From the IMG/VR virus record IMGVR_UViG_3300005099_000288: a stretch of DNA of 64,000 nucleotides; one strand, given 5' to 3'. The notes beneath the pieces are model-generated. The model was given only the letters and a program-made list of their open reading frames with translations, was not told where the DNA came from and did not search any database. A program made the translations under genes and the position numbers. The stretch comes from an uncultured virus (IMG/VR IMGVR_UViG_3300005099_000288). Its lineage: Duplodnaviria; Heunggongvirae; Uroviricota; Caudoviricetes. Of this stretch, positions 1 through 64,000 are shown piece after piece (positions within the stretch are counted from its first letter, which is position 1; every line of letters starts with the position of its first letter).

Positions 1-3
1 CTT

Positions 4-1209
4 ATGTCGACATTTCCACCGAACCAAATTGTTCGAAAATTTGTTGACACAAAGAGGAAAACTGCAGAGAGATCAATAGTGGGAGGATTTGGAAGTTTCG
101 AGAAAAAACTACTGAAATCTGTGATGGACAAATGGTCAGAAGATGAAAAACATGGAATAACAAAACTTGACTACTATTTGGCAAAATACAGAAAGGCTAT
201 GAAGGATCTTATTAAAGTGACGCACTACAAATTAGACTCAGACAAATGGAAGTTTTTAACAAAACCCTCTAAATATACAGGGGACAATCCTTATTTTGTC
301 GATGTCGTGAAAATATTACACAAAGAAACAAATGTGGATTCTACAAATCTTCCTTTCGAGATTGTCCGAAGCAATTTACCAAAATCTGAATGGTCTTCAG
401 TCCTAGACATGACGGATTTGACTGGAAACACCTTGGTAATGATGGCAATTTCCTTGTACGAAGTGTATAAGGAACAGGGGCGAGAATCTGAATTTATACG
501 ACTATTAAAAGGTCGTGTTCCGCATGGAAAATATATAGACTGCGGAAAAATACTCAAAGCTGCAGCAATTTCAGGATTTAAGGAAATTGAAGATTTGTCA
601 AATGCTCTAGCTGAGATATATACACTAAGGGTTCACGAAATATACAAAAACTTAGTTTTACCAGTAGAAACACCTGAAATTTGCCTTGTCCTTGACGCTA
701 GTGGGTCGATGTCTCCGAGATGGATCAGAGGAGCCTTCTTCAGGGGAATTTCGTGTACTGTACCATTTGCAGCTTTGACAAAGAGTCTTGTGTTGTTTTC
801 AGAAAATGCAATAAAATACGACCCGAAAATGCTAACAACACTTGAGGGGATTCAGACCCTTATGTCATCGGCAGAAGATGCATTGACGGACATCGGAAAG
901 GGCCTAAAAGTTGCTCTTCGGGAAGTAGAATCTGGAAAATGTAACATGGTAATGCTCGTAACAGATGAACAGCAAAATGCAGAGAGAGTCGTTGACAGTA
1001 TAATACACAGGATAAAGAGGAAAAACGCAGAAGTTGTCCTTATAAATCCAACTCCTTATCCTGCCCACATAAGCGGAGACATTCTGTACGTACCTGCACC
1101 GAACCCAGAAGCAGTTGCTGCAGCAGTTAAAATGTACCAATTGAGAAAAGAACTTCAGAACTTAGACGCAAGAGAAGTAGTGTTCCAACTTGCAAAACAC
1201 ACAGATTAA
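4..1209 (+). CDS. TROVE (Ro60/Rsr-like) + VWA domain protein, probably 5'-truncated by the window edge
   Basis: YYLAKYRKAMKDLIKVTHYK resembles the TROVE KY...DLLRLSH motif; the C-terminal VWA carries MIDAS residues (VLDASGSM, LTDIG, LVTDEQ). Confidence 0.7.
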   Translation: MSTFPPNQIVRKFVDTKRKTAERSIVGGFGSFEKKLLKSVMDKWSEDEKHGITKLDYYLAKYRKAMKDLIKVTHYKLDSDKWKFLTKPSKYTGDNPYFVDVVKILHKETNVDSTNLPFEIVRSNLPKSEWSSVLDMTDLTGNTLVMMAISLYEVYKEQGRESEFIRLLKGRVPHGKYIDCGKILKAAAISGFKEIEDLSNALAEIYTLRVHEIYKNLVLPVETPEICLVLDASGSMSPRWIRGAFFRGISCTVPFAALTKSLVLFSENAIKYDPKMLTTLEGIQTLMSSAEDALTDIGKGLKVALREVESGKCNMVMLVTDEQQNAERVVDSIIHRIKRKNAEVVLINPTPYPAHISGDILYVPAPNPEAVAAAVKMYQLRKELQNLDAREVVFQLAKHTD

Positions 1210-1257
1210 AGTGTTATTCAGAAAAATTTCGAGAAGTTAATCAATATTTTTAAAATT

Positions 1258-1329
1258 GGAAGGCGTTAAGACGGCTTTCAGCCAGAAGGCCAATGGATCT
1301 GGTGTATAGAGGCCGTCTTCCTTCCTTCC
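1258..1329 (+). ncRNA. GC-rich long hairpin (candidate structured RNA or terminator) downstream of the TROVE gene
   Basis: GGAAGG/CCTTCC, AAGACGGCTTT/GAGGCCGTCTT and GCCAGA/TCTGGT pair as nested stems; a T-tract follows; it is a GC island in AT-rich intergenic DNA. Confidence 0.45.
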
Positions 1330-1371
1330 GATTTTTAAGAGAATTTTAAGTTCTAAGCAGGACAGGGATGA

Positions 1372-1722
1372 ATGATGCTAAACGTAAGGTGTCCCGTTTG
1401 TGGTTATCAACACTATGGTGAAAATAGTAGATGGGTTGAGATAGCAAATAAAAGAGTAGATGAAAAAACAAAATTTTTTAATATAAAATTTAGCGAAATA
1501 ATAGAAGAAATGAGATATTTGTTTTATTATCTTGTATCCCACGGACTTCTTTCAGTAAGTCTTTTCGTAAATCCTGAAGATTACGAGGAATGGAAAAGAA
1601 AATACGTTCCACAACTTTACGATGAGTTAGATCTGTCCGCCTTTGGCTTTAGAAGACTTAAAATGTTAGTGGAGAAAATCGGTTATCACCCTCATACAAT
1701 AATCACTTGGAAAAGATTATAG
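1372..1722 (+). CDS. hypothetical protein (N-terminal CPVC)
   Basis: 116-aa ORF co-oriented with its neighbours. Confidence 0.6.
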   Translation: MMLNVRCPVCGYQHYGENSRWVEIANKRVDEKTKFFNIKFSEIIEEMRYLFYYLVSHGLLSVSLFVNPEDYEEWKRKYVPQLYDELDLSAFGFRRLKMLVEKIGYHPHTIITWKRL

Positions 1723-1794
1723 AGAGAGGAATTTTTAAATATTTTTACTTTTTAATAGATTTTTAAAATAATAATTTAAAATTTAAAAGGAGGT

Positions 1795-1995
1795 GTGATT
1801 TTGAAAGAAGTGTTTGTTATAAATAAATTTGTTAAATTAGGAAAATCCCTGGGAATTGTAATTCCTGCTGAAATTTCCAAGAAAATAGAAAACAGATATG
1901 GTCCCTTCGTTGTAGTGGTAAAAAGAATAAAGAAAGAAGAATTAGAGGAAATCCTTGAGAAAATGACGGGGGAAAGTAATGACAAAACCCAGTAA
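1795..1995 (+). CDS. AbrB/SpoVT-like small DNA-binding protein
   Basis: KFVKLGKSLGIVIPAEI matches the swapped-hairpin motif; GGAGG RBS. Confidence 0.65.
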   Translation: MILKEVFVINKFVKLGKSLGIVIPAEISKKIENRYGPFVVVVKRIKKEELEEILEKMTGESNDKTQ

Positions 1996-2995
1996 AAAAA
2001 CTAGCAAAATCGTAGAAAAATTCAGAGAAATCCTAGCAGACCTAGAGAAAAGAGATCCTGATTATATCGAAATAGTCCAGATGCTCGTAGATTACGAAGA
2101 ATCTTTGGAAAAAATGCCCGGAATAAGAGGATGGGAATACGACGATCTTCCGTTCCCATTACCACCAGGCAAACTCTCCACTCTAGTTCAAAAAGGAATT
2201 CTACGAAGGGTATATAAATCAAGGAATATCAAAGAATACAGAATCCGTGATATTCAAAAATTGAAAGAAGCCCTTAGAGTTTATACAGAACCTGAAGAAA
2301 TTCCAGAAGAAACTTCGAAAATTCCTGATGATTTGTTCAAAATTATTTCAGGATATGACGATCTAAAAAGGATATTTTTAAAAGTTGTCCACAAAAGGAA
2401 AATCGTACATTTTCTACTACATGGTCCTCCAGCTTCAGCAAAATCACTGTTTCTGTTAGAACTTGCCAGACTACCCAAAGCACGATATGTACTCGGAGGG
2501 TCTTCAACAAAAGCAGGACTCGGAGAACTCCTAACATTAGAGAAACCCGAATATTTACTCATTGATGAATTTGACAAAATGAATCCAGAAGATTTATCAA
2601 TTCTATTGTCATTGTGTGAAACAGGCAAAGTGATAGAAACAAAATACAAAAGAAAAAGAGAAGTTCAATTAAAAACCGTTGTCTTTGCTGCAGCAAACGA
2701 CATTTCGAGACTCCCTCCAGAAGTTCTATCGAGATTTCAGAAAATCAAATTCAAGGGATACACCCCAAAACAGTTCTTTGATGCAGTAGTAACAACACTA
2801 ACTGTTCGAGAAGGGATTGAAAGAAAATTAGCAGAATATATCGCAAAGGAGTGCCTAAAACGAAATATCACCGACGTGAGACAAGCAATCAGAATTGCAC
2901 GTCTTTGTGATTCAGAAGAAGAAGTGAGGGAAACTCTAAAAATTCTGGAAAAATACAACGGAATCCCAGTGCACTTAATGAAGGGGAGTCTGTAG
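1979..2995 (+). CDS. AAA+ ATPase with N-terminal wHTH-like region (MCM/RuvB-related)
   Basis: Walker A GPPASAKS, Walker B LLIDEFDKM, sensor AAAN, arginine finger LSRF. Confidence 0.8.
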   Translation: MTKPSKKTSKIVEKFREILADLEKRDPDYIEIVQMLVDYEESLEKMPGIRGWEYDDLPFPLPPGKLSTLVQKGILRRVYKSRNIKEYRIRDIQKLKEALRVYTEPEEIPEETSKIPDDLFKIISGYDDLKRIFLKVVHKRKIVHFLLHGPPASAKSLFLLELARLPKARYVLGGSSTKAGLGELLTLEKPEYLLIDEFDKMNPEDLSILLSLCETGKVIETKYKRKREVQLKTVVFAAANDISRLPPEVLSRFQKIKFKGYTPKQFFDAVVTTLTVREGIERKLAEYIAKECLKRNITDVRQAIRIARLCDSEEEVRETLKILEKYNGIPVHLMKGSL

Positions 2996-3007
2996 GAGGA
3001 AGTTTTA

Positions 3008-3700
3008 TTGAAATACTATTTTCTACTAAAAAAATTGCTGCATCCAAAAACCTACGAGAAACTCACAATATCACACGATACATTAGAACTTGACAATTTC
3101 TTAGAAAAACTTTCCACAGAATATTCTGAAGAGGTTTTCAGAAAAGTTGCAGAATACTGTTATTCCTTCAAGTTACAAAATAATGCTTTTATTTCCACGA
3201 ATTCATATAGTGCTGCTAAAAACATAGAAGATCTTCTTGGAATTAAACTATTCCCTGCAGTATTCCCAATACGAGGTCGAAGAAATGGTACAGGAAGATG
3301 GTCGTGGTTTATGCTAGACGAAGCCTTCCACGATTATGGTTCTAGCGAGAGTCTGAAGAGAATTGCCAATGCAGAGATCCTCGACATTTCAGGTAGAACA
3401 ATTTTTGTAGCTGGTATTATCCCAGGAACTCAATTTGTTTACAGAGGATACACCGTTAAAGTTCTAAACAGTCATGTGTGGAACTTTGCTCGATGGGAAG
3501 AAAACGAAAAAATTATATACCTCGACAAACTTTCATCAAAACTCAGTTTAAAAGAAGTAAGGGCTATTCTAGATCACGAAATCTGTGAACGTGAACATTA
3601 TCTCCAAGGATATTCGATAGAAGAAGCTCATAGAAAATGCTGGAATAAGTCCCTTGGAAAAGTTTTAAAAAAGATAATTCCAAAATTAAATACGAAATGA
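3008..3700 (+). CDS. hypothetical protein (C-terminal HExxE...H motif)
   Basis: 230-aa ORF with GGAGG RBS; DHEICEREH...AH. Confidence 0.6.
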   Translation: MKYYFLLKKLLHPKTYEKLTISHDTLELDNFLEKLSTEYSEEVFRKVAEYCYSFKLQNNAFISTNSYSAAKNIEDLLGIKLFPAVFPIRGRRNGTGRWSWFMLDEAFHDYGSSESLKRIANAEILDISGRTIFVAGIIPGTQFVYRGYTVKVLNSHVWNFARWEENEKIIYLDKLSSKLSLKEVRAILDHEICEREHYLQGYSIEEAHRKCWNKSLGKVLKKIIPKLNTK

Positions 3701-3891
3701 CAATGAAAGAATTTGAAAAACTCGCAGAAAAAGCATGGCAATTTGCAAATAGTTTAATGGAATTAGATGACAAAAAACTGCAAATATCTGGAATAGAGTG
3801 GACAGGGATAGCAAAAATACTGGACGAAATATCTGGTAGATATGACTGGGGGATTCTAAAAGATCTTAAAAAAGAAATAAACGAGTTATAG
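3697..3891 (+). CDS. hypothetical protein
   Basis: ATGA overlap with the upstream gene; last gene of the + block. Confidence 0.55.
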   Translation: MTMKEFEKLAEKAWQFANSLMELDDKKLQISGIEWTGIAKILDEISGRYDWGILKDLKKEINEL

Positions 3892-3894
3892 TCC

Positions 3895-4326
3895 TCACTT
3901 TTCTAGACGTTCGAATAATTCTGCCATCGTCTGAGCTCTTAGAACTGGTAGAGGAACCGAAGGATACTTTTTAATGGTTGATATTGAAATATCCCATGGT
4001 TTACATGTGATGTTCCCCTTACAAATTATTACAGAGAATGTGTCTGCTCCAATGTCTGAGTACCATGCCCCTATATAATCTGAAGGTGATACTTTGAGGA
4101 TTTCTTCGTCGAATTCTTGATAGTAGATTGCAGTCCCAGCAAACTCACACAGATCGTCCCATGGCATTGTTCTGAGAGGTTTCTTCAGTTTGCTGTCACA
4201 TTCGACAAATACTCCACTTTCTTTAGGAATTAAATGTTTAAACAGATCTCCGAAATCTTTAACATTCCATTCATAGGAGTGTTTTTTCTGATGGTCCTGA
4301 TCGCAGACAAATATACAAAATTTCAT
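3895..4326 (-). CDS. hypothetical protein (likely start MKFCIF)
   Basis: A GAGGTGA RBS precedes the ATG at 4326; the longer track start overlaps the next gene. Confidence 0.6.
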   Translation of the reverse strand: MKFCIFVCDQDHQKKHSYEWNVKDFGDLFKHLIPKESGVFVECDSKLKKPLRTMPWDDLCEFAGTAIYYQEFDEEILKVSPSDYIGAWYSDIGADTFSVIICKGNITCKPWDISISTIKKYPSVPLPVLRAQTMAELFERLEK

Positions 4327-4367
4327 GCTATCACCTCTTTTAATTCGTTTAATTTTTATGAAATATC

Positions 4368-5009
4368 TTAAAAATGTTCTAAAATATAAGATTTTTTCTC
4401 CATTAGGACGTCCCACAAATTTTCTTCCAATATCTCTTTTAATAACTTTGATGGAAGTTCTATATAATATGTTTCTTCGCCCAACTCGTACTGTATTAAA
4501 CTCAGCCTTCCCTCTGGACACTCTTCACAAATCCAAGGAAAGTCCCACTGACTTATTTTACTATACCAAACTTGTACAGGGTATTGCTTGAATCTATCCT
4601 GTATAAGATCCTTAGGAAGATCCGATTCAAAACAAAATTCGTACTTCAACCATGTACTGCTTTCTGGTTCGAGTTCGAATTCTATAGTCACACCGATCTC
4701 ATGCTTACTATTAGAATAATTAACTATATACTCACAAGATCCTAAAATAGATTGAGTAATTTTTTCAATTTTATCGAGAGGAACTTTTCTTACTATGAGA
4801 AGAAAAATCTTTTTTATGTTTTCAGGAGTGTTCTCGACTACATAGAATTCTCCTCCGAATAAATTACGGCTCTCGTGAATTTCTTTAATATATTCGCGAA
4901 ATTCTCTCAAAGTTCTAAGATATACACTAGAAATCCTGGGAACTGATGTTTTAGATGATAGCACTTCACCCACTATAATTGCAGGTTTCATTAATTTTAG
5001 GATAGACAC
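4368..5009 (-). CDS. hypothetical protein
   Basis: 213-aa ORF in the minus-strand block. Confidence 0.6.
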   Translation of the reverse strand: MSILKLMKPAIIVGEVLSSKTSVPRISSVYLRTLREFREYIKEIHESRNLFGGEFYVVENTPENIKKIFLLIVRKVPLDKIEKITQSILGSCEYIVNYSNSKHEIGVTIEFELEPESSTWLKYEFCFESDLPKDLIQDRFKQYPVQVWYSKISQWDFPWICEECPEGRLSLIQYELGEETYYIELPSKLLKEILEENLWDVLMEKKSYILEHF

Positions 5010-5037
5010 TCAAAAGTTAAGAAACTTCTCCCGTTTT

Positions 5038-5298
5038 CTAGAAAGAGATCTCCCATACCATTTTGACAAATTCTTCTGGAGACGACATACGAACTTTTAC
5101 CCGATCTAAAAACATGGATTTCTTATTGGGTTTTCTCGGAAAAATTATACGATATTTGTCAGGAGGAAATGACGTAGATCTTATTGACTCTGCAATTGTT
5201 GCAGTATCAAAAAACCTAGGAGTCTTTACTATAGTTTGATATATATATCGTGCACGTGTCCACATTTCATCTCCTTTCGCTCTAAGAGAAAATACCAA
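5038..5298 (-). CDS. hypothetical protein
   Basis: 86-aa ORF; the true start is probably the internal MWTR. Confidence 0.45.
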   Translation of the reverse strand: MVFSLRAKGDEMWTRARYIYQTIVKTPRFFDTATIAESIRSTSFPPDKYRIIFPRKPNKKSMFLDRVKVRMSSPEEFVKMVWEISF

Positions 5299-5368
5299 TA
5301 TTGGGCTTTCGGTCTTGAATTTTCTGAGAAATCTCTCGGAAACCTCCTGAAATATATAAGAAGGAGTG

Positions 5369-5578
5369 TCAAACCCGAAGATAATATTTTTTTCTAATTT
5401 TTGCTAAAAAATAGGTCATCATAAACATCTTTAAAAACATCTCAATTCTTTCTGGAGAAATTATTATAATAGCTATGTTAGGGTTTTCTTCCACAAAATC
5501 CATCATTTCTCCTATATTGCGAAAACTTCTTTCTCCGACCAGTGAAACTCCTGAGAGATCAAACTTCACTAAATACAT
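5369..5578 (-). CDS. hypothetical protein
   Basis: 69-aa ORF with TTTATA about 25 nt upstream of the ATG (leaderless-type promoter). Confidence 0.5.
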   Translation of the reverse strand: MYLVKFDLSGVSLVGERSFRNIGEMMDFVEENPNIAIIIISPERIEMFLKMFMMTYFLAKIRKKYYLRV

Positions 5579-5635
5579 TCAAAAAATTACTTAAAAACCG
5601 AATATAAATAATTCTTTCTCTTCGTACCTAATAGT

Positions 5636-5895
5636 ATCATCCTTTAACTTAAAAATTTCAAACCCCCTTTCCGTTAATGGTTTTCCTTAGTTAGATATAG
5701 ATCTACAGTTAGAAAATCATTATCGAAAAAGATTTTACAGAAATACTTGCTAGAAATAAAGACAGATTAAGCTTATTTCTTAAAATAAAGCTCATATTCC
5801 ACTTATTCTAACTAAACTCAAATTGAAGCTTATTCTAAAAAATAAGCTCAAACTGAACTTAACTCTGAGTTATGTCAAATACCTAAGAAGGCCAA
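5636..5895 (-). repeat. dispersed ~260-bp composite palindromic element, copy A (inverted relative to B and C)
   Basis: Exact 22-bp match to copy B (TCAAACCCCCTTTCCGTTAATG) and 20-bp match to copy C (GATTTTACAGAAATACTTGC), both as reverse complements; four AAGCTCAnnnTGAGCTT-like boxes. Confidence 0.85.
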
Positions 5896-6089
5896 TACTT
5901 CAAGTCTTACAGTTTTTCTTTTCGCAATGTTGTACAACTATAACAAGGTCATCCGGTCTACATATTTTGTTCAGGTGATTCATTGCCTTTGTAGAATCTT
6001 TGAACTTTGCAATTGCGCGGATTTGTCTCCCAGTTATTCTAACGATAATCATCATTAATACTTCCATCCGAAGTCCTTAAAAATTTTTT

Positions 6090-6944
6090 TCAGGACTCTG
6101 GATACAGTTTACTCTTAATATCAGTTCCGACAAATCGTGCATATCTCATTGTGGTCTGTAGACTTCTGTGTCTTAATATACGATTCGCCAGATAAATATC
6201 TCCGTGTTTTCGTAAAATATTGGTACATCTGGCGGTTCGAGCAAAATCGTGATATCTCACGTCAGGAAAACCTGCTTTTGTTGCAATGGGACGGTATATT
6301 TTATTAGCAAAAAATGAAGGATCGTATGGAGTTTTTCTCTCAGTCGTGAAAAACCACATTTTCTTGGTTTTTACAAATTCATCAGAATCTAAATATTCGC
6401 GGATCTCTGTGTTCAGAGCTTCGCTCAGAGGAATTTGTGTCGGTACACCTTCCTTTTCAGGACTAGGTATCTCCAAATATTCTCCATTCCACCACAGAAC
6501 TCTAGTTTTAACGAGTTCCCCTGCTCGGAGTGCCGCTTCATATCCCAATCGGAGCATTACTCGAAACTTTAGTGTTGGAGCAGTTTCTATAATTTTGTTT
6601 ATTTGTTCTTCCGTCAGAGCTTTAGGGTGAAATGAACTTGAGGTTTTCGGTATAGGAACTCTGCTCCAGTTTATCGGCAAATTTAGGTATTTGCAGAAAC
6701 TCTTCACTGCATATAGATTTTTCAGTACAGTTGCTCGGTCTCCTTTAGACTTTAAGTGCGCAATGTATTCTGAGAGGAGATCTTCGTCAATATAACGTCC
6801 ACCAGAAAACTCCAGGAAATCTAGAATGTGTTTTTTATACTGTCTGATTGTGTGGTGACTGTAGTCCTTGAGTTCTAGAAACTGAAAAAACTTGTCTACT
6901 TCGTCAATTCCGGTTTTATCTGGAGTTGTCTTTTTCCTCGCCAT
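6090..6944 (-). CDS. tyrosine recombinase/integrase (XerA-like)
   Basis: N-terminal SAM-like domain (YSHHTIRQY); catalytic R (ALRAGEL), H-x3-R (YHDFAR) and H...Y (LRHRSLQTTMRY). Confidence 0.9.
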   Translation of the reverse strand: MARKKTTPDKTGIDEVDKFFQFLELKDYSHHTIRQYKKHILDFLEFSGGRYIDEDLLSEYIAHLKSKGDRATVLKNLYAVKSFCKYLNLPINWSRVPIPKTSSSFHPKALTEEQINKIIETAPTLKFRVMLRLGYEAALRAGELVKTRVLWWNGEYLEIPSPEKEGVPTQIPLSEALNTEIREYLDSDEFVKTKKMWFFTTERKTPYDPSFFANKIYRPIATKAGFPDVRYHDFARTARCTNILRKHGDIYLANRILRHRSLQTTMRYARFVGTDIKSKLYPES

Positions 6945-6967
6945 TAGAAAGAGTTATGATAATTGTC

Positions 6968-7180
6968 TTATAAGTGTTTTTCTCTTATGTCTTCGAAATA
7001 ATTACAATACTGTGAAAATTCGACAACTTGAAAAGTCAATTCAAAAGGGTATGAAATTTCATTTATATTTTTATTGTGGGTACAAATTCCTCTTCTAGAA
7101 GTTTCTTTGGGATCTCGAAATAACTCGCGAAAACTTACATAATAGCGGCAATTTCCACAACACTTTTTGCAGGACATCAA
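6968..7180 (-). CDS. small Cys4 zinc-binding protein
   Basis: CGNCRYY...GICT...CNYF; same Cys pattern as the unlisted ORF 47566..47706. Confidence 0.55.
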   Translation of the reverse strand: MMSCKKCCGNCRYYVSFRELFRDPKETSRRGICTHNKNINEISYPFELTFQVVEFSQYCNYFEDIREKHL

Positions 7181-7203
7181 AAAAATAAAAAATAAAAAAG
7201 GGT

Positions 7204-7485
7204 TTAACTGGTAACGAATGCCTCCTTGAGTCTCTTAGCCCACTTCTCTTCCTTTCCTTCTACAGCCTTCTGGAAGTCTTCTGCACTTACGTCATCTACG
7301 CCTGCAGTATATGCTTTCACTCTATCGTCGTCTATGGACTCTGGAGATACTCCGAAAAAGTTAGCGAGCCCCTTCCTGTACTCGGATCCCTTATCAGTAA
7401 CACCCTTTTTCCACCTTCTGCCTGCAGTTTTCATTTTCCTTGCGTATTTTTTCTTAGCCAATTTCAGGGTCGTCATTTCGATCAC
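7204..7485 (-). CDS. small basic alpha-helical protein, candidate nucleocapsid/DNA-coating protein
   Basis: Lys/Arg-rich N-terminal half with periodic aromatics (KKKYARKM...RRWKKG...EYRKG) and an acidic C-terminal half; own TATA promoter, GGTGA RBS and T-rich terminator. Confidence 0.4.
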   Translation of the reverse strand: MIEMTTLKLAKKKYARKMKTAGRRWKKGVTDKGSEYRKGLANFFGVSPESIDDDRVKAYTAGVDDVSAEDFQKAVEGKEEKWAKRLKEAFVTS

Positions 7486-7519
7486 CGTATATTACACTGG
7501 ATAAAAAGATTTATATATT

Positions 7520-7933
7520 TTGCTAGATAAAACGGATACTATGGGACGACACAATTCTACATCTGGGTACACAATAGAAGAAAAAGGAAAACGTGTGTGG
7601 GTAGATCCTGAAACCCATAAAAGAATTAGTAAATATGCAATAGATCGCGGGATTAGTATAAAAGAAGCCTACCGGGAAATAATTACAGGGATTCTTGATG
7701 AAAATGGAAAGATCTCAGGATTTGAAGGAAACACTATTGAAATCGAACTCACTGAAGAAACATACGAAATTCTAAGACCCTTAATGCAGGAATTTAACGA
7801 ACCTGCAGATAAAATAATCCAACGGATATTACTTGCATTTAGAGTTCTATACTCAGAAGAGCTCAGATTCTCAGATGCTCTTAAACCATTACCTGAACTG
7901 ATAAAAATTCTTGCACTGAGAGCTAAAAAATGA
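7520..7933 (+). CDS. ribbon-helix-helix-like transcription regulator
   Basis: KRVWVDPETHKRISKYA...ISIKE and TIEIELTEETYEIL look like two RHH units; divergent from 7204..7485. Confidence 0.5.
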   Translation: MLDKTDTMGRHNSTSGYTIEEKGKRVWVDPETHKRISKYAIDRGISIKEAYREIITGILDENGKISGFEGNTIEIELTEETYEILRPLMQEFNEPADKIIQRILLAFRVLYSEELRFSDALKPLPELIKILALRAKK

Positions 7934-7956
7934 AGTAACGACAAAATTTGACTGCT

Positions 7957-8532
7957 TCACTTCAGGAACTTTTCAACAAAAGAAATGAAATCTTCAGGAG
8001 TTATTATTTTCGAGAGTTTCTCGTAGATTTGATCCAGGCTTATACTAATCGACCGATTTTTAGTCTTTGGATCATACGCATGTACATTCGCAAGGTTTTC
8101 TCTGAATAGTAGGTGCAGGAAATATCTAGTAGTTCCATCAGATGTTCCGATCCAACATGTGTCTGAGCTTACATAATATCGCAAATAAAAATCACATTTT
8201 TCAAGATGAATATGTGGTATTAATCTAGTGAGTTTACTAAATATTTGTCTTGGATCCTTTATAGTATATAGAAAACTCTTTGCAGGATCGAGGAAAACCA
8301 CGAAATGATATGGTCCAGCAGGATACTTTCGATATTTTGATCTGACCCAAGATATTATCGTCTGTATGGATCCTTCGAGAGTAAAATACCTTACATAATC
8401 CTCATGTCCAGACCTCCAAACAATAACAAAATACTCGGTTTTATCGTTCATCGGTTTCACAGATTTTAGATACCCACCAAGATAAATAAAATTTTCTGGA
8501 GTGTGAGCTAACTTTCCAGCTAAACCCTTCAA
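7957..8532 (-). CDS. distant member of the MTWY paralog family
   Basis: YFVIV...YFTLEGSI...FVVFLDPAKSFLYTIK...CDF aligns to the family consensus. Confidence 0.55.
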   Translation of the reverse strand: MKGLAGKLAHTPENFIYLGGYLKSVKPMNDKTEYFVIVWRSGHEDYVRYFTLEGSIQTIISWVRSKYRKYPAGPYHFVVFLDPAKSFLYTIKDPRQIFSKLTRLIPHIHLEKCDFYLRYYVSSDTCWIGTSDGTTRYFLHLLFRENLANVHAYDPKTKNRSISISLDQIYEKLSKIITPEDFISFVEKFLK

Positions 8533-8600
8533 TAGAATGTCCGTATTACGTTACTAGAAGCTCGTAGCTAAAAATTTTCAAACCCTCAAATATAAAAGGT
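8522..8600 (-). repeat. ~80-bp duplicated promoter/leader element, copy 1
   Basis: Its reverse complement aligns with 55989..56065 (TTTTATATT...AGCTACGAGCT-CTAG-A-CGTAATACGGA). Confidence 0.75.
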
Positions 8601-8642
8601 TTAGGTACTTCAAGAAAATTAAACCATGAAAAAACTACGGGG

Positions 8643-8867
8643 TTATTTAATCCACTTCCAGTAGAGTTCATTTTTTACGGTGTAACTCTTGACATACCCC
8701 CTGAACTCCAGTGAGTCCAGAATTCTATAAATCTCACGTGGGGGGATAGAAGGGAGACTTTTTATTATTTCAATGTGCTTCACTCCCTCTGGACATTTTC
8801 TGAGCAATTCCACTATAGACTGAGTGTAAACAATTTCCTCAAGTAAATTCCTAAATCCTCTCATCAA
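8643..8867 (-). CDS. small winged-helix protein
   Basis: GVKHIEI...PREIYRILDSLEFRGYV...YWKW fits a wHTH pattern. Confidence 0.6.
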   Translation of the reverse strand: MMRGFRNLLEEIVYTQSIVELLRKCPEGVKHIEIIKSLPSIPPREIYRILDSLEFRGYVKSYTVKNELYWKWIK

Positions 8868-8892
8868 TATATAACTAGAAATTACTCACTTA

Positions 8893-9236
8893 TTAAAGTT
8901 TTTTCCGCTTCTGTGAGACTATCTCGAAATCTTCCAGACTAAAGATTTCTTTCAGATCTTCATAAAGACGGTCCGTGTAGTAGAATCCTGAAAAACCATA
9001 CAAACTCACCTTACGAGCCCTTCTATCTACTCGGAGAGCTCCTCGTCTGGGACGATAGACCCAAAAAACGTCTATACCACTGTAATATCTTCCGAAGAAG
9101 TCCCAATCTCCAGTTGGGGTTTCCGAATATCCACGCAACAAATTTTTTATAAGTTCTTCGGTCCAAGATCTTTTTATATATGAAGTAAAAGCCCTCTTTT
9201 TCCCCTGTCGTCGAATACAATTACATACCAGGTCAT
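8893..9236 (-). pseudogene. MTWY-family paralog with internal deletion and frameshift
   Basis: ATG at 9236 reads MTWYVIVFDDRGK; the family sequence resumes in another frame as KRAFTSYIKRSW...GDWDF; about 30 codons are missing relative to 14651..15100. Confidence 0.75.
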
Positions 9237-9718
9237 TTAATATACGACTCCAATTTTATTTGCTGTAACTTTATATAAAAATCATCTAAATTAAAAATAT
9301 CTTCAAAATTCTTATACGAAGCTTCAGTTTCATTAAATCCTAAAAATCCCCACAATTCAATAACAGATTTTGCACGATCTACTCTAATAACACCCTCTGC
9401 TCTAGTAACACCCTCCGAAGGACGATAAATCCAGAGAACATCAATTGAATCGTAGTATTTTCCAATAAAATCGCAGCAGGTTAGAGTAAATTCTGGGCAA
9501 GACCCACCTCTAGTAAGGGTGTTTACAATTTTCTCGAGTTTTGATATTTTAAGAGAAGAAACAAAGAGTTTTTTTCTATCTACAAACAACGCAAAGTATT
9601 TTTCTAACGAAGGTTTTGGAGGAAACTCTTCCACTATTTTATCCAGCACTCTTTGTAAATTGTCTTCAATCTTAAATTGTTTGAGGGCTTCACCGAATAT
9701 CAAGACATACCAAACCAC
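9233..9718 (-). CDS. MTWY-family paralog
   Basis: VWYVLIF...YFALFVDRKKLFVS...CDF...RPSEG...IFNLDDFY. Confidence 0.85.
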   Translation of the reverse strand: MVWYVLIFGEALKQFKIEDNLQRVLDKIVEEFPPKPSLEKYFALFVDRKKLFVSSLKISKLEKIVNTLTRGGSCPEFTLTCCDFIGKYYDSIDVLWIYRPSEGVTRAEGVIRVDRAKSVIELWGFLGFNETEASYKNFEDIFNLDDFYIKLQQIKLESYIK

Positions 9719-9722
9719 CAGA

Positions 9723-10181
9723 TCACCTCTTTTTTTCTTCTTTTATTTTTCGTAAGACTCTGTAGAAATCATCTAAATTAAAAATCTCTTCCAAGGTCTT
9801 ACACGAGACTTTTGTTTGTCTGAATCTCGGAAATTCCCATAATTCGACGGTACGTTCTTTCCGATATACAAACATAGATCCTTCGGATGGACGACAAATA
9901 TAAAAGACATCAGTAAAGGGATAATAATCTCCAACAAAATCACAGTAAGTTGGAGCAAGGTCTCTACAGGATTTACCTCTATTAATAGCATTTATAATTT
10001 TTTTGAGTTTGGATATTTTAAGATATGAAACGAAGGCTGCTCTTTTGTCTGTGAAAATTGCGAAATGTTGCCCGATTTTTTTGTGGGACTCCTCCACTAT
10101 TCTGTCCAAAACCCTTCGTAGATTGTCTCTGACTCCAAAATATTTAGGAACACCACCAAATATTACAACATACCATGTCAT
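9723..10181 (-). CDS. MTWY-family paralog
   Basis: MTWYVVIF...FAIFTDKRAAF...CDF...RPSEG...IFNLDDFY. Confidence 0.85.
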   Translation of the reverse strand: MTWYVVIFGGVPKYFGVRDNLRRVLDRIVEESHKKIGQHFAIFTDKRAAFVSYLKISKLKKIINAINRGKSCRDLAPTYCDFVGDYYPFTDVFYICRPSEGSMFVYRKERTVELWEFPRFRQTKVSCKTLEEIFNLDDFYRVLRKIKEEKKR

Positions 10182-10660
10182 TGAGAGTACCTCTTTTTCA
10201 TTTCTTGTCGTAGAACTCTGTAAAAACCTTCTAAATTAAAAACTTCTTTCAGTCTTTTGTATAGAGTGTCGGATCTACAAAAAGACTTATCTTTAATTCC
10301 AAATCCGTAGATATCAACCATTCCTGAACGCGTATACACGAGAAGACTGCCTTCTCCGGGTCTGTCTAGCCAGACGTTACTCCCAGCATGAAAACGCATT
10401 CCTGTGAAATCCCAATATCCTTTCGGAATATTACGATAAGCTGTATTGATTTTCTCAAAAACCCTTTCTAATTGGCTTCTTTTAATAGAAGACACGAAAA
10501 ATTTTCTCTTATCAGTGAACAAAAGATAGTAAGTCGTATGAGGTTTGTTCATTTCTGCCATTTTTTCTATAATCTTCTTCAGATTTTGGTGTGATTTAAA
10601 AGTTTCAAGTATTTTTCTCTGGGAATCAGCCATAATAACGTACCATACCAAAGTGATCAA
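10178..10660 (-). CDS. MTWY-family paralog
   Basis: VWYVIM...FTDKRKFF...GYWDF...WLDRPGEG...VFNLEGFY. Confidence 0.85.
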   Translation of the reverse strand: MITLVWYVIMADSQRKILETFKSHQNLKKIIEKMAEMNKPHTTYYLLFTDKRKFFVSSIKRSQLERVFEKINTAYRNIPKGYWDFTGMRFHAGSNVWLDRPGEGSLLVYTRSGMVDIYGFGIKDKSFCRSDTLYKRLKEVFNLEGFYRVLRQEMKKRYSQ

Positions 10661-10679
10661 GCCTCCATTTCAGTCTCTA

Positions 10680-11138
10680 CTAAACCTCGAGTCCTTCTTC
10701 ACGTAATACTTTATAAAAATCCTCTAAATTAAAAACTTTTGCCAAGTTTTTGTATAGAGTTTCGGATACGCGAACCTGATTTTCTGCAAGTCCAAATCCA
10801 TACAGAAATACAGATCTCCGAGAAAAATCTACACAGAGAGTCCCTTCTCCAGGTCTGTCAAGCCAAATTTCGTAATCATTACTAAAACAACCACTTATAA
10901 AGTCCCAGTATCCTCTAGGAAGAAATTCGTAGGAACTTCCAATTCTTCTTGCAACTTTCGCCAACTTATCCTTTTTAACAAGAGCCAAAAAAAGCTTTTT
11001 TATGTCAGTAAAGATAAAATAACCCAGAAATCTCGGACACGGAATATCCTCTAAAGTGTCTCTCAGATTCTTTTGTGATTCAAAAATCCTGCGTATATTT
11101 CCGTGAAAGTCAACTTTAATTATATACCACGTCATCAA
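10680..11138 (-). CDS. MTWY-family paralog
   Basis: MTWYII...FTDIKKLF...GYWDF...WLDRPGEG...VFNLEDFY. Confidence 0.85.
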   Translation of the reverse strand: MMTWYIIKVDFHGNIRRIFESQKNLRDTLEDIPCPRFLGYFIFTDIKKLFLALVKKDKLAKVARRIGSSYEFLPRGYWDFISGCFSNDYEIWLDRPGEGTLCVDFSRRSVFLYGFGLAENQVRVSETLYKNLAKVFNLEDFYKVLREEGLEV

Positions 11139-11141
11139 ATT

Positions 11142-11609
11142 TCACCTTCCTCTGTATATTCTATCAAAATCTTCCAGAGTGAAGACTTCACTCAATTTAT
11201 TGTAGAGGTATTCAGAATCCCAGAATTTCAAAGGGAATCCGCGAGAACTGACCTCATAAGATTTCAACCCTATGCGAAGAACTCCTTCTCGTGGATAATA
11301 GAGCCAAATATAACTAGGATCTCCCCATCCGATAAAAGTATAGTTTCCTTCAGGAATTTCTTCTGGCTCTGTCCACGGGGTAAGTCTATCAAACAGGTCC
11401 AGAATGTGAGGATGCCTGAGCAATGTAACAAAGAGTTTTTTCCTGTCCGTGAATATTGCAAAATATGATAACATTGAAGGAGGATAATGTTCTTCGGAGA
11501 ACTCTACTATTTTTTCTACAACATCTTTCAGACTACCTTCAACCTCAAGAATCTCCAAATTAACGGGTTTTATTCGTTTTCTTTTACATATAAGGATATA
11601 CCATGTCAT
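11142..11609 (-). CDS. MTWY-family paralog (start reassigned to MTWYILI at 11609)
   Basis: The family N-terminus begins at 11609; FTDRKKLF...WLYYPREG...VFTLEDF. Confidence 0.8.
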   Translation of the reverse strand: MTWYILICKRKRIKPVNLEILEVEGSLKDVVEKIVEFSEEHYPPSMLSYFAIFTDRKKLFVTLLRHPHILDLFDRLTPWTEPEEIPEGNYTFIGWGDPSYIWLYYPREGVLRIGLKSYEVSSRGFPLKFWDSEYLYNKLSEVFTLEDFDRIYRGR

Positions 11610-11625
11610 AATTCCCGTCCTCGTC

Positions 11626-12120
11626 TTAATATATGATGGATTCTGAGTATAATACTTTATGAAGATCTTCCATATTAAAGACATTTTCGAATTTTTCGTA
11701 GAGGCCTTTGATCCCACTACGAGTCTTCGCTGGAAATCCAAATATGGTAGTATTAGAGGGAATAGACGCAGTATTTATTAAAAGAGCTCCTCTACCTGGT
11801 AGGTCTAGCCAGAAAATCGTGCATGTCGGATCTTCCAGAGAAGCGCAAGACACGAGGAGATCACAAGATTCAGGAGACAAACTAAAATAATCTGGAACTA
11901 TTTTATATTGAATTCTTTTGTATTCTCTAAAAGATTTTTGGATCTTTTCTAAATGCCCTCTAATTACTGAAATAAAAGCTTTCCTTTTATCCTCAAACAA
12001 AAGAAACAATTTTTCACGTGTTTTAATGAGGAGTTCTAAGGTTTCTTTTAGACTTTTATCAATTTCACAAGTATCAAAAATTTTTCCTTCCTGTCCCAAT
12101 ATAATAACATACCATGTCAT
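11626..12120 (-). CDS. MTWY-family paralog
   Basis: MTWYVII...FEDKRKAF...WLDLPGRG...VFNMEDL. Confidence 0.85.
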   Translation of the reverse strand: MTWYVIILGQEGKIFDTCEIDKSLKETLELLIKTREKLFLLFEDKRKAFISVIRGHLEKIQKSFREYKRIQYKIVPDYFSLSPESCDLLVSCASLEDPTCTIFWLDLPGRGALLINTASIPSNTTIFGFPAKTRSGIKGLYEKFENVFNMEDLHKVLYSESIIY

Positions 12121-12599
12121 CAGATCCTTCCTCTTTTTTTGCCTATCTTTCGCTTTATAAAGAGTCCTAATATTTTATAAAAGTCATCCACACAGAAGAC
12201 TTCTCCCAATTTCTCGTATAAGATCTTAAATCGCCGTACTGAGCCCACAGGGATCCCAAATCCGTACACAAAAACTTCGGGAGTTTCAATATCTATTTTC
12301 AAACAACCCTCTTGGGGTTTATCTAGCCAAATAACTTCACGTACAAAATGTGATACGAAAAAATCACACAATCCAGTCGGTAAATCATTATACATAACAC
12401 GAGGTATAGAAAAATCCCGGGCATCCCTCAGATGTCCTCTAATTTCTGAGAGAAAAAGTTTCCTCTTATCATCAAATAGAAGGAAATACTCTTCTTTTTT
12501 CTTCGTGAGAAAATCTAAAACATACTTCAAACTTCCATTGATCTCGAAATATTCGGGAGTTTTCTTCTCTTTACTCAAAGCAATAACACACCACGTCAT
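12120..12599 (-). CDS. MTWY-family paralog
   Basis: MTWCVI...FDDKRKLF...CDFF...WLDKPQEG...VFCVDDFY. Confidence 0.85.
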   Translation of the reverse strand: MTWCVIALSKEKKTPEYFEINGSLKYVLDFLTKKKEEYFLLFDDKRKLFLSEIRGHLRDARDFSIPRVMYNDLPTGLCDFFVSHFVREVIWLDKPQEGCLKIDIETPEVFVYGFGIPVGSVRRFKILYEKLGEVFCVDDFYKILGLFIKRKIGKKRGRI

Positions 12600-12613
12600 C
12601 GAAATCTTCCCCT

Positions 12614-13084
12614 TTACTTTACAGTGGATTCTAATACTTTATAAAAATCCCCCATGTTAAATACATTCCTGAATTCCTCGTAAAGGCCTCTGACTCTACC
12701 AGGATATCTTCCCGAGAATCCGAATATATAATCTTCAGAAGGAACTGACGTAGTATCTATTCTAAGAAATCCTTCACGAGGTAGGTCTAAACAGAAAGTA
12801 TCACAGGATGAAGTACTACAAACCATAAAAATATCACAGCATCTGAGTGGTAATGTTCTATATTCTATAGTGGGGACTGTAAACCTTCCGAAACGTCTTT
12901 GAATATCACTCAGGTATCCCTTGACCATAGAAATAAAAATTTTCCTCTTATCATCGAACAAAAGAAAGTATTCTTCTCCCACTCCCATTAAAAAATCCAG
13001 AACGTCTCTCAAACTTTTGTCAATCTCGAAAGATTCAGAGATCTCCCCCTCCTTGTTTACTACGAGGATATACCACGTCATCAA
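12614..13084 (-). CDS. MTWY-family paralog
   Basis: MTWYILV...FDDKRKIF...LDLPREG...VFNMGDFY. Confidence 0.85.
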   Translation of the reverse strand: MMTWYILVVNKEGEISESFEIDKSLRDVLDFLMGVGEEYFLLFDDKRKIFISMVKGYLSDIQRRFGRFTVPTIEYRTLPLRCCDIFMVCSTSSCDTFCLDLPREGFLRIDTTSVPSEDYIFGFSGRYPGRVRGLYEEFRNVFNMGDFYKVLESTVK

Positions 13085-13599
13085 ATTTTTCCTCGTATTT
13101 TTTCTTCATATCTCCTGACAGGCTCAGATTTGAGGACTTCTTCTAGAGGAACCCCTGTGAATTTGGACATTTTCTTCGCATATTCGAGGGTCATCGGATG
13201 TAACTTCTTTTCTTTCACTATGATCACGGGTACTTTTTTTATTCCGAGCCTCAACGAAACAAGGGCGCGATGTCTTCCCTCGTGCTCAGGCCATCCGTGA
13301 ATCATTCTAGTATAATCCAAAAAAAGTGGCGGTAGTTTCTTCTTGTTTATTATAGCTTCTGTGATATGTTCTATTGAAGACTCAGACCAACCGTGCTCTA
13401 GATCCAGGACTGCAGAAATACCTGGAAATGCAGGATGTGGAACTTTTGACAAAAACTCCTCGGGTCTCATCCATACAAGTCTTGTGTCTTTGTCTGGCCA
13501 CCATTGTAGCATTCGCTTGAGTTCTTCTTCGTCTAGGGGATATTCAAGTCTCTCCTGAATTTCTCTGTAAATTTTCAACACTTCGTCCCATGTAGACAT
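13081..13599 (-). CDS. ParB/Srx-like domain protein
   Basis: LPPLFL...HEGRHRALVSLRLGIKKVPV matches the ParB N-terminal GxHR motif. Confidence 0.7.
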   Translation of the reverse strand: MSTWDEVLKIYREIQERLEYPLDEEELKRMLQWWPDKDTRLVWMRPEEFLSKVPHPAFPGISAVLDLEHGWSESSIEHITEAIINKKKLPPLFLDYTRMIHGWPEHEGRHRALVSLRLGIKKVPVIIVKEKKLHPMTLEYAKKMSKFTGVPLEEVLKSEPVRRYEEKIRGKI

Positions 13600-13606
13600 T
13601 GTAAAA

Positions 13607-13873
13607 CTACGAAAGGACCCCTTCTGCCAGTTTTGTTGCTACTCTATCAACGTAATGTTCATACATTGGATCTGTTCTTGGCATTCCGAACAATTTTTCA
13701 ACCATTCCTCTTGCTGTATTTTGTACCCAGTCTGTAGCTTTTACAACTTCCACTGCTTTTTCGAATGTTATGCCTTCTGGTAATTTTGCCTTCGGAGGAT
13801 CCAGAAGCAAATATGCCAATATTCCAGCAGTTCCGCAGACTACGACAAGATTTTTCAGATTCATGTGAATCAC
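13607..13873 (-). CDS. small membrane-anchored protein
   Basis: N-terminal hydrophobic helix; TATA and GGTGA upstream. Confidence 0.6.
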   Translation of the reverse strand: MIHMNLKNLVVVCGTAGILAYLLLDPPKAKLPEGITFEKAVEVVKATDWVQNTARGMVEKLFGMPRTDPMYEHYVDRVATKLAEGVLS

Positions 13874-13933
13874 CAGATTAAAATTTGCACAACTTCACAT
13901 TTAAAATTTTCTCTGAGTTATACCCTTAAACTG

Positions 13934-14195
13934 TTAGGCCTGTAAGGGTTTTCGAAAAATTATAGAGAAAAGCTCAAACTACTTAGTTTTTACTAGAAGA
14001 AGCTTATATTGAGCTTTTTCTAAATAAAGAGAAATTGACCTCTATTCAGAAAAATAAACCCAGAATAGTCTTATTTTATATTCCGTGTAGACTAAACCCC
14101 CTTTTGATCAAGATTTTTCTACTGTAGATCTAGGTGTACGGAAAGAAAATCATTAACGGAAAGGGGGTTTGATATTCTGAGTTTAAAAAATGACA
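13934..14195 (+). repeat. dispersed composite palindromic element, copy B
   Basis: TAGGCC start, four AGCT boxes, then the long inverted repeat AAACCCCCTTT...TGTAGATCTA...AAAGGGGGTTT. Confidence 0.85.
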
Positions 14196-14654
14196 CTAAA
14201 GTTTATCAGCAAGAATTTTCTCAGGGAATCTGATTTTTCCAGCTTCTTCCAAGACAATACCTTTCAGTTTCTCGAGAGGTATCACATACATGGAATCGGA
14301 GTGTTCTGTAAAAACAACATTTCTTCGCGTTAAAACAAGGAACCAATAACATCCGTCCTTAAATCGTACCAGCATGTAGGGAATCTTCACATTAGGTCCT
14401 AAAAATGCAAGAGCTCTCAGAAGGATTTTACTGTCTATGACCCTGTGTGGATTGAAAAGGGAATTTATTTCGTCTTGATTTCTAGAAATGACGTCTAAAA
14501 ATAATGTTTTCTTGTCCGAGTATATAAAATAACAAGATTTCTCACTGTTTGAATATTTGAAATGTGTTATTTTTGCAAGGTAGTATAAATCATTACAGAC
14601 TCTCCATATCTTATTTTCTGGGACTTCTAGCATATATAATTTTAACGGGTTCAT
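14196..14654 (-). CDS. distant MTWY-family member
   Basis: LYMLEVP...YFIYSDKKTLFLD; most similar to 56864..57358. Confidence 0.55.
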   Translation of the reverse strand: MNPLKLYMLEVPENKIWRVCNDLYYLAKITHFKYSNSEKSCYFIYSDKKTLFLDVISRNQDEINSLFNPHRVIDSKILLRALAFLGPNVKIPYMLVRFKDGCYWFLVLTRRNVVFTEHSDSMYVIPLEKLKGIVLEEAGKIRFPEKILADKL

Positions 14655-15100
14655 TTTCTCCTTTCCTGCAGAATTTTCTCAAGATCCCTGACACTAAAGA
14701 TTCTTTTCAGATCCTCGTAAAAATTACTTTCGTCATAAGAATCTAAGAATTCGTATAATCTAACTTTATGAAGCTGTCTATCTATTCGAAAGGCCCCTCT
14801 ACCCGGGTAGAATATCCAGAAAATATTCGTCCTATGGATGTAATCTCCGATAAAATCCCAGTACCCTGCAGGTATATCACGAAGAGTGGAACGTTTGGCT
14901 ATTCCCTCTATAATGTCTTTAGTCCAACTCTTTTTTATCAGTAGGATGAAGAAAGCTCTTCTATCCGTAAATATAGCAAAGTACCTAGAGGATTTCAGTC
15001 TTGTAGCAATTTCATCTAAAATATCTTTAAAACTTCCTTTGATCCAAAAATAATCCTGGATTTTCCCCTCTCTATCGAATATAATTACATACCAGGTCAT
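14651..15100 (-). CDS. MTWY-family paralog
   Basis: MTWYVIIF...YFAIFTDRRAFF...GYWDF...PGRG. Confidence 0.85.
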   Translation of the reverse strand: MTWYVIIFDREGKIQDYFWIKGSFKDILDEIATRLKSSRYFAIFTDRRAFFILLIKKSWTKDIIEGIAKRSTLRDIPAGYWDFIGDYIHRTNIFWIFYPGRGAFRIDRQLHKVRLYEFLDSYDESNFYEDLKRIFSVRDLEKILQERRK

Positions 15101-15196
15101 TCCTTCTCATCTCTTCTGGTCTTTTAAAATTCTTTCAAAATACCCTCTATTAAAAGTTCTCCATAAATTTCCACAGAACCACCTATTTACACAGTT

Positions 15197-15640
15197 TCAT
15201 TTCAAGAATTTTCCAAATTTTTCGAGAAACTGTTGTACGGTGTAGATTCCTGAAAGGTGATTTATTGAAAATTTATAATGGCTAGAAATATCAGAATTTG
15301 GATGTAAATAAAAATAAAGACATCCCTCTCCTTTAAAAAGGGAGATGAAGAAGTCTTCTCTTTCCGAACGATTTACCCACATGTAATCATAAAACGACTT
15401 GATTTCTGGCAGAATCTTGGAACCTATATAAAAAAGGAACGCTCGTTTTTTGTCTGTAAATATTGCTCGATCCTCGAAAGAACGTGTCTCATAAAGGTGT
15501 TCAAACAATATCTGGAAATCTCCAACAACACTGTATATTCCCCTGGGTTTTACGACAATATAATATGCTTGAGTTCCAGGAACTGTGAAAACTCCTTTAA
15601 AATTACTTGCAGGGATCATTCCAAAATAATTTCTACTCAA
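15197..15640 (-). CDS. distant MTWY-family member
   Basis: YYIVV...AIFTDKKRAFL...DFF. Confidence 0.5.
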   Translation of the reverse strand: MSRNYFGMIPASNFKGVFTVPGTQAYYIVVKPRGIYSVVGDFQILFEHLYETRSFEDRAIFTDKKRAFLFYIGSKILPEIKSFYDYMWVNRSEREDFFISLFKGEGCLYFYLHPNSDISSHYKFSINHLSGIYTVQQFLEKFGKFLK

Positions 15641-15708
15641 ATCTTAAAAAATATTCTTCCACTGACTGTTCTGGGTTCTTCTATGATTCTACTGGAACTC
15701 GTGTCAAT

Positions 15709-15954
15709 CTAGGACTTCAGTGCTTTCAGGATCTCCTCGATAAGTGCAACTATTTTCTCGGCCTCTTCTAACAATTCTTCCTCAGTGACTTTGTCGTCTT
15801 CCTTTATTTTTTTATAGTGTTCAATTGCTTCGGTTAATTTATCTTTTATCTGTTGCAATTCTGTAGGAGAAATCCTAGAACTGACAAATCTCCACACTGC
15901 TACTAAAGTTGTTATTACTCCACCAATAAACCCTTCGATAGCTCCTATATCCAT
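15709..15954 (-). CDS. small protein with N-terminal TM helix and acidic coiled coil
   Basis: Hydrophobic N-terminus; TATA and GGTGA upstream. Confidence 0.6.
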   Translation of the reverse strand: MDIGAIEGFIGGVITTLVAVWRFVSSRISPTELQQIKDKLTEAIEHYKKIKEDDKVTEEELLEEAEKIVALIEEILKALKS

Positions 15955-15998
15955 ATCAAATCACCATTTAAAAATTTCAGTCTCAACAAATAAAAACT

Positions 15999-16316
15999 TT
16001 ATTCCTGTCTGCAGTTAACTCCGAGGTATTTCATTATGAAATCGTCGTCGTGGAATAGTGAATCTTCATCCAGTGCCTGTTCAATCTTTGCATCTCTTAT
16101 AATTTTGCAAATTATGTTCACTCTTCTTTTTCTCGAGGATCTCTTATTTTTCTTACGTTTCGTGTGAAAATTTGTCCTACATTTTGAAGAGCAAAAAATG
16201 TTCTGTCCTGTTAAAAGTTTACCCAATTGCCACCTACTAGGTCTAAATTTCCTACCACAAAAAGAGCACTCTGTTTCAACATTTTTATAGGGATTTTCTT
16301 CCCAAAAGAAGAACAA
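15999..16316 (-). CDS. zinc-finger (TRASH/MYM-like) protein
   Basis: CSFCG...FCSSKC followed by a basic tract. Confidence 0.55.
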   Translation of the reverse strand: MFFFWEENPYKNVETECSFCGRKFRPSRWQLGKLLTGQNIFCSSKCRTNFHTKRKKNKRSSRKRRVNIICKIIRDAKIEQALDEDSLFHDDDFIMKYLGVNCRQE

Positions 16317-16458
16317 AACTGCACTTTTTCTTTTTTTACTTTCTTCTTCGAATAAGTGCAGATGCCTTCAAACTCTTATATCTCCGTACCGATTTACTGA
16401 AAGGGAAGTACTTAAATATCCTCTTGGATTTTCTAGAATTTTTCCATGGCCGATCCAT

Positions 16459-16659
16459 TTACTGTACTCTCTCACTTCCTCCGTTTGCTTCATAGCGCAT
16501 CGATTCTACAGCCTCTTCGGCCATCAAAGCAAAACACATAAGACCTGTTACCCATCCTATCACAAAGCAGGCAAAACCCTGCAAGTCACCTATTATATAC
16601 GACAATCCATCACCTGCAAATGTTATGATATAAAACAAATGAAACTTAAGTCTACTCAT
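16459..16659 (-). CDS. small membrane protein
   Basis: Two hydrophobic segments; GAGGTG RBS. Confidence 0.5.
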   Translation of the reverse strand: MSRLKFHLFYIITFAGDGLSYIIGDLQGFACFVIGWVTGLMCFALMAEEAVESMRYEANGGSERVQ

Positions 16660-17027
16660 TCATTAACACCTCTATCTCAATATTTCTCATTTTAATTTTA
16701 TTTTTAATAAAAGCTTTCTTATAAAAGCTTTCTTCTACTTCCCCTAATTCATCCACGTTCTATTGAGGATGATTGAGTAAAGTTTAAATATCTGGAATCT
16801 TTCAAATTTAACAGACTGATGATATGAGGTTACGTTGTTAGTTTTACATTCTTCTTTTGACTTTTTTTATCTTTTTCTCTTTTATTTAATGTATTTCATA
16901 CATCAAGGAAATTAAATTTTTATTTTAATTAAACAACAAGGTCCTTGTTATATAGGACAGAGACTTAATTTCCAGAAAGAAAAATAAACCTAAAATAAAC
17001 TTATTTTTCCGAAATATATTCTTCTTT

Positions 17028-17137
17028 CTGGCAGATTTATAAATTGCCAGTAAATTGAGAGAATACTAAAATTAATACTAAATTAATCTTATTTTTGAAA
17101 TTTAAAAGTATATTTCTGGCAAATTTGCATATTGCCA
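17028..17137. promoter_or_regulatory. pair of palindromic operator-like sites
   Basis: CTGGCAGATTTATAAATTGCCAG (17028-17050) and CTGGCAAATTTGCATATTGCCA (17116-17137). Confidence 0.55.
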
Positions 17138-17142
17138 AAAAC

Positions 17143-17334
17143 CTAAGATCTCAGTAATCCTGCGAGTAATGTCAAAATTACCATGATCATCAACCATCGA
17201 TTCCACTTAAGCTCTTTTGTTAAGGCTCTCAACTGGCAGTTTGTATCCTTGAGACACAGAAATACGAATTGTCTAAACTCTTTGTCGCCCATATTACGGA
17301 CATCGTCTAAAGAGATTTTCTCGAAATCCACCAT
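17143..17334 (-). CDS. small protein with C-terminal TM helix
   Basis: Coiled segment followed by WLMIMVILTLLAGLL. Confidence 0.6.
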   Translation of the reverse strand: MVDFEKISLDDVRNMGDKEFRQFVFLCLKDTNCQLRALTKELKWNRWLMIMVILTLLAGLLRS

Positions 17335-17379
17335 GTTGACCCCTCATCATTAAAATAACACAAATCTCGTATTTAAATA

Positions 17380-18435
17380 TTATTCTTTTCTTTCAACACA
17401 GAGGATATGATCTCCAAATTCCGTTGGTTTGTAGAATAAAGTCACATCTCTATTAGAAAACGGCATTAAATTTACTGAATAAGTATCGACTTCAGTACCA
17501 TCTTCAGTTAATCTAAGATCGAACAGATCAGACGAAAACCCTGCATTCTTGACATTAACTTCTACGCGACATACTTCTCCTATAACGACTTGTTCAGGCC
17601 ATTTGATACTCATAACAATTTCTGGAGGAAGTTTTATCGAAATACTAGGTTTATACAGGAGATATCCTGAAGCACCACACATCTCGAATGTCGAAATCCC
17701 ATCACTACTAAGAATATTATAGCAATCTTCGGTTGAAGTATCATAAGAACACGAGAATCCCTTAAGTAATTCCTTTCCAGTAGACACTAGATCTGATCTA
17801 TATCCCCAAGTACAATATGGAGGAACCAGAAATCCGAAAAGTAGCGGACCGTATAATACATTTTCGCCTTTATAAATAGTTATTCCTGTAGAGTTACAAC
17901 CCTCACGACACTCAGAAGTACCTACACATCCAAAACTTGGTATTCTTAAAGAATACCATTCTCCGAGAGTTATATTATATGATACCGTCTCTTTCATGTT
18001 ATATTTTGCACTCCAATTAAGAGTAGTTTCAATTGAAACCGGGTCAGTATCAGGTACTTCGATGTGATCCCATGTAACCCAAATATGTCTAGAGTCGCTA
18101 CTACCTGGATTCCCTGTATACTGAGCATTACCACAGTAAGGATCTCCTACAGGATGATATTTTTCAGGAATAATATAGGAGACGTCGAATGAAACATTTA
18201 TCGTATTACTCTTTATTGTCAAACCTACAATGCCATTATAGTACAAGAGTCCAATAAATTTGTCTCCTTTCCATACTTCAAATTGTACAGTCCTTTTTCC
18301 TGTATCATAATCAGTTCTGATTGGTACTCTTAGTTTTATTGTATAATCTGAGATAGGAACATTCCAACTCCAATAACTATAATATGTATCAGGTCCTACA
18401 TATGCGATTTCAGGACAAGGATTGTTAAGTATCAT
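17380..18435 (-). CDS. beta-rich surface protein with C-terminal CARDB/Ig-like domain lacking its last strand (putative fibre tip)
   Basis: VEVNVKNAG...YKPTEFGDHILCVE ends right after the F strand. Confidence 0.6.
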   Translation of the reverse strand: MILNNPCPEIAYVGPDTYYSYWSWNVPISDYTIKLRVPIRTDYDTGKRTVQFEVWKGDKFIGLLYYNGIVGLTIKSNTINVSFDVSYIIPEKYHPVGDPYCGNAQYTGNPGSSDSRHIWVTWDHIEVPDTDPVSIETTLNWSAKYNMKETVSYNITLGEWYSLRIPSFGCVGTSECREGCNSTGITIYKGENVLYGPLLFGFLVPPYCTWGYRSDLVSTGKELLKGFSCSYDTSTEDCYNILSSDGISTFEMCGASGYLLYKPSISIKLPPEIVMSIKWPEQVVIGEVCRVEVNVKNAGFSSDLFDLRLTEDGTEVDTYSVNLMPFSNRDVTLFYKPTEFGDHILCVERKE

Positions 18436-18438
18436 CGT

Positions 18439-19065
18439 TCAGCTGTAACTTACAGAAACACAAATTTCTTTACTACCAGTTCCACAATAGTATGCATCCG
18501 TGTGGAGATACCCCGTTTTTGTTATAGTTTCATCCGGATCTAGATAGAACGAATACTCATTGAAGGTAGTTCCGTTACAAGTAAACCTCAATTCTACGTA
18601 CGCTGAAGCTCCTCCTGTATTCTGTAATGTACAATAAACGTAGACGGTTTCTCCTAACATCGCAGTATCTTTATTCAGGTGAAAATCGGTTATTATTACT
18701 TCAGGTTCTGATGGAGCAGTTACTTTAACACTTCTCGAATCGTAACAATCAGTCCCAGAATAACTCGGACATCCATGTTCTCCATACGCAACAAGGGCTG
18801 CTATTTTCACTGTATAATATCCTTCAGATGCAGTAGACTTACATCGATAATCTGCCCATGCTAAATAACTATCTGCAGGTATGCACACTGTACTCTTAGC
18901 TATGAACTCAAATGCGTCTGAATCTGCGTATGGTGAAAGATAATAGTTTTTTGCATTATATATCCATAGTGACAGTCGAATCTCGTCTCCTGGTTCTATA
19001 TTTACGTCTGGATAATAACCGCCTTTCGTTTTGTTATATATTTTGAGCTCTCCCGTGTAACACAT
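18439..19065 (-). CDS. two-Ig-domain surface protein (CARDB-like) with incomplete C-terminal domain
   Basis: GETVYVYCTLQNTGG...LDPDETIT...KEICVSVSYS at the end. Confidence 0.6.
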   Translation of the reverse strand: MCYTGELKIYNKTKGGYYPDVNIEPGDEIRLSLWIYNAKNYYLSPYADSDAFEFIAKSTVCIPADSYLAWADYRCKSTASEGYYTVKIAALVAYGEHGCPSYSGTDCYDSRSVKVTAPSEPEVIITDFHLNKDTAMLGETVYVYCTLQNTGGASAYVELRFTCNGTTFNEYSFYLDPDETITKTGYLHTDAYYCGTGSKEICVSVSYS

Positions 19066-19095
19066 ATCGCATCCTCCTGTATTCCCCCAAATTTA

Positions 19096-19452
19096 TTACG
19101 ATTTCTTCTCACCTCTGAGTAATAACAAAGCTCCGACTCCACCCAGTCCTGCCAACGTTAACAAGACTTTCTTGGAAACTGGTTTAGAGGGGACCTCAGA
19201 TTCTAATGTGACAGACACCGTCTCGGTCTCTCCTTCTTCGACTGTTATTGTACCAGTTTCTTCCTTATATCCTTCTAAGGTTAATTTCCACGTATGTTCT
19301 CCTGGATCTACTGCAATTGTTGCAGGAGTTACCATTCCTGTATCGTTTCCATCAATAAAAATCGCAGCTCCTTCAGGATCTGAGGTAAACTCAATGTAGC
19401 TTTTAACTTCTTGCGTTACGATCAGAGTCGCACATTTCTTCATCTCTCCCAT
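19096..19452 (-). CDS. PEGA-domain membrane-anchored protein
   Basis: TSDPEGAAIFIDG...TPATI...PGEHTWKLTLEGY is a PEGA motif; C-terminal TM helix. Confidence 0.8.
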   Translation of the reverse strand: MGEMKKCATLIVTQEVKSYIEFTSDPEGAAIFIDGNDTGMVTPATIAVDPGEHTWKLTLEGYKEETGTITVEEGETETVSVTLESEVPSKPVSKKVLLTLAGLGGVGALLLLRGEKKS

Positions 19453-19466
19453 CGAGATCCACCTTT

Positions 19467-20174
19467 CTAATAGTGTACATTATCTACGACAAAACATATT
19501 TCATAAGTTCCTTCCTCTGATGGAGCTGTTAACGACAAAGAATCACTTATTTGATCTACTGTAGTCAGTTCTGTCGAGCTCTCTGGAATCTCAGTTCCAT
19601 CTATTTCCCAGTGTCCTTCAACAGTGATGGGAATCGCAGCATCTGAAGGTAATTCATTAGTCAATGTCACTTCGGCATTAAATGATCCTCCAATGTTCAC
19701 AGTATCAGGATCTATTCGGACATTTAAGCTGTACTCGTAGTCGTATATCAAGACTTCACCTACTAGATCTCGAGTTGGAAAACTGAAATTGGTTCCGTCG
19801 CACAATTGCCCTGTGTCAGTCCAAGCATGAACTCTTCTGTCAAGTCCACATAAATCTTGATCTACTGTAAATGTGCTAGAGTAGACATATGCCATATCAA
19901 GAGGATCTATACAATCAGACCATGCATAACCTGCGTTTAGCACAGAATTCCCTTCGGCGTCTCTTATTTCAAAATGAACTCCAACCTTTACTTCGGTACT
20001 GGAGTCATTCTCTGCTGTCACTCTGATTCGATATGTCTTTCCTCTGTACAAGTTCGTTGTCGCCTCTCCTGTATCTACATCGACAACTTCGATATTTCTA
20101 ATATAAATCTGTGGTGCAACTACTGTTAAAGAAACACATTGGCTACCCTGTAAAACAGGTCCCATTTTTAACAT
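19467..20174 (-). CDS. tandem Ig-fold surface protein with N-terminal extra strand
   Basis: N-terminal SQCVSLTV; two beta-sandwich repeats; ends TAPSEEGTYEICFVVDNVHY. Confidence 0.6.
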   Translation of the reverse strand: MLKMGPVLQGSQCVSLTVVAPQIYIRNIEVVDVDTGEATTNLYRGKTYRIRVTAENDSSTEVKVGVHFEIRDAEGNSVLNAGYAWSDCIDPLDMAYVYSSTFTVDQDLCGLDRRVHAWTDTGQLCDGTNFSFPTRDLVGEVLIYDYEYSLNVRIDPDTVNIGGSFNAEVTLTNELPSDAAIPITVEGHWEIDGTEIPESSTELTTVDQISDSLSLTAPSEEGTYEICFVVDNVHY

Positions 20175-20224
20175 AATATCACCAGTAGAAAAATATTGTG
20201 AGAAGATCTATAAAAAATTTCCCT

Positions 20225-20395
20225 CTACAGTCTCTTCCACACGAATCTCTGATGAGGACAAAAACCAACAGTAAATTTGTTGTAATACTGACAGAGATGA
20301 CCTATACAAGGCTGTCCTGATAGTGCACATATCACGATACGTTCTAAAGGTGGATAAGCTGTTGTATATGTTGGGTATGTTTCGTAACTATACAT
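20225..20395 (-). CDS. small Cys-containing protein (56 aa, not in ORF track)
   Basis: MYSYETYPT...ICALSGQPCIGHLCQYY...FCPH; GTGGT RBS. Confidence 0.45.
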   Translation of the reverse strand: MYSYETYPTYTTAYPPLERIVICALSGQPCIGHLCQYYNKFTVGFCPHQRFVWKRL

Positions 20396-20404
20396 ATTTA
20401 CCAC

Positions 20405-20776
20405 TCATATTTTATTACTACTTATTTTCATCAATACAAAACCACAGGTCGGACATTTAAGTAACAAGCCACTTTTAGTCTTTTCTTCTACCACTTTTAT
20501 ACTTTTATAATTTATCTTGTCGCACAGAACAGTTTTTATTATCTTAGGTTCTCCGTAAGAATCTATTCTACGCTTATTTCTCAATCGGACAATATTTCCC
20601 TCTTTTTCAAACCTACCATCGTCAGGTACAGTCCATTTGTAAGAAACTTTCTTTTCTTTGGCGAAAGGCGAATACTCGTCAATTTCCTTACCTTCTATTT
20701 CAACCTGATAAACGTCTATATCACATCCTACTCGTGTATTGCATTTTGGGCATTGAAACCATCCTACACCATACAT
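20405..20776 (-). CDS. zinc-ribbon protein
   Basis: CPKC near the N-terminus and CPTC near the C-terminus. Confidence 0.6.
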   Translation of the reverse strand: MYGVGWFQCPKCNTRVGCDIDVYQVEIEGKEIDEYSPFAKEKKVSYKWTVPDDGRFEKEGNIVRLRNKRRIDSYGEPKIIKTVLCDKINYKSIKVVEEKTKSGLLLKCPTCGFVLMKISSNKI

Positions 20777-20779
20777 TTC

Positions 20780-21679
20780 TTACACCTCAACCTCAAAAAT
20801 TTTGCCATCCGAACCTGCTTGTCCATTTCCACAACCAGAAGTACCTCCATTTCCCCCTGAAACATCAATGTTCCCCGTTCCACTCTTCGTTATATAGTTC
20901 AACACTACCAAACCACCAGCACCCCCACCACCACCAGCTCTCTTTTGATAAGTTCCATTCGTCCCGTTTTCTCCATTTTCGCCCTTTGCTTCAATAGTTC
21001 CATTGTTTACTAGGTTCTTGGCAAAAATATAAATTGCACCTCCACCAGCTCCACCATCTCCCGGTAATCCAATAACTTGACACGTGCCACTCTCACCAAC
21101 GCACTCGCAATATCCATCACCACCACCGCCACCCGCACCAGCATTAGGAAAGTTACACCATTCACAATAACCAACGTGATTTTTTAAAGCACGCAGCTTC
21201 TCATCATTTCCAGCACCACCAGCTCCAGGATTCGAGGAACTGCAATAGCTGTAATGTCCACCAGAGCCTCCAGCTATTAAGCCATCTTCACCAGAGAGAC
21301 CACTTTGACAAATACTACAATAACAACCGCAAGAACCACTTCCAACACCACCACCACTCCCTCCTTTCCCTGTCATAGATATCTTTCCATTGTTGGTGAG
21401 AGTATTTTTCACATAAATTATCAATACTTTTTTATCTGAAGTTACGGTGACGCCAGAGTCTATTGTGAGATTATTGTAGTACATAATTTTGTTTATAGTG
21501 CAGTTAGCAGATATGGTAACGTCTCCGTCTGAACCGTCTCCAAACAATCCACCTGTAGATTTAAGTTCGCTGGCGTCTTTACCATCTACCTTGTCAGCAT
21601 CATCAGCTTTTCCATCTAAATCTAAGTCTAACATAGCGGGGTAAACAGTTTTAGTCGTTCCTGCTCTTTTGATTTTCAT
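20780..21679 (-). CDS. glycine-rich fibre/receptor-binding-like protein
   Basis: FGDGSDGDV and GGAGGGAIYI...NNGTIEAKGENG glycine-rich repeats; N-terminal DLDGKADDADKVDG. Confidence 0.7.
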   Translation of the reverse strand: MKIKRAGTTKTVYPAMLDLDLDGKADDADKVDGKDASELKSTGGLFGDGSDGDVTISANCTINKIMYYNNLTIDSGVTVTSDKKVLIIYVKNTLTNNGKISMTGKGGSGGGVGSGSCGCYCSICQSGLSGEDGLIAGGSGGHYSYCSSSNPGAGGAGNDEKLRALKNHVGYCEWCNFPNAGAGGGGGDGYCECVGESGTCQVIGLPGDGGAGGGAIYIFAKNLVNNGTIEAKGENGENGTNGTYQKRAGGGGGAGGLVVLNYITKSGTGNIDVSGGNGGTSGCGNGQAGSDGKIFEVEV

Positions 21680-21688
21680 TTTATCACC

Positions 21689-22396
21689 TCACTCATAAAT
21701 GATTATCACCTCTCCCTTAAATTTTCCTGATTGTGCTTCAGAAGTAGAGCCATCAACTGCAACAAGTCTAACTGCTCTGATAGATGATATATCAGTATCT
21801 GTTAAATTGAATTTTAAACTGTTATCTCGCCAAACTTTTTGGACTCCATATTCCCAATAAAACTCAATCAAGTAGTAGGTATTATAACTCAAATCAACAC
21901 TTTCAGCTGCAATTTGTGTTGCAGAGCCTGATATGTTCTTCAAAAAACGCAAATCTCCTGCCGATTGACCAATAGTTAGATATATTCCATAAAAGTCTGG
22001 AGGATTTTTCCACGTAGAAGCGTCTGCATTACAGAATTGTACAATAACATCTTGTGCATCTACGCTGTTTATATACACTTTTGCGTAAACCCTGCTCGCA
22101 TCAACAGGTAAATTCCAATACATCCACGATGTTCCAGTTGCACTTGATGTTCCACCTATAATAGTCAATTCTTCACTATCACTTGAAACATTACCAGCCT
22201 GAGCCTCTACTATATCACCTAACAAAGCATTCATGTTAGATGTTCTGAGTAACAGCTTTGGCTCGTTAAATAAGTCAAGGACTTCTTGTCTTATTCCTAT
22301 CAACTCGCCAGACCTTTTACCGTCTAATGTGTATGACTGTCCTATCCTTTTGGTAAAGTCTGTTCCTGCGATTGTGTGTTTGACCATCTTAATCAC
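21689..22396 (-). CDS. beta-sandwich (lectin-like) virion protein, paralog of 22662..23369
   Basis: Shares SWMYWNLP, NPPD and AESVDLS-NTYYL with 22662..23369, including nucleotide-level identity. Confidence 0.65.
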   Translation of the reverse strand: MIKMVKHTIAGTDFTKRIGQSYTLDGKRSGELIGIRQEVLDLFNEPKLLLRTSNMNALLGDIVEAQAGNVSSDSEELTIIGGTSSATGTSWMYWNLPVDASRVYAKVYINSVDAQDVIVQFCNADASTWKNPPDFYGIYLTIGQSAGDLRFLKNISGSATQIAAESVDLSYNTYYLIEFYWEYGVQKVWRDNSLKFNLTDTDISSIRAVRLVAVDGSTSEAQSGKFKGEVIIIYE

Positions 22397-22645
22397 TTAT
22401 GCTATTCCTAATTCTTTTGCAATTTCTTCTGGTGATTTATCAGCTTTAACTTCGACTTCAAACTCATCTCCTAAATCTTTTACCACTTGCACCGTAAAGA
22501 AGGTTCTGTCTTTGTATTTCCCTGATTTAAAGACAAAGTCTCGGATTTCTTTTAATATCGGCATAACGCTGTCCACGTCTGGTCTTATAGGATTTTCTTC
22601 ACTTCCATCTCCAACTTTTGAACATCTAACTTTCTCTACATACAT
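22397..22645 (-). CDS. hypothetical protein
   Basis: 82-aa ORF with GAGGTGA RBS; GDGSEENPIRP. Confidence 0.6.
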   Translation of the reverse strand: MYVEKVRCSKVGDGSEENPIRPDVDSVMPILKEIRDFVFKSGKYKDRTFFTVQVVKDLGDEFEVEVKADKSPEEIAKELGIA

Positions 22646-22661
22646 AGGCTTATCACCTCAT

Positions 22662-23369
22662 CTATTCATAAATGATTACTATATTGCCTTTAAACTTACT
22701 TAATAGTGCTTGGCTGGTTGAAATATCATATACATATAGTCTAACAGCTAATATAGATGATATGTCTGTATCAGAAATTGTAAATTTCAAAGTATTATCC
22801 CTCCATACTTTGTATGTTCCATACTTCCAATAAAATTCGACAAGGTAATATGTATTCGCTGACAAATCAACAGATTCTATAGCTTGCTGAGTTTGAGTTC
22901 CAGATATATATTTACCACATAAGAAATCTTGTGCACTATTAGAAAGATTAAACCTTACAAAATAATAATCAGGTGGATTAATCTCTGTAGAACCATCCGC
23001 ATTACATAAATGTATATCTGTTCTATAGTTAACAGAATATACTGGATTTACTCTTAAAATTAAATAGACTTTAGTTGCACTTGTTGGTAAATTCCAATAC
23101 ATCCATGATTTTCCAGCAGCAGAATCACTTCCTCCTATAATAGTCAACTCCTGTGAATTAGAACTTATATTCCCTGCTACAGCCTCAACCAAGTCAGCAC
23201 TGTTTAGCACCTCATTCATGCTTGAAGTTGCTATTAAAACTTTTGGGTCGGAGAAATTTTGCAAAACTTCTTGCCTAACGCCAGCTAACCGTGATGCTTT
23301 CCAGTCTATTACGTTGTCTTCGTCTGTGTCATATACATTCTTCAACATCCACTTTGGGTGATACGTCAT
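22662..23369 (-). CDS. beta-sandwich virion protein with MTYHPK adaptor N-terminus
   Basis: Paralog of 21689..22396; its N-terminus is shared with 24196..24822. Confidence 0.65.
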   Translation of the reverse strand: MTYHPKWMLKNVYDTDEDNVIDWKASRLAGVRQEVLQNFSDPKVLIATSSMNEVLNSADLVEAVAGNISSNSQELTIIGGSDSAAGKSWMYWNLPTSATKVYLILRVNPVYSVNYRTDIHLCNADGSTEINPPDYYFVRFNLSNSAQDFLCGKYISGTQTQQAIESVDLSANTYYLVEFYWKYGTYKVWRDNTLKFTISDTDISSILAVRLYVYDISTSQALLSKFKGNIVIIYE

Positions 23370-23764
23370 CTCTTCAACACCACATACCCTAATGCTAATA
23401 AGGGAATTGCTACTAATAGTTTTGAAGGTATTTGAGCTGGTGTAGGTGTTGTTGGAGATGTTGGAGTTATTTTTGTTAAATCTACAGATGCTTTCATCCA
23501 GTTTGGTGTTTTGTTTGGTGGTAGTGTTATTTTAGTATCATTTATTACGACGTATTTTTCAGTGTCAACGTTTCTGTAGTAAATATCAATTCTATCTGCG
23601 TCTATGTTTGGAAAGTATTCTCTAGGATTGCTGGAACTCCACGTTTCTCTGCTTTCGTCATAAGGTTTTATGGCTTTTAGGTACTCATCACCTTTATAAA
23701 ATAGAACTGAAACCGTGCACAAATCTCCATAGTCATCTTTAGAGTTAAAAGACATTTTCAGCAT
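23366..23764 (-). CDS. membrane-anchored protein, paralog of 23770..24174
   Basis: DIYYRNV-TEKYV-INDTKITLPPN is shared; Pro/Thr linker and C-terminal TM. Confidence 0.7.
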   Translation of the reverse strand: MLKMSFNSKDDYGDLCTVSVLFYKGDEYLKAIKPYDESRETWSSSNPREYFPNIDADRIDIYYRNVDTEKYVVINDTKITLPPNKTPNWMKASVDLTKITPTSPTTPTPAQIPSKLLVAIPLLALGYVVLKR

Positions 23765-23769
23765 TTATA

Positions 23770-24174
23770 TCACCTCTTCACAACTATATAACCTAAAGCT
23801 AATAAAGGAACTGTCGCCATCAAAATTTTCCCAGCCTTCTGAGATACAGAAGGTGGTGTTGGAGTAATCTCTGCTAAATCTACCGACACACATGCCCAAT
23901 CGTCAGGAATTTCGTTCGGAGGTAGAGTTATCTTTGTATCGTTGATTATAACATATTTCTCAGTCTCCACGTTTCTATAGTAAATATCGACATGATCCGC
24001 ATCTATATTCAACTGATACTCCTTTGGATTATCTCTGTTAAAAATGTCACCTCTTTCTTCGTCATAAGGACTTATTGTCATTAGGTAATTGTCGTCTTTG
24101 TAAAATATTGCGAGAACTGTACACACATCTTCTGTGCTACTGTCTGTCCCAAAGTATACTCTTCTGACTAACAC
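23770..24174 (-). CDS. membrane-anchored protein, paralog of 23366..23764
   Basis: Same shared motif; ends VPLLALGYIVVKR. Confidence 0.7.
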   Translation of the reverse strand: MLVRRVYFGTDSSTEDVCTVLAIFYKDDNYLMTISPYDEERGDIFNRDNPKEYQLNIDADHVDIYYRNVETEKYVIINDTKITLPPNEIPDDWACVSVDLAEITPTPPSVSQKAGKILMATVPLLALGYIVVKR

Positions 24175-24195
24175 TTCGATACCTCCAAATTTTGA

Positions 24196-24822
24196 TTACA
24201 TTATATACCAATTCGTTCCATCACTAATCAAAGTGTATGACTGATACTGAGTGTCAATTGTTAGAGATGAAGCTCCGTCGATTGTCTCTGAACCACTTGG
24301 ACTGATAGTTACTGTATTTGTAGAGCTGTCAGTCTTTTTAACGCCGACCTTACCACCACTTGAAGGTGATGGCAAGGTTATGGTAACTGCACCACCTGAA
24401 GCGTCAACTAAAACGAACTCGTTGTTGCTTGCTGTATAGTCTGAAGATTTTGATACAACAGACCAGCTTGCCATTAATTCAGACGCTGTATATCCACCAA
24501 CAGTTGCTGCGTCAATACCTAAGGCATCATGAGTTGCTTTATTATGGTCTGTCAGTAGGTTTGCACAGGTGTTTGGTAGGTCATCAGCTCCTAATACACT
24601 GCACCCAGATGATAAGGTTTTATTCTTTAAAGTTTGGCTTTCGTCAGTGAACACTATTGAACCAGTCCCAAGTGCGTCGTGTGTTGCTCTGTCGTGGTCT
24701 GTCAAAACAGTTGCACAGGTATTTGGAATATCAACGCCGTCTACCATATCTGCATCGTCTACTTTACCGTCTTCGTTTGTGTCATATTCTGTTTTTAACA
24801 TTCTTTTTGGGTGGTATGTCAT
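24196..24822 (-). CDS. fibre-like protein (start reassigned to MTYHPKRM)
   Basis: GAGGTGA RBS; internal repeat PNTCA--LTDH--ATHDALG x2; C-terminal VDASGGAVTITLP domain. Confidence 0.7.
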   Translation of the reverse strand: MTYHPKRMLKTEYDTNEDGKVDDADMVDGVDIPNTCATVLTDHDRATHDALGTGSIVFTDESQTLKNKTLSSGCSVLGADDLPNTCANLLTDHNKATHDALGIDAATVGGYTASELMASWSVVSKSSDYTASNNEFVLVDASGGAVTITLPSPSSGGKVGVKKTDSSTNTVTISPSGSETIDGASSLTIDTQYQSYTLISDGTNWYIM

Positions 24823-24848
24823 TTCTTCACCTCTTATTTTTTTACATT

Positions 24849-25832
24849 TTATAATATATACCAATTACTACCATCTGAGTATAAATAATATGACTCATAT
24901 TGAGTTGAAATTGTTAGCGAAGATAAACCATCTATTTTTTCTGTTGCGTTTGGATTAATAGTTACTGTGTTTGTAGAACTATCTATCTTTTTAACAGCAA
25001 CTCTTCCTGACGACACAGGTGCTGGTAAAGTTATTGTTACTGCTCCTCCAGACGCATCTACAAGAACAAACTCATTATTTGAAGCGTTGTAATTTCCTGT
25101 TTTTGTTATTACATTAAATTTAGGCATATAGAGAGTGTCTAAAATTTCTTTTGTGACTGGAGTTGAAAGTCTGCTTCTAATATCACCCTGATAATATACC
25201 CTAACCGTTGTTGAAGAACCCCCCGATTCATATCTTGAATATAACTTCAAAACAAGTCTGCTTCCAGAAGCCATAACATAATCATCTGCAAGTATCAAAG
25301 AAATTATGACATCCCTTCTTGAATCTACCTTGTCACTGACCATTGACTCATCGATTAGAACCTCACTGTTATCGGATTTTCTTTCATATAATCTGTAAAA
25401 TAATCTTACATCTATATGACCACTTATTACCTCTGCTTGACAATGAAATTCATAGACACCGAGTTTTAGAGGAATATCACTCGTAGGAGTTATCCATGAA
25501 GCAATTTCATAATCTCCAGCACTATTCTTTGTTATTTCAACATAAGCCTCTGAAAGTTCTGGAACAGTAAGACTCATTGATTTGTATGCTGGAACATCTC
25601 CATCTGCTGCATCTAACAAGAAATAGTTTATACCAAGTCCAACGACAGATGTATCAACATAAATCTTTCTCGCCACGTCGTAAGGCTCTGTTGGTTCTCC
25701 AAGACCTTTGATAACATAATCTCCCCAATCCTTATTAGCATCAACAACTAATTTACTTAATCTCGGTGATTTAGCAAGTTTGTAACTTATAGGGTCAAAA
25801 GGCATAACAATCACCTCATAAGTATTGTCCAA
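24849..25832 (-). CDS. fibre-like protein sharing its C-terminal domain with 24196..24822
   Basis: YNASNNEFVLVDASGGAVTITLP...SDGSNWYI. Confidence 0.7.
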   Translation of the reverse strand: MDNTYEVIVMPFDPISYKLAKSPRLSKLVVDANKDWGDYVIKGLGEPTEPYDVARKIYVDTSVVGLGINYFLLDAADGDVPAYKSMSLTVPELSEAYVEITKNSAGDYEIASWITPTSDIPLKLGVYEFHCQAEVISGHIDVRLFYRLYERKSDNSEVLIDESMVSDKVDSRRDVIISLILADDYVMASGSRLVLKLYSRYESGGSSTTVRVYYQGDIRSRLSTPVTKEILDTLYMPKFNVITKTGNYNASNNEFVLVDASGGAVTITLPAPVSSGRVAVKKIDSSTNTVTINPNATEKIDGLSSLTISTQYESYYLYSDGSNWYIL

Positions 25833-26542
25833 GCACTAACAGTTACAGCATAACTACCATCTAAATTTACAACTTGTATTCTTATGTTGTCTGAAAATAT
25901 AGGAACTAATATAGTTCTTTGTCTAGTTTTTCCTGCTGAAAAGGTTAAATCTTCATAATTACCAGCACTTTCAGCATCTTCAGGTGAATCATAATCAGTT
26001 CCATTTGGAGAATACAACCACCTTACTCTAACCCCTGATGTAGCTGATGAGTTATATGTTGCTTTGACAATAACAACCATAGCTGAATAACCATCAAGTC
26101 CTGATTTATCAATATTAGTGCTACCACCAGCAGAAATAGAATACGAACTCAAATCTTGCGTAGGTGTTGACCTTATCGGTCTCAATGCGTCTCTGAATTC
26201 CGAAAGTTTTATATCAAGTTGATCCAGTATAGACAATAACGCTGTTAGTTCTCCTGCTGCTCCAAATATACGATACTTAGATGTATTATCAGGAACAGTG
26301 GACCAGTTTGCTGCTACAGTCAAAGTGTCGGCAGTATTCGACGATATTTTTCTTATCTGACCTTTTCCTGTTCCGTCTGTTATTTCTACATAAGTATCAA
26401 CCCATATATCAGTTCCCCAGTTCTTTGCACTATCAGTTAGAGTATTCGACGTAGCAGAAGAAACAGTCCCTGAATCAAGACCATACTCTACTTTCTGTGT
26501 CAGGATATCCTTCAACTCTCGGAGTGGATAATATATAGTCAT
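25811..26542 (-). CDS. virion structural protein (beta-rich)
   Basis: ITDGTGKGQIRKISSNTADTLTV...W--PDNTSKYRI is a motif typical of viral structural proteins. Confidence 0.6.
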   Translation of the reverse strand: MTIYYPLRELKDILTQKVEYGLDSGTVSSATSNTLTDSAKNWGTDIWVDTYVEITDGTGKGQIRKISSNTADTLTVAANWSTVPDNTSKYRIFGAAGELTALLSILDQLDIKLSEFRDALRPIRSTPTQDLSSYSISAGGSTNIDKSGLDGYSAMVVIVKATYNSSATSGVRVRWLYSPNGTDYDSPEDAESAGNYEDLTFSAGKTRQRTILVPIFSDNIRIQVVNLDGSYAVTVSAWTILMR

Positions 26543-26543
26543 T

Positions 26544-26666
26544 TCAATCCCTCGCCATGACTAATCCTACTACTGAGACTCCGACTATTCCAACCATTAA
26601 TGGTATCATCTTTGGAATTTTCTCTTTCGCTTCTTCTACACGTAAATACCAAGATACTGTATCCAT
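26544..26666 (-). CDS. 40-aa membrane-anchored peptide with N-terminal beta-strand (not in ORF track)
   Basis: MDTVSWYLRVEEAKEKIPKMIPLMVGIVGVSVVGLVMARD; TAATG overlap with the upstream gene. Confidence 0.65.
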   Translation of the reverse strand: MDTVSWYLRVEEAKEKIPKMIPLMVGIVGVSVVGLVMARD

Positions 26667-26983
26667 TATGGTTCCACCGTCAATTTTAACTTATATATTC
26701 CAGGTTCCTCGAAGGTACTTGTAGATATTATCAGATCACTCACTTCACCTACATCTAGCTCTACCTCGCCTGTATCGAGGACTTTAATCTCAGTATCTTC
26801 TTCGTCTACTATGGAAACTTTCCAAGTGAAAATCCCTGGTGCGTCACCAGCATTTTGAATCTTGAACATACACAATTCTACCTCTCCCAAAGTATCAGAC
26901 AAAGTTGTCGGATGAAAATAAACAATATCTCCCCATGGCAGACCCATATAAGCTACCTCCATCTCCCAAGATCTAGTATCCAT
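26666..26983 (-). CDS. single CARDB/Ig-fold protein with N-terminal extra strand
   Basis: MDTRSWEMEV...FKIQNAG...ELDVGE...EPGIYKLKLTVEP. Confidence 0.65.
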   Translation of the reverse strand: MDTRSWEMEVAYMGLPWGDIVYFHPTTLSDTLGEVELCMFKIQNAGDAPGIFTWKVSIVDEEDTEIKVLDTGEVELDVGEVSDLIISTSTFEEPGIYKLKLTVEP

Positions 26984-26987
26984 ACTA

Positions 26988-27125
26988 TCAACCTCTTAAC
27001 CCTCCTAAATAGAATATCATAAATTCTTTCCCGCACTTTGGACACTTCAGACGAGTCTCTGACACTTCTACTTCCCACTGATGCTTACATTGGGGACATC
27101 CTACCATTTTTTTCTTTTCATCCAT
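26988..27125 (-). CDS. 45-aa zinc ribbon (not in ORF track)
   Basis: CPQC...CPKC. Confidence 0.6.
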   Translation of the reverse strand: MDEKKKMVGCPQCKHQWEVEVSETRLKCPKCGKEFMIFYLGGLRG

Positions 27126-27126
27126 T

Positions 27127-27618
27127 TTATTTCACCTTTGTCTCAATACCAAATGCACATAACGACCCGTACAATTTATAATCTCCTATATTTGTTATTG
27201 TGAAGTCTATAGTATGACTCGTTACCAAGTTTGGATCTATGTGAGAGATCCTGGGTCCGTATACTGTATATGCCTCGGAATGTCCGGATTCGAAAACATC
27301 TTCTGCGACTAATTGTCCGTCAATATAGCATCTACAAAGGCACTCCTGATTCACGGACACCATAATAAACAAAACCTCCAGGTCATAACCAGCAGGTACT
27401 GTATACGGAGTTTCCAAACCTGTAGATTGATCGATAGTTCTCGCAGTGTTTCCCGGGTCTAATGGTGATTTAACGAATGGGAACAATGAAACTACGTCCG
27501 AGAAAACAACAGCAAATCTCTTCGGAGTTTGTAATGAAGGATTTATCTCGACCCCTCGAACTGTCCTTCCAGCTCGTACTGATATCCTGGCAGGAGTTAC
27601 TCTAACCATAGTCTTCAC
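27127..27618 (-). CDS. beta-rich putative minor capsid protein
   Basis: YTVPAGYDLEV; alternating hydrophobic strands. Confidence 0.45.
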   Translation of the reverse strand: MKTMVRVTPARISVRAGRTVRGVEINPSLQTPKRFAVVFSDVVSLFPFVKSPLDPGNTARTIDQSTGLETPYTVPAGYDLEVLFIMVSVNQECLCRCYIDGQLVAEDVFESGHSEAYTVYGPRISHIDPNLVTSHTIDFTITNIGDYKLYGSLCAFGIETKVK

Positions 27619-28007
27619 CCTGCAACCAATTCATAGATTGTACCACTTGTGTCTGACCTTACCCATACTGTTGCTACTTTCAGAGGCGGATTCTCGTTAC
27701 CCCACTCAAACACAGAATCAGGAGACAAACTAATTTCCTCCTCGGTAAAAGACTGTCCGTCTGCCGAGATCTTCAAATAAATGTTACCCGGTCCATGATT
27801 TATAACATAACCAGACGCAGGTCTGTAACCCAGAGACACATATAATAGATGTTCATCAAAATTATTTCTATTAGAAAAATCTGTCGAAGAAGGAAGAGTC
27901 CTGAGTCCAGTTACATACGGAACGTTGTTTCGTGGTTTGAAATATTGATCTAACTTTCGGATCAAAATTGACAACAATCTCACTAGAGTGTTCTCCTCGG
28001 GGGTCAT
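27615..28007 (-). CDS. beta-rich putative structural protein
   Basis: VINHGPGNIYLKISADG...VWVRS. Confidence 0.45.
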   Translation of the reverse strand: MTPEENTLVRLLSILIRKLDQYFKPRNNVPYVTGLRTLPSSTDFSNRNNFDEHLLYVSLGYRPASGYVINHGPGNIYLKISADGQSFTEEEISLSPDSVFEWGNENPPLKVATVWVRSDTSGTIYELVAG

Positions 28008-28060
28008 TTATTTATCTCCTCTGGGTCTTTAAGAAAAAAGAAAAGACGGTAGAACAGTGG

Positions 28061-28534
28061 TTATATCCTAGTCTTACCACTCAGCAATATTGCATCAAGA
28101 CCAAACTTTGTGCCCGTAGAAGTTATATTTTTGCTTGGAGTGACTTTAACAAGTAATTTGTCCGAAGCTGTTATTTTAATAGGCTGTACAAACCTGTAGA
28201 CTTTTTCTTCGTCGGTTTGTTTGAAGTTCTCGTATACACCGCTGTCAATTCTGACTTCCTCCCCGAACACTACGGATTTTCTGATAGATACATCATCTTT
28301 GTTTCCTATCTCACCAGCAGAACCACCTAGGTACATCCAGAATCTAGCACCGTCAAGTATTCTGACTTCTGAACCAGACGGAGGAGATATTTCTATAGCA
28401 TTCCCTGTACTTCCTGAAGTCACGTTGTTCAATGTTACAATATCTGGGAAGTCTTTGTGATTCAGCTTAACTTTTCTGACTTCCCACCCTTCTCTTTTTA
28501 AAGCTTCTATATATGCCTTTTCTTTATCCATCAT
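28061..28534 (-). CDS. candidate single jelly-roll major capsid protein
   Basis: 157 aa with about 8 predicted strands; strong GGAGG RBS; followed by a T-tract terminator. Confidence 0.35.
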   Translation of the reverse strand: MMDKEKAYIEALKREGWEVRKVKLNHKDFPDIVTLNNVTSGSTGNAIEISPPSGSEVRILDGARFWMYLGGSAGEIGNKDDVSIRKSVVFGEEVRIDSGVYENFKQTDEEKVYRFVQPIKITASDKLLVKVTPSKNITSTGTKFGLDAILLSGKTRI

Positions 28535-28549
28535 TTTTTCATCCCTCCT

Positions 28550-29029
28550 TTAAATGAATCCCATCTCTTTTTCGAGTTCAGCTGCAGATTTCTGAACAGC
28601 TGCTTTTGGAGTTACTTCGACTCTTTGTACAGACACTGGTGATTTCTTAGGTGCCTTTGATAATTCAGCCTTCAATTTTGCATTTTCTGCTCTTAGAGCA
28701 TCAATCATTTTTCTCAATTTCTCAACATCAGCTGAAGGTACTTCAAGTTCCTCTTTTAGAACTAGTCCTTCACTGCCCATTATTGCCTCAGCGAAATTCT
28801 CTGCACCGAAAGCTACTAGGAAATATCTTAGAGCCTCTGGCATCTGAGTGAGTCTTGTTTCGGATTTCAACAGACCGATACCACCTGTAGCCACTCCAAG
28901 CCCAAGTCTTATGTAACTCCTTTTCTCTGGATCTGCCTCTGCAGCTTTTATTCCATATTTGTCTACTATTTTCGCTACCAATGGTGCAACTAACACTCCT
29001 GCCAGTTTTTTCTTCTCTTCCCCATACAT
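28550..29029 (-). CDS. membrane/coiled-coil structural protein
   Basis: Gly/Ala hydrophobic helices followed by a heptad segment; own TATA promoter and GGAGG RBS. Confidence 0.55.
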   Translation of the reverse strand: MYGEEKKKLAGVLVAPLVAKIVDKYGIKAAEADPEKRSYIRLGLGVATGGIGLLKSETRLTQMPEALRYFLVAFGAENFAEAIMGSEGLVLKEELEVPSADVEKLRKMIDALRAENAKLKAELSKAPKKSPVSVQRVEVTPKAAVQKSAAELEKEMGFI

Positions 29030-29081
29030 GGTTATTCCTCCTGAGTAGAGAATTTGACAATTTCCATATATAAAACTTTCC

Positions 29082-29564
29082 CTATTTCAAGGTCAAAAGA
29101 CTCCTGGAATGACTAACAAACTCCTCATTGAAAAAAACAAGATCTACAACTTTTTCTGTAGGGAATTCTCCAAACTTAAGATGAGGATCAGTAGTCTCGA
29201 GCTTTATCAATTCTCCGTTCAATAACAACTCCACATAAGCGTGAAACGACCTCCTGTTAGGCAAATAACACGCAACAACCCAAGAATCATACCCAGAAGC
29301 TCTCAAAAGAGAACATAATAACAAAGATTTGCAAATACAATTCATAGATTTCCCAGACTTTATCGATTGCGAAGGCTTAAGCCACCCCTCTCTCAAACAT
29401 GTTTCTTGAGTACAACACCAAACTGAATAAGGAATATCCCTAACATATTCATAAAATGCAACTGGATCATAATTTAAAGCTTCTGCAAGTCTCTTAACCT
29501 CAGGATCATCTGGTGTGACGAATTCTTTAACTTTTTCAAGTGGATAGTGATCTAAATATATCAT
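29082..29564 (-). CDS. transglutaminase-like cysteine protease
   Basis: NCICKSLLLCSLLRASG...HAYVE...LETT gives a Cys-His-acid triad. Confidence 0.75.
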   Translation of the reverse strand: MIYLDHYPLEKVKEFVTPDDPEVKRLAEALNYDPVAFYEYVRDIPYSVWCCTQETCLREGWLKPSQSIKSGKSMNCICKSLLLCSLLRASGYDSWVVACYLPNRRSFHAYVELLLNGELIKLETTDPHLKFGEFPTEKVVDLVFFNEEFVSHSRSLLTLK

Positions 29565-30226
29565 AAGGCACTCACCATCCTAACAATCAGTGATCCAATA
29601 GAACCCAGAATTCCTAATCCTATAATTTCTCTGTATCCTTCCAAATCTGTATACACATAAAGACCAGGAATTCTTACAGCATCCACGTATTTTTTTATTA
29701 CAAAATCATCACAACCAAAACCTGTACATCTGTCAAATGAAACTCTAGATAACAAATCCAAAATATATTTACTACGATAAGACGTACACATTGCAGGACA
29801 GTGTGGTCTTAGATCTGCAAGTTTTTTCCATACATTCACAGCAATATTAGCATTCAGAGGTTTTCTCTCTGCACAAATTGCATTTATGTCAGGATTTGCA
29901 TCAAAAATGTCTCTTATAACACCAAAATAATCAAGAGTAACAATACAATCTGCATCTAAATTACAAATTACATCTCCTTTTGACCTATAAATACCGAGTT
30001 CTCTGTTAAGACCAATACTTTGGACATTTGAAACCAAAACCTTGCACCCAAATTCTTCTGCAATTTCTACGGTATTATCGGTCGATCCACTATCGACAAT
30101 TATTACTTCATAATCATCTCCTGAATTTTCCAAAGATTCAAATACCGTACCTAAACACCACTTAAAAATTCTATCTGCTTCGTTATATGTTGGAATGACA
30201 ACACTGAGCATTATTAACCCCCGCAT
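29561..30226 (-). CDS. GT2 glycosyltransferase with C-terminal TM
   Basis: SVVIPTYNE, IIVDSGSTDNT, LDADC. Confidence 0.9.
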   Translation of the reverse strand: MRGLIMLSVVIPTYNEADRIFKWCLGTVFESLENSGDDYEVIIVDSGSTDNTVEIAEEFGCKVLVSNVQSIGLNRELGIYRSKGDVICNLDADCIVTLDYFGVIRDIFDANPDINAICAERKPLNANIAVNVWKKLADLRPHCPAMCTSYRSKYILDLLSRVSFDRCTGFGCDDFVIKKYVDAVRIPGLYVYTDLEGYREIIGLGILGSIGSLIVRMVSAL

Positions 30227-30229
30227 GTA

Positions 30230-31132
30230 CTATTCTAGGAGTGCCTTTGGAAGTTCTTTCGGAATCTCAGAAAGACCCTTAATCCAGCGATACATTAGAA
30301 AAATCCCAAATCCTACTGCAGAAATCACGAGCCCAGTCCTCAAATACTCAGCGCTCTTCGAAGGAATAATGTTCAATTTCAAAGAATTTGAGTGAATGTC
30401 AAATGCATGGGATCTATTACACTTTGCGCTAACAACGGTTTTTCCACCGAGTATTAGATAGGTCGGCAGGGGTCTAGCTAGAATATCTGCAGGAACCGTA
30501 TTAGAACCTTCCACTAACGATGCAACTTCTTCATCTCCTAACCATGTTTTCTTGATTAGTTGTATACCACGATCACAGGTGATATCAGGAGCTTTTTCCA
30601 CGAAGAATTCGATATTTTCATCTGCATAATATTTTGTTTTGTCAGAAGATAAATTTAAGCCCGAAACGTATATAAGTTTTATTGCCTTACGAAACTCTTT
30701 ACCTGTATAATTACCAGTTGAATCTCTAGCCCATACCCTAGCATGCCAATATGTATAATCTGGCAAACAGTCATTACCTGTCGTTTCCCAACGACCATGC
30801 CAGGTACCAGATTGTCCAGGGTATAACAAACTCTCTGTGTGTTCCCACATCCCAGTACAATGTACTCCTTCTTGTATACAATCAGGTAAAATATATTCAT
30901 CCCAATAATCTTCTGGATCACAACTTAACTTTACACATGGAGGTTTGTTTGTCTTAACTCCTCTTTCAGTATACAATTGAACATAAGGGGTAATACTAAG
31001 AGTCTCACTAGAATTATTCGTTATCGTTAATGTATATGTTGCAACTCTTCCTACCCTAATTTCTTTCTCGTCAAAACTGAAATCTACGGAAACCTCATCT
31101 ATCGCAGACAACAATGAATACTGCTGCATCAT
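30230..31132 (-). CDS. membrane-anchored beta-rich surface protein
   Basis: Ig-like strands (YTLTITNNS, LYPGQS), Cys pairs, C-terminal TM. Confidence 0.6.
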   Translation of the reverse strand: MMQQYSLLSAIDEVSVDFSFDEKEIRVGRVATYTLTITNNSSETLSITPYVQLYTERGVKTNKPPCVKLSCDPEDYWDEYILPDCIQEGVHCTGMWEHTESLLYPGQSGTWHGRWETTGNDCLPDYTYWHARVWARDSTGNYTGKEFRKAIKLIYVSGLNLSSDKTKYYADENIEFFVEKAPDITCDRGIQLIKKTWLGDEEVASLVEGSNTVPADILARPLPTYLILGGKTVVSAKCNRSHAFDIHSNSLKLNIIPSKSAEYLRTGLVISAVGFGIFLMYRWIKGLSEIPKELPKALLE

Positions 31133-31135
31133 TCT

Positions 31136-31681
31136 TCACCTCAATATTATTCCGACAAGAGTTCCCATAACTATTGAAGTTACAATTGTCCTAAATTGAG
31201 GTTCTCTCCACTTAGAAAGATCTTCTGGCAAAGTACCTGCTATATACGATCCCAATATCGGTAGTCCTATCGACACTAGCAAAACCGATCCTAGAGACCT
31301 CTTACTCTCTTCTTCTGTCTCCTGTTTTGGATCTATTACGAATTTAGCTTTACTGAGTAATTTTACAATATCTGAGCCAAAACTCCCAAAATCTGCATCC
31401 AAATCAACAATATCCCAGGATTTATTCTCGAGATTGTATACTTCCACCCATGCTCTATCTCCTTTTCTGGCAACTGCTGCTAAATATGGCAGACCTCTCT
31501 GAGCCATTGCATTTACAACTGCTGCATATACATATGGTTCCGACCCAACAGAAGATTTCACAAGTTCAAAAGCAGTTTTTAAAGGATCTGATGAATTCAA
31601 TGCTTTCTCTGCAAGTTCCTGAACTCCAGGATCATCCTTTGACAAAACCCACATTTGTTTTATTTTCATAGAACTCACCAT
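31136..31681 (-). CDS. membrane protein, possibly degenerate transglutaminase fold
   Basis: DDPGVQELA...RAWVEV...IVD resembles 29082..29564 without the catalytic Cys/His; two C-terminal TMs. Confidence 0.5.
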   Translation of the reverse strand: MVSSMKIKQMWVLSKDDPGVQELAEKALNSSDPLKTAFELVKSSVGSEPYVYAAVVNAMAQRGLPYLAAVARKGDRAWVEVYNLENKSWDIVDLDADFGSFGSDIVKLLSKAKFVIDPKQETEEESKRSLGSVLLVSIGLPILGSYIAGTLPEDLSKWREPQFRTIVTSIVMGTLVGIILR

Positions 31682-31746
31682 TTAAAAATTTGCAATACTA
31701 CTATTTAAAAATTTTTCCTTGTAACTTTAGAACTTTAACTAACACC

Positions 31747-31923
31747 TTAACTTTTCTTAATCCAATTCCAGGCAGTAGAATTAACCTTGTAAAAATCAAC
31801 CAATTTTTTAACCAAACCAACATTTGTCTTAAGATTCATAGTATCTCGTATCTCAACAAATTCTCTAGCCAGATCTCCTCTCAATTTCACTGAAACCTCC
31901 ATATTATCACTTTTATCTACCAT
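31747..31923 (-). CDS. 58-aa RHH-like protein (not in ORF track)
   Basis: VSVKLRGDLAREFVEIR...TNVGLVKKLVDFY. Confidence 0.4.
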   Translation of the reverse strand: MVDKSDNMEVSVKLRGDLAREFVEIRDTMNLKTNVGLVKKLVDFYKVNSTAWNWIKKS

Positions 31924-31953
31924 AACACTTTTGATCTATTGTCCGTAACTCCT

Positions 31954-32655
31954 TTAAAAATTTTCCTCTCTCCTAATTCGATCATATAATTTAGAAAAAG
32001 TCCCCTCTTCGACACACTTATACACGAAATTCCAAGTAAAACCCCTATTATGATCAGAATTTCTAAAATACACTACACGATCTACATACCTTACACTGTA
32101 TTTTTGCAACAACTTTACAATTATACGCTGATCTAAATAAGGACCAGGACAAACAGATTTGTGAATACCTCTCAAAAATTTAACTCTCCACACACCGCCA
32201 CCAATATACCAATTAGCGTCTTCCGGATTTACTATAATTTTAGGGTTTATAACCGAAACACGATCTCTCCCAGGTTTCCTCACTATTGAATTTCCGTAAA
32301 CCAAAAAATCCTTATGTAGTGGAATCCCCTCTTCAATTATCTCTGCAGTGTCTCCGATTAAAAAATCTGTGTCTCTACAAAAACGTATCCACTCCGTATG
32401 AGAAAGGTCAACAATGTCACCATAACCAAGTTCTTCTTCGAAAAAATTTTTAGAAGGAACTAAATAGAATGTCGAAACTTCAGAAATTTTTTCGAGAGGC
32501 TTAATGATTTCTCTAAATTTTTTAGCTAAATCTCCTGAGATTCTCCTGCTAATTCCGAATATAAATCTCTCAGGTGTCTGCAACTTCAAATACTCTACAC
32601 AACGCTCAAATAACGCATCCACTCTCGAAACCAATACACCAATACTAAAATTCAT
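31954..32655 (-). CDS. GT-A fold glycosyltransferase-like protein
   Basis: N-terminal strand FSIGVLV; DTD (DxD) motif; located in the glycosylation cluster. Confidence 0.5.
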   Translation of the reverse strand: MNFSIGVLVSRVDALFERCVEYLKLQTPERFIFGISRRISGDLAKKFREIIKPLEKISEVSTFYLVPSKNFFEEELGYGDIVDLSHTEWIRFCRDTDFLIGDTAEIIEEGIPLHKDFLVYGNSIVRKPGRDRVSVINPKIIVNPEDANWYIGGGVWRVKFLRGIHKSVCPGPYLDQRIIVKLLQKYSVRYVDRVVYFRNSDHNRGFTWNFVYKCVEEGTFSKLYDRIRREENF

Positions 32656-33607
32656 CTGAAATCTCCTCCAAACACTTTGAAATTATCTTCTTAATATTAG
32701 AGCGATCAAAGAATTTTCCTCTTGAATCACACGTATTTCTAGATTTAGACAAAATACTACTCCAATCTATATCATCCAATGTCCAGAAATATACTCCGCA
32801 ATCCCCAACTTCCTCTTTCGACGCTTCAGTCATTCTAACTACTGGGATACATCCAGCATTCATTGCCTGTGCTAAATATACACTAAAACCTTCTTCTCTG
32901 AAAAAATCTAAATATGCTCTTGATTTTCCCATCACTTCAGCTAATTCTTCAGGTGCAAGATTATAAAAACACCTTACTCCATAATTATAAGATAACTCTT
33001 CTAAAATCTCTCTGTGTCTATCCTCTTTTACAGTAGAAACCACAGCACCAACAATTTTATTTTTATAACACATTTTAGCAAAGTCCCTAAATCTTGGAAA
33101 ATCTTCAAATCTCCCACAAACTACCACATCCATAGAACGTTCATGGGATTTCTTGGTCCTAAACATACTGTAATTATACGGAGGATAAACAACCTTTGCT
33201 TTAAAAAGATCTGCAGGATCTAAGCGTTTCTTCCTAGCCTCAGAATCACACCAATAAAAGACATCCCCACTGCCATATATCGCAGATCCATAAAACCAAT
33301 ATACTAAAACAGGGACCTTAACTTGAAACACAAAAATCGGATGCGGAACCATCAACAAATCATACATATAAACTGGAGGAATACTACCAGAACCTATATT
33401 GTGGTAAAATTTCAGATCCTTCCATTCTAAACACTCAACAGAGTGGAATCTAAACAGATCCCTCTTCAGTTTAATTTCACACCTCTTAAATTCTGTTACG
33501 ATCTTCACGTGATACCCCAGTTCTTTAAAACAATCTGCAAACTGTACCATAATACCATCTAAACCTGTAAATTTAGATATATCCTCGACCAATACTCCAA
33601 TATTCAA
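32645..33607 (-). CDS. GT4-family glycosyltransferase
   Basis: EEGFSVYLAQAMNAGCIPV. Confidence 0.75.
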   Translation of the reverse strand: MNIGVLVEDISKFTGLDGIMVQFADCFKELGYHVKIVTEFKRCEIKLKRDLFRFHSVECLEWKDLKFYHNIGSGSIPPVYMYDLLMVPHPIFVFQVKVPVLVYWFYGSAIYGSGDVFYWCDSEARKKRLDPADLFKAKVVYPPYNYSMFRTKKSHERSMDVVVCGRFEDFPRFRDFAKMCYKNKIVGAVVSTVKEDRHREILEELSYNYGVRCFYNLAPEELAEVMGKSRAYLDFFREEGFSVYLAQAMNAGCIPVVRMTEASKEEVGDCGVYFWTLDDIDWSSILSKSRNTCDSRGKFFDRSNIKKIISKCLEEISDEF

Positions 33608-34638
33608 AGTATCATCTCCGAATATAATTTTTTGATAAGCTCAGCTCGTTCTTTCCAAGAAAACCAACGTTCTGCAAAATTTTTCGCTTCAGTCCCTATT
33701 ACGCTTCGTTCTCCTGGACTTTCATATAAAAATTTTAAAAGACCTGCCAAATCCACCTCATTTGAAGTTTTTAGATAATGAAACCCCCTATGATAGAACG
33801 ATTCTATTTTCCTATATATTTCTTCTATTGGCTCTAGCGAAAATACTAATTCTCTAACTTTATCCAAATCTCGATAATCTACAGTCTGTAAAAATCCCAA
33901 ATCCCTTACTATTGAGGGAATACCGAAAGCTGCAGCTTCCATCATAGTATTTAAAAAAACTTCTGCTGCAGAGAATGATACAACGACGTCCGAAATTGAA
34001 TAAAATTGTCTCATCCTATCATAAGGGACAGGTGTCATAAAACTAATATTTCTATATCCCAGAAACTTCCAAACCCCCTTAAAATCATCAACTACCACAA
34101 TTATACGAACACCTTTTGGTACCTTTTCTAAAAACTTGACCAAACCGTACATTGTAGTATCAGGATCTTTCCACAACGAAGTCCCTTGAGGATACAAAAT
34201 TGTAAAAACACCATCATCTTCTTTTTTCCTATCTGCAATTTCAACTCCGTTAGGAACCAAAAAAACTCTAGAGAAGTCCCAATTTGGGTTATTTGCATAC
34301 AAAATATAATACAAAGAAGGATCTACAACAATTACAGGTCCCTTCTCCGTAACTTTCTCAAGATTGAACCAAACATAACCTGAAGGATGTAAATAACCTG
34401 GAACATAATCTTCAATCTGAAAAATAATCGGTGTTTCTGAGTCGTACTCTGCCAATTCCAAACATGGGGTTATAATAAAATCAACTCCTTCAAAATGTTC
34501 TTTCTTTAAATTTCTTCTATAAACTAGATCTACTTCGCATCCTAATTCCCTAAATCCAGATATACACCCAACTAAAGAATACTCTTCATTGAAGTTTATA
34601 TCGTCCCACCAAATAAGTCTAACCTTCATTACTATCAC
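33604..34638 (-). CDS. GT4-family glycosyltransferase
   Basis: VPNGVE, S-AEVFLNTMMEAAAFGIP, FSWKE. Confidence 0.8.
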   Translation of the reverse strand: MIVMKVRLIWWDDINFNEEYSLVGCISGFRELGCEVDLVYRRNLKKEHFEGVDFIITPCLELAEYDSETPIIFQIEDYVPGYLHPSGYVWFNLEKVTEKGPVIVVDPSLYYILYANNPNWDFSRVFLVPNGVEIADRKKEDDGVFTILYPQGTSLWKDPDTTMYGLVKFLEKVPKGVRIIVVVDDFKGVWKFLGYRNISFMTPVPYDRMRQFYSISDVVVSFSAAEVFLNTMMEAAAFGIPSIVRDLGFLQTVDYRDLDKVRELVFSLEPIEEIYRKIESFYHRGFHYLKTSNEVDLAGLLKFLYESPGERSVIGTEAKNFAERWFSWKERAELIKKLYSEMIL

Positions 34639-35533
34639 CCACTAATTCCAGATACTTTTTAGAAATTTCATAAACATCAAATTTTTCGATCTCATCCCTA
34701 GATTCCTCAGCAACTTTCCTATAGTGATCATAATCCTTAAAAAGTCTTTCCAGAATTCCAAAACCCGTAACCTCTACTACTGGAACTCCCAATGCCATCG
34801 CTTCTAATTCAAAAATCGGACACCACCCCCTATACAAACTCAGCATTCCCTTCGATGTTGCAATTTTATACAAAAAATCCATATGATTACCGTAAATAGA
34901 TGAAATATTCATGTCTAACAACCGAGCAATTTCTCCTAATTCCCTACGAGTATAAACAATTAATTCTGTAGAAGGATCCAATCTCTTGACTGAAACAAAG
35001 ATATCTCCAAGAACTTTCCGACAAGCACCTCCTACAACAATAAAGGTATTTCCCCTCGGAAATACCCTAACAGATCTCAATTTAGTGTAATCTATTGCAG
35101 GAGGTACTATAATTACTTTCTTTAACTTAAAAACCTTCCTTAAGCAATCTGCACTTTTTTTATCCAAAGCAATTACTGCATCAGATTTTTTCATTACCAA
35201 CAATCTCTCTCCAAAACCTCTCGAACCAACTGGATTTTCAGAAACAATATAAAAAACTTTTACAATCCTACGCAAGTTCTCGAGTTCTCTAACTAATGCA
35301 TTAGAAGTCGAAAAAATGAAAAGTCCTCTTAAATTCAAGGACTCTACTAATTCAACAAAACTCTGAGACGGAAAATAAACCTCGCAATTTCCGATCTTAG
35401 ACTTAATATTTCTGGTAGACACGTCCGTCCTTATCAAATCACTGTGAATTAGGGGGGTCTCTAAATACTGAGCTATAACATTTGCTAAATAAAAAGTTCG
35501 GCTACCTACACTGTTTAAATCTACGACAATCAA
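34619..35533 (-). CDS. GT4-like glycosyltransferase
   Basis: IVPPAID, LEAMALGVPVV. Confidence 0.65.
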   Translation of the reverse strand: MIVVDLNSVGSRTFYLANVIAQYLETPLIHSDLIRTDVSTRNIKSKIGNCEVYFPSQSFVELVESLNLRGLFIFSTSNALVRELENLRRIVKVFYIVSENPVGSRGFGERLLVMKKSDAVIALDKKSADCLRKVFKLKKVIIVPPAIDYTKLRSVRVFPRGNTFIVVGGACRKVLGDIFVSVKRLDPSTELIVYTRRELGEIARLLDMNISSIYGNHMDFLYKIATSKGMLSLYRGWCPIFELEAMALGVPVVEVTGFGILERLFKDYDHYRKVAEESRDEIEKFDVYEISKKYLELVGDSNEG

Positions 35534-35538
35534 TCATT

Positions 35539-36564
35539 TTACACCCCCAATGAGTTGACTATTTTCTTAATATCTTCCTTTATGTGTTTCTCTATGGGTT
35601 TAGGTTCTCCTAATAATTCGAAGAATTTTCTATTATCAAATCTGTAAAAATCCGTCTCTGGTTCTATCCTCGGGTTCTTAATATGAACAATTTTTGGTTC
35701 TTTATCTGTAAACTTCGACACAAATTCTACAATTCTATTAGCAACATCTATTATTCTGGCTTGATATGTCAGCTGATTATATACCCTGAAATCTTTGCCC
35801 TCCAACAAAATTGCCTTAATTACCGATTCTGCGAAATCCTCTAAACTGATAAATGGTTTAAACTGCTTCCCAGATCCATAGATTGTGAGCGGTTTGTCTG
35901 TTAACGCAAAATATACCATTCTATTGTAAAATGTTCCAAAATACGGATCTATATCAAACCTGGTTTCTGGATCAAATCCGAAAACTATACTAGTCCTAAG
36001 ATCAATGAAATCATCCAGCCATCCCTTACGATAGAACAAATAACAATTTTCTACATCGAACCCCTTACTTAAATGATACACAGATCCTGCTAGGTTAGGG
36101 TGCATCACTCCGTCTTCATAAAATCCCTCTGGGATTACATTTCCTTTAGCTCCTATTCCATATATACCAGTCGTACTTGTATAAATCAATCTCGGTTTTT
36201 CAGACATTTTTCGTATATACCACAGAATTCTCAGAGTAGACATTAGGTTGTTAGTCAGAGTAAAATTCGCTCTATCCAGAGTAGACTCCGAATAAGGCGC
36301 AGACGGCTGAGCTGCTAAATGAACTATTACGTCAGGTTTAACATCCCATAAAAAGTCCGAAAAATGATCTGAAGTTATGTCCATTGCTACACACGAGGAC
36401 CTCCACGGTGGTTCATGTAATGGGGTTCCTCCAACCTCTTCTACCCAATCTCTCCTATATCCTGAATCTATTTCTATTACTTCATCGAATAGATTTTTAT
36501 CTTCCAAAACTTTAGACAAATAACGCCCTGTATAGCCATCTGCTCCAGTTATCAAAACCTTCAT
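35539..36564 (-). CDS. sqdB: UDP-sulfoquinovose synthase (SQD1/SqdB/Agl3-like)
   Basis: GADGYTG, QPSAPYS, YHLSK, RFDID-YFGT--NR, PLTIYGSGKQ, FRVYNQ and NPRIE are diagnostic SQD1 motifs. Confidence 0.85.
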   Translation of the reverse strand: MKVLITGADGYTGRYLSKVLEDKNLFDEVIEIDSGYRRDWVEEVGGTPLHEPPWRSSCVAMDITSDHFSDFLWDVKPDVIVHLAAQPSAPYSESTLDRANFTLTNNLMSTLRILWYIRKMSEKPRLIYTSTTGIYGIGAKGNVIPEGFYEDGVMHPNLAGSVYHLSKGFDVENCYLFYRKGWLDDFIDLRTSIVFGFDPETRFDIDPYFGTFYNRMVYFALTDKPLTIYGSGKQFKPFISLEDFAESVIKAILLEGKDFRVYNQLTYQARIIDVANRIVEFVSKFTDKEPKIVHIKNPRIEPETDFYRFDNRKFFELLGEPKPIEKHIKEDIKKIVNSLGV

Positions 36565-37457
36565 TTTTCATCTCTCTCCTTCAAAGATTTATATATCTCC
36601 ATAGTTGCAGAAATCCCCTCTTCTAAGTTCACTTTAGGGATAAACTTGTAAAATGCCTTGATCCTAGAAATATCTGCATAGATACCTTCTATTTCTCCTG
36701 GCTCTGGTGACACATATTTTACGCCATACTTATTTTCGAATATCTTTGCAAGATCTACTATTTTTGTAGGAACTCCTGTTCCAACGTTATACAATCCAGG
36801 AACTGGATCTTCTATAACTTTGGAATTTAGATCCACTACATCACTTATGTAAATGTAATCTCTTACAGCATTGGGGTTTCTAATAGGTAATGGCTTACCT
36901 TCTACTGTACATCTAGTAAAAATCCCTATAACGTTGTCCCATTTCAATGGACCGTAAATATTAAACCATCTGAAAATAACATAAAGTAGCTTATATTTCT
37001 TCGCATAACGCCTAATGTACTCTTCTGCTGTGAGTTTACTGAAACCGTAGAAAGAAGTAGGACACGGTACCATAGTCTCCTTTGCTTTCCAGTTTACCAC
37101 TTCTCCGTAAATAGCAGAGGTCGAAGCAAAAACTATTCCTTTAACCTTTTTCCTTACCATATAATTAAGAACATTCAATGTCCCAACTACGTTTTGTATA
37201 AAATCGTACATTGGATCCTTCATAGAATCTATTACTTTTGTCTGACCTGCCAAATGTATAACCCAATCCACAGATGGAACGTCTCTGAAGGTTCTGGCAC
37301 TTGTAACATCTCCTTCTATAAAAGTAGCCCCTGCTATACGATCTACTTTGTTCGTTGCCTTATTGTCAACTATATAAACATCATAACCCTGGTCAACTAA
37401 TTTAATAGCAGTATGAAACCCTATGAATCCAAGGCCTCCTGTAATAAGTACTTTCAT
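36561..37457 (-). CDS. NAD-dependent epimerase/dehydratase (GalE-like)
   Basis: TGGLGFIG, STSAIYG, YGFSK, FNIYGP. Confidence 0.9.
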   Translation of the reverse strand: MKVLITGGLGFIGFHTAIKLVDQGYDVYIVDNKATNKVDRIAGATFIEGDVTSARTFRDVPSVDWVIHLAGQTKVIDSMKDPMYDFIQNVVGTLNVLNYMVRKKVKGIVFASTSAIYGEVVNWKAKETMVPCPTSFYGFSKLTAEEYIRRYAKKYKLLYVIFRWFNIYGPLKWDNVIGIFTRCTVEGKPLPIRNPNAVRDYIYISDVVDLNSKVIEDPVPGLYNVGTGVPTKIVDLAKIFENKYGVKYVSPEPGEIEGIYADISRIKAFYKFIPKVNLEEGISATMEIYKSLKERDEK

Positions 37458-38011
37458 TGTCTCAGCTCCACGTAAATCCCGACAATCCCTTGTTTTTCAA
37501 AATCTGCTAGAATCTTCTGGATCATTTCAGGATTTACTCCATATATCTGGGCCACTTCAACTAAGTCCTTCAAGCGTATTTTCGGTTTTGTCTGCAAAAT
37601 TTCAAGAAGATGCTGCCGCTCTTTATACACAAATTCCCTCAACACCCAATATGTCTCCTTGCACACTTTATTTAAATATTTCGCGGTCTCTTCTGAATCG
37701 AGAATACCACTTTTCTTAATTTCTTCGTTCTTTTCGAGTTCCTCTCTTATATGCGAAGGATCCGTCAAATAATATTCCACTGTCTGCCAATTGGCCGCTA
37801 GAATTTCCCTGACTCTCTCTTCAACCAACGGAAACTTCATGTAATCATGTTCTAAGAATTCTACAAAGGGATTTTTTCCTGTTTTAACATACTCCTTTAT
37901 CCTCTGAACATCCAACTTTTTTATCCCTTCTGAAATCCAAAACCTAGGATCTTCCTGAGACATTAACAATTTTAAAAACTTCTTAACTCCTTCAAGGCTC
38001 AATAAACTCAC
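37454..38011 (-). CDS. hypothetical alpha-helical protein (C-terminal wHTH-like)
   Basis: 185-aa ORF coupled to 38008..39696. Confidence 0.6.
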   Translation of the reverse strand: MSLLSLEGVKKFLKLLMSQEDPRFWISEGIKKLDVQRIKEYVKTGKNPFVEFLEHDYMKFPLVEERVREILAANWQTVEYYLTDPSHIREELEKNEEIKKSGILDSEETAKYLNKVCKETYWVLREFVYKERQHLLEILQTKPKIRLKDLVEVAQIYGVNPEMIQKILADFEKQGIVGIYVELRQ

Positions 38012-39696
38012 CTCCTCTTTTTATTTTTTTTAGAAGTCTTTGTTTTCTGTGGTTTTTCTGGTATCTTCTGTAGTTTTTCGGTTGGTTTCTCCTGTTCTGC
38101 CCCTAACAATTGTCTCTTAGCAAGTTCCATTTTCAGTTTTTTCTGTTCTTCTTCCAATCGTTTTTTCTCTTCTATCATCTTTTTTAATTCCCCCGTAGAA
38201 ACTCCTGTTTTCAAAGGAGTAAACTCGGGTGTCCGGGGAGACATATATCTAGATGCTGCAGGAGGTTTACCCAGCATGTCAACAAATTTATCCAGAGTTT
38301 TAACCATTCTTCCTAGTAATACGGTAGATATGTCTTTTCCTGATTCTATTTCTTCAGTCATTCCCAGAACTTCCTTAGCGAATTTCCTATACTTCTCGCG
38401 TTCTTCAGCAAATTGTTCCCAAACATCTATAAAACTGCGTGGTTTCTCACGTAATTGTCTTTCGAGATTATCAATTTTGCTTAATAATATTTGGGTCGAC
38501 TGAGATTCTGCAGGCTGTTGACTCTGCTTCGAGAGTAATGCCTCCCTTAGACTCGATAATTCCCTACGCAAGTTTTCTACTTCTGATTTGTACCGACCAA
38601 CTTCCTCATCCTTCTCCTTTAGCATAGTTTGGACCTGCAACTCCTTGATTTTATCATCAAAATTCCTCTGATAATTTGTAATCATAGACTGCAACTGTAA
38701 AAGTTGTTGTTCGAGCTGACGCCTTTTTTCCTCTTCTTCCTTCTCACGTTTCTCTTCTTCTTTTTGTAACAATAAATTCTGCAACTCTTCGATGTTCTGC
38801 TGCAAAACTTGTATCTGCCCCTGATACCTCTTTTCTATAGACCTCTGGATTTCTTCCATTTTTTGCTGTTCCTGTTCTAATTTTTTGTGTTCCTCTAAAC
38901 TAGTGAGTTTTTCTTTGAGGATCTCCAACTCTCTTTTAACTTCTTCTGGAAGTTCTATTCTTTTGTTGTCTGAAACTGCATACGGCGGTATATGTTGGGC
39001 ATAAATAGGCGGTGCCTGTTGTGGTACTTGATCTGTAGGTCCTGGTGTCTGTAAAGACGGAACCGGCGCAGAAAATTGACTTAAATTAGGAGTACTTGAT
39101 TCGAAACGTGGAAAACTACTGGTAGATATCTCAGGGACTGAACTAACTGGAGGCGAAGGCGGTATATAATACTTAGGTTTTCTCGAACTGAGATATTCGA
39201 GCCATTCCCTCTCCGCCTTTTGTACTGCCAACGCATATTGTTCGGAAATAAGTTCAGCCTCTTTTTTATCGACATCTTTCATTTTCACAAGAAGTTCATA
39301 TACATCCATAGGAGAAAGCTCTCCCTTTATTCTGAGCCAGTCCTCAATAACTCTAGCAGCTTTTCGGGGATCTGGAAGATACGGACTATCTCTTATTATT
39401 TCGAGTAAAATTTTCCCTCTGTCCGGTGGCTCTTTCCATATATCTCGTAAGCTTTCTCTCCTCTCATGTTTCTGTTCAGACTCCTTTCCCTCTTGTACAC
39501 TCTCAGAATCTTCACTAGTTTTTTCCTCCACTTTCTTAATTTTTTCCTCGGGTGGGTCAACGTAATACTGAGAAATGTTATCTCTGATTTCCTTGTATTT
39601 GTCCATTTTATCAGGATGGTTCTGAGAAAAATGTAGATAAAAACCCATTGCATTTACTATCTTTCCGCATTCAGGACATTTAACCCACTTAGCCAT
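38008..39696 (-). CDS. large coiled-coil protein with N-terminal C2H2 zinc finger and Pro-rich linker
   Basis: CPECG...HFSQNH; long E/Q/K heptads. Confidence 0.75.
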   Translation of the reverse strand: MAKWVKCPECGKIVNAMGFYLHFSQNHPDKMDKYKEIRDNISQYYVDPPEEKIKKVEEKTSEDSESVQEGKESEQKHERRESLRDIWKEPPDRGKILLEIIRDSPYLPDPRKAARVIEDWLRIKGELSPMDVYELLVKMKDVDKKEAELISEQYALAVQKAEREWLEYLSSRKPKYYIPPSPPVSSVPEISTSSFPRFESSTPNLSQFSAPVPSLQTPGPTDQVPQQAPPIYAQHIPPYAVSDNKRIELPEEVKRELEILKEKLTSLEEHKKLEQEQQKMEEIQRSIEKRYQGQIQVLQQNIEELQNLLLQKEEEKREKEEEEKRRQLEQQLLQLQSMITNYQRNFDDKIKELQVQTMLKEKDEEVGRYKSEVENLRRELSSLREALLSKQSQQPAESQSTQILLSKIDNLERQLREKPRSFIDVWEQFAEEREKYRKFAKEVLGMTEEIESGKDISTVLLGRMVKTLDKFVDMLGKPPAASRYMSPRTPEFTPLKTGVSTGELKKMIEEKKRLEEEQKKLKMELAKRQLLGAEQEKPTEKLQKIPEKPQKTKTSKKNKKRR

Positions 39697-39733
39697 AACA
39701 CAACCTCCATCGGATTCACCACCTTTCTCGATC

Positions 39734-40129
39734 TTAATCTTTATCAGACGGGGTATTTAAATGTTTCTTAGCACCTTCTAAATTCTCAAGTTCTCCTCTA
39801 GGAAAATACGCTTCTAGTGCCTCTTCTAAACTAACAATACGATCGATAGGAGGTAAAAACAAACGGTCCCTCACTCGATTAACTTCTTCTAACGTGAGTG
39901 ATATTCCTGCTTCCTCTAAAATTCTACACATTACTTCAACGAAATCCTCAGAATCCACATAGTCCACGCAATTAAAACATAAAGCATCTTTTCTTGTATT
40001 TGGATCTCTCGTGGGATAAACGTACAAACTTCTTCCCTTTGAAAATCTTCTCTTCTCGAGAGGTCTTATAAAACTCATATAATCCCAAACAGGAAGAAAA
40101 ACTATAAAAATCTTTTTCTCAAATTCCAA
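39734..40129 (-). CDS. hypothetical protein
   Basis: 131-aa ORF divergent from the PriCT gene. Confidence 0.5.
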   Translation of the reverse strand: MEFEKKIFIVFLPVWDYMSFIRPLEKRRFSKGRSLYVYPTRDPNTRKDALCFNCVDYVDSEDFVEVMCRILEEAGISLTLEEVNRVRDRLFLPPIDRIVSLEEALEAYFPRGELENLEGAKKHLNTPSDKD

Positions 40130-40132
40130 ACT

Positions 40133-40633
40133 ATGGAAATATTGGTCGAAGATCTCGAAATCCCAGAAAATTTTTATAGACGATTGTTTTTTCTACAAAA
40201 ATTAAAATCTCTAGGATTTCCTCTCGAAAATGACAACTTCTCTTGTCCCTTCGAATTTAAAAAATCCAAAAAAATATACCCACTACCAGCAACTGCTCCA
40301 TGTATAGTAAAAATCCTTGAATCCAGTTTCGAAAAAGGAATGAGAAACGAATGCACTTTTGCACTTGCACGATTCCTCAGAAAGTATGGTTTCCCTATAG
40401 ATGACGCAGCAAGAATCATAGGATTATGGAATGCACATAACATACCGCCGCTACCTGTGAAAGAAGTTGTCAATACAATAATGAGTGCATACCAAAAAGA
40501 GTACAGCATCTCGTGTGATGATTACATACTCAGAAAATTCTGCAATCCCAAAGTATGCAACAAATCCTCTCATGAGAAATTCAAACCCTTGTTAAAATAT
40601 CTTCTACAAAAACTTGTAATTTCTACTTTATGA
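40133..40633 (+). CDS. stand-alone primase C-terminal (PriCT-1/PriX-like) domain protein
   Basis: GMRNECTFALARFL...WNAHNIPPLPVKEVVNTIMSAY; flanking Cys residues. Confidence 0.7.
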   Translation: MEILVEDLEIPENFYRRLFFLQKLKSLGFPLENDNFSCPFEFKKSKKIYPLPATAPCIVKILESSFEKGMRNECTFALARFLRKYGFPIDDAARIIGLWNAHNIPPLPVKEVVNTIMSAYQKEYSISCDDYILRKFCNPKVCNKSSHEKFKPLLKYLLQKLVISTL

Positions 40634-40641
40634 AAAAATCA

Positions 40642-40903
40642 TTAGGCCCTACTAGGTTTTCGGAGGAAACCCAAACTAAGCTCAAACTGAACTTATTTTT
40701 AGGAATAAAGCTTAATATGAGCTTAGTTGAAATAAGTTCAAATTGAGCTCTATTCAAAAAAATAAGAGTAAATCTAGCTTAGTTTTTGCAAGTATTTCTG
40801 TAAAATCCCATTCAAACTATATTTTTTCTTCCGTAGATCTATATCTACAGAGGAAAAACCTTAATCGAAAAGGGGGTTTGATATTTTTAAATTAGAAAGT
40901 GAT
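40642..40903 (+). repeat. dispersed composite palindromic element, copy C
   Basis: TAGGCC, four AGCT boxes, core TTTCTTCCGTAGATCTATATCTACAGAGGAAA, AAAGGGGGTTTGATA; lies between convergent genes. Confidence 0.85.
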
Positions 40904-40904
40904 A

Positions 40905-41597
40905 TTAGCGTATAATACACTCGCCAACATATCTTTCTATTTTTCCTTTTATGATTTCCAATTCTTCATCAGAAAAGTATTCTACGTTTTTGAAAAATGA
41001 TTTATCCAAAACCTTTGTCATAACAAACTTTTGCAGAACATATTTCTCTGCTCCTCTTATTAGTTTGGCTATACTGATTATATCGTCTTTTGTTAGAAGA
41101 TTTTTTACAACTGTTGTTCTGAATTCATAGTCCAACCCACTATTCATTATCGTTGTGATACTTTCTCTTATTTTTTCCACACAAACTTGCGTCCGTACTA
41201 CATAAGGATATTTCTCGAGAGGCGCCTTAACATCCATCGCTATGTAGTCAACCAAATTTTCGGACAATAATTCCCTTAATTTTTCGGGATAACTTCCGTT
41301 TGTGTCAAGCTTTATAGAATAACCAATCTCTTTTATCCTTTCCACAAATTCTGCTAAATTCGGCTGAAGCAAGGGTTCTCCTCCAGTAATAACAACGCCG
41401 TCTAATTTTCCGATTCTTCTTTTCAAAAAAGAAAGTACAAAATCTATATCTAGCCCAGACGTAAATAATTCAGGATCTACCAATTCTGGGTTGTGACAAT
41501 AAGGGCATCTGAAATTACACCCCTGAGTAAAAACTATTGCACTAATTTTACCAGGATAGTCTATCAGCGAGAATTTTTGGAACCCCCCAATTTTCAC
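40905..41597 (-). CDS. nrdG: anaerobic ribonucleotide reductase activating enzyme
   Basis: GCNFRCPYCHNPEL, TGGEP, KLDTNGS; adjacent to nrdD. Confidence 0.92.
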   Translation of the reverse strand: MKIGGFQKFSLIDYPGKISAIVFTQGCNFRCPYCHNPELVDPELFTSGLDIDFVLSFLKRRIGKLDGVVITGGEPLLQPNLAEFVERIKEIGYSIKLDTNGSYPEKLRELLSENLVDYIAMDVKAPLEKYPYVVRTQVCVEKIRESITTIMNSGLDYEFRTTVVKNLLTKDDIISIAKLIRGAEKYVLQKFVMTKVLDKSFFKNVEYFSDEELEIIKGKIERYVGECIIR

Positions 41598-41598
41598 A

Positions 41599-43698
41599 CT
41601 ACGTCACCTTAAAAGTCTTTCTCATTCTGAATTCTGATTTCTTTCCCTCATTCCAATAACTAACAGGCCTGAGATATCCAACAGATCTCGAATACAACTC
41701 ACATTTAGCATTACATTTCGGACAAGTAAAATGTTCTCCAGAAAGATATCCATGATTCGGACATACACTAAATGTCGGCGTAATAGTGAAGTATGGTAAT
41801 CTGTAGTTATAACAAACTTTCCTGACAAGATTTTTTACAATACTACCATGAGTAATTCTCTCTCCAACAAAAATATGGAAAACGGTTCCTCCTGTATACT
41901 TTGTCTGTAATTCATCTTGCAGATCAAGAGCCTCGAATACATCGTCTGTATAATTAACTGGAAGTTGAGAAGAATTTGTATAAAAAGGCTCTGCGCCATT
42001 TTTAAAAGCCTGTTCATTTGCACATATTATGTCGGGATATTTTTTCTTATCTATCATTGCAAGACGATAAGATGTCCCTTCAGCAGGAGTTGCTTCTAGA
42101 TTATAGTTATTTCCGGTTTCCTCTTGGAATTCAATAAGTTTATTTCTCATAAATTCTAAAACTTTCAATCCGAAATTTCTACCATCTTTATCACCTATAG
42201 TTACACCCAAAAGATTTAAACACGCCTCATTCAATCCTACGAGACCAATTGTAGAAAAGTGATTTTTCCAATATGCGCCAAATCTTTTTTTGACATTTCT
42301 CAAATAGTATTTAGTGTAAGGATACAAACCTCGTTCTGTAAATTTCTCCAGAACTCTTCTCTTTATTTCTAAACTATTTTTTGCTAATTGCATGAGTTTT
42401 TCTAATCTTTCGAAAAAATCATCTTCGTCTCTTGATAGATAACCTAATCTCGGCATATTAATAGTTACGACACCAATACTACCAGTAAGGGGATTTGCCC
42501 CAAACAATCCGCCTCCTCTTTTTTCTAATTTCCTTGTGTCTAATCTAAGTCTACAACACATACTCCTTGTATCTTCTGGCCTCATATCTGAATTAATGAA
42601 ATTAGAAAAGTACGGAACACCGTATTTTGCAGTTACTTCCCACAAAAGTTCAAGAAACTCAGCGTCCCATGGAAAATCTGGAGTTATATTATATGTAGGA
42701 ATCGGGAATGTAAAGACCCTACCCTTAGCATCGCCTTCTAGCATTAGTTCCAAGAAAGCTTTATTGAAAATCTCCATTTCTTCTTCAAAATCCCCATATG
42801 TTTCACTTCGTGGTTCTCCTCCTAGAATAACTGCTTGATTCTCAAGATACTCAGGGGTTTTTAAATCCAGAGTTATATTTGTAAAAGGAGTCTGAAATCC
42901 CACTCTTGTAGGTACATTTACGTTAAACAGAAATTCTTGTAAATCTTGCTTAACTTTTTTATATGACAAATTGTCATATCTAATAAACGGTGCAAGAAAA
43001 GTATCAAAATTAGAAAATGCCTGTGCCCCAGCTGCTTCGCCTTGGAGGGTGTAGAAAAAATTAACAACTTGTCCCAAAGCACTACTAAAGTGTTTTGCGG
43101 GTTTACTTTCTATTTTTCCAGAAGCTCCTTTGAAACCCTCCAATAATAGGTCAAGCAAATCCCATCCAACACAATAAACTGACAATACTCCTAAATCATG
43201 AATATGAAAATCACCCTCTATATATGCATTTCGTATCTCTTTTGGATATATTTTGTTGAGCCAGTATATCCTACTTATTTTAGAGGAAACATAATTATTG
43301 AGTCCTTGTAAAGAAAAAGACATGTTACTATTTTCTGTAATTTCCCAATCAGTTTTATTAAGATACTGATCAACAAGATCCGTATTGAATTTAGATGCAA
43401 TCTTTCTAATCTGTGCATGTTGCTCTCTGTAAATAATATATGCTTTGGCGGTTTTTCGGTATGGAGATGCCATTAACACTTCTTCTACAATATCTTGGAT
43501 TTCCTCAACAGAAGGTATCTTATTTTTAATTACCTGTTGTGCAATAGCCAATACTCTAACCGTAAGTTTTTCTGCTACATCTCTACCAAATTCGCCTGTT
43601 GATGCTCCTGCTTTAGAAATCGCATTTGTAATTCGTTCAGGATTAAATTTTACAATTCGTCCGTCTCTCTTTTTTATTTTTTCGAACACTGAATTCAC
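41599..43698 (-). CDS. nrdD: class III ribonucleoside-triphosphate reductase with ATP cone
   Basis: IKKRDGR ATP cone, SMCCRL, EATPAEG, CPNHG...CPKC, YSRSVGYLRP glycyl-radical motif. Confidence 0.95.
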   Translation of the reverse strand: MNSVFEKIKKRDGRIVKFNPERITNAISKAGASTGEFGRDVAEKLTVRVLAIAQQVIKNKIPSVEEIQDIVEEVLMASPYRKTAKAYIIYREQHAQIRKIASKFNTDLVDQYLNKTDWEITENSNMSFSLQGLNNYVSSKISRIYWLNKIYPKEIRNAYIEGDFHIHDLGVLSVYCVGWDLLDLLLEGFKGASGKIESKPAKHFSSALGQVVNFFYTLQGEAAGAQAFSNFDTFLAPFIRYDNLSYKKVKQDLQEFLFNVNVPTRVGFQTPFTNITLDLKTPEYLENQAVILGGEPRSETYGDFEEEMEIFNKAFLELMLEGDAKGRVFTFPIPTYNITPDFPWDAEFLELLWEVTAKYGVPYFSNFINSDMRPEDTRSMCCRLRLDTRKLEKRGGGLFGANPLTGSIGVVTINMPRLGYLSRDEDDFFERLEKLMQLAKNSLEIKRRVLEKFTERGLYPYTKYYLRNVKKRFGAYWKNHFSTIGLVGLNEACLNLLGVTIGDKDGRNFGLKVLEFMRNKLIEFQEETGNNYNLEATPAEGTSYRLAMIDKKKYPDIICANEQAFKNGAEPFYTNSSQLPVNYTDDVFEALDLQDELQTKYTGGTVFHIFVGERITHGSIVKNLVRKVCYNYRLPYFTITPTFSVCPNHGYLSGEHFTCPKCNAKCELYSRSVGYLRPVSYWNEGKKSEFRMRKTFKVT

Positions 43699-43795
43699 CT
43701 CCTCAAAATTTTCTATTAAAAATCTGGACTCCCCTTATTAAAATTTATTCCCGCCCAGAGATGATCGTGTTTAAAAAAAGATACGAGGAAATTGT

Positions 43796-44247
43796 AGGTA
43801 TACTTACTCGATGTACTTATCTGAAAGTAAGGGTGTTGAGTAAGATAGATAGAGTAAGATAGATACTAAGAGGGATATTGTAAGATAAGTCTTACTCGAA
43901 GTACTTATCTGATTATCTAGTAGTTGGATTTAACCATAGATAGTATAGATAGTTAACCATACTACTACTTACTCTTACTACTAATAACTCTTACTAATAG
44001 TAGAGGTCAACCATAGATATCATAGATATCATATCATAGATATCATAGTTTAGTTATCTTATCTTAGTTATCTTATCATAGTTAGTACATCAAGGAGTCT
44101 ACCTCTAATAAGTACATCGAGTAAGATATTATCTCAGATAAGTACTTCGAGTAAGTTATTATCGAGTAAGTACTTCGAGTAAGATATCTTTCTAATAAGT
44201 ACTTCAGATAAGATATTATCAGATAAGTACTTCAGATAAGTATACCT
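43796..44247. other. putative replication origin (iterons within 29-bp terminal inverted repeats)
   Basis: Repeated (T)AAGTAC(A/T)TC(GAG/AGA)TAAG units in opposite orientation on each side; TAG/ATC-rich core; genes diverge here. Confidence 0.7.
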
Positions 44248-44339
44248 CAAAAATTTTCTAAACATTTCTGTAATACCTGGAGGAGGTGAAAAAAACTTTA
44301 TATACCTTAAGTTTTCTGATTTTTTGATAAGGTGGTTCG

Positions 44340-44726
44340 ATGGATAAAATCATATTACCGCATTCGTTTTTGAAGAAACTTGACGAATTAAGTGGAGATT
44401 TGAGGAATCTTTCACAGAGGGTTATTCCGGAGAATTTCAGTGAATCGAATATTGGTGAGTTTATGTGGAGACTACTGATTGTCACAGAACAGGTTGGTAT
44501 GTTACATAAGTTAAGTACTAAAAAATTAGTTACAAAAGACGAGAAATTGAAAAAAACCTATAAAGCAGATATGGAAGCTGAAGCAGCAGATTTACTTGTC
44601 CAGGTGCTCATCTTAAATCATATACTTTCTTTGGATGTAAGTTCTCAAATAAAAAAAGGTATTGCGAGGTTTTTAGAAAAAATAAAGGAGGTAGAAAAGT
44701 GGGAGATAAACAAAAGGAATTATTAG
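44340..44726 (+). CDS. degenerate MazG-like all-alpha protein
   Basis: TEQVGML...EAEAADLL. Confidence 0.5.
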   Translation: MDKIILPHSFLKKLDELSGDLRNLSQRVIPENFSESNIGEFMWRLLIVTEQVGMLHKLSTKKLVTKDEKLKKTYKADMEAEAADLLVQVLILNHILSLDVSSQIKKGIARFLEKIKEVEKWEINKRNY

Positions 44727-45367
44727 AAAAAATTCGAGAACAACTGGAGAAAAGAAAGGGAATGGGATCTATGTGGATGCCTAGGGTCGAAGGAGAAAAA
44801 ATTTGGGGTAAAGTCCTAAAAGAAGGAGAGAGAAAAATATACGATAGATCAATGAAGAGATGGTTACTTCAGACATTCGATGGACTGAAAGTGTGGACTC
44901 CTGTGCACACAAGATTGATACAATTGTTCGAAGATTACGAAGTCAAACCTGGAGACTATGTTATGATTGAATTCAAAGGTAAAGTTAATATAGAAGGGTA
45001 CAATAGACCTATGTATGATTACGACCTTTCTAGGATCAGCGCTGAAGAAGTCAAAAAACTGAGATCTGAAATAGAGAGTGAAAAAACTGAGGAGGAACAT
45101 GAAGAAACTGGTAAATTCGAAGATGAGATTGCTGAAATGTATGAAGGTTCTAGCAAAAAAGAAGAAAAAACAGAGATTTCTGCTGAGACCCTCGAAAAGG
45201 CAAAGAAAAAAACTATAGAAATTTTAGAGACGTTGGGAAAAATCCCCGTTACAGAATATGATCGAATTCTGAACGAAGTGATGGGCCTGAATATACCCGT
45301 GGATACGGCTATTAAACTACTGAACTTGGAGGTCAAAGATGAGTACGTTGTCAGAATCAGAGAGTGA
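44699..45367 (+). CDS. putative single-stranded DNA-binding (OB-fold) protein
   Basis: WMP--EGEKIWGKV...VKPGDYVMIEFKG with an acidic linker; located beside recombination genes. Confidence 0.5.
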   Translation: MGDKQKELLEKIREQLEKRKGMGSMWMPRVEGEKIWGKVLKEGERKIYDRSMKRWLLQTFDGLKVWTPVHTRLIQLFEDYEVKPGDYVMIEFKGKVNIEGYNRPMYDYDLSRISAEEVKKLRSEIESEKTEEEHEETGKFEDEIAEMYEGSSKKEEKTEISAETLEKAKKKTIEILETLGKIPVTEYDRILNEVMGLNIPVDTAIKLLNLEVKDEYVVRIRE

Positions 45368-46268
45368 AATCTATGAAAGATTGTACAGGGCAATTGCGAG
45401 GCAGGAGAGTAGACCTGGTATTCATGTGACTGATCTGGTATATGATTGTCTAAGAAGGGGGTATTACCGTATAAAGTACGGTCATGGTTTTTTCAATTTG
45501 AAGACTTTACTGAGGTTTTTTATAGGCAGAGCAGTCCATGATTATCCTATATTGTCAGGACACGAAGTTGAATTAGAACTAGATGGAGTAAAGGGGTCTG
45601 CAGATGATTTTGATCCAGAAAAGGGGATTCTTTTCGAGAAAAAACATACTGCGAACACAAGACTTCCCCTAACTCCATATCCATGGCATGTCAGGCAAGT
45701 AGAATTTTATTACATGATGTTAAAGAAAGCAGGGTATGATGTTAAAAAATGTTATGTCGTCTACATTGATGTCGTAACTCCACGAATTAAACCAATAAGG
45801 GTTAACCCTAGGAGTGTTGAAGAAATCTACGAAGAGTTCTCGACAAGACGAACATTGCTTGAGTATTATCTTAAGGAAAACCGTCCGCCTCCCAGAGTAG
45901 TGAGCAATTTATGCGAGTTGTGTACTTTTGCGATTCCTTGCTTTAATCCGTCACTGCAGGAGATCCTAGACAGTCTTAAAATAGATTTGGGAAAGAGACC
46001 AGAAAAAGCAAAACATATTACTGTGAAAGATCTCGTCGTTAAGGATGATATATCTGCAATTGCTGTGTCGGAAACGGAAGATAAAGAGTACGCGGTTTAC
46101 ATTTCGAAAGATGATTTTACTTGTTCTTGTCTAGATCAGAAAATGAGAAAAGTCCCATGTAAACATGTGATTGCAGTGTTAATGGAAGTAGTTTCAAGGG
46201 GTATAATGACTTACGAAGAAGTTGGCGAATACTTAAGGAGATGGAAAAATGCTTACAAAAACTTATAG
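45339..46268 (+). CDS. Cas4-like PD-(D/E)xK exonuclease fused to a C-terminal SWIM zinc finger
   Basis: VTDL--C-RR, G-AD, EKK, QVEFY, CELCTFAIPC; SWIM CSC...CKH. Confidence 0.8.
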   Translation: MSTLSESESEIYERLYRAIARQESRPGIHVTDLVYDCLRRGYYRIKYGHGFFNLKTLLRFFIGRAVHDYPILSGHEVELELDGVKGSADDFDPEKGILFEKKHTANTRLPLTPYPWHVRQVEFYYMMLKKAGYDVKKCYVVYIDVVTPRIKPIRVNPRSVEEIYEEFSTRRTLLEYYLKENRPPPRVVSNLCELCTFAIPCFNPSLQEILDSLKIDLGKRPEKAKHITVKDLVVKDDISAIAVSETEDKEYAVYISKDDFTCSCLDQKMRKVPCKHVIAVLMEVVSRGIMTYEEVGEYLRRWKNAYKNL

Positions 46269-46418
46269 ATTCAAAACAAAAGATATTATTAATGCAATTC
46301 TAGGACTACGAAAAAAGGAACTGGCAGTGTTTCTAATTAAATACGGACTCACGAATGAAGATTTCTATATGGTGAGAGAAAAATTAAAAACTGGAAATTT
46401 TAAAATAATAATCAGGAG

Positions 46419-47165
46419 GTGAAATCGGTGATTTATTCAACAGGTTCTGAGAGATTAGATAAATTATTTGGAGGGTATGAAACTGGAATATTGACTGAAT
46501 TTTTCGGGGGGACTGGAACTGGCAAAACTACTTTAGCAGGTTATGTGCCGATAAAGCAAATATATCTTAAGCACAAGCCTCTTGCAGAAAAACAGAAATT
46601 CATATTTATTGATGGGGACGGAGGATTCGACCTAGAACGAGCTAAGCAAATTTGGGGAGAACATTTCAAAGATATCTACGAACACCTACTTTACTATCAA
46701 CCGACAAAATTCGAAGAACAACACGAATTAATAACTAAAAAATTGCAAGGTTTCATCAAAGAAAGATCTATAAAACCTCTATTTATCGCAGCAGATTCAA
46801 TGACTGCTATTTACAGAGGACAAGTTGCTAGAACAGCGAACAGATACAAAGCTGCTACTATTGGTACCTTGACAGGAAAACTAGACTTACAATTGGTTAG
46901 ACTTCGACAACTTGCAGTTGAATATAATTGTCCTTGTGTCGTTACAACTTGGACTTCTAGTCCAGTAGGTAAAAGTTTAGGGGCAACAGCAGAGCTACCC
47001 ATGATAGGAGGTAGGGCCTTCGGTTTTTTAGCAAAGTGTGTTGTTAGACTAGATATAGCGGAAACCGAAGAGGGTTTCAAAAGATTTGCAGTTCTTCTGA
47101 AACATAGATCTCGCCCGTTAGGTCTTTCTACAGAATTTGAAATTGTTCAGGAGGGGGTGAAATAA
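46419..47165 (+). CDS. RadA/RadB-like recombinase ATPase
   Basis: STGSERLDKLFGG, GGTGTGKT, ADSMTAIYR, KHRS. Confidence 0.85.
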   Translation: MKSVIYSTGSERLDKLFGGYETGILTEFFGGTGTGKTTLAGYVPIKQIYLKHKPLAEKQKFIFIDGDGGFDLERAKQIWGEHFKDIYEHLLYYQPTKFEEQHELITKKLQGFIKERSIKPLFIAADSMTAIYRGQVARTANRYKAATIGTLTGKLDLQLVRLRQLAVEYNCPCVVTTWTSSPVGKSLGATAELPMIGGRAFGFLAKCVVRLDIAETEEGFKRFAVLLKHRSRPLGLSTEFEIVQEGVK

Positions 47166-47564
47166 GTGGTTAATATTTTAGATGTTGATATAGAAGATCT
47201 TAAAAAGAAATTTGAAGGATCAGACAAATTGGAAGTAATGTTTAGATTACAGAAGGAACTCGCTAAAAAATACGGAGCTAAAATTCCGGTTGATCTAAAT
47301 ACTAAGGAAGGACAAGAGGCAATAAGATTTTTAGCATGGTGTGTAGTAGAAGAACTCGCAGAAGCGGTGAATGTTCTGAAAAATCGAAGATGGACAAAAA
47401 CTGAACTCCCTGTAGATACAGATCATTTCTATGAAGAACTTTCGGACACTTTGTTATTTTTCATTGAACTACTACTAGTGGCAGGATTTACTCCTCAGAA
47501 AACAATAGATTTATTTATGAGAAAGTGGAAAGTTAATATGTTCAGGGTAGAATCGAGGTACTAG
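47166..47564 (+). CDS. dimeric all-alpha dUTPase/dCTPase (MazG superfamily)
   Basis: Q--L, EELAEA, K-R-W, EELSD and K--VN--R motifs. Confidence 0.8.
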   Translation: MVNILDVDIEDLKKKFEGSDKLEVMFRLQKELAKKYGAKIPVDLNTKEGQEAIRFLAWCVVEELAEAVNVLKNRRWTKTELPVDTDHFYEELSDTLLFFIELLLVAGFTPQKTIDLFMRKWKVNMFRVESRY

Positions 47565-47565
47565 A

Positions 47566-47706
47566 ATGCTGTGTATAAAATGTAAAAATTTTTCTCCCAA
47601 CCCTCTGAGAAAGGACTTTCTTGAGAAGGGCAGAGGGATGTGTAAGGTGGACGGATCTCCGGTTTATATAAAAGTTTATAGGTGTCCTCACTATGATCCC
47701 TTGTAG
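47566..47706 (+). CDS. 46-aa Cys4 protein (not in ORF track)
   Basis: MLCIKCKNF...GMCKV...CPHY. Confidence 0.5.
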   Translation: MLCIKCKNFSPNPLRKDFLEKGRGMCKVDGSPVYIKVYRCPHYDPL

Positions 47707-48232
47707 GATTTCACAAGATGAATATTTCATGATATTGGCGCTTTTAGTGAGTACCAGGTCTACGTGTTTGAGGAACAGAGTAGGAGCAGTTTTGGTAAAG
47801 GATAAGCGAATTATTTCAACAGGATATAATGGTTCACCAAGAGGGATGAAACATTGTGAAGAAGTAGGATGTCTGAGAGAAGAACTGAAAGTACCCAGTG
47901 GAGAGAGACACGAGATTTGTCGTGCCGTACATGCAGAAATGAATTGTGTAATATGGGCTTCTTTGAACAATTCCTCAACTGCAGGAGCCACTCTTTATGT
48001 AACACACTTTCCGTGTTCAATTTGTGCTAGAATACTGATAAATGCAGGGATAAAACGTATTGTATATTTCAGAGAATACAATGACAAATTTTCGAAGGAT
48101 TTACTTTCTGAAGCAGGTATTGTTATGAGAAAAATTGATTCTGAGCGTCTTCTGAGAAATTTCGAGCAGTGCGTAGATATGATTAGGAAACAGTTTGTAG
48201 AGGAGGGAATATATGTCTGGGAGAATCGTTGA
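47693..48232 (+). CDS. dCMP deaminase
   Basis: RSTC---VGAV, TGYNG, HAEMN, PCSIC. Confidence 0.93.
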   Translation: MIPCRISQDEYFMILALLVSTRSTCLRNRVGAVLVKDKRIISTGYNGSPRGMKHCEEVGCLREELKVPSGERHEICRAVHAEMNCVIWASLNNSSTAGATLYVTHFPCSICARILINAGIKRIVYFREYNDKFSKDLLSEAGIVMRKIDSERLLRNFEQCVDMIRKQFVEEGIYVWENR

Positions 48233-48974
48233 TTTGTTAATAGAACCCTCATATTCCTGTAATTTGAGATGTAGGCATTGTAGTTCTGTTGGTGTAGAAG
48301 AAAGACCTATAAGTTTTTATTGGACTCTTAGGAGAATAGTTTCTTCATATAAGGTAGAACAGATTAGAATAAGTGGAGGGGAACCTACAGTCTATCCGAA
48401 CTTGAGACAATTGATATATTGGTTAAGATCTGAATTTGGCTATGGCGGCAAAATTATCCTTCAGACAAATGGTGTAGAGTATTTTTACGATTGTGAAATC
48501 GACCAATATTGGATATCACTATACGGGGATAAACCTTTCCATGAATGGGTTACTCAGGTTAGAGGAAGTTTTGATAGGACCATTGATACTTTACGAGAAC
48601 ATTACGAGGATTCTCCCGATAAAGTTATAGTACAGACCCCTGTATTTGATTTTGTGCAGTTCAAGAGTATGGATTCTCTTATTAAAAAGTATCCATTTCT
48701 TTCCAATATTACATTCAGGTTTACTCGTTTACTGCAGCATGGAAGTGCCGAATTTCTTTTGTCAGTTTATTCAAGAGAACATCAGTTTGAAGTTGCAAGA
48801 ACTTTCCCATATAAAAAAATAATAACATGCTCTTTGACTGGAAAGAATTGTTCGAGAGATAAAAAACTAATAATAAGACCAGATGGTAGAGTATTTCGGT
48901 GTGCTTCGTGTAAACATGGGATAAATAAATGTTCTGATAAAATTGAGTCGGTAGAACCCCTCGAAAAGTTTTAA
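48213..48974 (+). CDS. radical SAM enzyme with C-terminal twitch/SPASM-like Cys cluster
   Basis: CNLRCRHC, SGGEP, TNG, C---C...IRPDGRVFRC. Confidence 0.85.
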   Translation: MSGRIVDLLIEPSYSCNLRCRHCSSVGVEERPISFYWTLRRIVSSYKVEQIRISGGEPTVYPNLRQLIYWLRSEFGYGGKIILQTNGVEYFYDCEIDQYWISLYGDKPFHEWVTQVRGSFDRTIDTLREHYEDSPDKVIVQTPVFDFVQFKSMDSLIKKYPFLSNITFRFTRLLQHGSAEFLLSVYSREHQFEVARTFPYKKIITCSLTGKNCSRDKKLIIRPDGRVFRCASCKHGINKCSDKIESVEPLEKF

Positions 48975-49010
48975 ATAAAAAAATTGAGTTAACTAATAAG
49001 TGGTGGTAAG

Positions 49011-49229
49011 ATGAGTCATATTAAGACTGCATTGGTCTATATCAATAATACGATAAAAGACCTGAGATTCAAACATAAACTTTACTCTTCTGGAAAATGC
49101 CCCGAATACAAGAAAGTGACTCCTGATCTCTTGAGAACAATCGAATTATTAGAAATGGCAAAAAAAGAACTCGAAGAATTTGAGACTAAATTTAACAAAT
49201 TTTATAGATTACTGGGAAAGATAGTATGA
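49011..49229 (+). CDS. hypothetical protein
   Basis: TATA and GGTGG upstream; 72 aa. Confidence 0.55.
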   Translation: MSHIKTALVYINNTIKDLRFKHKLYSSGKCPEYKKVTPDLLRTIELLEMAKKELEEFETKFNKFYRLLGKIV

Positions 49230-49351
49230 AGACAATAATTGTTGAAATAAAATGTAACAATGAAGAATGTAATTTATGTGAGACTAACGTTACTGAATGC
49301 TTTAATTGCTCATTCTCAGAAGTATTAGGATTTCAGATCAATAGGAGGTGA
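49226..49351 (+). CDS. 41-aa Cys-rich peptide (not in ORF track)
   Basis: KCNNEECNLCE...CFNC; ATGA and GTGA overlaps on the two sides. Confidence 0.5.
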   Translation: MKTIIVEIKCNNEECNLCETNVTECFNCSFSEVLGFQINRR

Positions 49352-50082
49352 AAAAGTTGAGGATTTTTAGGAATTGTGTAGAGGCAATATCTGAATTGAC
49401 TCGTGAGATATTTTCTCGAGGAGTGAGAGCATATGACCCCACAGTACAAGCACAGCATGTTAGTAAAGATAAGTATGAAGCAAAAGAACTATTGGGTTAT
49501 TGCTATTGGATATTAGACGTGAGTGATAGGGACAGAATGTTAGAATGGGCGAGTAAAGAATTCGACAAAAAACATCTAAATCTCAATTACGCTCAGGCAT
49601 GGCTAGAGGAAATGCTTCGTCAAAAAGCTGTAAATCCTGGGACTTCTTGGAAGCATTGGGAAAATTATTGGGGAGATAAACTGGAGACGAACGGGAAGTT
49701 TTCCTACACATATGAAGAGCGTTTTGTATATCTAGACCAAGTTATAAATCATCTCAAGAACAACCGACATGCAAGGGGTGCAGTATTGTCAATATATGAG
49801 ACTACGCGTGATATAACTAATATGGGTCGTTCTAGAACTCCATGTTCAATGTGGATTCAGTTTATGATACGTAAATGGGGAGGATCAGAGAAACTTTTGC
49901 TCTTTTATACTCAGAGATCCTGTGATTTCTGTAATTTCTATCCATTAGACGTGTGGAGAATGACTGGAGTGCAAATATATGCTGCAAATAAACTTGGTGT
50001 CGAAGTAGGTCCATTCATACATTATATTTCATGTTTGCACGCATTTAGAAAAGACGTTAAAGATCCGAGGAGGTTATGGTAA
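49348..50082 (+). CDS. thymidylate synthase homologue, dCMP (hydroxy)methylase-like
   Basis: YTYEER, catalytic PCS, QF, QRSCD, H-ISCLH; Asp at the position equivalent to E. coli N177. Confidence 0.85.
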   Translation: MKKLRIFRNCVEAISELTREIFSRGVRAYDPTVQAQHVSKDKYEAKELLGYCYWILDVSDRDRMLEWASKEFDKKHLNLNYAQAWLEEMLRQKAVNPGTSWKHWENYWGDKLETNGKFSYTYEERFVYLDQVINHLKNNRHARGAVLSIYETTRDITNMGRSRTPCSMWIQFMIRKWGGSEKLLLFYTQRSCDFCNFYPLDVWRMTGVQIYAANKLGVEVGPFIHYISCLHAFRKDVKDPRRLW

Positions 50083-50182
50083 ATGGTCGAGAAAAAGAAA
50101 AAGAAAGAACCAATTGAAATCAGAAGCATATGGGACCTCATAAATTTGGTAATGAATAAAACATCGATAAAAAAAATCTCTA

Positions 50183-50461
50183 TTGAAATGGAAGATGGCA
50201 GAGAATTCATTTACACGAGAGAAAAAAAGGATTGAAGTAGACGGAGATGTCATTAATTGGTTCCTAAAAATACGCAATAAGTTCTATGAGTTCTATAATC
50301 CTAAGGGAGTCCAGTTTAGGGTCTATATAGGAATTGACAAACCTTCGTTCATCGAAATCTCAGGTCCGAATGAGTTACTGGGATCTTTGGAAGAAATAAT
50401 AAAAAATAAGGATAAAAAAACTTTAATCAATCTAATATTAACTGAGAAATTTAGGAGGTAA
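50183..50461 (+). CDS. hypothetical protein
   Basis: ORF within the operon; start uncertain. Confidence 0.45.
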   Translation: MKWKMAENSFTREKKRIEVDGDVINWFLKIRNKFYEFYNPKGVQFRVYIGIDKPSFIEISGPNELLGSLEEIIKNKDKKTLINLILTEKFRR

Positions 50462-50466
50462 AAGTA

Positions 50467-52026
50467 ATGTGCGGAATTATATTCAAAAATAATAAAATAA
50501 CTGAGGATGAGATTTCTTTTCTAGAACATAGGGGTCTGAGATATAATGAGTATAGCTCTAAAAACTTTAGTCTCGGTGTGTGGAGACTACCTACAATGGA
50601 TTTAAGCCAAGACGCAGATCAACCATATGTATGGAGACAATATGTTATAGGGTTTAATGGCAATATTTACAATCATTTATCTCTTAGGGAGATCCTACTA
50701 AAAAACGGTTATAGATTCAAGACAAATTCTGATACCGAGACGTTGTTAAAGTGGTTTCATTATTGTAGAGGGGATTGGAACAAATTTTTTAGGAACTTAG
50801 ACGGAGATTATTCATTCGTAATAGTGGACACTGCGAAAAATAAAGCCTTTATTGCTGTAGATCCTTTGTCGTTTAAACAATTATATTATGCATTTACATC
50901 ACAGAGTGAATGGATTTTTTCTTCTGAATGTAAGCCTATTCTCGCAAATTTTGTCAAGATCTTCTTGTACGAAGATTACCTTCAGATGTATAAAATCTTC
51001 AGATATTGTCCGTATGAGATTACCCCATTCTATAAAGTGTACAAGGTTCCTCAGACCGATATGTTTGTTTTGAATCTAAATACAGGTTCTATTCGAGAGA
51101 TAGATAGACCTGACAATTTATCATTCAAGGTGTCTCAATATACTGAATTGAGGAATATGAATATCGAAGAAGCTGCTAAGGTTTTGCGTAAAAAAATTAT
51201 AGAAACTATTAAACTACGTGCATTGACAGATCAAAAAATCGTAATACCCCTCAGTGGTGGTATTGATTCTTCGATTATTACAAAAGTATGTGCAGATTCT
51301 GGAATTGAAGTAAACGCAATAAATGTCCGATTTAGAGGGTATGATTATGATGAATCAGAATTTGCTGAAGTAATTGCAGAAGATTGTGATATTCCATTAC
51401 ATAAAGTTAATATTTCTCTTTCTAGGAGGGATCTGGTAAATTTTATTTACTACTACGAGAATTTTGCAGATAAGGGGGGTGTAGTACCAGAGTTTTTATT
51501 ACATAAAGCTATTAAGAAATCGAGTTTAGGAATCACAGTACTTTCAGGAGACCCAGCAGATGAGTTATTTGGAGGTTATAAGAGAATTCTTGCCAATAAT
51601 AGAGAGGAATTAATCAGAAAATTCCTAGTGAAATACGAAGATCTTCGTTATGAGTGGATCGTTGATAAGTGGATCAGTAAAACACCTGAAGATGTAGAGT
51701 ATGCTAGACTCTTTTGGGATTTGCTTGAAACTACATTTTATAATTTTCCTAAGAAGGATCGTGCCAGTATGGCTTATACACTGGATTCAAGAGCAGCATA
51801 TTATAGCACAGATCTTATTGCAATGGCAATCGCGATACCTCGAGAATTTAAATATCATAAGGGAATCCGAAAATATATCCTACGTAGGGCATTTAAGGAA
51901 GATTTACCTGAAACTATTTTATGGAGAGAAAAGAAACCGTTCAAATATCCTGGATATAAGAATCTTTTGCTAGAGGAAATTTTTAAAGAAATTTTCTTAG
52001 AAAGGAGGCTCGAATTTGGAAGATAA
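50467..52026 (+). CDS. asparagine synthetase B-like glutamine amidotransferase
   Basis: MCGI N-terminus, HRG, FNGNIYNH, SDTE, LSGGIDSS, SGDPADELFGGY, DRASMA. Confidence 0.9.
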   Translation: MCGIIFKNNKITEDEISFLEHRGLRYNEYSSKNFSLGVWRLPTMDLSQDADQPYVWRQYVIGFNGNIYNHLSLREILLKNGYRFKTNSDTETLLKWFHYCRGDWNKFFRNLDGDYSFVIVDTAKNKAFIAVDPLSFKQLYYAFTSQSEWIFSSECKPILANFVKIFLYEDYLQMYKIFRYCPYEITPFYKVYKVPQTDMFVLNLNTGSIREIDRPDNLSFKVSQYTELRNMNIEEAAKVLRKKIIETIKLRALTDQKIVIPLSGGIDSSIITKVCADSGIEVNAINVRFRGYDYDESEFAEVIAEDCDIPLHKVNISLSRRDLVNFIYYYENFADKGGVVPEFLLHKAIKKSSLGITVLSGDPADELFGGYKRILANNREELIRKFLVKYEDLRYEWIVDKWISKTPEDVEYARLFWDLLETTFYNFPKKDRASMAYTLDSRAAYYSTDLIAMAIAIPREFKYHKGIRKYILRRAFKEDLPETILWREKKPFKYPGYKNLLLEEIFKEIFLERRLEFGR

Positions 52027-52687
52027 AGAACGTAAATTAAAGGAATTATACCGAGAAATTATGTCATGCAATAGGTGTTTCAAAGAAAAAGATCCTCGTT
52101 GTAAAAAAGCGAAATATTTGAGCAATTTCCATATAGTTAGATCAAACAAAGTAATTCTTCTAGGGCATGGAAACATAAACGCTAACGTAATGATCATCGG
52201 GCATTCTCCAAGTCTACACCCAGAAGGTAACAGAGTTATTTTTGGACATAGATCTTATAAGATTTTCAGCGAAATGCTTAAGATATGGGGATTTAAATTT
52301 GAAGAAATTTTTATTTCCAATGTTGTTTTTTGTTACATACCCACATATAAAACAGGAGATTTCGGGTGTCCTTACATCGAGAAACTTGTCGAGATAATTA
52401 ATCCTAGAATTTGTATATTGTTTGGGAGAGAAGTCGTTGAAAGAATTTTAGGAAAGTCTTATCCCTTAGTTGCTCGAAAAGTTATAAAAGACGGTCGTGT
52501 CTACGTAACATGTTATCACCCTATGTATGCTGTTAGGAGTCCTGATAATGCAGAAAGAGTTCTGGAGACCGCGAGAAAAGTAAAGAAATGCTTTAATGGT
52601 ACAACTCTTGATTATTTTTTATACAATCAATCAAATTCAGAGGTGAAAGTATATGGACGTAAATTTTTACAGAATTACGTGGACTAA
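52016..52687 (+). CDS. family 4-like uracil-DNA glycosylase (Fe-S), atypical motif A
   Basis: CNRC, VMIIGHSP, SNVVFC, LFGREV, YHP; C-terminal TTLDYF is PIP-like. Confidence 0.75.
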   Translation: MEDKERKLKELYREIMSCNRCFKEKDPRCKKAKYLSNFHIVRSNKVILLGHGNINANVMIIGHSPSLHPEGNRVIFGHRSYKIFSEMLKIWGFKFEEIFISNVVFCYIPTYKTGDFGCPYIEKLVEIINPRICILFGREVVERILGKSYPLVARKVIKDGRVYVTCYHPMYAVRSPDNAERVLETARKVKKCFNGTTLDYFLYNQSNSEVKVYGRKFLQNYVD

Positions 52688-54902
52688 ATTCGGAGAGGAC
52701 CCTAAACTTAAGTTACTTGTATATAACGAGGATCATAAGGATATTATTTATGTCGATTTTCCTTTCAGACCGTACTTTTTCATAAAAAAAGAAGATTTTA
52801 GTAAAAAATATAAGGATTGGATTTTGAATAATAATGGAGAAATCAGTGAGTTTAGGGATTTTGTAAAGGTTGAGTTACCAACACCAGACTTAGTTAGTAA
52901 ATTTAGGAGAGAAAATAGAGTTGAAACTTGGGAAGGTGATATCCCTTATGCTAGACGAGTAATGATAGATTGTGATCTCAGTGTAGGGGAACCCCTGAAT
53001 AAATTATATTTTGATATAGAAGTAGATCCAGTCAAAAAAATCAATGTCCAAGATCCACAGGCTAGGATTTTATCAATTGCAGCAGTAGACGATAAGGGGA
53101 ACGAATTCTTTTTTTCTGATAAAGATGAAGTTAACATGATTTTAGATTTTTTAAGACTTAGCGAAAGATATGTCGTTGCTGTCGGTTATTATGCAGGAAG
53201 ATTTGATTATCCTTATTTGAGGAATAGAGCAAAATTACTTGGAATTGATTACGATTGGTTTAAATTTGTTTTTCTGGATTTATATTCGATTTATCGATAC
53301 GTCTTGCACAAATCCGTTGAAACATATAGACTTGATTATATTTCGGAGTTAGAATTGGGACAAAAGAAGTACAGGGATCTTGAGAGAGAAGGAAAAATAC
53401 AGCTTTTGAGAGAGTGGTTCGAGAAAAAATCTGAAGAACTTAGGAAATATAATATGCAAGACGCTGTGTTATGCAAGGAATTGGACGAAAAATTAGGAAT
53501 GGTTGATCTGGTATTTAGAATTGCTCAGATTTCTCATACGACCTTTGATTACATTTTTTCATACAGGGAAGAGAAAAAGAGAGATTTTTTGGCTTCAGTT
53601 GTTATAGATTCTTTGGTATTAAATTTATCGAAGAAAAGAGGAGAAAATCGAGTAATATTTCCATCAAGAAGACGCTTCGTAGATATGGAAGAAGAAACAT
53701 ATTCAGGAGGATATGTCAAAGATCCAGTACCTGGATTACACAGGGATGTAGTAGTTTTAGATTTCTCAGGAGCATATAATACTGCATTTAAAGTTCTAAA
53801 TATCGGATGGGAAACATGGCGTAGGGACAAGAGTGGTGAAATAAAAGCTTTACACGGATCTTATACTAAAGAACCGCGGGGGTTATTTGCAGAAACAGTA
53901 GAAATCCTAGAAAAATTACGTGCAAAGTATAAAGGGGAAAGAAAGAAGTACGAGCCTGGTACAAAGGAGTGGAAAATCTATGATACTCTACAATTTGCGT
54001 GTAAGACCATTTTATTAAGTGTTACAGGGATTCTTGGTTATAAGCATTCTCGATTTTACAGGACTGAACATATCGAGAACTGTACAACAATGGTAAGGGA
54101 TTGTATTATTAGGATGATACAAATAGTCGAAGAGGATCTACGTCTAAAAGTTTTGGGAGCAGATACTGATAGTCTTTTTATTAAAGTTTTTGATCCTCCT
54201 CTGAGACCTAAGGTAGAAGTGAAAGGAAATACTATAGTTGAAAAAGCCTACAATATATGTGATTTTCTGAATAAAAAATTAAAAGAGTATTGTAGGGTCG
54301 TCTATAATACAGATCCTTTAGTATTGAGTGTTGACAAAATTTATTCGAAACTTTTTGTATTTCCTGTGAAGAAGAGATATGCTGGGATAGTTACATATGA
54401 AGACGGGAATGAGTGTTTTTATTTGAAATATGTAGGTATTGAAGCTGTGAAAAAAGATACACCTCCAGCTGTTAGGGAGTTTCAGAGAGAATTATTACGA
54501 ATGATACTTGCAGGGTATAGAATGTCTGAGATTGTTAAATACGCCAACGAAATAAAGGAACGACTCTTTAAAGGAAGACTCGATGAGGGCTTAGTTGTGT
54601 GGAAGGGATTGAATAAACCTATTGAAGAGTATGCAGTTGATGCACCTCATGTTCGGGTCGCTAAAATACTCGAGGCGGAAGGACATCAAGTACGAACAGG
54701 GGACAAAATAGGATTTATTAGATATGGTCCGGATAAGAGAGATGTAGAACCTTATTATATTGGGAGGAAGACTAAAATACCTCCGAGGGGTTATAAGTAT
54801 TTGTGGGATAACCAGTTTGTTCCGATCTTAGAGAGGCTTGGCCTCTCTGCTTACACTAGCAGACAAACAAAATTGGAGGGATTCGTACGAAAATCCTCAT
54901 AG
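52653..54902 (+). CDS. polB: family B DNA polymerase
   Basis: ExoI FDIE, ExoII FDYPYL, ExoIII YNMQD; pol LDF, DTDS, KKRY; C-terminal PIP box QTKLEGF. Confidence 0.93.
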   Translation: MDVNFYRITWTKFGEDPKLKLLVYNEDHKDIIYVDFPFRPYFFIKKEDFSKKYKDWILNNNGEISEFRDFVKVELPTPDLVSKFRRENRVETWEGDIPYARRVMIDCDLSVGEPLNKLYFDIEVDPVKKINVQDPQARILSIAAVDDKGNEFFFSDKDEVNMILDFLRLSERYVVAVGYYAGRFDYPYLRNRAKLLGIDYDWFKFVFLDLYSIYRYVLHKSVETYRLDYISELELGQKKYRDLEREGKIQLLREWFEKKSEELRKYNMQDAVLCKELDEKLGMVDLVFRIAQISHTTFDYIFSYREEKKRDFLASVVIDSLVLNLSKKRGENRVIFPSRRRFVDMEEETYSGGYVKDPVPGLHRDVVVLDFSGAYNTAFKVLNIGWETWRRDKSGEIKALHGSYTKEPRGLFAETVEILEKLRAKYKGERKKYEPGTKEWKIYDTLQFACKTILLSVTGILGYKHSRFYRTEHIENCTTMVRDCIIRMIQIVEEDLRLKVLGADTDSLFIKVFDPPLRPKVEVKGNTIVEKAYNICDFLNKKLKEYCRVVYNTDPLVLSVDKIYSKLFVFPVKKRYAGIVTYEDGNECFYLKYVGIEAVKKDTPPAVREFQRELLRMILAGYRMSEIVKYANEIKERLFKGRLDEGLVVWKGLNKPIEEYAVDAPHVRVAKILEAEGHQVRTGDKIGFIRYGPDKRDVEPYYIGRKTKIPPRGYKYLWDNQFVPILERLGLSAYTSRQTKLEGFVRKSS

Positions 54903-55531
54903 ATACTAGAGAATTCTCTAAAAATGCTGACATAGCGAGATCTCTTATTAATTGTGGAGTCACTGTTAAAGTAGATAATTTACCGGCTGATTATTTAATT
55001 CCTGCAGGTGGGATTATTGTGGAACGCAAGAATTGTATAGATTTTGTTAAATCTGTTGCTTCTAAGAGGATCTTTGATCAATTAAAAAAACTAAAGTCAT
55101 TGGAGAATGGAACTCCGATTCTCCTTATAGAAGGAACTGTTGCTCTGATAAATAAATTTACTAAATGGAGTGAAAGCTCTATTGTTGCATTGATAAATTC
55201 TATAATATTAGACTGGAAGGTCCCTATATTTTTTGCTTCTTCAAAGAAATACACGGTGCTATTTTTATACGATCTAGCAAGGAGAACAGAACGTGAAAAA
55301 AAGGAGATCTCTCTTAGATTCAAACCTGTACAGAAAACCACAGAAGAAAAAGCATTGTATATTTTAGAGGGACTACCAGGGATTTCAGGAAAAAGAGCGA
55401 AGGATTTACTGAATCATTTTAGATCTGTTGAATCTGTATTTGAAAATTTGGAACATATTGACGATGTAAGAGGAATCGGTAAAAAAACAAAAGAAGAAAT
55501 TCTGGAGGTTGTAAGATGGAGAAAAATGTGA
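54887..55531 (+). CDS. XPF/ERCC4-type nuclease with HhH motifs (extended to an ACG codon at 54887)
   Basis: In-frame upstream KILIDTRE...PADYLI...VERK; C-terminal LPGISGK and VRGIGKK HhH. Confidence 0.8.
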   Translation, partial: TKILIDTREFSKNADIARSLINCGVTVKVDNLPADYLIPAGGIIVERKNCIDFVKSVASKRIFDQLKKLKSLENGTPILLIEGTVALINKFTKWSESSIVALINSIILDWKVPIFFASSKKYTVLFLYDLARRTEREKKEISLRFKPVQKTTEEKALYILEGLPGISGKRAKDLLNHFRSVESVFENLEHIDDVRGIGKKTKEEILEVVRWRKM

Positions 55532-55944
55532 AATTCTTTCCTCTGTTTGTTATGCCTGTACCGAATATAGAAAAGGCTGAGAATATAATTTCAAACATAA
55601 GAGAAACTGCTCATAATATGTTTGTTTCGGAAGGGAACGTGAGTCCGTGTATACATTTTGTTTCAAGAGGAATGTGGTACTATATTCCATTGTGGGATAT
55701 CTCAGAAGAAATTATAGAATTATGTGTTGAAATATACGAAAATGTAGTGTCTGATGGAATATGTCTTTTCTTCGTAAAAGAAGAAGGAAATGATAGATTT
55801 TTATATGAATATGTCTTTCTCAAGGGGAAGTGGAAAAAATACAAAAGAGATCATATGGAAGAAACTGAGTGTAAAATTGAATCTGACCCGTTATTAGAGG
55901 AGTTTAGCAAAATTTATCATGAGAAAAACTCACATTATATTTGA
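55516..55944 (+). CDS. hypothetical protein
   Basis: GGAGGT RBS; 142 aa. Confidence 0.6.
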   Translation: MEKNVKFFPLFVMPVPNIEKAENIISNIRETAHNMFVSEGNVSPCIHFVSRGMWYYIPLWDISEEIIELCVEIYENVVSDGICLFFVKEEGNDRFLYEYVFLKGKWKKYKRDHMEETECKIESDPLLEEFSKIYHEKNSHYI

Positions 55945-55988
55945 CCTCGTAGTTTCTTCTAGAAATGGTAAATTAGGGTTGGAAAAGA

Positions 55989-56065
55989 CTTTTATATTCA
56001 AGGATCTGAAAAATTTCAGCTACGAGCTCCTAGCAGCGTAATACGGATATCCTAGCAAGGGATCC
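55989..56065 (+). repeat. ~80-bp duplicated promoter/leader element, copy 2
   Basis: Homologous to the reverse complement of 8522..8600. Confidence 0.75.
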
Positions 56066-56115
56066 TAAAGGAAAAACAGAAAAAATTTTTAATAGGAGAA
56101 TTAATATTTTAATTA

Positions 56116-56502
56116 GTGATGGGTTCGACATTTAGTAAAATTTGTGAAGAATTGAAATATACAAAATGTGAGAAGTGTCTCAAAAAATACGCGATTCTTA
56201 TTGAGTATTTGTCTTTTGTAGAAGTTACAATACAACAAGGTCACTATAGTGAAACCTTGAATTATCTGGGGGACTTCGTAAGAACTTTAGGGGATTTAGT
56301 TTCTACTAATTGCATTTCAAAATCTACGAGAGACTTTGTTCTCGATGAAATGAGAACCCTTAAGAATATTCTGAGAGATCGGAGGAAAATTGCTACGACA
56401 GAGGCTCGTATAATTTATTCGGAGTATTTGAGACTAAAGAGTGCTTGTACTGAGGATCTTTTTGGGATTATTCCCGAGTTATGTCGGAAGATGTGTAAAT
56501 GA
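56116..56502 (+). CDS. hypothetical Cys-containing helical protein
   Basis: 128-aa ORF. Confidence 0.55.
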   Translation: MMGSTFSKICEELKYTKCEKCLKKYAILIEYLSFVEVTIQQGHYSETLNYLGDFVRTLGDLVSTNCISKSTRDFVLDEMRTLKNILRDRRKIATTEARIIYSEYLRLKSACTEDLFGIIPELCRKMCK

Positions 56503-56587
56503 GTGTCGAAGAACGAATATTGGGACTCTCTGTTGGGATAATCGTAGGAATCTTTTTATTTCTGTATTTTCTGTATGATTTGATGAA

Positions 56588-56860
56588 ATGCTTGAAATCA
56601 TCGACTGGGAAGAACTCAGAAAAATAATAAGTGAGAGCAAAATAGAAGGACGAATTGATGTAGACAAAATTAAGAAGGTTCTCGAAAAATTATACGTTGT
56701 ATCATATTTAGAAGTTATGGGATTCTACAGAGAGGGGACTCTCGACATGAAAATTTCAGAGGAAATGAAAAAATTAAATAAAGAAGAGATCAAGTTAGTG
56801 TCAATAATCCTCGGAGAGATCGGAGAATCTATCATAAGGCGTTTTATAGTGGGAGGCTAG
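56588..56860 (+). CDS. hypothetical protein
   Basis: 90-aa ORF. Confidence 0.55.
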   Translation: MLEIIDWEELRKIISESKIEGRIDVDKIKKVLEKLYVVSYLEVMGFYREGTLDMKISEEMKKLNKEEIKLVSIILGEIGESIIRRFIVGG

Positions 56861-56863
56861 TCT

Positions 56864-57358
56864 GTGGGAGATCTGTACTTATTGAAAGTTCCAGGTTATA
56901 CATTGATTAGAATGGATGATGATTTTTACAAACTACTCAAATTTGCTGCTGAGGAACATAAAAAGATATTCAGATTGTCTGAAAAACGTTTTAATTATTA
57001 TGTTTACCTGGACAAAAAAAGAGCTTTTGTAGATGCAATTAGGAGTATTAAAATGAATGCTACTTTTATTGATGAGGTTCCAGAACATCATTCTGATATT
57101 TTTCTCGCAACTTCTTGGCCTGTTACGTGGGTTATTATATTTTTCAGGGAGTATGGGGGTAGTGTCAAAAAACTTAAATATAGTGTGCATAAGAAAGAGG
57201 GAAAACTTGTTCTTTTAAATGAAAAATACATGGAAGTATGTCCTATAGAGGAGTACAAAGGAGTGCGTGTTAGCAAAATAATTGAGAGCCCTACATTAAT
57301 TTACTTTCGTCAATCTGGAAAATCCAAGCGATACCTAAAATCTAGGGGATTTCTATAA
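56864..57358 (+). CDS. distant MTWY-family member
   Basis: LYLLKVP...YYVYLDKKRAFVD...SDIF. Confidence 0.5.
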   Translation: MGDLYLLKVPGYTLIRMDDDFYKLLKFAAEEHKKIFRLSEKRFNYYVYLDKKRAFVDAIRSIKMNATFIDEVPEHHSDIFLATSWPVTWVIIFFREYGGSVKKLKYSVHKKEGKLVLLNEKYMEVCPIEEYKGVRVSKIIESPTLIYFRQSGKSKRYLKSRGFL

Positions 57359-57393
57359 TTTTTTATCTAGTTAAAGCCTGTACTTTTATACAG

Positions 57394-58773
57394 GTGATAA
57401 AAATGAAAGACTTTGAAGAGTTTGTAGAATCTATTTTACATGAAGAGAACGGATTTGAATTTGGAGAACCCTGGAGAAAATCCGATAAATCCCTGACAGT
57501 AGTAGTACCAATTTTGAGAAAAAATGCACCTGAGAGAAACTACGTTACAATAGACGAAGTGAAAGACAAAGTCCAAGTAGAAGATACAGGAAATATTCAC
57601 AGGATTCGTATTGTTTCTAATGACAGTCGTCCAGTTTTTGTAAGGAGTGGAAGTATTTTCAAAGGAGAAGGGACTCAGAGTAGAGGAATCGTCGAATCTA
57701 CAGTACTTTATCCGAACGAAATTAAAGAAGTTGAGGCAAGGTGTGTTCACGCGAGTCATCCCATAAGAACAAGGGCAAAATTCTCTTATGTTGGAGTTGC
57801 TCCGCTGTCTGTCCGAAAAAATTTGGTTTCTGGAGTTTCCCAGCCTAGAGTTTGGGCTTCAGTGAACCAAGTTGCAGGTACGGACAATTTAGTTGCATTT
57901 ATGGCAGCTCCCTCTGATGCAGGAACAGTATCTCACCGCCCTCAGGTTAGTATTCCAGGGCCAGTTGCTGGGGTTAGGAGAAGAATTTCTCGTAGAGTTG
58001 ATTTATCGAAAGTTGACAGATCAATAGAAGATATTCCAGTGTTGGGGGATCAAGCTGGAGTCATTATATTGGACATGGAAGGTATAGTAGCATTTGAGGT
58101 TTTCGATAATCCAAAATCTTGGGTTACATTTCATTCTGGAATTCTAAAGGACATTGATACCGAGGAGCCGATATTTAAAATGGACGAAAAAGCAGTAGAG
58201 ACACGAGTCAGGAGATTCCTGATCGGATTAGTAGAACTTAGAGATTTTGAAGTTGTCGACGAAGGTGACAGACACAAGACATTTAAATTTGCATTCGATC
58301 GCAGGTATGTTGGAGAGTTTACAAAAGTGGATAATCAGATAATTCATATAATTGTTACGAGAACCGAAGATTTACAAGAAGAATCTGGAAATTCTGAGAT
58401 AAATTTTGTCGAAAACATAGTAGGTAGAGTAACAGGAGTTCTTGAGTATTTTGCTGATCGTACAAGGACTGATACATCAACTGGATCTACTACCATTACT
58501 GATAATAGTACAAACATAGATAATTCAGTAAGGGTTTATACGATACCAGGAGGATTTCGTGATTTAAGTCGAAGGTGGTCGACACGAACTTTTTCAAAAT
58601 ATGCTAAAGCTTTGAGAGATTCAGGATTGATTGAGAAAAAAGGTCGTTCGTATGTTTTGACCAAAAATGGTCACAGAATTTTGTCTAAAATGGAAGATTT
58701 GAAGGAAGATCTCGCTAGTACCGCAAAGAGAGCTCTCTACAGGAGGTTAGGGGAAGAAGAGTTTAAAAATTAA
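57394..58773 (+). CDS. ARPP-1/DUF6569-like protein with C-terminal wHTH
   Basis: PVFVRSGSIFKG-GTQSR...VEARCV...SQPRVW; C-terminal LRDSGLIEK---YVLTKNG. Confidence 0.6.
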   Translation: MIKMKDFEEFVESILHEENGFEFGEPWRKSDKSLTVVVPILRKNAPERNYVTIDEVKDKVQVEDTGNIHRIRIVSNDSRPVFVRSGSIFKGEGTQSRGIVESTVLYPNEIKEVEARCVHASHPIRTRAKFSYVGVAPLSVRKNLVSGVSQPRVWASVNQVAGTDNLVAFMAAPSDAGTVSHRPQVSIPGPVAGVRRRISRRVDLSKVDRSIEDIPVLGDQAGVIILDMEGIVAFEVFDNPKSWVTFHSGILKDIDTEEPIFKMDEKAVETRVRRFLIGLVELRDFEVVDEGDRHKTFKFAFDRRYVGEFTKVDNQIIHIIVTRTEDLQEESGNSEINFVENIVGRVTGVLEYFADRTRTDTSTGSTTITDNSTNIDNSVRVYTIPGGFRDLSRRWSTRTFSKYAKALRDSGLIEKKGRSYVLTKNGHRILSKMEDLKEDLASTAKRALYRRLGEEEFKN

Positions 58774-58788
58774 AAGTAAAAATATGAT

Positions 58789-59808
58789 TTGATGGTTATA
58801 ATAATTTGGAGAGGTCCAGGAAGAGGAACTGAAAGTGCAGTTGAATCCTTAATTACAGGACTTCGCAGGTATAATGTGGATTTTATGGATGTTTCGAGTG
58901 TAGCAGATAAATTTTTCAAAGATCAGCCAGATAAAATATATAGACTCGAGAAATTCTCACCTGATCTTATACATACACATAGTATAAATTTTTGTATAAA
59001 TGCTCTGAAAAAGCCTCTCTACGTACCTACAGTATTGACTGTACATGGTTACATGTTCAGAATTCTAGAACCTAAAAAGAGAATTGCTGGTTTTATAAGA
59101 GATTCCTTTTTTTCTGCAGATGCAATAATTGCACCTTCGATAGAATTGAAGAATCAAATAAAAAAAGAAGGATTTGACAACGTTTTTTATATTCCAAATA
59201 TGATAGATCCTAATAAATTCACTCCTGAACTTGCAGAATATACCGGGATTTTAGAGGAGATCAGAAAAGATCTAAAGATATCAGAGAAAGACACAGTTGT
59301 CGCAAGTGTTGGTAACATGCACTGGTATAAAGGAGTTGATACTTTTCTAGAAGCAGGGAAGATCTTACAGAAGAGTGTCGATAACTTAAAATTGTTGTGG
59401 ATAGGAAAGGACATGGGGTGGACAAGATTGAGTAAATTTTTAGAACCTGTTAAAGACATTTTTAAATTAGTTGAAATTAGGGATTATAATTTGATGCCTT
59501 TTGTATATCATTTGATAGATGTGTATTGTCATTTTTCAAGATGGGATGCTTGTAGTATGAGTTTTCTCGAGGCGATGTCTTCGGGTATTCCAGTTGTACA
59601 TACTCCAGTTGGAGAACATTCTAGAGTAAATCTGTGCACGGGAAGAACCCCTGAAGAACTCGCTGAGTTAGTCCTTAAATGTATCGATAGAAAGAGCGTT
59701 TATGGTAGACTTTTTAGAGAAGAAGTTTTGAAGAGGTATTCGATAGATGCAGTAATGCCTCGAGTATTGAGACTTTATATGAATCTGATAGAAGATCCGT
59801 TCTACTGA
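58789..59808 (+). CDS. GT4 glycosyltransferase
   Basis: IHTH, TVHG, IPNMID, KGVD, FLEAMSSGIPVV. Confidence 0.88.
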   Translation: MMVIIIWRGPGRGTESAVESLITGLRRYNVDFMDVSSVADKFFKDQPDKIYRLEKFSPDLIHTHSINFCINALKKPLYVPTVLTVHGYMFRILEPKKRIAGFIRDSFFSADAIIAPSIELKNQIKKEGFDNVFYIPNMIDPNKFTPELAEYTGILEEIRKDLKISEKDTVVASVGNMHWYKGVDTFLEAGKILQKSVDNLKLLWIGKDMGWTRLSKFLEPVKDIFKLVEIRDYNLMPFVYHLIDVYCHFSRWDACSMSFLEAMSSGIPVVHTPVGEHSRVNLCTGRTPEELAELVLKCIDRKSVYGRLFREEVLKRYSIDAVMPRVLRLYMNLIEDPFY

Positions 59809-59817
59809 GGTGAGAAA

Positions 59818-60768
59818 ATGAAGAAAATGCGACTTGTTGGATGGTCAGACCCATATGGTAGTGGAGCAACAATAGTTTTAGAAGCACTGGCAGAGACATT
59901 ATCCAAGTTTTTTGAAGTTGAAATAGTAACTGACGAAGATATGAAAAACCCTATGACCTACTTAAAATTTGATGGTGATGTGATATACACTTCAGATTAT
60001 TTTACACTTTCAAAAATTCCACCAAATCTTCTGAGAAAGAGAAAATACAAAATTGTTTTAGAATTCCGAGGATATTCTGTAGATAAGATAAAAAATCCGA
60101 ATTGGGAAAATATCACAAAGAACGCGGATATCATTACAGCAGTAGATCCTACATTAGCAGAATGGGTCCGTAGTAATACAGGGATAAAGGATATTCCAAT
60201 TCTGCCTCCTTCTTATAACAAGGATTTATTTAGATTTAAAGGGTTCGACAGGACTCCTTATAAAATAGCGCTTTTCGGAGAGAAAAATGAAACTCATTTA
60301 CTTTATCCATATTTGTATTCTCCTGTTAAAAAACCACAGAACTTCGTTGAAATCTGTAATAAACTTGGAGTGAAGGGAATAATGTTCCGATATCCTTTAA
60401 TGTTAATGTCTAGTCCATTGAATATTTATCTCGTGGATTTCTTACCTCAATATCAAATGGTTAATTATTATTATGCATGTGATATTGTTTGTGCATATAC
60501 TGAAATTGAAGGTATGCCAAAGGCACCCTTAGAAGCAATGGCAACCGGAAGGCCCATTATAATGCATTTCGTCCCAGGATTACTCAGGGATTCCCCTGTA
60601 ATAGCCGTTAAGGATATTGAAGAAGCGTGTGACAAAATAAAAGAATTACTGGAGGATGAAGATAAGTATAAATCTCAGGTTACGAAACAATTAGAGTTTG
60701 TATCTAAATGGTATTCATGGGAAGATAAAGCACGTCAAATTTATGAAATCATCGAAAGAGCTCAGTAA
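59818..60768 (+). CDS. GT4 glycosyltransferase
   Basis: EGMPKAPLEAMATGRP, YSWE. Confidence 0.82.
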   Translation: MKKMRLVGWSDPYGSGATIVLEALAETLSKFFEVEIVTDEDMKNPMTYLKFDGDVIYTSDYFTLSKIPPNLLRKRKYKIVLEFRGYSVDKIKNPNWENITKNADIITAVDPTLAEWVRSNTGIKDIPILPPSYNKDLFRFKGFDRTPYKIALFGEKNETHLLYPYLYSPVKKPQNFVEICNKLGVKGIMFRYPLMLMSSPLNIYLVDFLPQYQMVNYYYACDIVCAYTEIEGMPKAPLEAMATGRPIIMHFVPGLLRDSPVIAVKDIEEACDKIKELLEDEDKYKSQVTKQLEFVSKWYSWEDKARQIYEIIERAQ

Positions 60769-61330
60769 AGTTGTTGATGGAATACCGGAAGTGGGATTCC
60801 CGACAAAACAGAAGATTGAGTGGATTATTCGTAAATACTCTATCGCAGAAAAACTTTTACGGTGGTTTAAGAAAAAGGAAATTGTCGATATAGGGTGTGG
60901 GTATGGTATAGGCACAAAATTTTTACATGATCAAGGATACAGTGTTGTCGGGGTCGATTACTGGAAACCTCTGGTAGAATACTGTCGTTCGAAGTATCCT
61001 AAGATTCCTTTTATACATGCAAGAGCTGAAGAATTTGACATTTCTAAGTTTGACGGAATCGTTGCAATAGATGTTGTAGAACATTTCAAAGATCCTAAGG
61101 GCGTTTTAAAAAAATGGTATTCTGAAATGAAATCGGATTCTATATTAATTGTTAGGACACCACATCGTGAGATAAAAGAAGGTAGATCGAGGGATTATAA
61201 CCCACACCACCATTATGAATTAACTCCAGAAGAAGTGGTAGAATGTTTACCTGGAGTCGTTTTATATAAACCTGATGTCCCGCAGACTCCTCACGTTTTT
61301 TGGTTTTATCTATATAAAGGTCTTCGTTAG
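60698..61330 (+). CDS. class I SAM-dependent methyltransferase
   Basis: VDIGCGYG, GVD, DVVEHFKDP, TP...NPHH. Confidence 0.88.
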   Translation: MYLNGIHGKIKHVKFMKSSKELSKVVDGIPEVGFPTKQKIEWIIRKYSIAEKLLRWFKKKEIVDIGCGYGIGTKFLHDQGYSVVGVDYWKPLVEYCRSKYPKIPFIHARAEEFDISKFDGIVAIDVVEHFKDPKGVLKKWYSEMKSDSILIVRTPHREIKEGRSRDYNPHHHYELTPEEVVECLPGVVLYKPDVPQTPHVFWFYLYKGLR

Positions 61331-61373
61331 ATGGGGCAAAATTTAAATCCAACTATGCAAAGAAAGACTGAAG

Positions 61374-61538
61374 ATGACTGATACTAATCCAAGAGGCCTA
61401 CCACGTCCTCATGATGGTAGAGGCAGAGGAATCGGAATGCCAGGAGGTCGACGTGCTGGCAGAAATACAAGACCATGTCCTTCTGGAGGACCTGGTTACG
61501 GCAGAGGAGGAGGACGTGGTAGAGGTAGAAACAGGTAG
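61374..61538 (+). CDS. 54-aa Gly/Arg-rich basic peptide (not in ORF track)
   Basis: MTDTNPRGLPRPHDGRGRGIGMPGGRRAGRNTRPCPSGGPGYGRGGGRGRGRNR; TTTAAA about 27 nt upstream. Confidence 0.65.
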   Translation: MTDTNPRGLPRPHDGRGRGIGMPGGRRAGRNTRPCPSGGPGYGRGGGRGRGRNR

Positions 61539-61730
61539 GTGATAGCAGTGGATAATAAGGGGTTAGGGATTTTACTATTATTAGGAGTCGGAGCAGCAGT
61601 GATTTATTACATTTTGACCTCAGAAGAAAAACCTACTGTGAGATTTTTTGAAGGTCGTTTCCCACCACTAAGTGAACAACAGTTTCTCAGAAAACCCTTA
61701 AGAGGTTATGAGTATTTAGTAACTCCATGA
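61539..61730 (+). CDS. small membrane protein
   Basis: N-terminal TM helix. Confidence 0.55.
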   Translation: MIAVDNKGLGILLLLGVGAAVIYYILTSEEKPTVRFFEGRFPPLSEQQFLRKPLRGYEYLVTP

Positions 61731-61731
61731 G

Positions 61732-62871
61732 GTGACTATCATGGCAGTTAGTGTTGGCCAGTTTGAAATGATACCTGGAGTAAAGTATCCAGTGACGATA
61801 GCTCAGATTAAAGAGATAATAAAAACACTGTACAGGAGTGGTCCCGAGAAAGCTCCAGCGATCTTTATATGGGGAAAAATGGGGGTCGGGAAGAGTAGTA
61901 GTGTTAGACAGTGTGCGCATGAACTAGGGATTGAATTCATAGATCTTCGTCTGTCTCAGTTAGATCCTACGGATTTAAGAGGCCTTCCTTCTATAGCAAC
62001 AGGAGAAGTTAAGTGGGTCCCTCCTTCGTTTCTTCCTAGGTTCGGCAAGGGAATACTTTTCCTAGATGAATTAAATTTAGCTCCACCTGCAGTACAGGCA
62101 GCAGGATATGAATTACTTCTTGATAGAAGAGTAGGCGAATATGAACTTCCTGAGGGCTGGATGATTGTAGCAGCAGGGAACCAAGAAGAGCTCTCCCCGT
62201 ATATTTATGAAATGGCTCCACCACTAGCTAACAGAATGGTGCATTTAGTTGTAAAGTTAGATCTAGATATATGGAAAGAGTGGGCATATCGTGCTGGTAT
62301 AGACACTAGCATTATTGCATTTTTGACAAAAAATCCACAATACTTATTTTACTATGATCCCACAAAACCTGTGAAGGCGTATCCAACACCAAGATCGTGG
62401 GAGTTCGTATCACGAATATTAGGATCTGGGTTAGTTGGAGCTGAACTTGAAGCAGCAGTTTTCGGAACAATTGGTCAAGCAGTAGGTATAGAGTTCTTGA
62501 CTTTCAGGAGACTACAAGAAGAAATGCCAGATCCGTTAAAGGTAATAAGAGGAGAAGAAAAACCTATAATTACTGGAAAACCTGATGTGATGTATTTATT
62601 AATAACTTCGTGCGTAGCATGGATACCCAGATTACCTCCTGAAATTTCGGTACAAAAAGCTGTCGATAATCTTATAGACTATGCAAACTATTTATATAAA
62701 TATGGGAAAGAGCAAGGTAGAACAGAATTCGTTGCTACATCTGTAGTTCTAATTAGAGACATGGTAGATGCAGGATTTGATGACTATCTAATAAAATCAG
62801 AAAAGATGGAAGAATGCGTCGAGACGGGTCCTTGTTCAGAGACTTTGAAAACTTTCAAGAAAGTCGGTTAA
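61732..62871 (+). CDS. MoxR-like AAA+ ATPase
   Basis: GKMGVGKS, DPTDLRGLP, LFLDELN, AAGN, PLANRM, TPRSW. Confidence 0.9.
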   Translation: MTIMAVSVGQFEMIPGVKYPVTIAQIKEIIKTLYRSGPEKAPAIFIWGKMGVGKSSSVRQCAHELGIEFIDLRLSQLDPTDLRGLPSIATGEVKWVPPSFLPRFGKGILFLDELNLAPPAVQAAGYELLLDRRVGEYELPEGWMIVAAGNQEELSPYIYEMAPPLANRMVHLVVKLDLDIWKEWAYRAGIDTSIIAFLTKNPQYLFYYDPTKPVKAYPTPRSWEFVSRILGSGLVGAELEAAVFGTIGQAVGIEFLTFRRLQEEMPDPLKVIRGEEKPIITGKPDVMYLLITSCVAWIPRLPPEISVQKAVDNLIDYANYLYKYGKEQGRTEFVATSVVLIRDMVDAGFDDYLIKSEKMEECVETGPCSETLKTFKKVG

Positions 62872-63254
62872 AAATTTCTATTACAGAGGAAGAATGGAAT
62901 AGAATTACAGAAGAGTTTTACAAAAGATTAAAATTTCCTTTGAGAATAAAACTAGAATGTCAGCTGGAATTTGACCCAAAATACGTTGTATCCTTGGGAT
63001 TTTCGCCAGAGCCCTATTTATACATAAACACAATTAGCAGAGTCTATGTAAATATAAACAAGGACGGATCTATTTATTTTTATAGAGAAACAGGAAAAAA
63101 GACAAGGCTTTTGGATCCACTAGAATTCTACTTTTTGCAAGGAATTTTAGAGGAGAAACTATATGAATTTCTAAAAGAATATATAGCAACATCCAGTAAA
63201 TATCTCAAAAGAATATTAAAAGAATATTTTGTGAGGAGGCTAAAAAATGAGTGA
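62814..63254 (+). CDS. hypothetical protein
   Basis: ORF between the MoxR and DUF2201-like genes; start uncertain. Confidence 0.5.
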   Translation: MRRDGSLFRDFENFQESRLKISITEEEWNRITEEFYKRLKFPLRIKLECQLEFDPKYVVSLGFSPEPYLYINTISRVYVNINKDGSIYFYRETGKKTRLLDPLEFYFLQGILEEKLYEFLKEYIATSSKYLKRILKEYFVRRLKNE

Positions 63255-64000
63255 AGACTACAAGGAAAAATTTATAACAGCATTGACACAACTTACATTT
63301 GCACACCCTTTTTTTGCAACAATCTCTATGTATTTGAATCCCATCTACAGTAAATTTGTCCCTACAGCAGGCGTAAACGTCGTAACTCTTGATTTATTGA
63401 TAAATCCGGAACTTATTAGGAAACATTCTTTGCAGGAATTACAGTTTATTTTAGCTCATGAAGTAATGCACGTTGTTTTGGCAGATGAACGCAGAAGACT
63501 CGGCAGAAATCCTGAATTGTGGAATGTTGCAATGGATTATGAAATTAATTGTATTCTCACCGAAGCAGGGATAGGCGAGAGACCGAACTGGGTCCTTTAT
63601 GATAATTCTTTCTGTGGAAAATCTGCAGAAGAAATTTATGAAATTCTAAAAAGGGAAACTCCCGTGATTAAAGTCATCCAACCTACAAAAATACCTCGTG
63701 CCCCGAAAGGAGGACTTCCAGGAGGGGCTGTTTATGAAACTCCAACAGGGATGACAGATGTACACGTAGACATAGAGGATCTCGAGAAAGAATATGGAAA
63801 AAGTAAGGTAGATGATGCAATAAGGCGAAATACGGGGATTACCGTTAGAGCCGAACAAATGGCAAGAGCTGCAGGTTTATTGCCACTAGGAATACAGAGG
63901 ATCATCGAATCTATGTTTGCTCCGAAAATTCCATGGCAAACTCTTTTGAAGAAATATGTTAAATCATTCGCAGGTCGAGGAGATTATAGGTGGGTACCTC
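63247..64000 (+). CDS. DUF2201-like putative metallopeptidase/VWA partner of MoxR (runs off the window; not in ORF track)
   Basis: HPFF, PTAGV, LAHEVMH (HExxH), WNVAMDYEIN, PKIPWQ; no stop codon before 64000. Confidence 0.85.
   Translation, partial: MSEDYKEKFITALTQLTFAHPFFATISMYLNPIYSKFVPTAGVNVVTLDLLINPELIRKHSLQELQFILAHEVMHVVLADERRRLGRNPELWNVAMDYEINCILTEAGIGERPNWVLYDNSFCGKSAEEIYEILKRETPVIKVIQPTKIPRAPKGGLPGGAVYETPTGMTDVHVDIEDLEKEYGKSKVDDAIRRNTGITVRAEQMARAAGLLPLGIQRIIESMFAPKIPWQTLLKKYVKSFAGRGDYRWVP

Follow-up and report, generated by a model that had tools for sequence, protein, structure and literature searches.

Four neighbouring genes on the minus strand of a virus-like element encode proteins that may be pieces of one CARDB-type Ig array, and three of these proteins end in a domain that lacks strand G. 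We refer to the analysed DNA, 64,000 nucleotides from an uncultured virus (IMG/VR IMGVR_UViG_3300005099_000288), as the window. The absence of strand G from the last domains of ORF1, ORF2 and ORF4 is evident from sequence profiles, from comparison with a solved structure and from AF2 monomer models. Our preferred reading, to which we give close to, but slightly less than, an even chance, is that donor-strand complementation joins the pieces of the array and that disulfides fix the contacts, giving a chain that runs from ORF3 through ORF4 to ORF2 or ORF1. The binding, the partners, the disulfide, the order and the place in a virion fibre are all elements that we infer.

All four genes lie on the minus strand. 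ORF1 (17380-18435, 351 aa) consists of a Cys-rich N-terminal part and a C-terminal domain without strand G, and ORF2 (18439-19065, 208 aa) of a Cys-rich N-terminal domain and a C-terminal domain of the same kind; both are putative acceptors, ORF2 as a tip and ORF1 as an alternative tip. ORF3 (19096-19452, 118 aa) combines an N-terminal Cys segment, a PEGA domain and a C-terminal hydrophobic anchor, and is a putative base that would act as donor only. ORF4 (19467-20174, 235 aa) has a free N-terminal segment, a complete Ig domain (D1) and a second domain without strand G (D2), and is a putative extender, donor and acceptor at once. These open reading frames had been named in the original prediction, made from the letters of the sequence, and they are present as given there, with the quoted motifs at the ends in question. 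Each has its own start, and a GGTG/GGAGG box precedes ORF2, ORF3 and ORF4. A Cys occurs within the first 13 residues of every one of them (C7 in ORF1, C2 in ORF2, C7 in ORF3, C13 in ORF4). No signal peptide was found in ORF1-4, none of which has a hydrophobic N-terminus.

The strand G-less domains comprise residues 262-351 of ORF1 (17383-17652), 118-208 of ORF2 (18442-18714) and 147-235 of ORF4 (19470-19736), again on the minus strand. They can be aligned with one another, and each ends after strand F, with only strands A-F present in ORF2 and ORF4. The last strand contains an invariant G and an invariant C (C346, C202 and C227), and the three cysteines occupy the same alignment column. It had been predicted that these proteins stop after a Cys-bearing strand F of a CARDB-type Ig domain, and profiles, comparison with 2kl6_A and AF2 agree on this point. 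BLASTP aligned the C-terminal domain of ORF2 with that of ORF1 at E 2e-7. The three domains are paralogues, so that their shared end may trace to one event and not to three.

Recognition by Pfam CARDB (PF07705, gathering score 22.7 bits) was partial: ORF1 scored 20.7 bits and ORF2 15.5 bits, and ORF4 gave no match at E up to 1. The ORF4 homologue on a related metagenome contig (L001, see below) reached 24.2 bits against the cut-off of 22.7 (profile 7-85 of 101). The Pfam CARDB matches end at profile position 66-77 of 101. We also built a profile of 106 positions from complete homologous domains, and all four window proteins that match it (4/4) stop at positions 83-86, which is where the proteins themselves end. 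The solved CARDB domain 2kl6_A, found by a three-domain profile (E 0.0019), has 29 further residues past the aligned end. The same profile found 1679 proteins at E up to 1e-3, of which the 150 listed are for the most part long and matched in several stretches each. Among these listed matches, 223 domain instances in the 150 proteins reach the end of the profile, and zero residues are left after it only in the 4 ORF2-family proteins. The other 219 instances, all cellular, extend at least 19 residues beyond it and keep strand G even where the domain is the last of the protein.

The AF2 monomer of ORF4 (mean pLDDT 90.1) shows D1 as strands within residues 23-144, including strand G (129-144), and places the last strand of D2 at 226-230. 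In the ORF2 monomer, the C-terminal domain has six strands (pLDDT 95-98) and the N-terminal domain is poorly modelled. A complete seven-strand sandwich was not found for the CARDB-like domains of the window, where matches stop early and AF2 draws six strands. Residues 116-208 of the ORF2 model matched 3idu_B in VIA with Z 10.2 (rmsd 2.6, 87 aligned) and 2kl6 with Z 9.8, which identifies the fold class only, because other Ig-like domains score equally. Fold searches with the ORF4 model returned tandem Ig-like barrels of transglutaminases and RbmA from the PDB and assorted Ig-repeat phage proteins from BFVD, both reflecting the generic fold. The ESM Atlas held no usable match for ORF1 residues 1-262.

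AF2 is fully confident in the lone six-stranded domains (pLDDT 91-98), and stability without a partner is therefore possible. On this alternative, which we regard as unlikely but deserving of serious weight, the domains would be six-stranded variants stable on their own, the four genes would encode separate accessory or receptor-binding proteins of a tail-fibre module, the N-termini would be flexible docking peptides, and the cysteines would serve other disulfides or bind metal. Neighbouring genes do encode tail-fibre-type C-terminal domains (24196-25832), which match phrog_20556, Halorubrum tailed viruses, a Thermocrinis virus and a Gordonia phage tail spike. Moreover, a 105-aa protein consisting of a single CARDB-like domain (26666-26983, minus strand; E 7e-6, profile 28-85 of 106) also ends after strand F and has no Cys there; it may be one more component assembled in the proposed donor-strand manner. 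ORF1 and ORF2 are Cys-rich overall (11 and 9 Cys, compared with 1 in ORF3), and the 8 invariant Cys of ORF2, being even in number, could pair internally. However, strand G was kept in 219 of 219 cellular instances among the matches listed, ORF4 is conserved more strongly at its ends than in its body in comparison with L001, and its N-terminus aligns with strand G. The position of the sole Cys of ORF3, within the N-terminal segment, likewise speaks for donor-strand joining and against four independent proteins.

The cysteines of strands F and G have a precedent in cellular proteins. Among the matches listed, a Cys is present in strand F of 10 of the 219 cellular instances and at the start of strand G in 8, and in 8/8 of the latter the G Cys is accompanied by an F Cys. 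An F-G cysteine pair thus belongs to the native repertoire of this domain family. In three of the eight cellular examples with both cysteines, the F Cys is placed two profile columns after the viral one, and linker lengths vary too much to fix the register. The 8 Cys that are invariant in the ORF2 family include C2 and C202.

ORF3 and ORF4 both start with a Cys-bearing segment, as had been noted from the sequence, and the two segments have C-x-[ST]-L-[TI]-V in common and are conserved in the L001 homologues. In ORF4, the putative donor strand comprises residues 10-21 (GSQCVSLTVVAP; 20112-20147, minus strand) with C13, and Q12, C13, L16, T17, V18, V19 and P21 are invariant between the window and L001. 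The putative donor strand of ORF3, residues 5-13 (KKCATLIVT; 19414-19440, minus strand), contains the sole Cys of the protein, C7, and lies outside the PEGA match; C7, T9, L10 and V12 are invariant. The ORF3 homologue on L001 also has exactly one Cys, in its N-terminal segment. The pattern C-x-[ST]-[LIV]-[TIV]-V, derived from these two sequences, occurs only in ORF3 and ORF4 among 42,981 six-frame residues. We made a junction profile of F end, G strand, linker and next domain from 60 tandem CARDB junctions. ORF4 residues 14-63 align to it at 8.8 bits, and VSLTVVAP falls on the G strand and the linker. No profile recognised strand G in the ORF3 segment. When chimeras of each acceptor domain with the first 24 residues of 82 proteins were run against the complete-domain profile, scores rose by no more than about 3 bits and the ORF3 and ORF4 N-termini ranked 5th to 76th; the profile is too weak in its G part for this scoring to discriminate.

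The original prediction had named complete monomer sandwiches with the N-terminal strand folded back as the outcome that would speak against it. The monomer models show something else: ORF4 residues 1-22 contain no strand (pLDDT 48 for residues 1-10 and 73 for 11-20) and the acceptor domains are six-stranded, so that the donor-strand model survives, with added sequence support. The same models bear on closure in cis, in which ORF1, ORF2 and ORF4 would each fill the last domain with their own N-terminal Cys segment, giving a permutation-like fold with an internal disulfide and no chain. All three acceptors do have a Cys in the first 13 residues (C7, C2 and C13), and in ORF2 both C2 and C202 belong to the even set of invariant cysteines. 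Nevertheless, we consider closure in cis improbable: the confident ORF4 monomer has neither a strand nor a bridge in residues 1-22, ORF3 carries the same kind of segment with no acceptor domain of its own, and the N-terminus of the ORF1-like protein on L001 is not conserved. The model of the ORF2 N-terminal domain is too poor to judge the matter for that protein.

The family is tiny: besides the window itself, it is known from two metagenome contigs and three database proteins. Contig L001 keeps the gene order ORF4-ORF3-ORF2-ORF1-like, the stop positions and the cysteines, at identities of 44% (ORF4), 52% (ORF3) and 80% (ORF2). Three database homologues of ORF2 are 72-77% identical, and all five ORF2-family sequences, including the L001 copy, end at the identical alignment position. 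The second contig, L002 (1.9 kb), has an ORF2-like gene without ORF3 or ORF4 neighbours, which tells against the preferred reading. Homologue searches with ORF4 and with ORF1 each matched only the query itself, a viral contig collection scanned for relatives yielded none, and ORF3, scanned against genome contigs, matched nothing but PEGA domains, from two bacterial MAGs. A hydrothermal vent metagenome DNA run contained two identical contigs of 151 and 164 bases (depth 2-2.5), which shows occurrence there only; no RNA sequencing run with this sequence was listed.

These relatives also inform the question of whether the ORFs are fragments of longer genes, either joined in translation (by reading through the TGA from ORF2 into ORF1 and by a -1 frameshift from ORF4 to ORF3) or separated by recent breakage or assembly errors. 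ORF2 and ORF1 are indeed in frame, with only TGA and one codon between them, and relative to ORF4, ORF3 occupies the -1 frame on L001 as well as in the window. On L001, however, the ORF1-like gene is in another frame than the ORF2-like gene, and on L002 an unrelated small gene follows the ORF2-like gene. Upstream of the ORF3 ATG, the frame stays open for just 9 codons in the window and 8 on L001, no slippery heptamer was seen in the window sequence, and ORF3 stops with TAA TAA and has a GGTGG box of its own. All three stops are in use among the 87 ORFs of at least 100 aa across the window (TGA 38, TAA 33, TAG 16), the boundaries are unchanged at 44-80% identity, and the anchor protein ORF3 sits in the middle of the row rather than at its end. 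We thus think it very improbable that the ORFs are fragments. Read-through from ORF2 across the TGA into ORF1 was also considered as the main reading and rejected; no Pfam match extends past profile position 77, and the in-frame layout is absent from L001.

The PEGA domain of ORF3 (PF08308) covers residues 23-85 and profile positions 7-69 of 71 with 58 bits (gathering score 20.8), and the L001 homologue scores 47.8 bits. It is followed by a 17-residue hydrophobic segment (residues 96-112; 19117-19167, minus strand; hydropathy maximum 1.85) and then RGEKKS, and the hydrophobic C-terminal segment is conserved in kind on L001. The C-terminus matched no sorting-signal model in NCBIfam, which likewise gave no other family above cut-off. 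ORF3 had been put forward as the only protein with a transmembrane anchor. This holds among the four ORFs but not in the wider module, where proteins at 23366-23764, 23770-24174 and 31136-31681 have hydrophobic C-termini as well. The first two are paralogues of 132 and 134 aa (23366-24174, minus strand) that also carry an N-terminal Cys segment, have no family match in Pfam or NCBIfam, and are possible further anchors; the third is a small protein. ORF1-4 lack a signal peptide, and with a tail-anchor topology the chain would extend into the cytoplasm, against a location at the surface.

Three last domains without a final strand and a spare strand at two N-termini lead us to think that the proteins could well snap together like pilus subunits. 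The four genes would then be pieces of one CARDB-type Ig array that is cut between strands F and G, not between domains. In ORF1, ORF2 and ORF4 the last domain would have six strands and an edge left open next to strand F, and the missing strand G, with its Cys, would be found at the start of ORF3 and ORF4. The N-terminal strand of the donor would insert into the last domain of the acceptor, most likely non-covalently, after which a disulfide linking the Cys of the donor to that of strand F would lock the contact. In the simplest chain, ORF3 (donor only) would be followed by ORF4 (donor and acceptor, possibly repeated) and by ORF2 or ORF1, acceptors with variable Cys-rich heads.

Composition suggests a hyperthermophilic host. 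The fraction of IVYWREL residues, to which a temperature formula applies, is 0.446 in 24 enzymes, and covalent locking and cytoplasmic disulfides are plausible in hyperthermophiles. In the window, which leaves out about 14.6 kb of the 78.6-kb contig, we recognised no family of capsid, portal or terminase proteins; a screen for capsid, portal, terminase and tail genes found only the tail-fibre-type C-terminal domains described above. We tentatively propose, as a possibility that falls short of an even chance, that the virus-like element has a hyperthermophilic archaeon as its host and needs neither chaperone nor usher to build a heteromeric fibre. CARDB pieces cut at the F|G boundary would be joined by donor strands in the cytoplasm or on the particle, the native F-G disulfide would have been turned into an intermolecular lock, and heads (ORF1, ORF2 and perhaps others) would be exchangeable as gene cassettes on a common stalk.

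Filaments on bacterial and archaeal cell surfaces, which depend on secretion systems, are known to use donor-strand complementation, and no report of donor-strand joining of separately encoded viral Ig-domain fibre proteins was found in the open-access full-text literature. If the proposal is true, it would offer an example of a fibre made from exchangeable gene cassettes, of an intradomain disulfide that has become an intermolecular lock, and of the way in which such assemblies stay stable near 80 °C. The register-shifted boundary, in which a protein starts with strand G and ends with strand F, would be a simple sequence signature for finding the same principle in viral and cellular proteins.

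In the chaperone-usher pili of Gram-negative bacteria (type 1 and P pili), Ig-like subunits without strand G receive this strand from the N-terminal extension of the next subunit; tip adhesins consist of a receptor and an acceptor domain and have no donor strand, and adaptors have both. The window proteins are likewise Ig-like subunits without strand G, and the same logic of roles would apply to ORF2/ORF1, ORF4 and ORF3. They differ in the CARDB type of the domain, in the Cys on both donor and acceptor and in the PEGA base with its own hydrophobic anchor. They are, moreover, encoded by a virus-like element of a probable hyperthermophile and lack signal peptides, and none of the 52 window proteins scanned with Pfam belongs to a chaperone or usher family.

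Archaeal threads, bundling pili and Tafi pili are filaments held by strand donation, to which threads add isopeptide bonds, and the Tafi system has been modelled as tip, adapter and major pilin (bioRxiv 10.1101/2022.04.26.489512; PMC12337348; 10.64898/2026.09.13.751334). These filaments are cellular, use Sec or Tat signal peptides and repeat one pilin, whereas the window encodes heterologous multi-domain proteins with a proposed disulfide lock. Pilins of these three kinds are absent from the Foldseek and VIA rows listed for the window models.

The subunit fold and helical packing of Bacillus endospore appendages (Enas) differ from those of the window proteins, and Enas belong to bacterial spores rather than to a virus-like element. 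ORF3 matched the Pfam Enas family (PF13157) at 15.7 bits (E 0.015), below the gathering score of 22 bits. Enas are described as fibres with N-terminal connectors that are disulfide-linked to neighbouring subunits (bioRxiv 10.1101/2020.08.21.260141). Strand donation is already in use in virus-derived machines: for the sheaths of contractile tails and injection systems, one report describes subunits linked by donated N- and C-terminal strands (PMC13266070). The exchange described there is sheet augmentation in a helical mesh and involves no cysteines, whereas the assembly proposed here would complete an Ig domain in a linear heteromeric fibre.

Cellular CARDB-repeat surface proteins with a C-terminal membrane anchor, such as P0104, P0114 and P0038, belong to the same domain family and share the C-terminal hydrophobic segment followed by a basic tail; some proteins of this kind also have an F-G cysteine pair. 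P0114 and P0038 start with a hydrophobic, signal-peptide-like N-terminus, and the N-terminus of P0104 is apparently cut. These proteins are single chains of complete domains, whereas the array of the window has no signal peptide and appears to be split over four genes at F|G boundaries.

The interval 17380-20174 is taken up by four open reading frames on the minus strand. In the order of transcription, these are ORF4 (19467-20174, 235 aa, stop TAG), ORF3 (19096-19452, 118 aa, stop TAA TAA), ORF2 (18439-19065, 208 aa, stop TGA), and ORF1 (17380-18435, 351 aa, stop TAA). A GGTG/GGAGG box precedes the start codons of ORF4, ORF3 and ORF2, and ORF1 starts three bases past the ORF2 stop, in the same frame. 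All three stop codons are in use among the 87 window ORFs of at least 100 aa (TGA 38, TAA 33, TAG 16), and there is therefore no sign of an altered genetic code in this set.

The last ~90 residues of ORF1, ORF2 and ORF4 can be aligned with each other (E = 2e-7 for ORF2 against ORF1), with an invariant glycine and cysteine in the final strand. Pfam CARDB scores for ORF1 (20.7 bits) and ORF2 (15.5 bits) are below the 22.7-bit cut-off, and the matches stop at positions 77 and 66 of 101, respectively. The ORF4 homologue on L001, a related metagenome contig, scores 24.2 bits, above the cut-off, over profile positions 7-85. Searched against 1.84 billion representatives, a profile of the three domains identified 1679 proteins at E up to 1e-3. 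The best 150 of these were for the most part long chains, each matched in several stretches, and contained 592 domain instances, 223 of which extended to the profile end. Within these 223, only the four ORF2-family proteins had no residue past this point; the remaining instances continued for at least 19 residues, comprising a turn and strand G. A profile of complete domains (78 complete instances, 106 positions) matched four products of the window translated in all six frames, namely ORF1, ORF2, ORF4 and the product of 26666-26983, all stopping at position 83-86, where the proteins themselves end. For the solved CARDB domain of PF1109, the alignment to the profile runs through residue 85 of 114, leaving 29 residues beyond.

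AF2 models of ORF4 and ORF2 agree with this picture. In ORF4 (mean pLDDT 90.1), the first Ig domain (D1) has a long strand G (residues 129-144), and the second (D2) has only the strands 148-155, 164-173, 183-191, 201-205, 208-216, and 226-230. The ORF2 C-domain (pLDDT 95-98) has six strands, the final one at 201-207, and superimposes on the solved CARDB domain 3idu_B with a Z score of 10.2; the model of the N-domain is poor. Alignment, profiles and models thus bear out the original prediction that ORF1, ORF2 and ORF4 end after strand F of a CARDB-like domain, with a cysteine in this strand (C346, C202 and C227, respectively). The main rival explanation is that such six-stranded domains simply stand alone. 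AF2 is confident in the six-stranded form, and the fourth truncated domain (26666-26983) has no cysteine in its last strand. We consider this alternative unlikely, if still to be taken seriously. The 26666-26983 product (minus strand, 105 aa) is a single CARDB-like domain ending right past the F-like strand (profile positions 28-85 of 106, E = 7e-6). With an extra N-terminal segment ahead of strand A, it has the layout of a miniature pilin-like protein.

Of the 219 complete instances from cellular proteins, 10 carry a cysteine in strand F (last 16 profile residues) and 8 have one within 22 residues past the profile. All eight of the latter also have the strand-F cysteine, and the F-G pair is therefore native to the CARDB-like family. 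In three of these eight (P0066, P0098, P0107), the second cysteine lies where strand G begins, immediately behind an NN motif. In the viral proteins, the two halves of the pair would be on separate chains. The viral F cysteine shares its profile column with that of P0107 and is two columns ahead of those of P0066 and P0098; the register of the donor cysteine is not fixed by sequence because linker lengths vary.

The N-termini of ORF4 (MLKMGPVLQGSQCVSLTVVAP) and ORF3 (MGEMKKCATLIVT) had both been read as orphan strands carrying a cysteine. For ORF4, a profile match supports this reading. In a profile of 60 junctions of tandem arrays (F end, G, linker, next-domain start), residues 14-63 match with 8.8 bits, VSLTVVAP covering strand G and the linker, and the residues after it corresponding to strands A and B of D1. 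Because of this match, ORF4 looks like a tandem-array piece whose register is shifted by one strand, with G at the start and F at the end. The ORF3 segment, which contains the only cysteine of the protein and precedes a PEGA match (residues 23-85, 58 bits), was recognised as strand G by no profile used. ORF4 residues 1-22 form neither a strand nor a bridge in the AF2 monomer (pLDDT 48 for residues 1-10, 73 for residues 11-20), and thus a complete sandwich into which the N-terminal strand folds back, which would have spoken against strand donation, was not observed. The same model disfavours closure of the ORF4 domain in cis. ORF2 is more compatible with such closure, as its 8 invariant cysteines, an even number, include C2 and C202 and the N-domain model is poor, but overall we regard it as improbable.

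The gene order is the same on L001 (2448 bases), with ORF4-like (44% identity), ORF3-like (52%) and ORF2-like (80%) genes and, last, a diverged ORF1-like gene (33% over 66 residues). The body of ORF4 is less conserved than its termini, where Q12, C13, L16, T17, V18, V19 and P21 and, at the very end, G222, T223, E225, C227, F228, V229, D231, V233, H234 and Y235 are invariant. In ORF3, which like its homologue has one cysteine, C7, T9, L10 and V12 are invariant. No further homologue of ORF4 or ORF1 was found in a 5.8-billion-protein collection. ORF2 has three homologues (72-77% identical, 206-207 aa) with a common end position in the alignment and invariant C2 and C202. The conserved gene boundaries make it very improbable that translational fusion or broken genes account for the truncations. 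On L001, the ORF1-like and ORF2-like genes are in different frames, which speaks against read-through as a conserved feature. In window and L001 alike, ORF3 occupies the -1 frame relative to ORF4, its frame is open for just 9 and 8 codons, respectively, upstream of the ATG, and no slippery site for an ORF4-ORF3 frameshift was seen in the window sequence. A second contig (L002, 1899 bases) carries an ORF2-like gene (804-1424, 77% identical) among unrelated small genes, with no ORF3/ORF4-like neighbours within its 1.9 kb. This fits a movable cassette, and shows that adjacency to ORF3/ORF4-like genes is not required.

Our best reading, held tentatively at not quite an even chance, is that the pieces would join by donor-strand complementation and then be locked by a disulfide. 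We infer binding, partner choice and disulfide alike. In this scheme, ORF3 would serve as base, ORF4 as link and perhaps also as repeat unit, with ORF2 or ORF1 as heads. ORF3 has a hydrophobic end (V96-L112, followed by RGEKKS), and all four proteins lack a signal peptide. As a tail anchor, this end would hold the chain on the cytoplasmic side; either it is buried in a particle or acts at entry, or assembly is intracellular.

Several fibre-like proteins are encoded at 20780-25832 (minus strand), and look like a set of alternative fibres. The 21689-22396 and 22662-23369 products are 235-aa paralogues; an N-terminal MTYHPK.MLK..YDT motif is common to the 22662-23369 and 24196-24864 products, and an aspartate-rich D-A-D-x-V-D-G stretch to those of 20780-21679 and 24196-24864. 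The two proteins at 24196-25832 (24196-24864 and 24849-25832), upstream of ORF1-ORF4, share a C-terminal domain of ~85 residues that matches phrog_20556 and, by tblastn, proteins without annotation in Halorubrum tailed viruses, a region of a Thermocrinis virus labelled 'T7 tail fiber protein', and a tail spike protein of a Gordonia phage. Adjoining paralogues at 23366-23764 and 23770-24174 (minus strand, 132 and 134 aa, no family match) resemble ORF3 in their C-terminal hydrophobic end (..PLLALGY..KR) and N-terminal cysteine segment. Directly downstream of ORF1, 15709-17334 (minus strand) encodes small proteins with hydrophobic segments, possibly lysis or membrane proteins: 17143-17334, with a C-terminal hydrophobic end and a weak XhlA match, 16459-16659, and 15709-15954. 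A tandem row of at least 8 paralogous genes (9233-15100, minus strand) encodes products of ~150-165 aa that start with MTWYV(I/V).. and have no PHROG match.

The window further encodes a family-B DNA polymerase, a RadA/Rad51-like recombinase, NrdD and its activase, thymidylate synthase, dCMP deaminase, an MCM-like ATPase, an integrase, and a block of glycosyltransferases and epimerases. The latter (GT2, GT1/GT4 and two NAD-dependent sugar epimerases/dehydratases; 29561-37457, minus strand, and 58789-60768, plus strand) may add sugars to the particle or to the surface of the host. Encoded at the window ends (1-1209 and 61732-63999, plus strand) are a MoxR-like AAA ATPase, a DUF2201_N metallopeptidase-like protein and a VWA/CoxE-like protein. 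No gene was recognised as belonging to a capsid, portal or terminase family in the window, which covers all but ~14.6 kb of the 78.6-kb contig; the element is therefore likely a virus, and the ORF1-ORF4 product a putative virion fibre. An empirical relation ties the IVYWREL fraction to growth temperature. The value for 24 window enzymes (0.446) points to growth near 80 °C and, together with the anaerobic ribonucleotide reductase, to an anaerobic, hyperthermophilic host. Two identical short contigs come from one DNA run labelled hydrothermal vent metagenome.

Subunits of chaperone-usher pili are assembled by donor-strand complementation. For strand donation in viruses or phages, the full text of journals outside subscription gave cellular filaments and contractile-sheath strand exchange only. 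The proposed assembly differs from chaperone-usher pili, archaeal threads and Tafi pili in that it lacks signal peptides, a chaperone and an usher. It would nevertheless follow the same logic as chaperone-usher pili, and as that reported for archaeal threads and Tafi pili (10.1101/2022.04.26.489512, PMC12337348, 10.64898/2026.09.13.751334).

Follow-up and report, generated by a model that had tools for sequence, protein, structure and literature searches.

An Ig-like protein and a tail-anchored-type peptide encoded side by side in an uncultivated virus resembling those of ANME-1 archaea share an N-terminal motif that suggests docking by strand insertion

Two adjacent genes of an uncultivated archaeal virus, which resembles the viruses of ANME-1 archaea, encode a 105-aa protein with an Ig-like core and a 40-aa peptide with a C-terminal membrane helix, and both products begin with nearly the same ten residues. 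By its sequence pattern, this shared segment suggests docking by strand insertion. The reading that we tentatively favour, and to which we give appreciably less than an even chance, is that the segment docks as a strand inserted in trans and so allows the peptide to tether the Ig-like protein to the cytoplasmic face of the membrane during assembly. Strand complementation of Ig-like subunits is already known from secreted pili and engineered tags. In the literature searched, we met no viral Ig protein without a signal peptide that has a membrane-anchored donor-strand peptide as its partner, which is not proof that none exists. We regard the pair as an interesting lead for which the evidence is thin. 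If the reading is true, the virus would have a very economical means of fixing a structural or adhesive module at a membrane, and an orphan gene pair, found in viruses that resemble those of methane-oxidising archaea, would gain a first clue to its function. It would also supply protein engineering with a compact natural peptide-and-domain pair. If it is false, what remains is an Ig-like accessory protein of the ordinary kind with a small membrane protein next to it.

The DNA analysed here, referred to as the window, comprises 64 kb of a 78.6-kb contig. The pair and its immediate neighbours comprise the following features, given in window coordinates:

26988 to 27125, minus strand: upstream neighbour, a 45-aa zinc-ribbon protein that hits several zinc-ribbon models of Pfam with scores short of their cut-offs; also conserved in L001, a related contig (see below)
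26666 to 26983, minus strand: the 105-aa ORF, starting MDTRSWEMEV and ending PGIYKLKLTVEP
26954 to 26983, minus strand: codons 1-10 of the 105-aa ORF, MDTRSWEMEV, its copy of the shared N-terminal motif
26674 to 26678, minus strand: GGTGG, a Shine-Dalgarno-like word 7 nt before the ATG of the peptide
26664 to 26668, minus strand: TAATG, the stop/start overlap of the 105-aa and 40-aa ORFs, with the same junction in L001
26544 to 26666, minus strand: the 40-aa ORF (stop codon included), of tail-anchored type, full sequence MDTVSWYLRVEEAKEKIPKMIPLMVGIVGVSVVGLVMARD
26637 to 26666, minus strand: codons 1-10 of the 40-aa ORF, MDTVSWYLRV, its copy of the shared N-terminal motif
26556 to 26606, minus strand: hydrophobic helix of the peptide by hydropathy, codons 21-37, IPLMVGIVGVSVVGLVM
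25811 to 26542, minus strand: downstream neighbour, a 243-aa fibre-like protein with 227 homologues, characterized by an AlphaFold2 (AF2) model and fold matches

These genes are tightly packed. The 243-aa gene begins 1 nt past the stop codon of the peptide, the small ORF exactly filling a gap of 123 nt, and the upstream gene stops 4 nt ahead of the 105-aa start. Together with the TAATG overlap, these intergenic gaps of 1-4 nt indicate that the pair is co-expressed with its neighbours. The GGTGG word, which sits within the final codons of the 105-aa ORF, is unchanged in L001, with the caveat that the same codons also encode an invariant LTVEP. The original prediction had named the two starts and proposed that translation of the peptide is coupled to that of the 105-aa ORF: the former were confirmed by reading the sequence, and the overlap on which the latter depends is present in both genomes. 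A fusion of the two ORFs by frameshifting was considered and rejected. The peptide lies in the -1 frame, but the junction GAA CCA TAA has no slippery heptamer, and a separate ATG followed by the motif is kept in the window and in L001.

L001, a contig of 1,392 bases, is the sole related contig recovered in a metagenome scan, and it shows the gene order of the window, with a partial 163-aa gene, the zinc ribbon, the 105-aa gene, the small ORF and the 243-aa gene. Its version of the peptide has 39 aa, is 57% identical to that of the window over 37 aligned codons and differs from it by two in-frame indels (+2 and -3 codons). Synonymous sites are near saturation between the two genomes (pS 0.66-1.07), and for the peptide, pN is 0.236 against a pS of 0.656, i.e. 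dN/dS is about 0.18; the flanking genes have a pN of 0.11-0.20 and saturated synonymous sites. Because its position is conserved, its indels are in frame, its dN/dS is low and its helix and terminal RD are kept, we take the small ORF as a gene: judged by this one comparison, it is a real gene under purifying selection. The original prediction had hinged on its conservation, and in this respect it holds up. A search of protein databases for relatives of the peptide returned the window's own copy alone, and the known family comprises three Ig sequences and two peptide sequences.

The two ORFs are the only ones in the window that start MDT.SW. When the first ten residues of the peptide were compared with the 460 other ORFs that have 30 aa or more in the six frames, the 105-aa ORF was the best match among them, with 5 of 9 residues identical after the Met and a BLOSUM score of 27 (next-best ORF, 18). 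In an all-against-all comparison, 25 of 106,030 ORF pairs reach 5/9, some of them true paralogues, and chance pairs occur at this level when every ATG start is allowed; by itself, the match statistic is suggestive, not decisive. It is conservation that settles the question, and on the sequences at hand the match between the two ORFs exceeds chance. In L001, the counterparts start MDVRSWSMEV (Ig protein) and MDVVSWYLTI (peptide), and since the codons of Ser5 and of residue 3 differ among the four gene copies, the motif is maintained at the protein and not at the DNA level. Across the five known sequences, residues 1, 2, 5 and 6 never change and positions 3, 8 and 10 vary conservatively, giving the consensus MD-[TVI]-x-S-W-x-[ML]-x-[VI]; D2, S5 and W6 are invariant in all three known 105-aa homologues. 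Residue 3 is Thr in both proteins of the window and Val in both of L001, and this agreement, in two genomes only, may hint at matching within each pair. As read from the alignments, the conserved positions alternate (W6, M/L8 and V/I10, plus Y12 in the Ig protein), the arrangement expected of a β-strand that buries one face. The N-terminal segment of the 105-aa protein (residues ~1-17) is amphipathic, with W6, M8, V10 and Y12 on one face.

That adjacent and otherwise unrelated small proteins share their first ten residues only would also fit a sorting signal for a viral or host factor, or a site of cleavage or modification; N-terminal capsid-targeting sequences, for instance, are shared by internal proteins of phage T4. 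We consider such a signal very unlikely: the alternating hydrophobic pattern resembles a structural strand, a membrane-anchored peptide would be odd cargo for capsid targeting, and among the genes of the window none was recognised as coding for a protease or scaffold. Unlikely as well, if less so, is that the motif is a relic of a small local duplication, from which the second start site arose, in two proteins with unrelated functions, namely a cis-folded Ig-like decoration or adhesion domain and an independent small membrane protein, e.g. a holin-like protein or a host-membrane effector. A relic should have decayed, whereas the motif persists between genomes with near-saturated synonymous sites. 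Ig-like decoration domains are reportedly common on the structural proteins of tailed viruses, and the 105-aa protein resembles them as a small Ig-like module among tail and fibre genes. Such domains, however, are usually fused to a structural protein, while the 105-aa protein is free-standing, and its partner is a membrane peptide that copies its N-terminus. As for this partner, virus genomes commonly encode small membrane proteins with a single helix (PMC4641393).

The motif also has a faint echo in the upstream neighbour. Between its two Cys pairs, the 45-aa zinc ribbon carries Q-W-E-V-E-V-S, which resembles the S-W-E-M-E-V-A of the 105-aa protein; the corresponding strand in L001 reads E-W-K-V-G-V-T, and the likeness may be coincidence.

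In the peptide, the motif is followed by a charged linker (EEAKEKIPK), one hydrophobic helix and the tail ARD, the composition of motif, linker and transmembrane helix that had been predicted. The helix at residues 21-37 has a mean Kyte-Doolittle hydropathy of 2.47, and the 19-residue window 20-38 scores 2.41; in L001, the helix spans residues 19-35 (2.50) and precedes the tail MTRD. A hydrophobic helix of at least 17 residues and the terminal RD are thus kept in both versions. By hydropathy, neither the peptide nor the 105-aa protein has a signal peptide: in the Ig protein, the best 10-residue window within the first 35 residues scores 0.72-0.75, which leaves no hydrophobic core, and no twin-arginine motif is visible in the sequence. 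The absence of a signal peptide, the single helix at the extreme C-terminus and the 3-residue tail are features of tail-anchored membrane proteins, although the peptide, at 40 aa, is far smaller than typical representatives. A holin, which would be encoded next to a lysin and have a charged hydrophilic C-terminus, is not apparent in it, given its 3-residue C-terminal tail and the lack of a lysin-type family among 35 neighbouring ORFs scanned against Pfam and PHROG; the lack of a lysin also speaks against the two proteins having unrelated functions.

Four Lys/Arg residues lie ahead of the single C-terminal helix and one lies behind it, and we therefore infer that the N-terminus of the peptide is probably in the cytoplasm, bearing in mind that a positive-inside count on 40 aa is a weak predictor. 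With no signal peptide on either protein, this charge count would place both N-termini in the same compartment, where the pair can meet.

Further signal-less proteins with a single C-terminal hydrophobic helix are encoded on the minus strand, at 17143-17334 (a 63-aa ORF), 19096-19452 (a 118-aa PEGA-domain protein), and 23366-23764 and 23770-24174 (paralogues of 132 and 134 aa with a Pro/Thr-rich linker). So many proteins of the tail-anchored type in the structural arm of the genome hint at a membrane-associated assembly step or at a membrane-containing virion.

The Ig-like core attributed to the 105-aa protein was recovered by AlphaFold2, which was given the three-sequence alignment and returned a moderate model (mean pLDDT 66) of a five-stranded sandwich ending on an edge strand. 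The strands lie within residues 36-105 (36-43, 50-59, 65-76, 81-87 and 98-104), and the pLDDT of 10-residue blocks is 80-87 over residues 41-80 and 69-78 thereafter. By contrast, residues 1-20 and 22-33 fall below 50; the N-terminal 33 residues are unplaced, and the protein's own N-terminus is not docked to its core. A CARDB domain, for comparison, is a sandwich of seven strands. The best match in a fold search was 3wnk (Z 8.3, rmsd 3.3, 87 residues aligned), with a Z-score that is common by chance, as are those of the CARDB domain 3idu (VIA; Z 6.4, rmsd 4.2, 83 aligned) and the CARDB-like 2l0d (Z 6.0, rmsd 3.6, 83 aligned). Foldseek yielded no match in the PDB reaching an E-value of 0.001, while look-alikes proposed by a language model include clusters with the CARDB name or family (scores 0.90-0.91). 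Among sequence profiles, no Pfam, PHROG or NCBIfam model was significant for the 105-aa protein. CARDB (PF07705) did not match it or its L001 homologue even at E-values up to 10, and PKD (PF18911) remained below its cut-off, matching residues 82-104 of the L001 homologue only (E 0.055, 14 bits against 27). By its modelled fold, the 105-aa protein thus appears to be a generic Ig/CARDB-like β-sandwich and not a demonstrable member of a named family.

The alignments bear on whether this sandwich lacks a strand. The C-terminal strand of the 105-aa protein, G-x-Y-x-L-x-L-T-V, is like that of the Ig-like CARDB and PKD domains, and the chain stops right after it, at what we take to be the second-to-last strand of these domains. 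The weak profile matches to PKD_4 and DUF6941 end 13-16 positions short of the model ends, and in the alignment with 2l0d, residues 16-105 of the model cover positions 1-90 of a 114-residue chain, with about 24 chain residues beyond the C-terminus of the model; all three alignments, weak as they are, leave 13-24 reference residues past the end of the 105-aa protein. The claim that the protein "ends at the F strand" thus agrees with the last modelled strand (98-104) and with the profiles that stop short, but it goes beyond what the sequence proves. The fold matches themselves are complete Ig-like domains, which counts in favour of insertion in trans. On the other side, the model has no obviously open groove and its fold matches are generic, which would suit a cis-folded domain unrelated in function to the peptide. 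The sandwich could also be complete with six strands, its own N-terminus filling the edge in cis; as reported in PMC6615685, FimA can alternatively fold into a self-complemented monomer.

Chain ends of this type recur elsewhere in the genome. At 17380-20174 on the minus strand, multidomain proteins of 351, 208 and 235 aa all terminate shortly behind a CARDB-like strand, G-x-(Y/H/E)-I-C-V, and positions 6-77 of the 101 positions of the Pfam CARDB model match residues 274-343 of the 351-aa protein. Because these three proteins do so, ending after a CARDB-like strand seems to be a habit of the Ig-like domains of this genome. The pair had been described as repeating the logic of the 17.4-20.2-kb region, and the parallel seems to extend to these chain ends; no shared N-terminal motif was seen there.

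Relatives of the 105-aa protein are few. A word-indexed search returned, besides the query, a single cluster (81% identity); the known homologues are 81-82% identical, and none was found beyond ~80% identity. When 1.84 billion representatives were searched exhaustively with a profile, 11 proteins reached E<=0.001, one of them the query. Seven of the ten others match best within residues 55-104, and of the six that were scanned against Pfam, four are PKD-repeat proteins, which match residues 74-104, i.e. the last strand motif. Searches with the Ig protein produced nothing in a scan of viral contigs, one locus (L001) in the metagenome scan, no match at E<=1 in a phage GenBank collection, a match at no better than E 0.05 in the five genomes reached through the loci, and a single match (E 0.52) among PDB sequences. 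There are no paralogues of it within the window either (best phmmer E-value 0.066).

Taken together, these features lead to the following tentative picture. The first gene would encode a soluble, signal-less Ig/CARDB-like sandwich with an exposed terminal edge strand and an extra amphipathic N-terminal strand; the second would encode a translationally coupled, tail-anchored mini-protein whose cytoplasm-facing N-terminus copies that strand. The shared strand would insert in trans, by β-strand augmentation or complementation, and the simplest acceptor would be the open edge of the Ig core itself, beside strand 98-104. The Ig protein's own strand may fill the edge of a neighbouring copy. In this way the peptide would hold the Ig protein, alone or as a short strand-swapped oligomer, at the membrane during the assembly of fibre or virion components. 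We favour insertion in trans because packing in cis only would hardly account for a second, separately encoded and selected copy of the strand that sits on a membrane stalk. Complex prediction for the 105-aa and 40-aa proteins, run without controls, gave scores of 0.46, 0.17 and 0.12 against a mark of 0.32, which count neither for nor against binding.

Such an arrangement invites comparison with donor-strand pilins (FimA/PapA, threads, cannulae and the Tat-dependent fimbriae or Tafi). As in these, an N-terminal extension of ~15 residues with alternating hydrophobics is present, and the Ig-like core of the 105-aa protein may lack its last strand. A separate anchor subunit is also proposed for the archaeal Tafi (10.64898/2026.09.13.751334). 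Unlike donor-strand pilins, the pair has no Sec, Tat or class III signal peptide and no sequence similarity to any pilin family; it is virus-encoded, in an operon of fibre genes, and its anchor is a bare strand and helix of 40 aa. In contrast to chaperone-usher pili, there is also no chaperone or usher gene among 80 ORFs of the window scanned against Pfam. An engineered counterpart of the proposed mechanism is the split Ig domain SpyTag/SpyCatcher, in which a short peptide provides the missing edge strand in trans and is locked by an isopeptide bond. The trans edge strand, here only proposed, would be the common element, and our pair shows no sign of covalent chemistry.

The original prediction had gone further, to a self-polymerising Ig subunit that builds a pilus-like homopolymer and a peptide that is its membrane-bound initiator or terminator strand. 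In such a model, subunits with an incomplete Ig fold would be joined head-to-tail through exchange of their N-terminal donor strands, and the peptide would provide the last donor strand, capping the free groove and anchoring the filament in the membrane. The arguments for insertion in trans apply equally to such a homopolymer, and chaperone-free archaeal donor-strand polymers do exist, namely threads, cannulae and Tat-dependent fimbriae. Even so, we judge it distinctly unlikely. Because both proteins lack a signal peptide, no surface pilus of the known kinds is to be expected, and no chaperone, usher, sortase or pilin-type genes were found by Pfam among the 80 window ORFs; no filament-forming chain was among the 50 fold matches listed, which does not exclude one. 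Given the missing signal peptides and the charge distribution of the peptide, any assembly would be located on the cytoplasmic or virion-interior side. A chaperone-free viral donor-strand system on that face of a membrane, with the peptide priming, capping or anchoring a chain of incomplete Ig subunits, is similarly improbable in our estimation; were it true, the peptide, hardly more than a donor strand with a membrane stalk, would be a natural membrane-bound counterpart of the engineered split-Ig tag. The donor-strand reading is structurally coherent on the model, yet an unproven proposal. What stands of the prediction is a real gene for a membrane-anchored peptide next to an Ig-like core whose N-terminus is unplaced in cis; the cell-surface pilus is unlikely.

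The strands might also dock onto a third partner instead of each other, for example another viral structural protein of the fibre or baseplate from the same operon. Parts of the genomic setting speak for this. The pair lies between structural genes, with gaps of only 1-4 nt, and can be placed in a fibre-gene cluster because the 243-aa gene and the next two genes are fibre-, baseplate- or tail-like. The model of the 243-aa protein (pLDDT 91) consists of an N-terminal β-domain, a long helix (residues 96-119) and a C-terminal jelly roll, which best matches the prophage protein XepA (Z 12.6, rmsd 2.2, 103 aligned); its N-terminal domain is 50% identical to part of a tailed-phage structural protein, many tail-fibre proteins are among its matches in a viral fold library, and the two genes after it match baseplate and tail PHROGs. 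Moreover, the same genome reuses N-terminal modules, in that two of its ORFs (22662-23369 and 24196-24822) begin alike with MTYHPK(W/R)MLK, 8 of 9 residues being identical; these, however, are true paralogues with longer similarity and not bearers of a ten-residue tag. No candidate acceptor was identified, and the pair is absent from six distant loci, so the jelly-roll gene does not need it. On balance, a third partner seems a serious but still rather unlikely option.

The six loci derive from a synteny analysis in which an alignment of 39 of the 227 jelly-roll homologues led to 8 loci, six of them with at least 1.4 kb of upstream sequence; L004 and L006 were left out, as they have too little. 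Neither the Ig-peptide pair nor ORFs starting MD[TVI]xSW were found upstream of the jelly-roll gene in any of the six. By this comparison of sequences, the pair is a lineage-specific accessory and not a core part of the jelly-roll module. The jelly roll itself, ~125 aa long, is conserved at roughly 50-75% identity across the 227 metagenomic proteins; many of these have only ~134 aa, and their N-terminal parts are variable. At several of the loci L002-L009, the jelly-roll gene is followed by a fibre gene starting M..FD.ISY.

On a larger scale, the genome has two arms. One, on the minus strand, carries structural and surface genes, and the other carries enzymes, i.e. a family B polymerase, a RadA-like ATPase, NrdD and its activase, thymidylate synthase, dCMP deaminase, asparagine synthase and an integrase. 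According to PMC9894754, this layout and several such enzymes have been described for large viruses of ANME-1 archaea. One homologue of the 243-aa protein is labelled Methanospirareceae archaeon. No capsid, portal or terminase families were recognised in the window, nor were Rfam families or tRNAs, and its promoter-like and terminator-like sites do not exceed those of shuffled controls. A search for sequencing runs that could show expression listed none.

The minus strand carries several other features of note. At least ten tandem paralogous ORFs of ~150-170 aa, most of them starting MTWY(V/I)(I/V) and none with a Pfam family, occupy 9233-15640 on the minus strand. The product of 20780-21679 (minus), 299 aa long and rich in glycine, contains numerous GGxGG repeats as well as Cys residues and matches phrog_13336 (E 1e-18). 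The two fibre-like proteins that start MTYHPK(W/R)MLK lie at 22662-23369 and 24196-24864 on the minus strand, provided that the second begins at an internal ATG at 24822; the TTG start listed for it at 24864 is probably too far upstream. Finally, glycosyltransferases, two NAD-dependent sugar epimerases/dehydratases and a transglutaminase-like protein are encoded at 29082-37457 (minus), within the structural arm, and this block of glycosyltransferases and epimerases suggests glycosylation directed by the virus.

Follow-up and report, generated by a model that had tools for sequence, protein, structure and literature searches.

The T4 route combines the dCTPase gp56, the dCMP hydroxymethylase gp42, the cd deaminase, the gp1 kinase and glucosyltransferases. 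According to the accessible portion of PMC6400193, the T4-type hydroxymethylase signature comprises an Asp or Glu three residues before the catalytic Cys (the D145N mutant is inactive) and a Ser or Thr two residues before Tyr96. The 5-hydroxy-dCMP synthases use flavin and O2 and are marked by an Asn at the site of E. coli D169, and mutagenesis has linked an Asp at the E. coli N177 site of thymidylate synthase (TS) homologues to a preference for dCMP (both from the available part of PMC13326640). At the level of gene neighborhoods, the combination of a dCMP deaminase, an Asp-type TS and a PRA-PH-type pyrophosphatase is a mark of modified-cytosine contigs, whereby deaminase genes co-localized with a TS in 104 of 149 cases in modified contigs vs 17 of 277 in unmodified ones (accessible parts of bioRxiv 10.1101/2024.12.05.627091 and eLife PMC8670742). 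Furthermore, CmoY, an AsnB homologue, acts on the side chain at cytosine C5 in the DNA of a phage, and one CmoY cluster described there, as yet untested, includes a glutamine amidase domain (available sections of PMC12783734).

The locus compared here with these systems belongs to an uncultivated dsDNA virus, of which a stretch of 64,000 nucleotides was analyzed (the window). The genes concerned are the following:

46419..47165, + strand: RadA/Rad51-type recombinase (PF08423 Rad51 55.4 bits vs RecA 19.7 bits)
47166..47564, + strand: all-alpha (MazG/DCTPP1-like) NTP pyrophosphatase, putative dCTPase (PF08761 dUTPase_2, 30.1 bits; phrog_12184 'nucleotide pyrophosphohydrolase', 7.6e-21)
47693..48232, + strand: dCMP-deaminase-family zinc deaminase (dCMP_cyt_deam_1, 89 bits; phrog_174, 7.4e-55)
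48213..48974, + strand: small radical SAM/SPASM-like protein (Radical_SAM, 31.8 bits; CxxxCxxC motif visible in the translation)
49011..49229, + strand: 72-aa ORF of no known family, adjoining the TS gene also in the relative L097 (74% identity)
49357..50082 (49348..50082 with the GTG start), + strand: TS-superfamily enzyme of the 'Arg/Asp' subfamily (Thymidylat_synt, PF00303, 53.9 bits)
50183..50461, + strand: 92-aa ORF of no known family, lying between the TS and AsnB genes also in L097 (40% identity)
50467..52026, + strand: AsnB-type glutamine amidotransferase with a PP-loop adenylating domain (Asn_synthase 137 bits; GATase_7 97 bits; phrog_16728, 4.8e-63)
52016..52687, + strand: family-4-like UDG (UDG, 59.6 bits), overlapping the PolB start
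52653..54902, + strand: family B DNA polymerase, PolB (DNA_pol_B, 107 bits; the L097 copy is 64% identical)

All seven gene types which an earlier note had listed for the block 47166-54902 were recovered on the + strand, where it had placed them, by Pfam, PHROG and TIGR profile matches. The recombinase gene opens a syntenic block common to the closest relative, L097, at whose start its C-terminus is kept. Within this block, the pyrophosphatase, TS homologue and deaminase are syntenic at 55-82% amino-acid identity (75% for the pyrophosphatase, 64% for the deaminase), and so is the AsnB gene with the TS. Family 4 UDGs are characterized by GE(A/G)PG as motif A and HPS as motif B; the UDG-like proteins of the window and L097 have GHSPS (for GEAPG) and HPM, the related loci L005 and L025 have GEAPG, and the window protein scores 63.3 bits with TIGR00758 vs a cut-off of 125.3.

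Two suggestions of the earlier note were not upheld. The radical SAM gene at 48213..48974 had been put forward as a possible pathway member and was dropped from the conserved module: it is missing from L097, which keeps the other genes in order, and from both sets of 80 related loci (0/80 and 0/80). On this distribution, the gene is an insertion special to this element, outside the conserved module. A word-based search returned just two homologues besides the protein itself, a viral scan with the protein found no relative, and its atlas matches are virus-borne rSAM/SPASM clusters without names. The downstream GT4 and methyltransferase genes, suggested as elaborating enzymes, lie 4-6 kb off behind unrelated genes and accompany the TS in 0/80 loci; GT-B enzymes and epimerases able to decorate 5hmC are described in a preprint, and a DNA-decorating role of the two genes here is unsupported.

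The element encodes the anaerobic NrdD/NrdG, and its gene content makes an archaeal host likely; it is probably a virus of an anaerobic archaeon. Assigning the host via NrdD failed, as the MAG labels of the nearest proteins (85-88% identity) span both domains (Thermoplasmatales, Aerophobetes, Thermotoga).

The called protein of the TS homologue, P0001, has 241 aa; the residues below are numbered from the GTG at 49348. The true start is probably the TTG at 49357, judging from its position 7 nt 3' of a GGAGGTG Shine-Dalgarno, whereby the Asp at the N177 site would become residue 198 with the same coordinates. The residues of interest are:

49834-49836, + strand: Arg163
49843-49845, + strand: catalytic Cys166
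49924-49926, + strand: Asp193
49948-49950, + strand: Asp201

The HMMER alignment with solved TSs set RSCDFCNFYPLD over RSADVFLGVPFN, which places Asp201 on the Asn177 site, and MAFFT with E. coli ThyA (from NC_000913) gave the same match again. The codon at 49948-49950 is GAC, and the Asp read there earlier was borne out. A TS fold was predicted with a pLDDT of 96.7, and the model had 396 PDB matches at E<=0.001, which were TS-superfamily enzymes throughout among the matches listed; the nearest solved relatives were the CMP hydroxymethylase MilA, the HY126 dCMP hydroxylase AfhB and T4 dCH. By hhalign, the protein matched T4 gp42 with 97% probability, with Asp201 aligned to T4 Asp179. Canonical ThyA features are missing: site 177 holds Asp201, the Leu143 site holds Arg163, and there is no C-terminal tail to close the active site, the protein ending 14 residues past the His207 site. 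Overall, the prediction of a cytosine-type enzyme is supported by these residues.

The homologue is one of a large subfamily carried by viruses, with 246 representatives at E<=1e-30 and relatives on at least 518 viral contigs in the profile search; the scan of viral contigs with the single protein gave no match, a profile being required to detect them. Among the 147 members examined, the Asp at the N177 site, the catalytic Cys, Arg163 (three residues before the Cys) and Tyr120 (two before Tyr122) are invariant, and Asp193, at the E. coli Asp169 site, is present in 145; the catalytic Cys166 and the phosphate-binding residues Arg190 and Arg143 are invariant or almost so in the subfamily alignment. 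An Asp kept in 147/147 members is not a chance substitution. On these residues, the subfamily signature matches none of the three characterized cytosine enzymes. The product named earlier, 5-(hydroxy)methyl-dC, is more specific than these residues allow: the Asp indicates a cytosine-type enzyme, and the T4-type hydroxymethylase signature is absent, with an Arg three residues before the Cys. Carriers of the subfamily include Clostridium perfringens phages, for which a literature search found nothing relevant.

One alternative reading of the locus is ordinary nucleotide supply with unmodified DNA, in which the TS homologue makes dTMP in spite of its Asp, the deaminase and pyrophosphatase supply dUMP, and AsnB serves asparagine supply as an auxiliary metabolic gene. 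A route from dUMP to dTMP would call for just such a deaminase and dUTPase-family pyrophosphatase, neither ThyX nor a second TS was found in the window, and AsnB comes close to its equivalog cut-off (below). However, this reading is very improbable in view of the invariant Asp, a residue tied to dCMP by the mutagenesis reported in PMC13326640 (available part), and of a methanogen virus TS that keeps Asn; moreover, a linkage of AsnB to TS across unrelated viruses is hard to square with asparagine supply.

The gene co-occurrence analysis proposed in the earlier note was run, and the trio recurs around the subfamily: in 62/80 viral loci, a pyrophosphatase homologue is encoded no more than 6 kb from the TS, and deaminase homologues occur in 43 of the 80. 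The description of the first gene as a dimeric dUTPase/dCTPase holds at the superfamily level and not beyond, since BLASTP against T4 gp56 was not significant (E 0.52) and a sequence search of solved chains returned 0 matches. Its model is all helical (pLDDT 91.8); the best fold match was the mammalian dCTPase DCTPP1, albeit weak (E 3.4e-3, TMq 0.53-0.56), followed by AF1178 and iMazG, also with weak E, and E63 and E66 are invariant in homologue alignment A6, in line with the four-helix all-alpha fold and the conserved acidic metal ligands that mark this superfamily. The model is that of an all-alpha NTP pyrophosphatase whose dCTP specificity is putative. Within the 64 kb window, taken from a contig 14.6 kb longer, tblastn revealed no dNMP kinase (best E 0.17-1.4) and no further Walker-A ORF was found; a kinase-like gene is present in 29/80 related loci.

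The trio fits equally well a scheme of the Xp12 type, with methylation of dCMP and deamination of a part of it to dT. The TS homologue would then be a dCMP methylase giving plain 5-methylcytosine DNA, the deaminase would pass part of the 5-methyl-dC nucleotide pool to dT nucleotides, so that the module would also act as a thymidylate bypass, and AsnB would be unrelated to the base. In the accessible portion of bioRxiv 10.1101/2024.12.05.627091, five of seven deaminase-linked Asp-type TSs gave 5mdCMP and their linked deaminases act on 5mdCTP/5hmdCTP. The PaMx74 gene order is identical (pyrophosphatase-thyA-cd). The subfamily TS is also the sole ThyA or ThyX gene in 17 of the 19 viral genomes at least 90% complete (ThyX in 2/19, a second ThyA in 0/19). 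Nevertheless, the PaMx74 TS is full length, with 64 residues past the His207 site vs 11-14 in the subfamily, and stands beside DHFR, which is found in 0/50 viral records with a subfamily member; the tail and DHF production with a linked DHFR, as marks of this type, come from one phage, and the short C-terminus recurs in the Asn-type TS of methanogen virus PhiF1, which weakens the argument that an enzyme lacking the tail is no methylase. In the tree, the subfamily branches separately from both PaMx74 TS and E. coli ThyA. Finally, a methyl group would leave AsnB without a substrate, although the gene recurs as a partner. Taken together, we regard this explanation as unlikely, though a serious competitor. 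Seven TSs were assayed in that study (Supplementary Figure 1E), and if one of them belongs to the subfamily, its product is already known.

The place given earlier to the amidotransferase as a pathway partner was strengthened by its recurrence near the TS and its synteny in L097. AsnB is near the TS in 14 of 80 TS-centered viral loci, at no fewer than five separate places of the TS tree, and a TS is near AsnB in 48 of 80 AsnB-centered loci. In phage records as a whole it is rare: tblastn (E<=1e-5) found homologues in just 11 of 50,697, with no Synechococcus phage among them. The window protein scores 265.8 bits with TIGR01536, whose cut-off for a genuine asparagine synthase is 267.1; it has MCG with the N-terminal Cys nucleophile, the SGGIDS PP-loop, and NGN in place of N74-G75-E76 of E. 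coli AsnB. That the TS is repeatedly paired with an amidotransferase which uses ATP and glutamine points to an undescribed side chain.

Alternatively, AsnB could belong to a post-replicative pathway like that of CmoX/CmoY (carboxymethyl-cytosine, then amidation), the TS module merely adjoining. A C5-methyltransferase look-alike is indeed present in 13 of the 14 AsnB-bearing TS loci, and the CmoY cluster with its glutamine amidase domain (available sections of PMC12783734) also speaks for this reading. Against this, AsnB occurs without such a methyltransferase in the window, in L097, in L017 and in 42 of the 48 AsnB-centered loci holding a TS; the look-alikes have GHPECG instead of the CmoX-defining SPPC motif, and no CmoA-like match was seen among the window proteins scanned. 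This makes the post-replicative reading very improbable.

The gene set most likely serves to replace cytosine in the virus DNA with a chemically altered cytosine. Our preferred reading, to which we give a probability of roughly 0.6 as a whole, is a nucleotide-pool/replication module that makes C5-substituted dCMP for DNA with AsnB as a partner, in a virus with archaeal-type replication genes and an anaerobic host. From the observed gene identities, active-site residues, subfamily, synteny and co-occurrence, we infer which substrates are used, what is made and built into DNA, and what AsnB does, as follows. The all-alpha pyrophosphatase would turn dCTP, and probably dUTP too, into the monophosphate. 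Cys166 of the TS homologue would attack C6 of dCMP, with Asp201 reading the cytosine face, and a one-carbon unit would be added at C5. Kinases, none of which was found in the window, would raise the C5-substituted dCMP to the triphosphate, and PolB would insert it in place of C. The deaminase would either supply thymidylate synthesis with dUMP, as its T4 counterpart does, or deaminate a fraction of the modified pool in the manner of Xp12-type phages. Using ATP and ammonia from glutamine, the AsnB-like enzyme would most likely elaborate the side chain at C5, either at the nucleotide level or in the DNA. Counting against this module are the deviation from the T4 hydroxymethylase signature, the missing kinase, the presence of AsnB in just 14/80 TS loci and its score near the equivalog cut-off.

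A bolder version, tentative and in our view possible at best, is that the 'Arg/Asp' subfamily adds a fourth type to the cytosine-C5 enzymes, one which resolves its exocyclic-methylene intermediate neither by hydride (to methyl) nor by Asp-activated water (to hydroxymethyl) and leads to an undescribed nitrogen-bearing cytosine in the virus DNA. The invariant Arg might hold an anionic nucleophile, e.g., an amino acid, whose carboxylate the AsnB-type partner then amidates; MnmE/MnmG use glycine on tRNA uridine in an analogous way. Otherwise, AsnB might adenylate a 5-hydroxymethyl group, which ammonia would replace. Candidate products, e.g., 5-aminomethyl- or 5-(carbamoylmethylaminomethyl)-cytosine, would form by an oxygen-free route; if this were true, pre-replicative replacement of cytosine would be documented for the first time in an archaeal virus.

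Modified bases serve viral evasion of restriction and CRISPR nucleases and are a source of enzymes for epigenetic sequencing. Since the subfamily is abundant and its signature lies outside the assigned cytosine enzymes, one expression experiment could assign a product for hundreds of viral genomes. With an archaeal host, cytosine replacement at the nucleotide level would reach archaeal viruses too, for which the literature searched held no report.

Compared with the known systems, the window resembles T4 in its logic and gene types: an all-alpha pyrophosphatase, a tail-less Asp-type TS homologue, a dCMP deaminase and a B-family polymerase. T4 differs in having Asp145 three residues before the Cys (here Arg) and Ser94 (here Tyr), in its gp1 kinase, which has no counterpart found in the window, in DNA glycosyltransferases, none of which is linked here, and in gp56, to which the window pyrophosphatase is not detectably related by BLASTP. 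The 5-hydroxy-dCMP synthases (RB69 gp48, DLP3 gp80, HY126 AfhB; PDB 9iqc/9iqu) gave the best solved profile match (E 2.8e-14) and are likewise short with an Asp at the N177 site; however, they carry Asn where E. coli has D169 and Glu where it has L143, in place of Asp193 and Arg163 (RB69 gp48 shows RSQN), and depend on flavin and O2, whereas the window element has anaerobic NrdD/NrdG. The CmoX/CmoY system of Synechococcus phage S-B43 (PMC12783734, available sections) shares an asparagine-synthetase homologue acting on a cytosine C5 substituent, but SpCmoY uses glycine, while the window AsnB has a glutaminase domain, and neither a C5-methyltransferase homologue with the SPPC motif (CmoX) nor CmoA was found in the window. 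With Xp12/PaMx74, as presented in the accessible portion of bioRxiv 10.1101/2024.12.05.627091, the locus shares the pyrophosphatase-TS-deaminase order, the Asp at the N177 site and a deaminase 35% identical to PaMx74 cd; the PaMx74 TS differs in its full length, an Asn three residues before the Cys and an adjoining DHFR, all three absent from the subfamily. The MetaGPA triad with a 5hmC carbamoyltransferase (eLife PMC8670742, available part) is alike in its TS, PRA-PH-type pyrophosphatase, deaminase and additional ATP-using decorator, which is TobZ-type there and AsnB-type here. Overall, the pyrophosphatase/Asp-type TS/deaminase core is of a known kind, its carrier here being a virus whose replication genes are of archaeal type.

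The window covers 64 kb of a 78,604-bp contig, and the + strand carries all genes from 44.3 kb to the window end, tightly packed or overlapping. The gene list that the earlier note had drawn up for the block at 47166-54902 proved correct, with all the named gene types present. The block and its surroundings are laid out as follows.

Gene layout of the window (position, strand, gene or product)
upstream region, -: sugar-nucleotide/glycosyltransferase cluster; tyrosine integrase
40133-40633, +: PriCT primase fragment, amid the upstream - strand genes
upstream of the + strand run, -: NrdD and NrdG, anaerobic type
first in the + strand run from 44.3 kb, +: MazG-like protein
after the MazG-like protein, +: Cas4-SWIM nuclease
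between the Cas4-SWIM nuclease and the pyrophosphatase, +: RadA/Rad51-type recombinase
47166-47564, +: all-alpha NTP pyrophosphatase
47693-48232, +: dCMP-deaminase-family protein
48213-48974, +: small radical SAM protein
between the radical SAM and TS genes, +: 72-aa ORF
49348/49357-50082, +: thymidylate synthase (TS) homologue
between the TS and AsnB genes, +: 92-aa ORF
50467-52026, +: AsnB-type amidotransferase
52016-52687, +: UDG-like protein
52653-54902, +: PolB
3' of PolB, +: ERCC4-HhH nuclease, then ORFs without assigned function
farther 3' of PolB, +: in order, ARPP-1/wHTH protein, two GT4-like glycosyltransferases, SAM methyltransferase, MoxR-type ATPase

No tRNA genes were found in the window. 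The upstream - strand region holds many ORFs without a family match and weak matches to baseplate; within it, about ten paralogous ORFs of 150-200 aa each form a tandem array (9233-15100, -) with a mutual identity of 25-50%, none of them matching Pfam or PHROG. The regions 29561-37457 (-) and 58789-60768 (+) encode two NAD-dependent sugar epimerase/dehydratases together with four glycosyltransferases, one GT2 and three of the GT-B type, which may act on virion proteins, host glycans or DNA. The ARPP-1 domain protein (57394-58773, +) bears a winged helix at its C-terminus, and a 90-aa ORF upstream of its gene (region 56588-58773, +) weakly matches a two-component ADP-ribose glycohydrolase domain (E 0.0015); together they may form an NAD/ADP-ribose conflict module. 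At the 3' window edge, the MoxR-type ATPase (phrog_1297, 2.7e-84) and a DUF2201 protein (61732-63999, +) run off the end, while a VWA protein enters at the 5' edge (1-1209, +); these three families commonly act together.

The gene content makes an archaeal virus likely, as the earlier note had proposed: the recombinase is of the Rad51 rather than the RecA type, an ERCC4-HhH nuclease and HTH_45 and HVO_A0261 domains are present, the best PolB models are of the archaeal type, and the TS groups, with good support, with that of a contig assigned to an Archaeoglobales MAG. However, NrdD (41599-43698, -) shares 85-88% identity with proteins whose contigs were placed in Thermoplasmatales, Aerophobetes and Thermotoga bins, and these mixed host labels reflect either wide gene movement or mis-binned viral contigs.

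The placement of Asp201 (GAC, 49948-49950; numbered from GTG 49348) on E. coli Asn177 was upheld by HMMER alignments to solved TSs and by alignment with E. coli ThyA (NC_000913). A strong GGAGGTG lies 7 nt 5' of the TTG at 49357, and gene calling gives a protein of 241 aa, so in the likely product this Asp has number 198. With a pLDDT of 96.7 the fold model is confident; its best solved neighbours are the CMP hydroxymethylase MilA (TMq 0.75), the HY126 dCMP hydroxylase AfhB (9iqu, 9iqc), ordinary TSs and the T4 hydroxymethylase (dCH, gp42), all at 14-19% identity.

A word-based search with the window TS gave only 8 relatives. In comparison, a profile search of 1.84 billion representatives gave 246 at E<=1e-30, and a profile scan of viral contigs at least 518 among 566 candidate stretches. 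In an alignment of the window TS with 146 of 156 relatives (length 200-300 aa; 147 rows), the catalytic Cys (E. coli Cys146, window Cys166), Asp201 at Asn177, Arg163 at Leu143 and Tyr120, which has no E. coli number, are invariant (147/147 each), and Asp193 at Asp169 is kept in 145 rows; the Gly173 site holds His in 118 of the 147 and Phe in 24, including the window TS. Beyond the His207 site, this Arg/Asp subfamily has 11-14 residues, as opposed to 64 in the TS of phage PaMx74 and 31 in T4 gp42. A quick maximum-likelihood tree (94 rows; arbitrary root, long branches on the reference rows) set the subfamily (87 rows) apart from T4 gp42, RB69 gp48, PaMx74 TS and E. coli ThyA. Some members (P0039, P0047 and P0073) contain inteins bearing LAGLIDADG domains; the profile match of P0039 and P0073 is interrupted at about 165-166, beside the catalytic Cys, and in P0047 the intein lies earlier. 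The isolated Clostridium phage P21 (L001, 5991-8762) encodes consecutively a kinase-like protein, a pyrophosphatase, a 249-aa ORF and a subfamily TS with both Arg and Asp; cultured viruses carrying this enzyme thus exist.

The surroundings of the TS were compared in the best 80 of the at least 518 viral relatives. Clustering of proteins within 6 kb of the TS recovered the pyrophosphatase family in 62 loci and the deaminase in 43; 29 loci hold a small protein resembling a kinase (phrog_761, thymidylate kinase, E 3.7e-13), 19 a C5-methyltransferase look-alike and 14 AsnB. With tblastn over the entire loci, the window proteins found the pyrophosphatase in 52, the deaminase in 44 and AsnB in 14. 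The radical SAM protein, both GT4s and the SAM methyltransferase of the window were each found in 0/80 by the same search, so the suggestion that the GT4 and methyltransferase genes help to elaborate the base was not borne out. The closest relative, the 7.2-kb metagenome contig L097, has the order RadA, pyrophosphatase (75% aa identity to the window), deaminase (64%), 72-aa ORF (74%), TS (82%), 92-aa ORF (40%), AsnB (55%), UDG-like protein (58%) and PolB (64%). A radical SAM gene is absent there, about 200 bp standing in place of 760 in the window; with this and its score of 0/80, its proposed membership in the pathway also fell away. The trio of pyrophosphatase, deaminase and Asp-type TS is already described in two publications as the mark of modified-cytosine phage contigs (10.1101/2024.12.05.627091; PMC8670742).

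The pyrophosphatase model is all-helical (pLDDT 91.8) and matches mammalian dCTPase DCTPP1 best, then an Archaeoglobus pyrophosphatase and iMazG, all weakly. A dNMP kinase was not found within the 64-kb window. The UDG-like protein (+), whose gene overlaps PolB by 35 nt, and its L097 orthologue (5006-5608) carry GHSPS at the place of the GEAPG seen in relatives from other loci, which may indicate an altered base specificity.

Among the 14 AsnB-bearing TS loci, 13 share a fixed cassette of kinase-like protein, AsnB, pyrophosphatase, N6/N4-type methyltransferase, C5-methyltransferase look-alike, TS, deaminase and PolB; L017 is an AsnB-bearing TS locus lacking the look-alike. In the look-alikes (L010, L015, L018, L019, L040 and others), GHPECG and DNLP replace the common Pro-Cys and ENV motifs; one or two per cassette, they adjoin the N6/N4-type methyltransferase, which has an N-terminal Cys cluster. 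An AsnB-centred scan of viral contigs yielded at least 450 relatives among 593 candidate stretches. In the best 80 of these, the TS subfamily lies within 8 kb of AsnB in 48, of which 42 lack the look-alike; the other 32 have neither, 27 of them being a single group of near-identical loci, most also with a Gp23-type capsid gene. Since AsnB-bearing loci, moreover, occupy at least five separate places in the TS tree, the AsnB-TS link is real, recurrent and independent of the look-alike. By contrast, the window AsnB matches only 11 of 50,697 phage records. It scores 1.3 bits below the equivalog cut-off for asparagine synthase and has NGN instead of NGE in its glutamine pocket; no cassette AsnB has lost the N-terminal Cys or the PP-loop. 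The one characterised precedent for such a partner is CmoY, which ligates glycine to carboxymethyl-cytosine in phage DNA; a CmoY cluster with a glutaminase domain is described as well (PMC12783734). The words 'thymidylate synthase' are absent from the main text of that paper, and our literature search found no paper tying AsnB to a TS homologue in DNA modification.

The product was approached through 50 of the best 80 TS-bearing viral records, those dropped being mostly short contigs, and 19 of those kept have a completeness of at least 90%. DHFR was found in none of the 50 and ThyX in five, two of them among the 19; one record has a second ThyA of the canonical type. An Xp12-like scheme, whereby dCMP would be methylated and then partially deaminated, is the reading toward which two features lean: most genomes are without a second thymidylate synthase, and the deaminase is linked to the TS. 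Other features lean away from plain methylation: DHFR and the C-terminal tail are missing, and the partner enzyme needs a functional handle. Methanobacterium virus PhiF1 also has a short TS, one of the Asn type, so the absent tail by itself does not speak decisively against methylation. Overall, the earlier observation is confirmed, and modification of cytosine at the nucleotide level, an already known kind of system, is the best explanation, to which we assign a probability of roughly 0.6.

According to published work, Asp at N177 confers dCMP preference, hydroxymethyl products are associated with an acidic residue at L143, and the flavin- and O2-dependent 5-hydroxy-dCMP synthases are marked by Asn at D169 (PMC13326640). 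In T4 dCH, the substrate water is activated by Asp145, which lies three positions ahead of the Cys, and the D145N mutant forms no 5hm-dCMP; the rest of the signature is a Ser/Thr two positions ahead of Tyr96 (PMC6400193). The Arg/Asp subfamily has Arg and Tyr at these two places and, unlike the 5-hydroxy-dCMP synthases, keeps Asp at the D169 site. PaMx74, whose DNA is described as containing 5mC (preprint 10.1101/2024.12.05.627091), has a TS of full length that carries Asn at the L143 site, with DHFR three genes away, whereas the window TS is short with Arg at that site. By these comparisons, the window enzyme is a putative TS homologue of the cytosine type; for each of the three assigned cytosine families, it fails the tests that define membership. 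Against the known systems, this variant is new in three respects: a TS subfamily outside those families, an AsnB partner and an archaeal-type virus.
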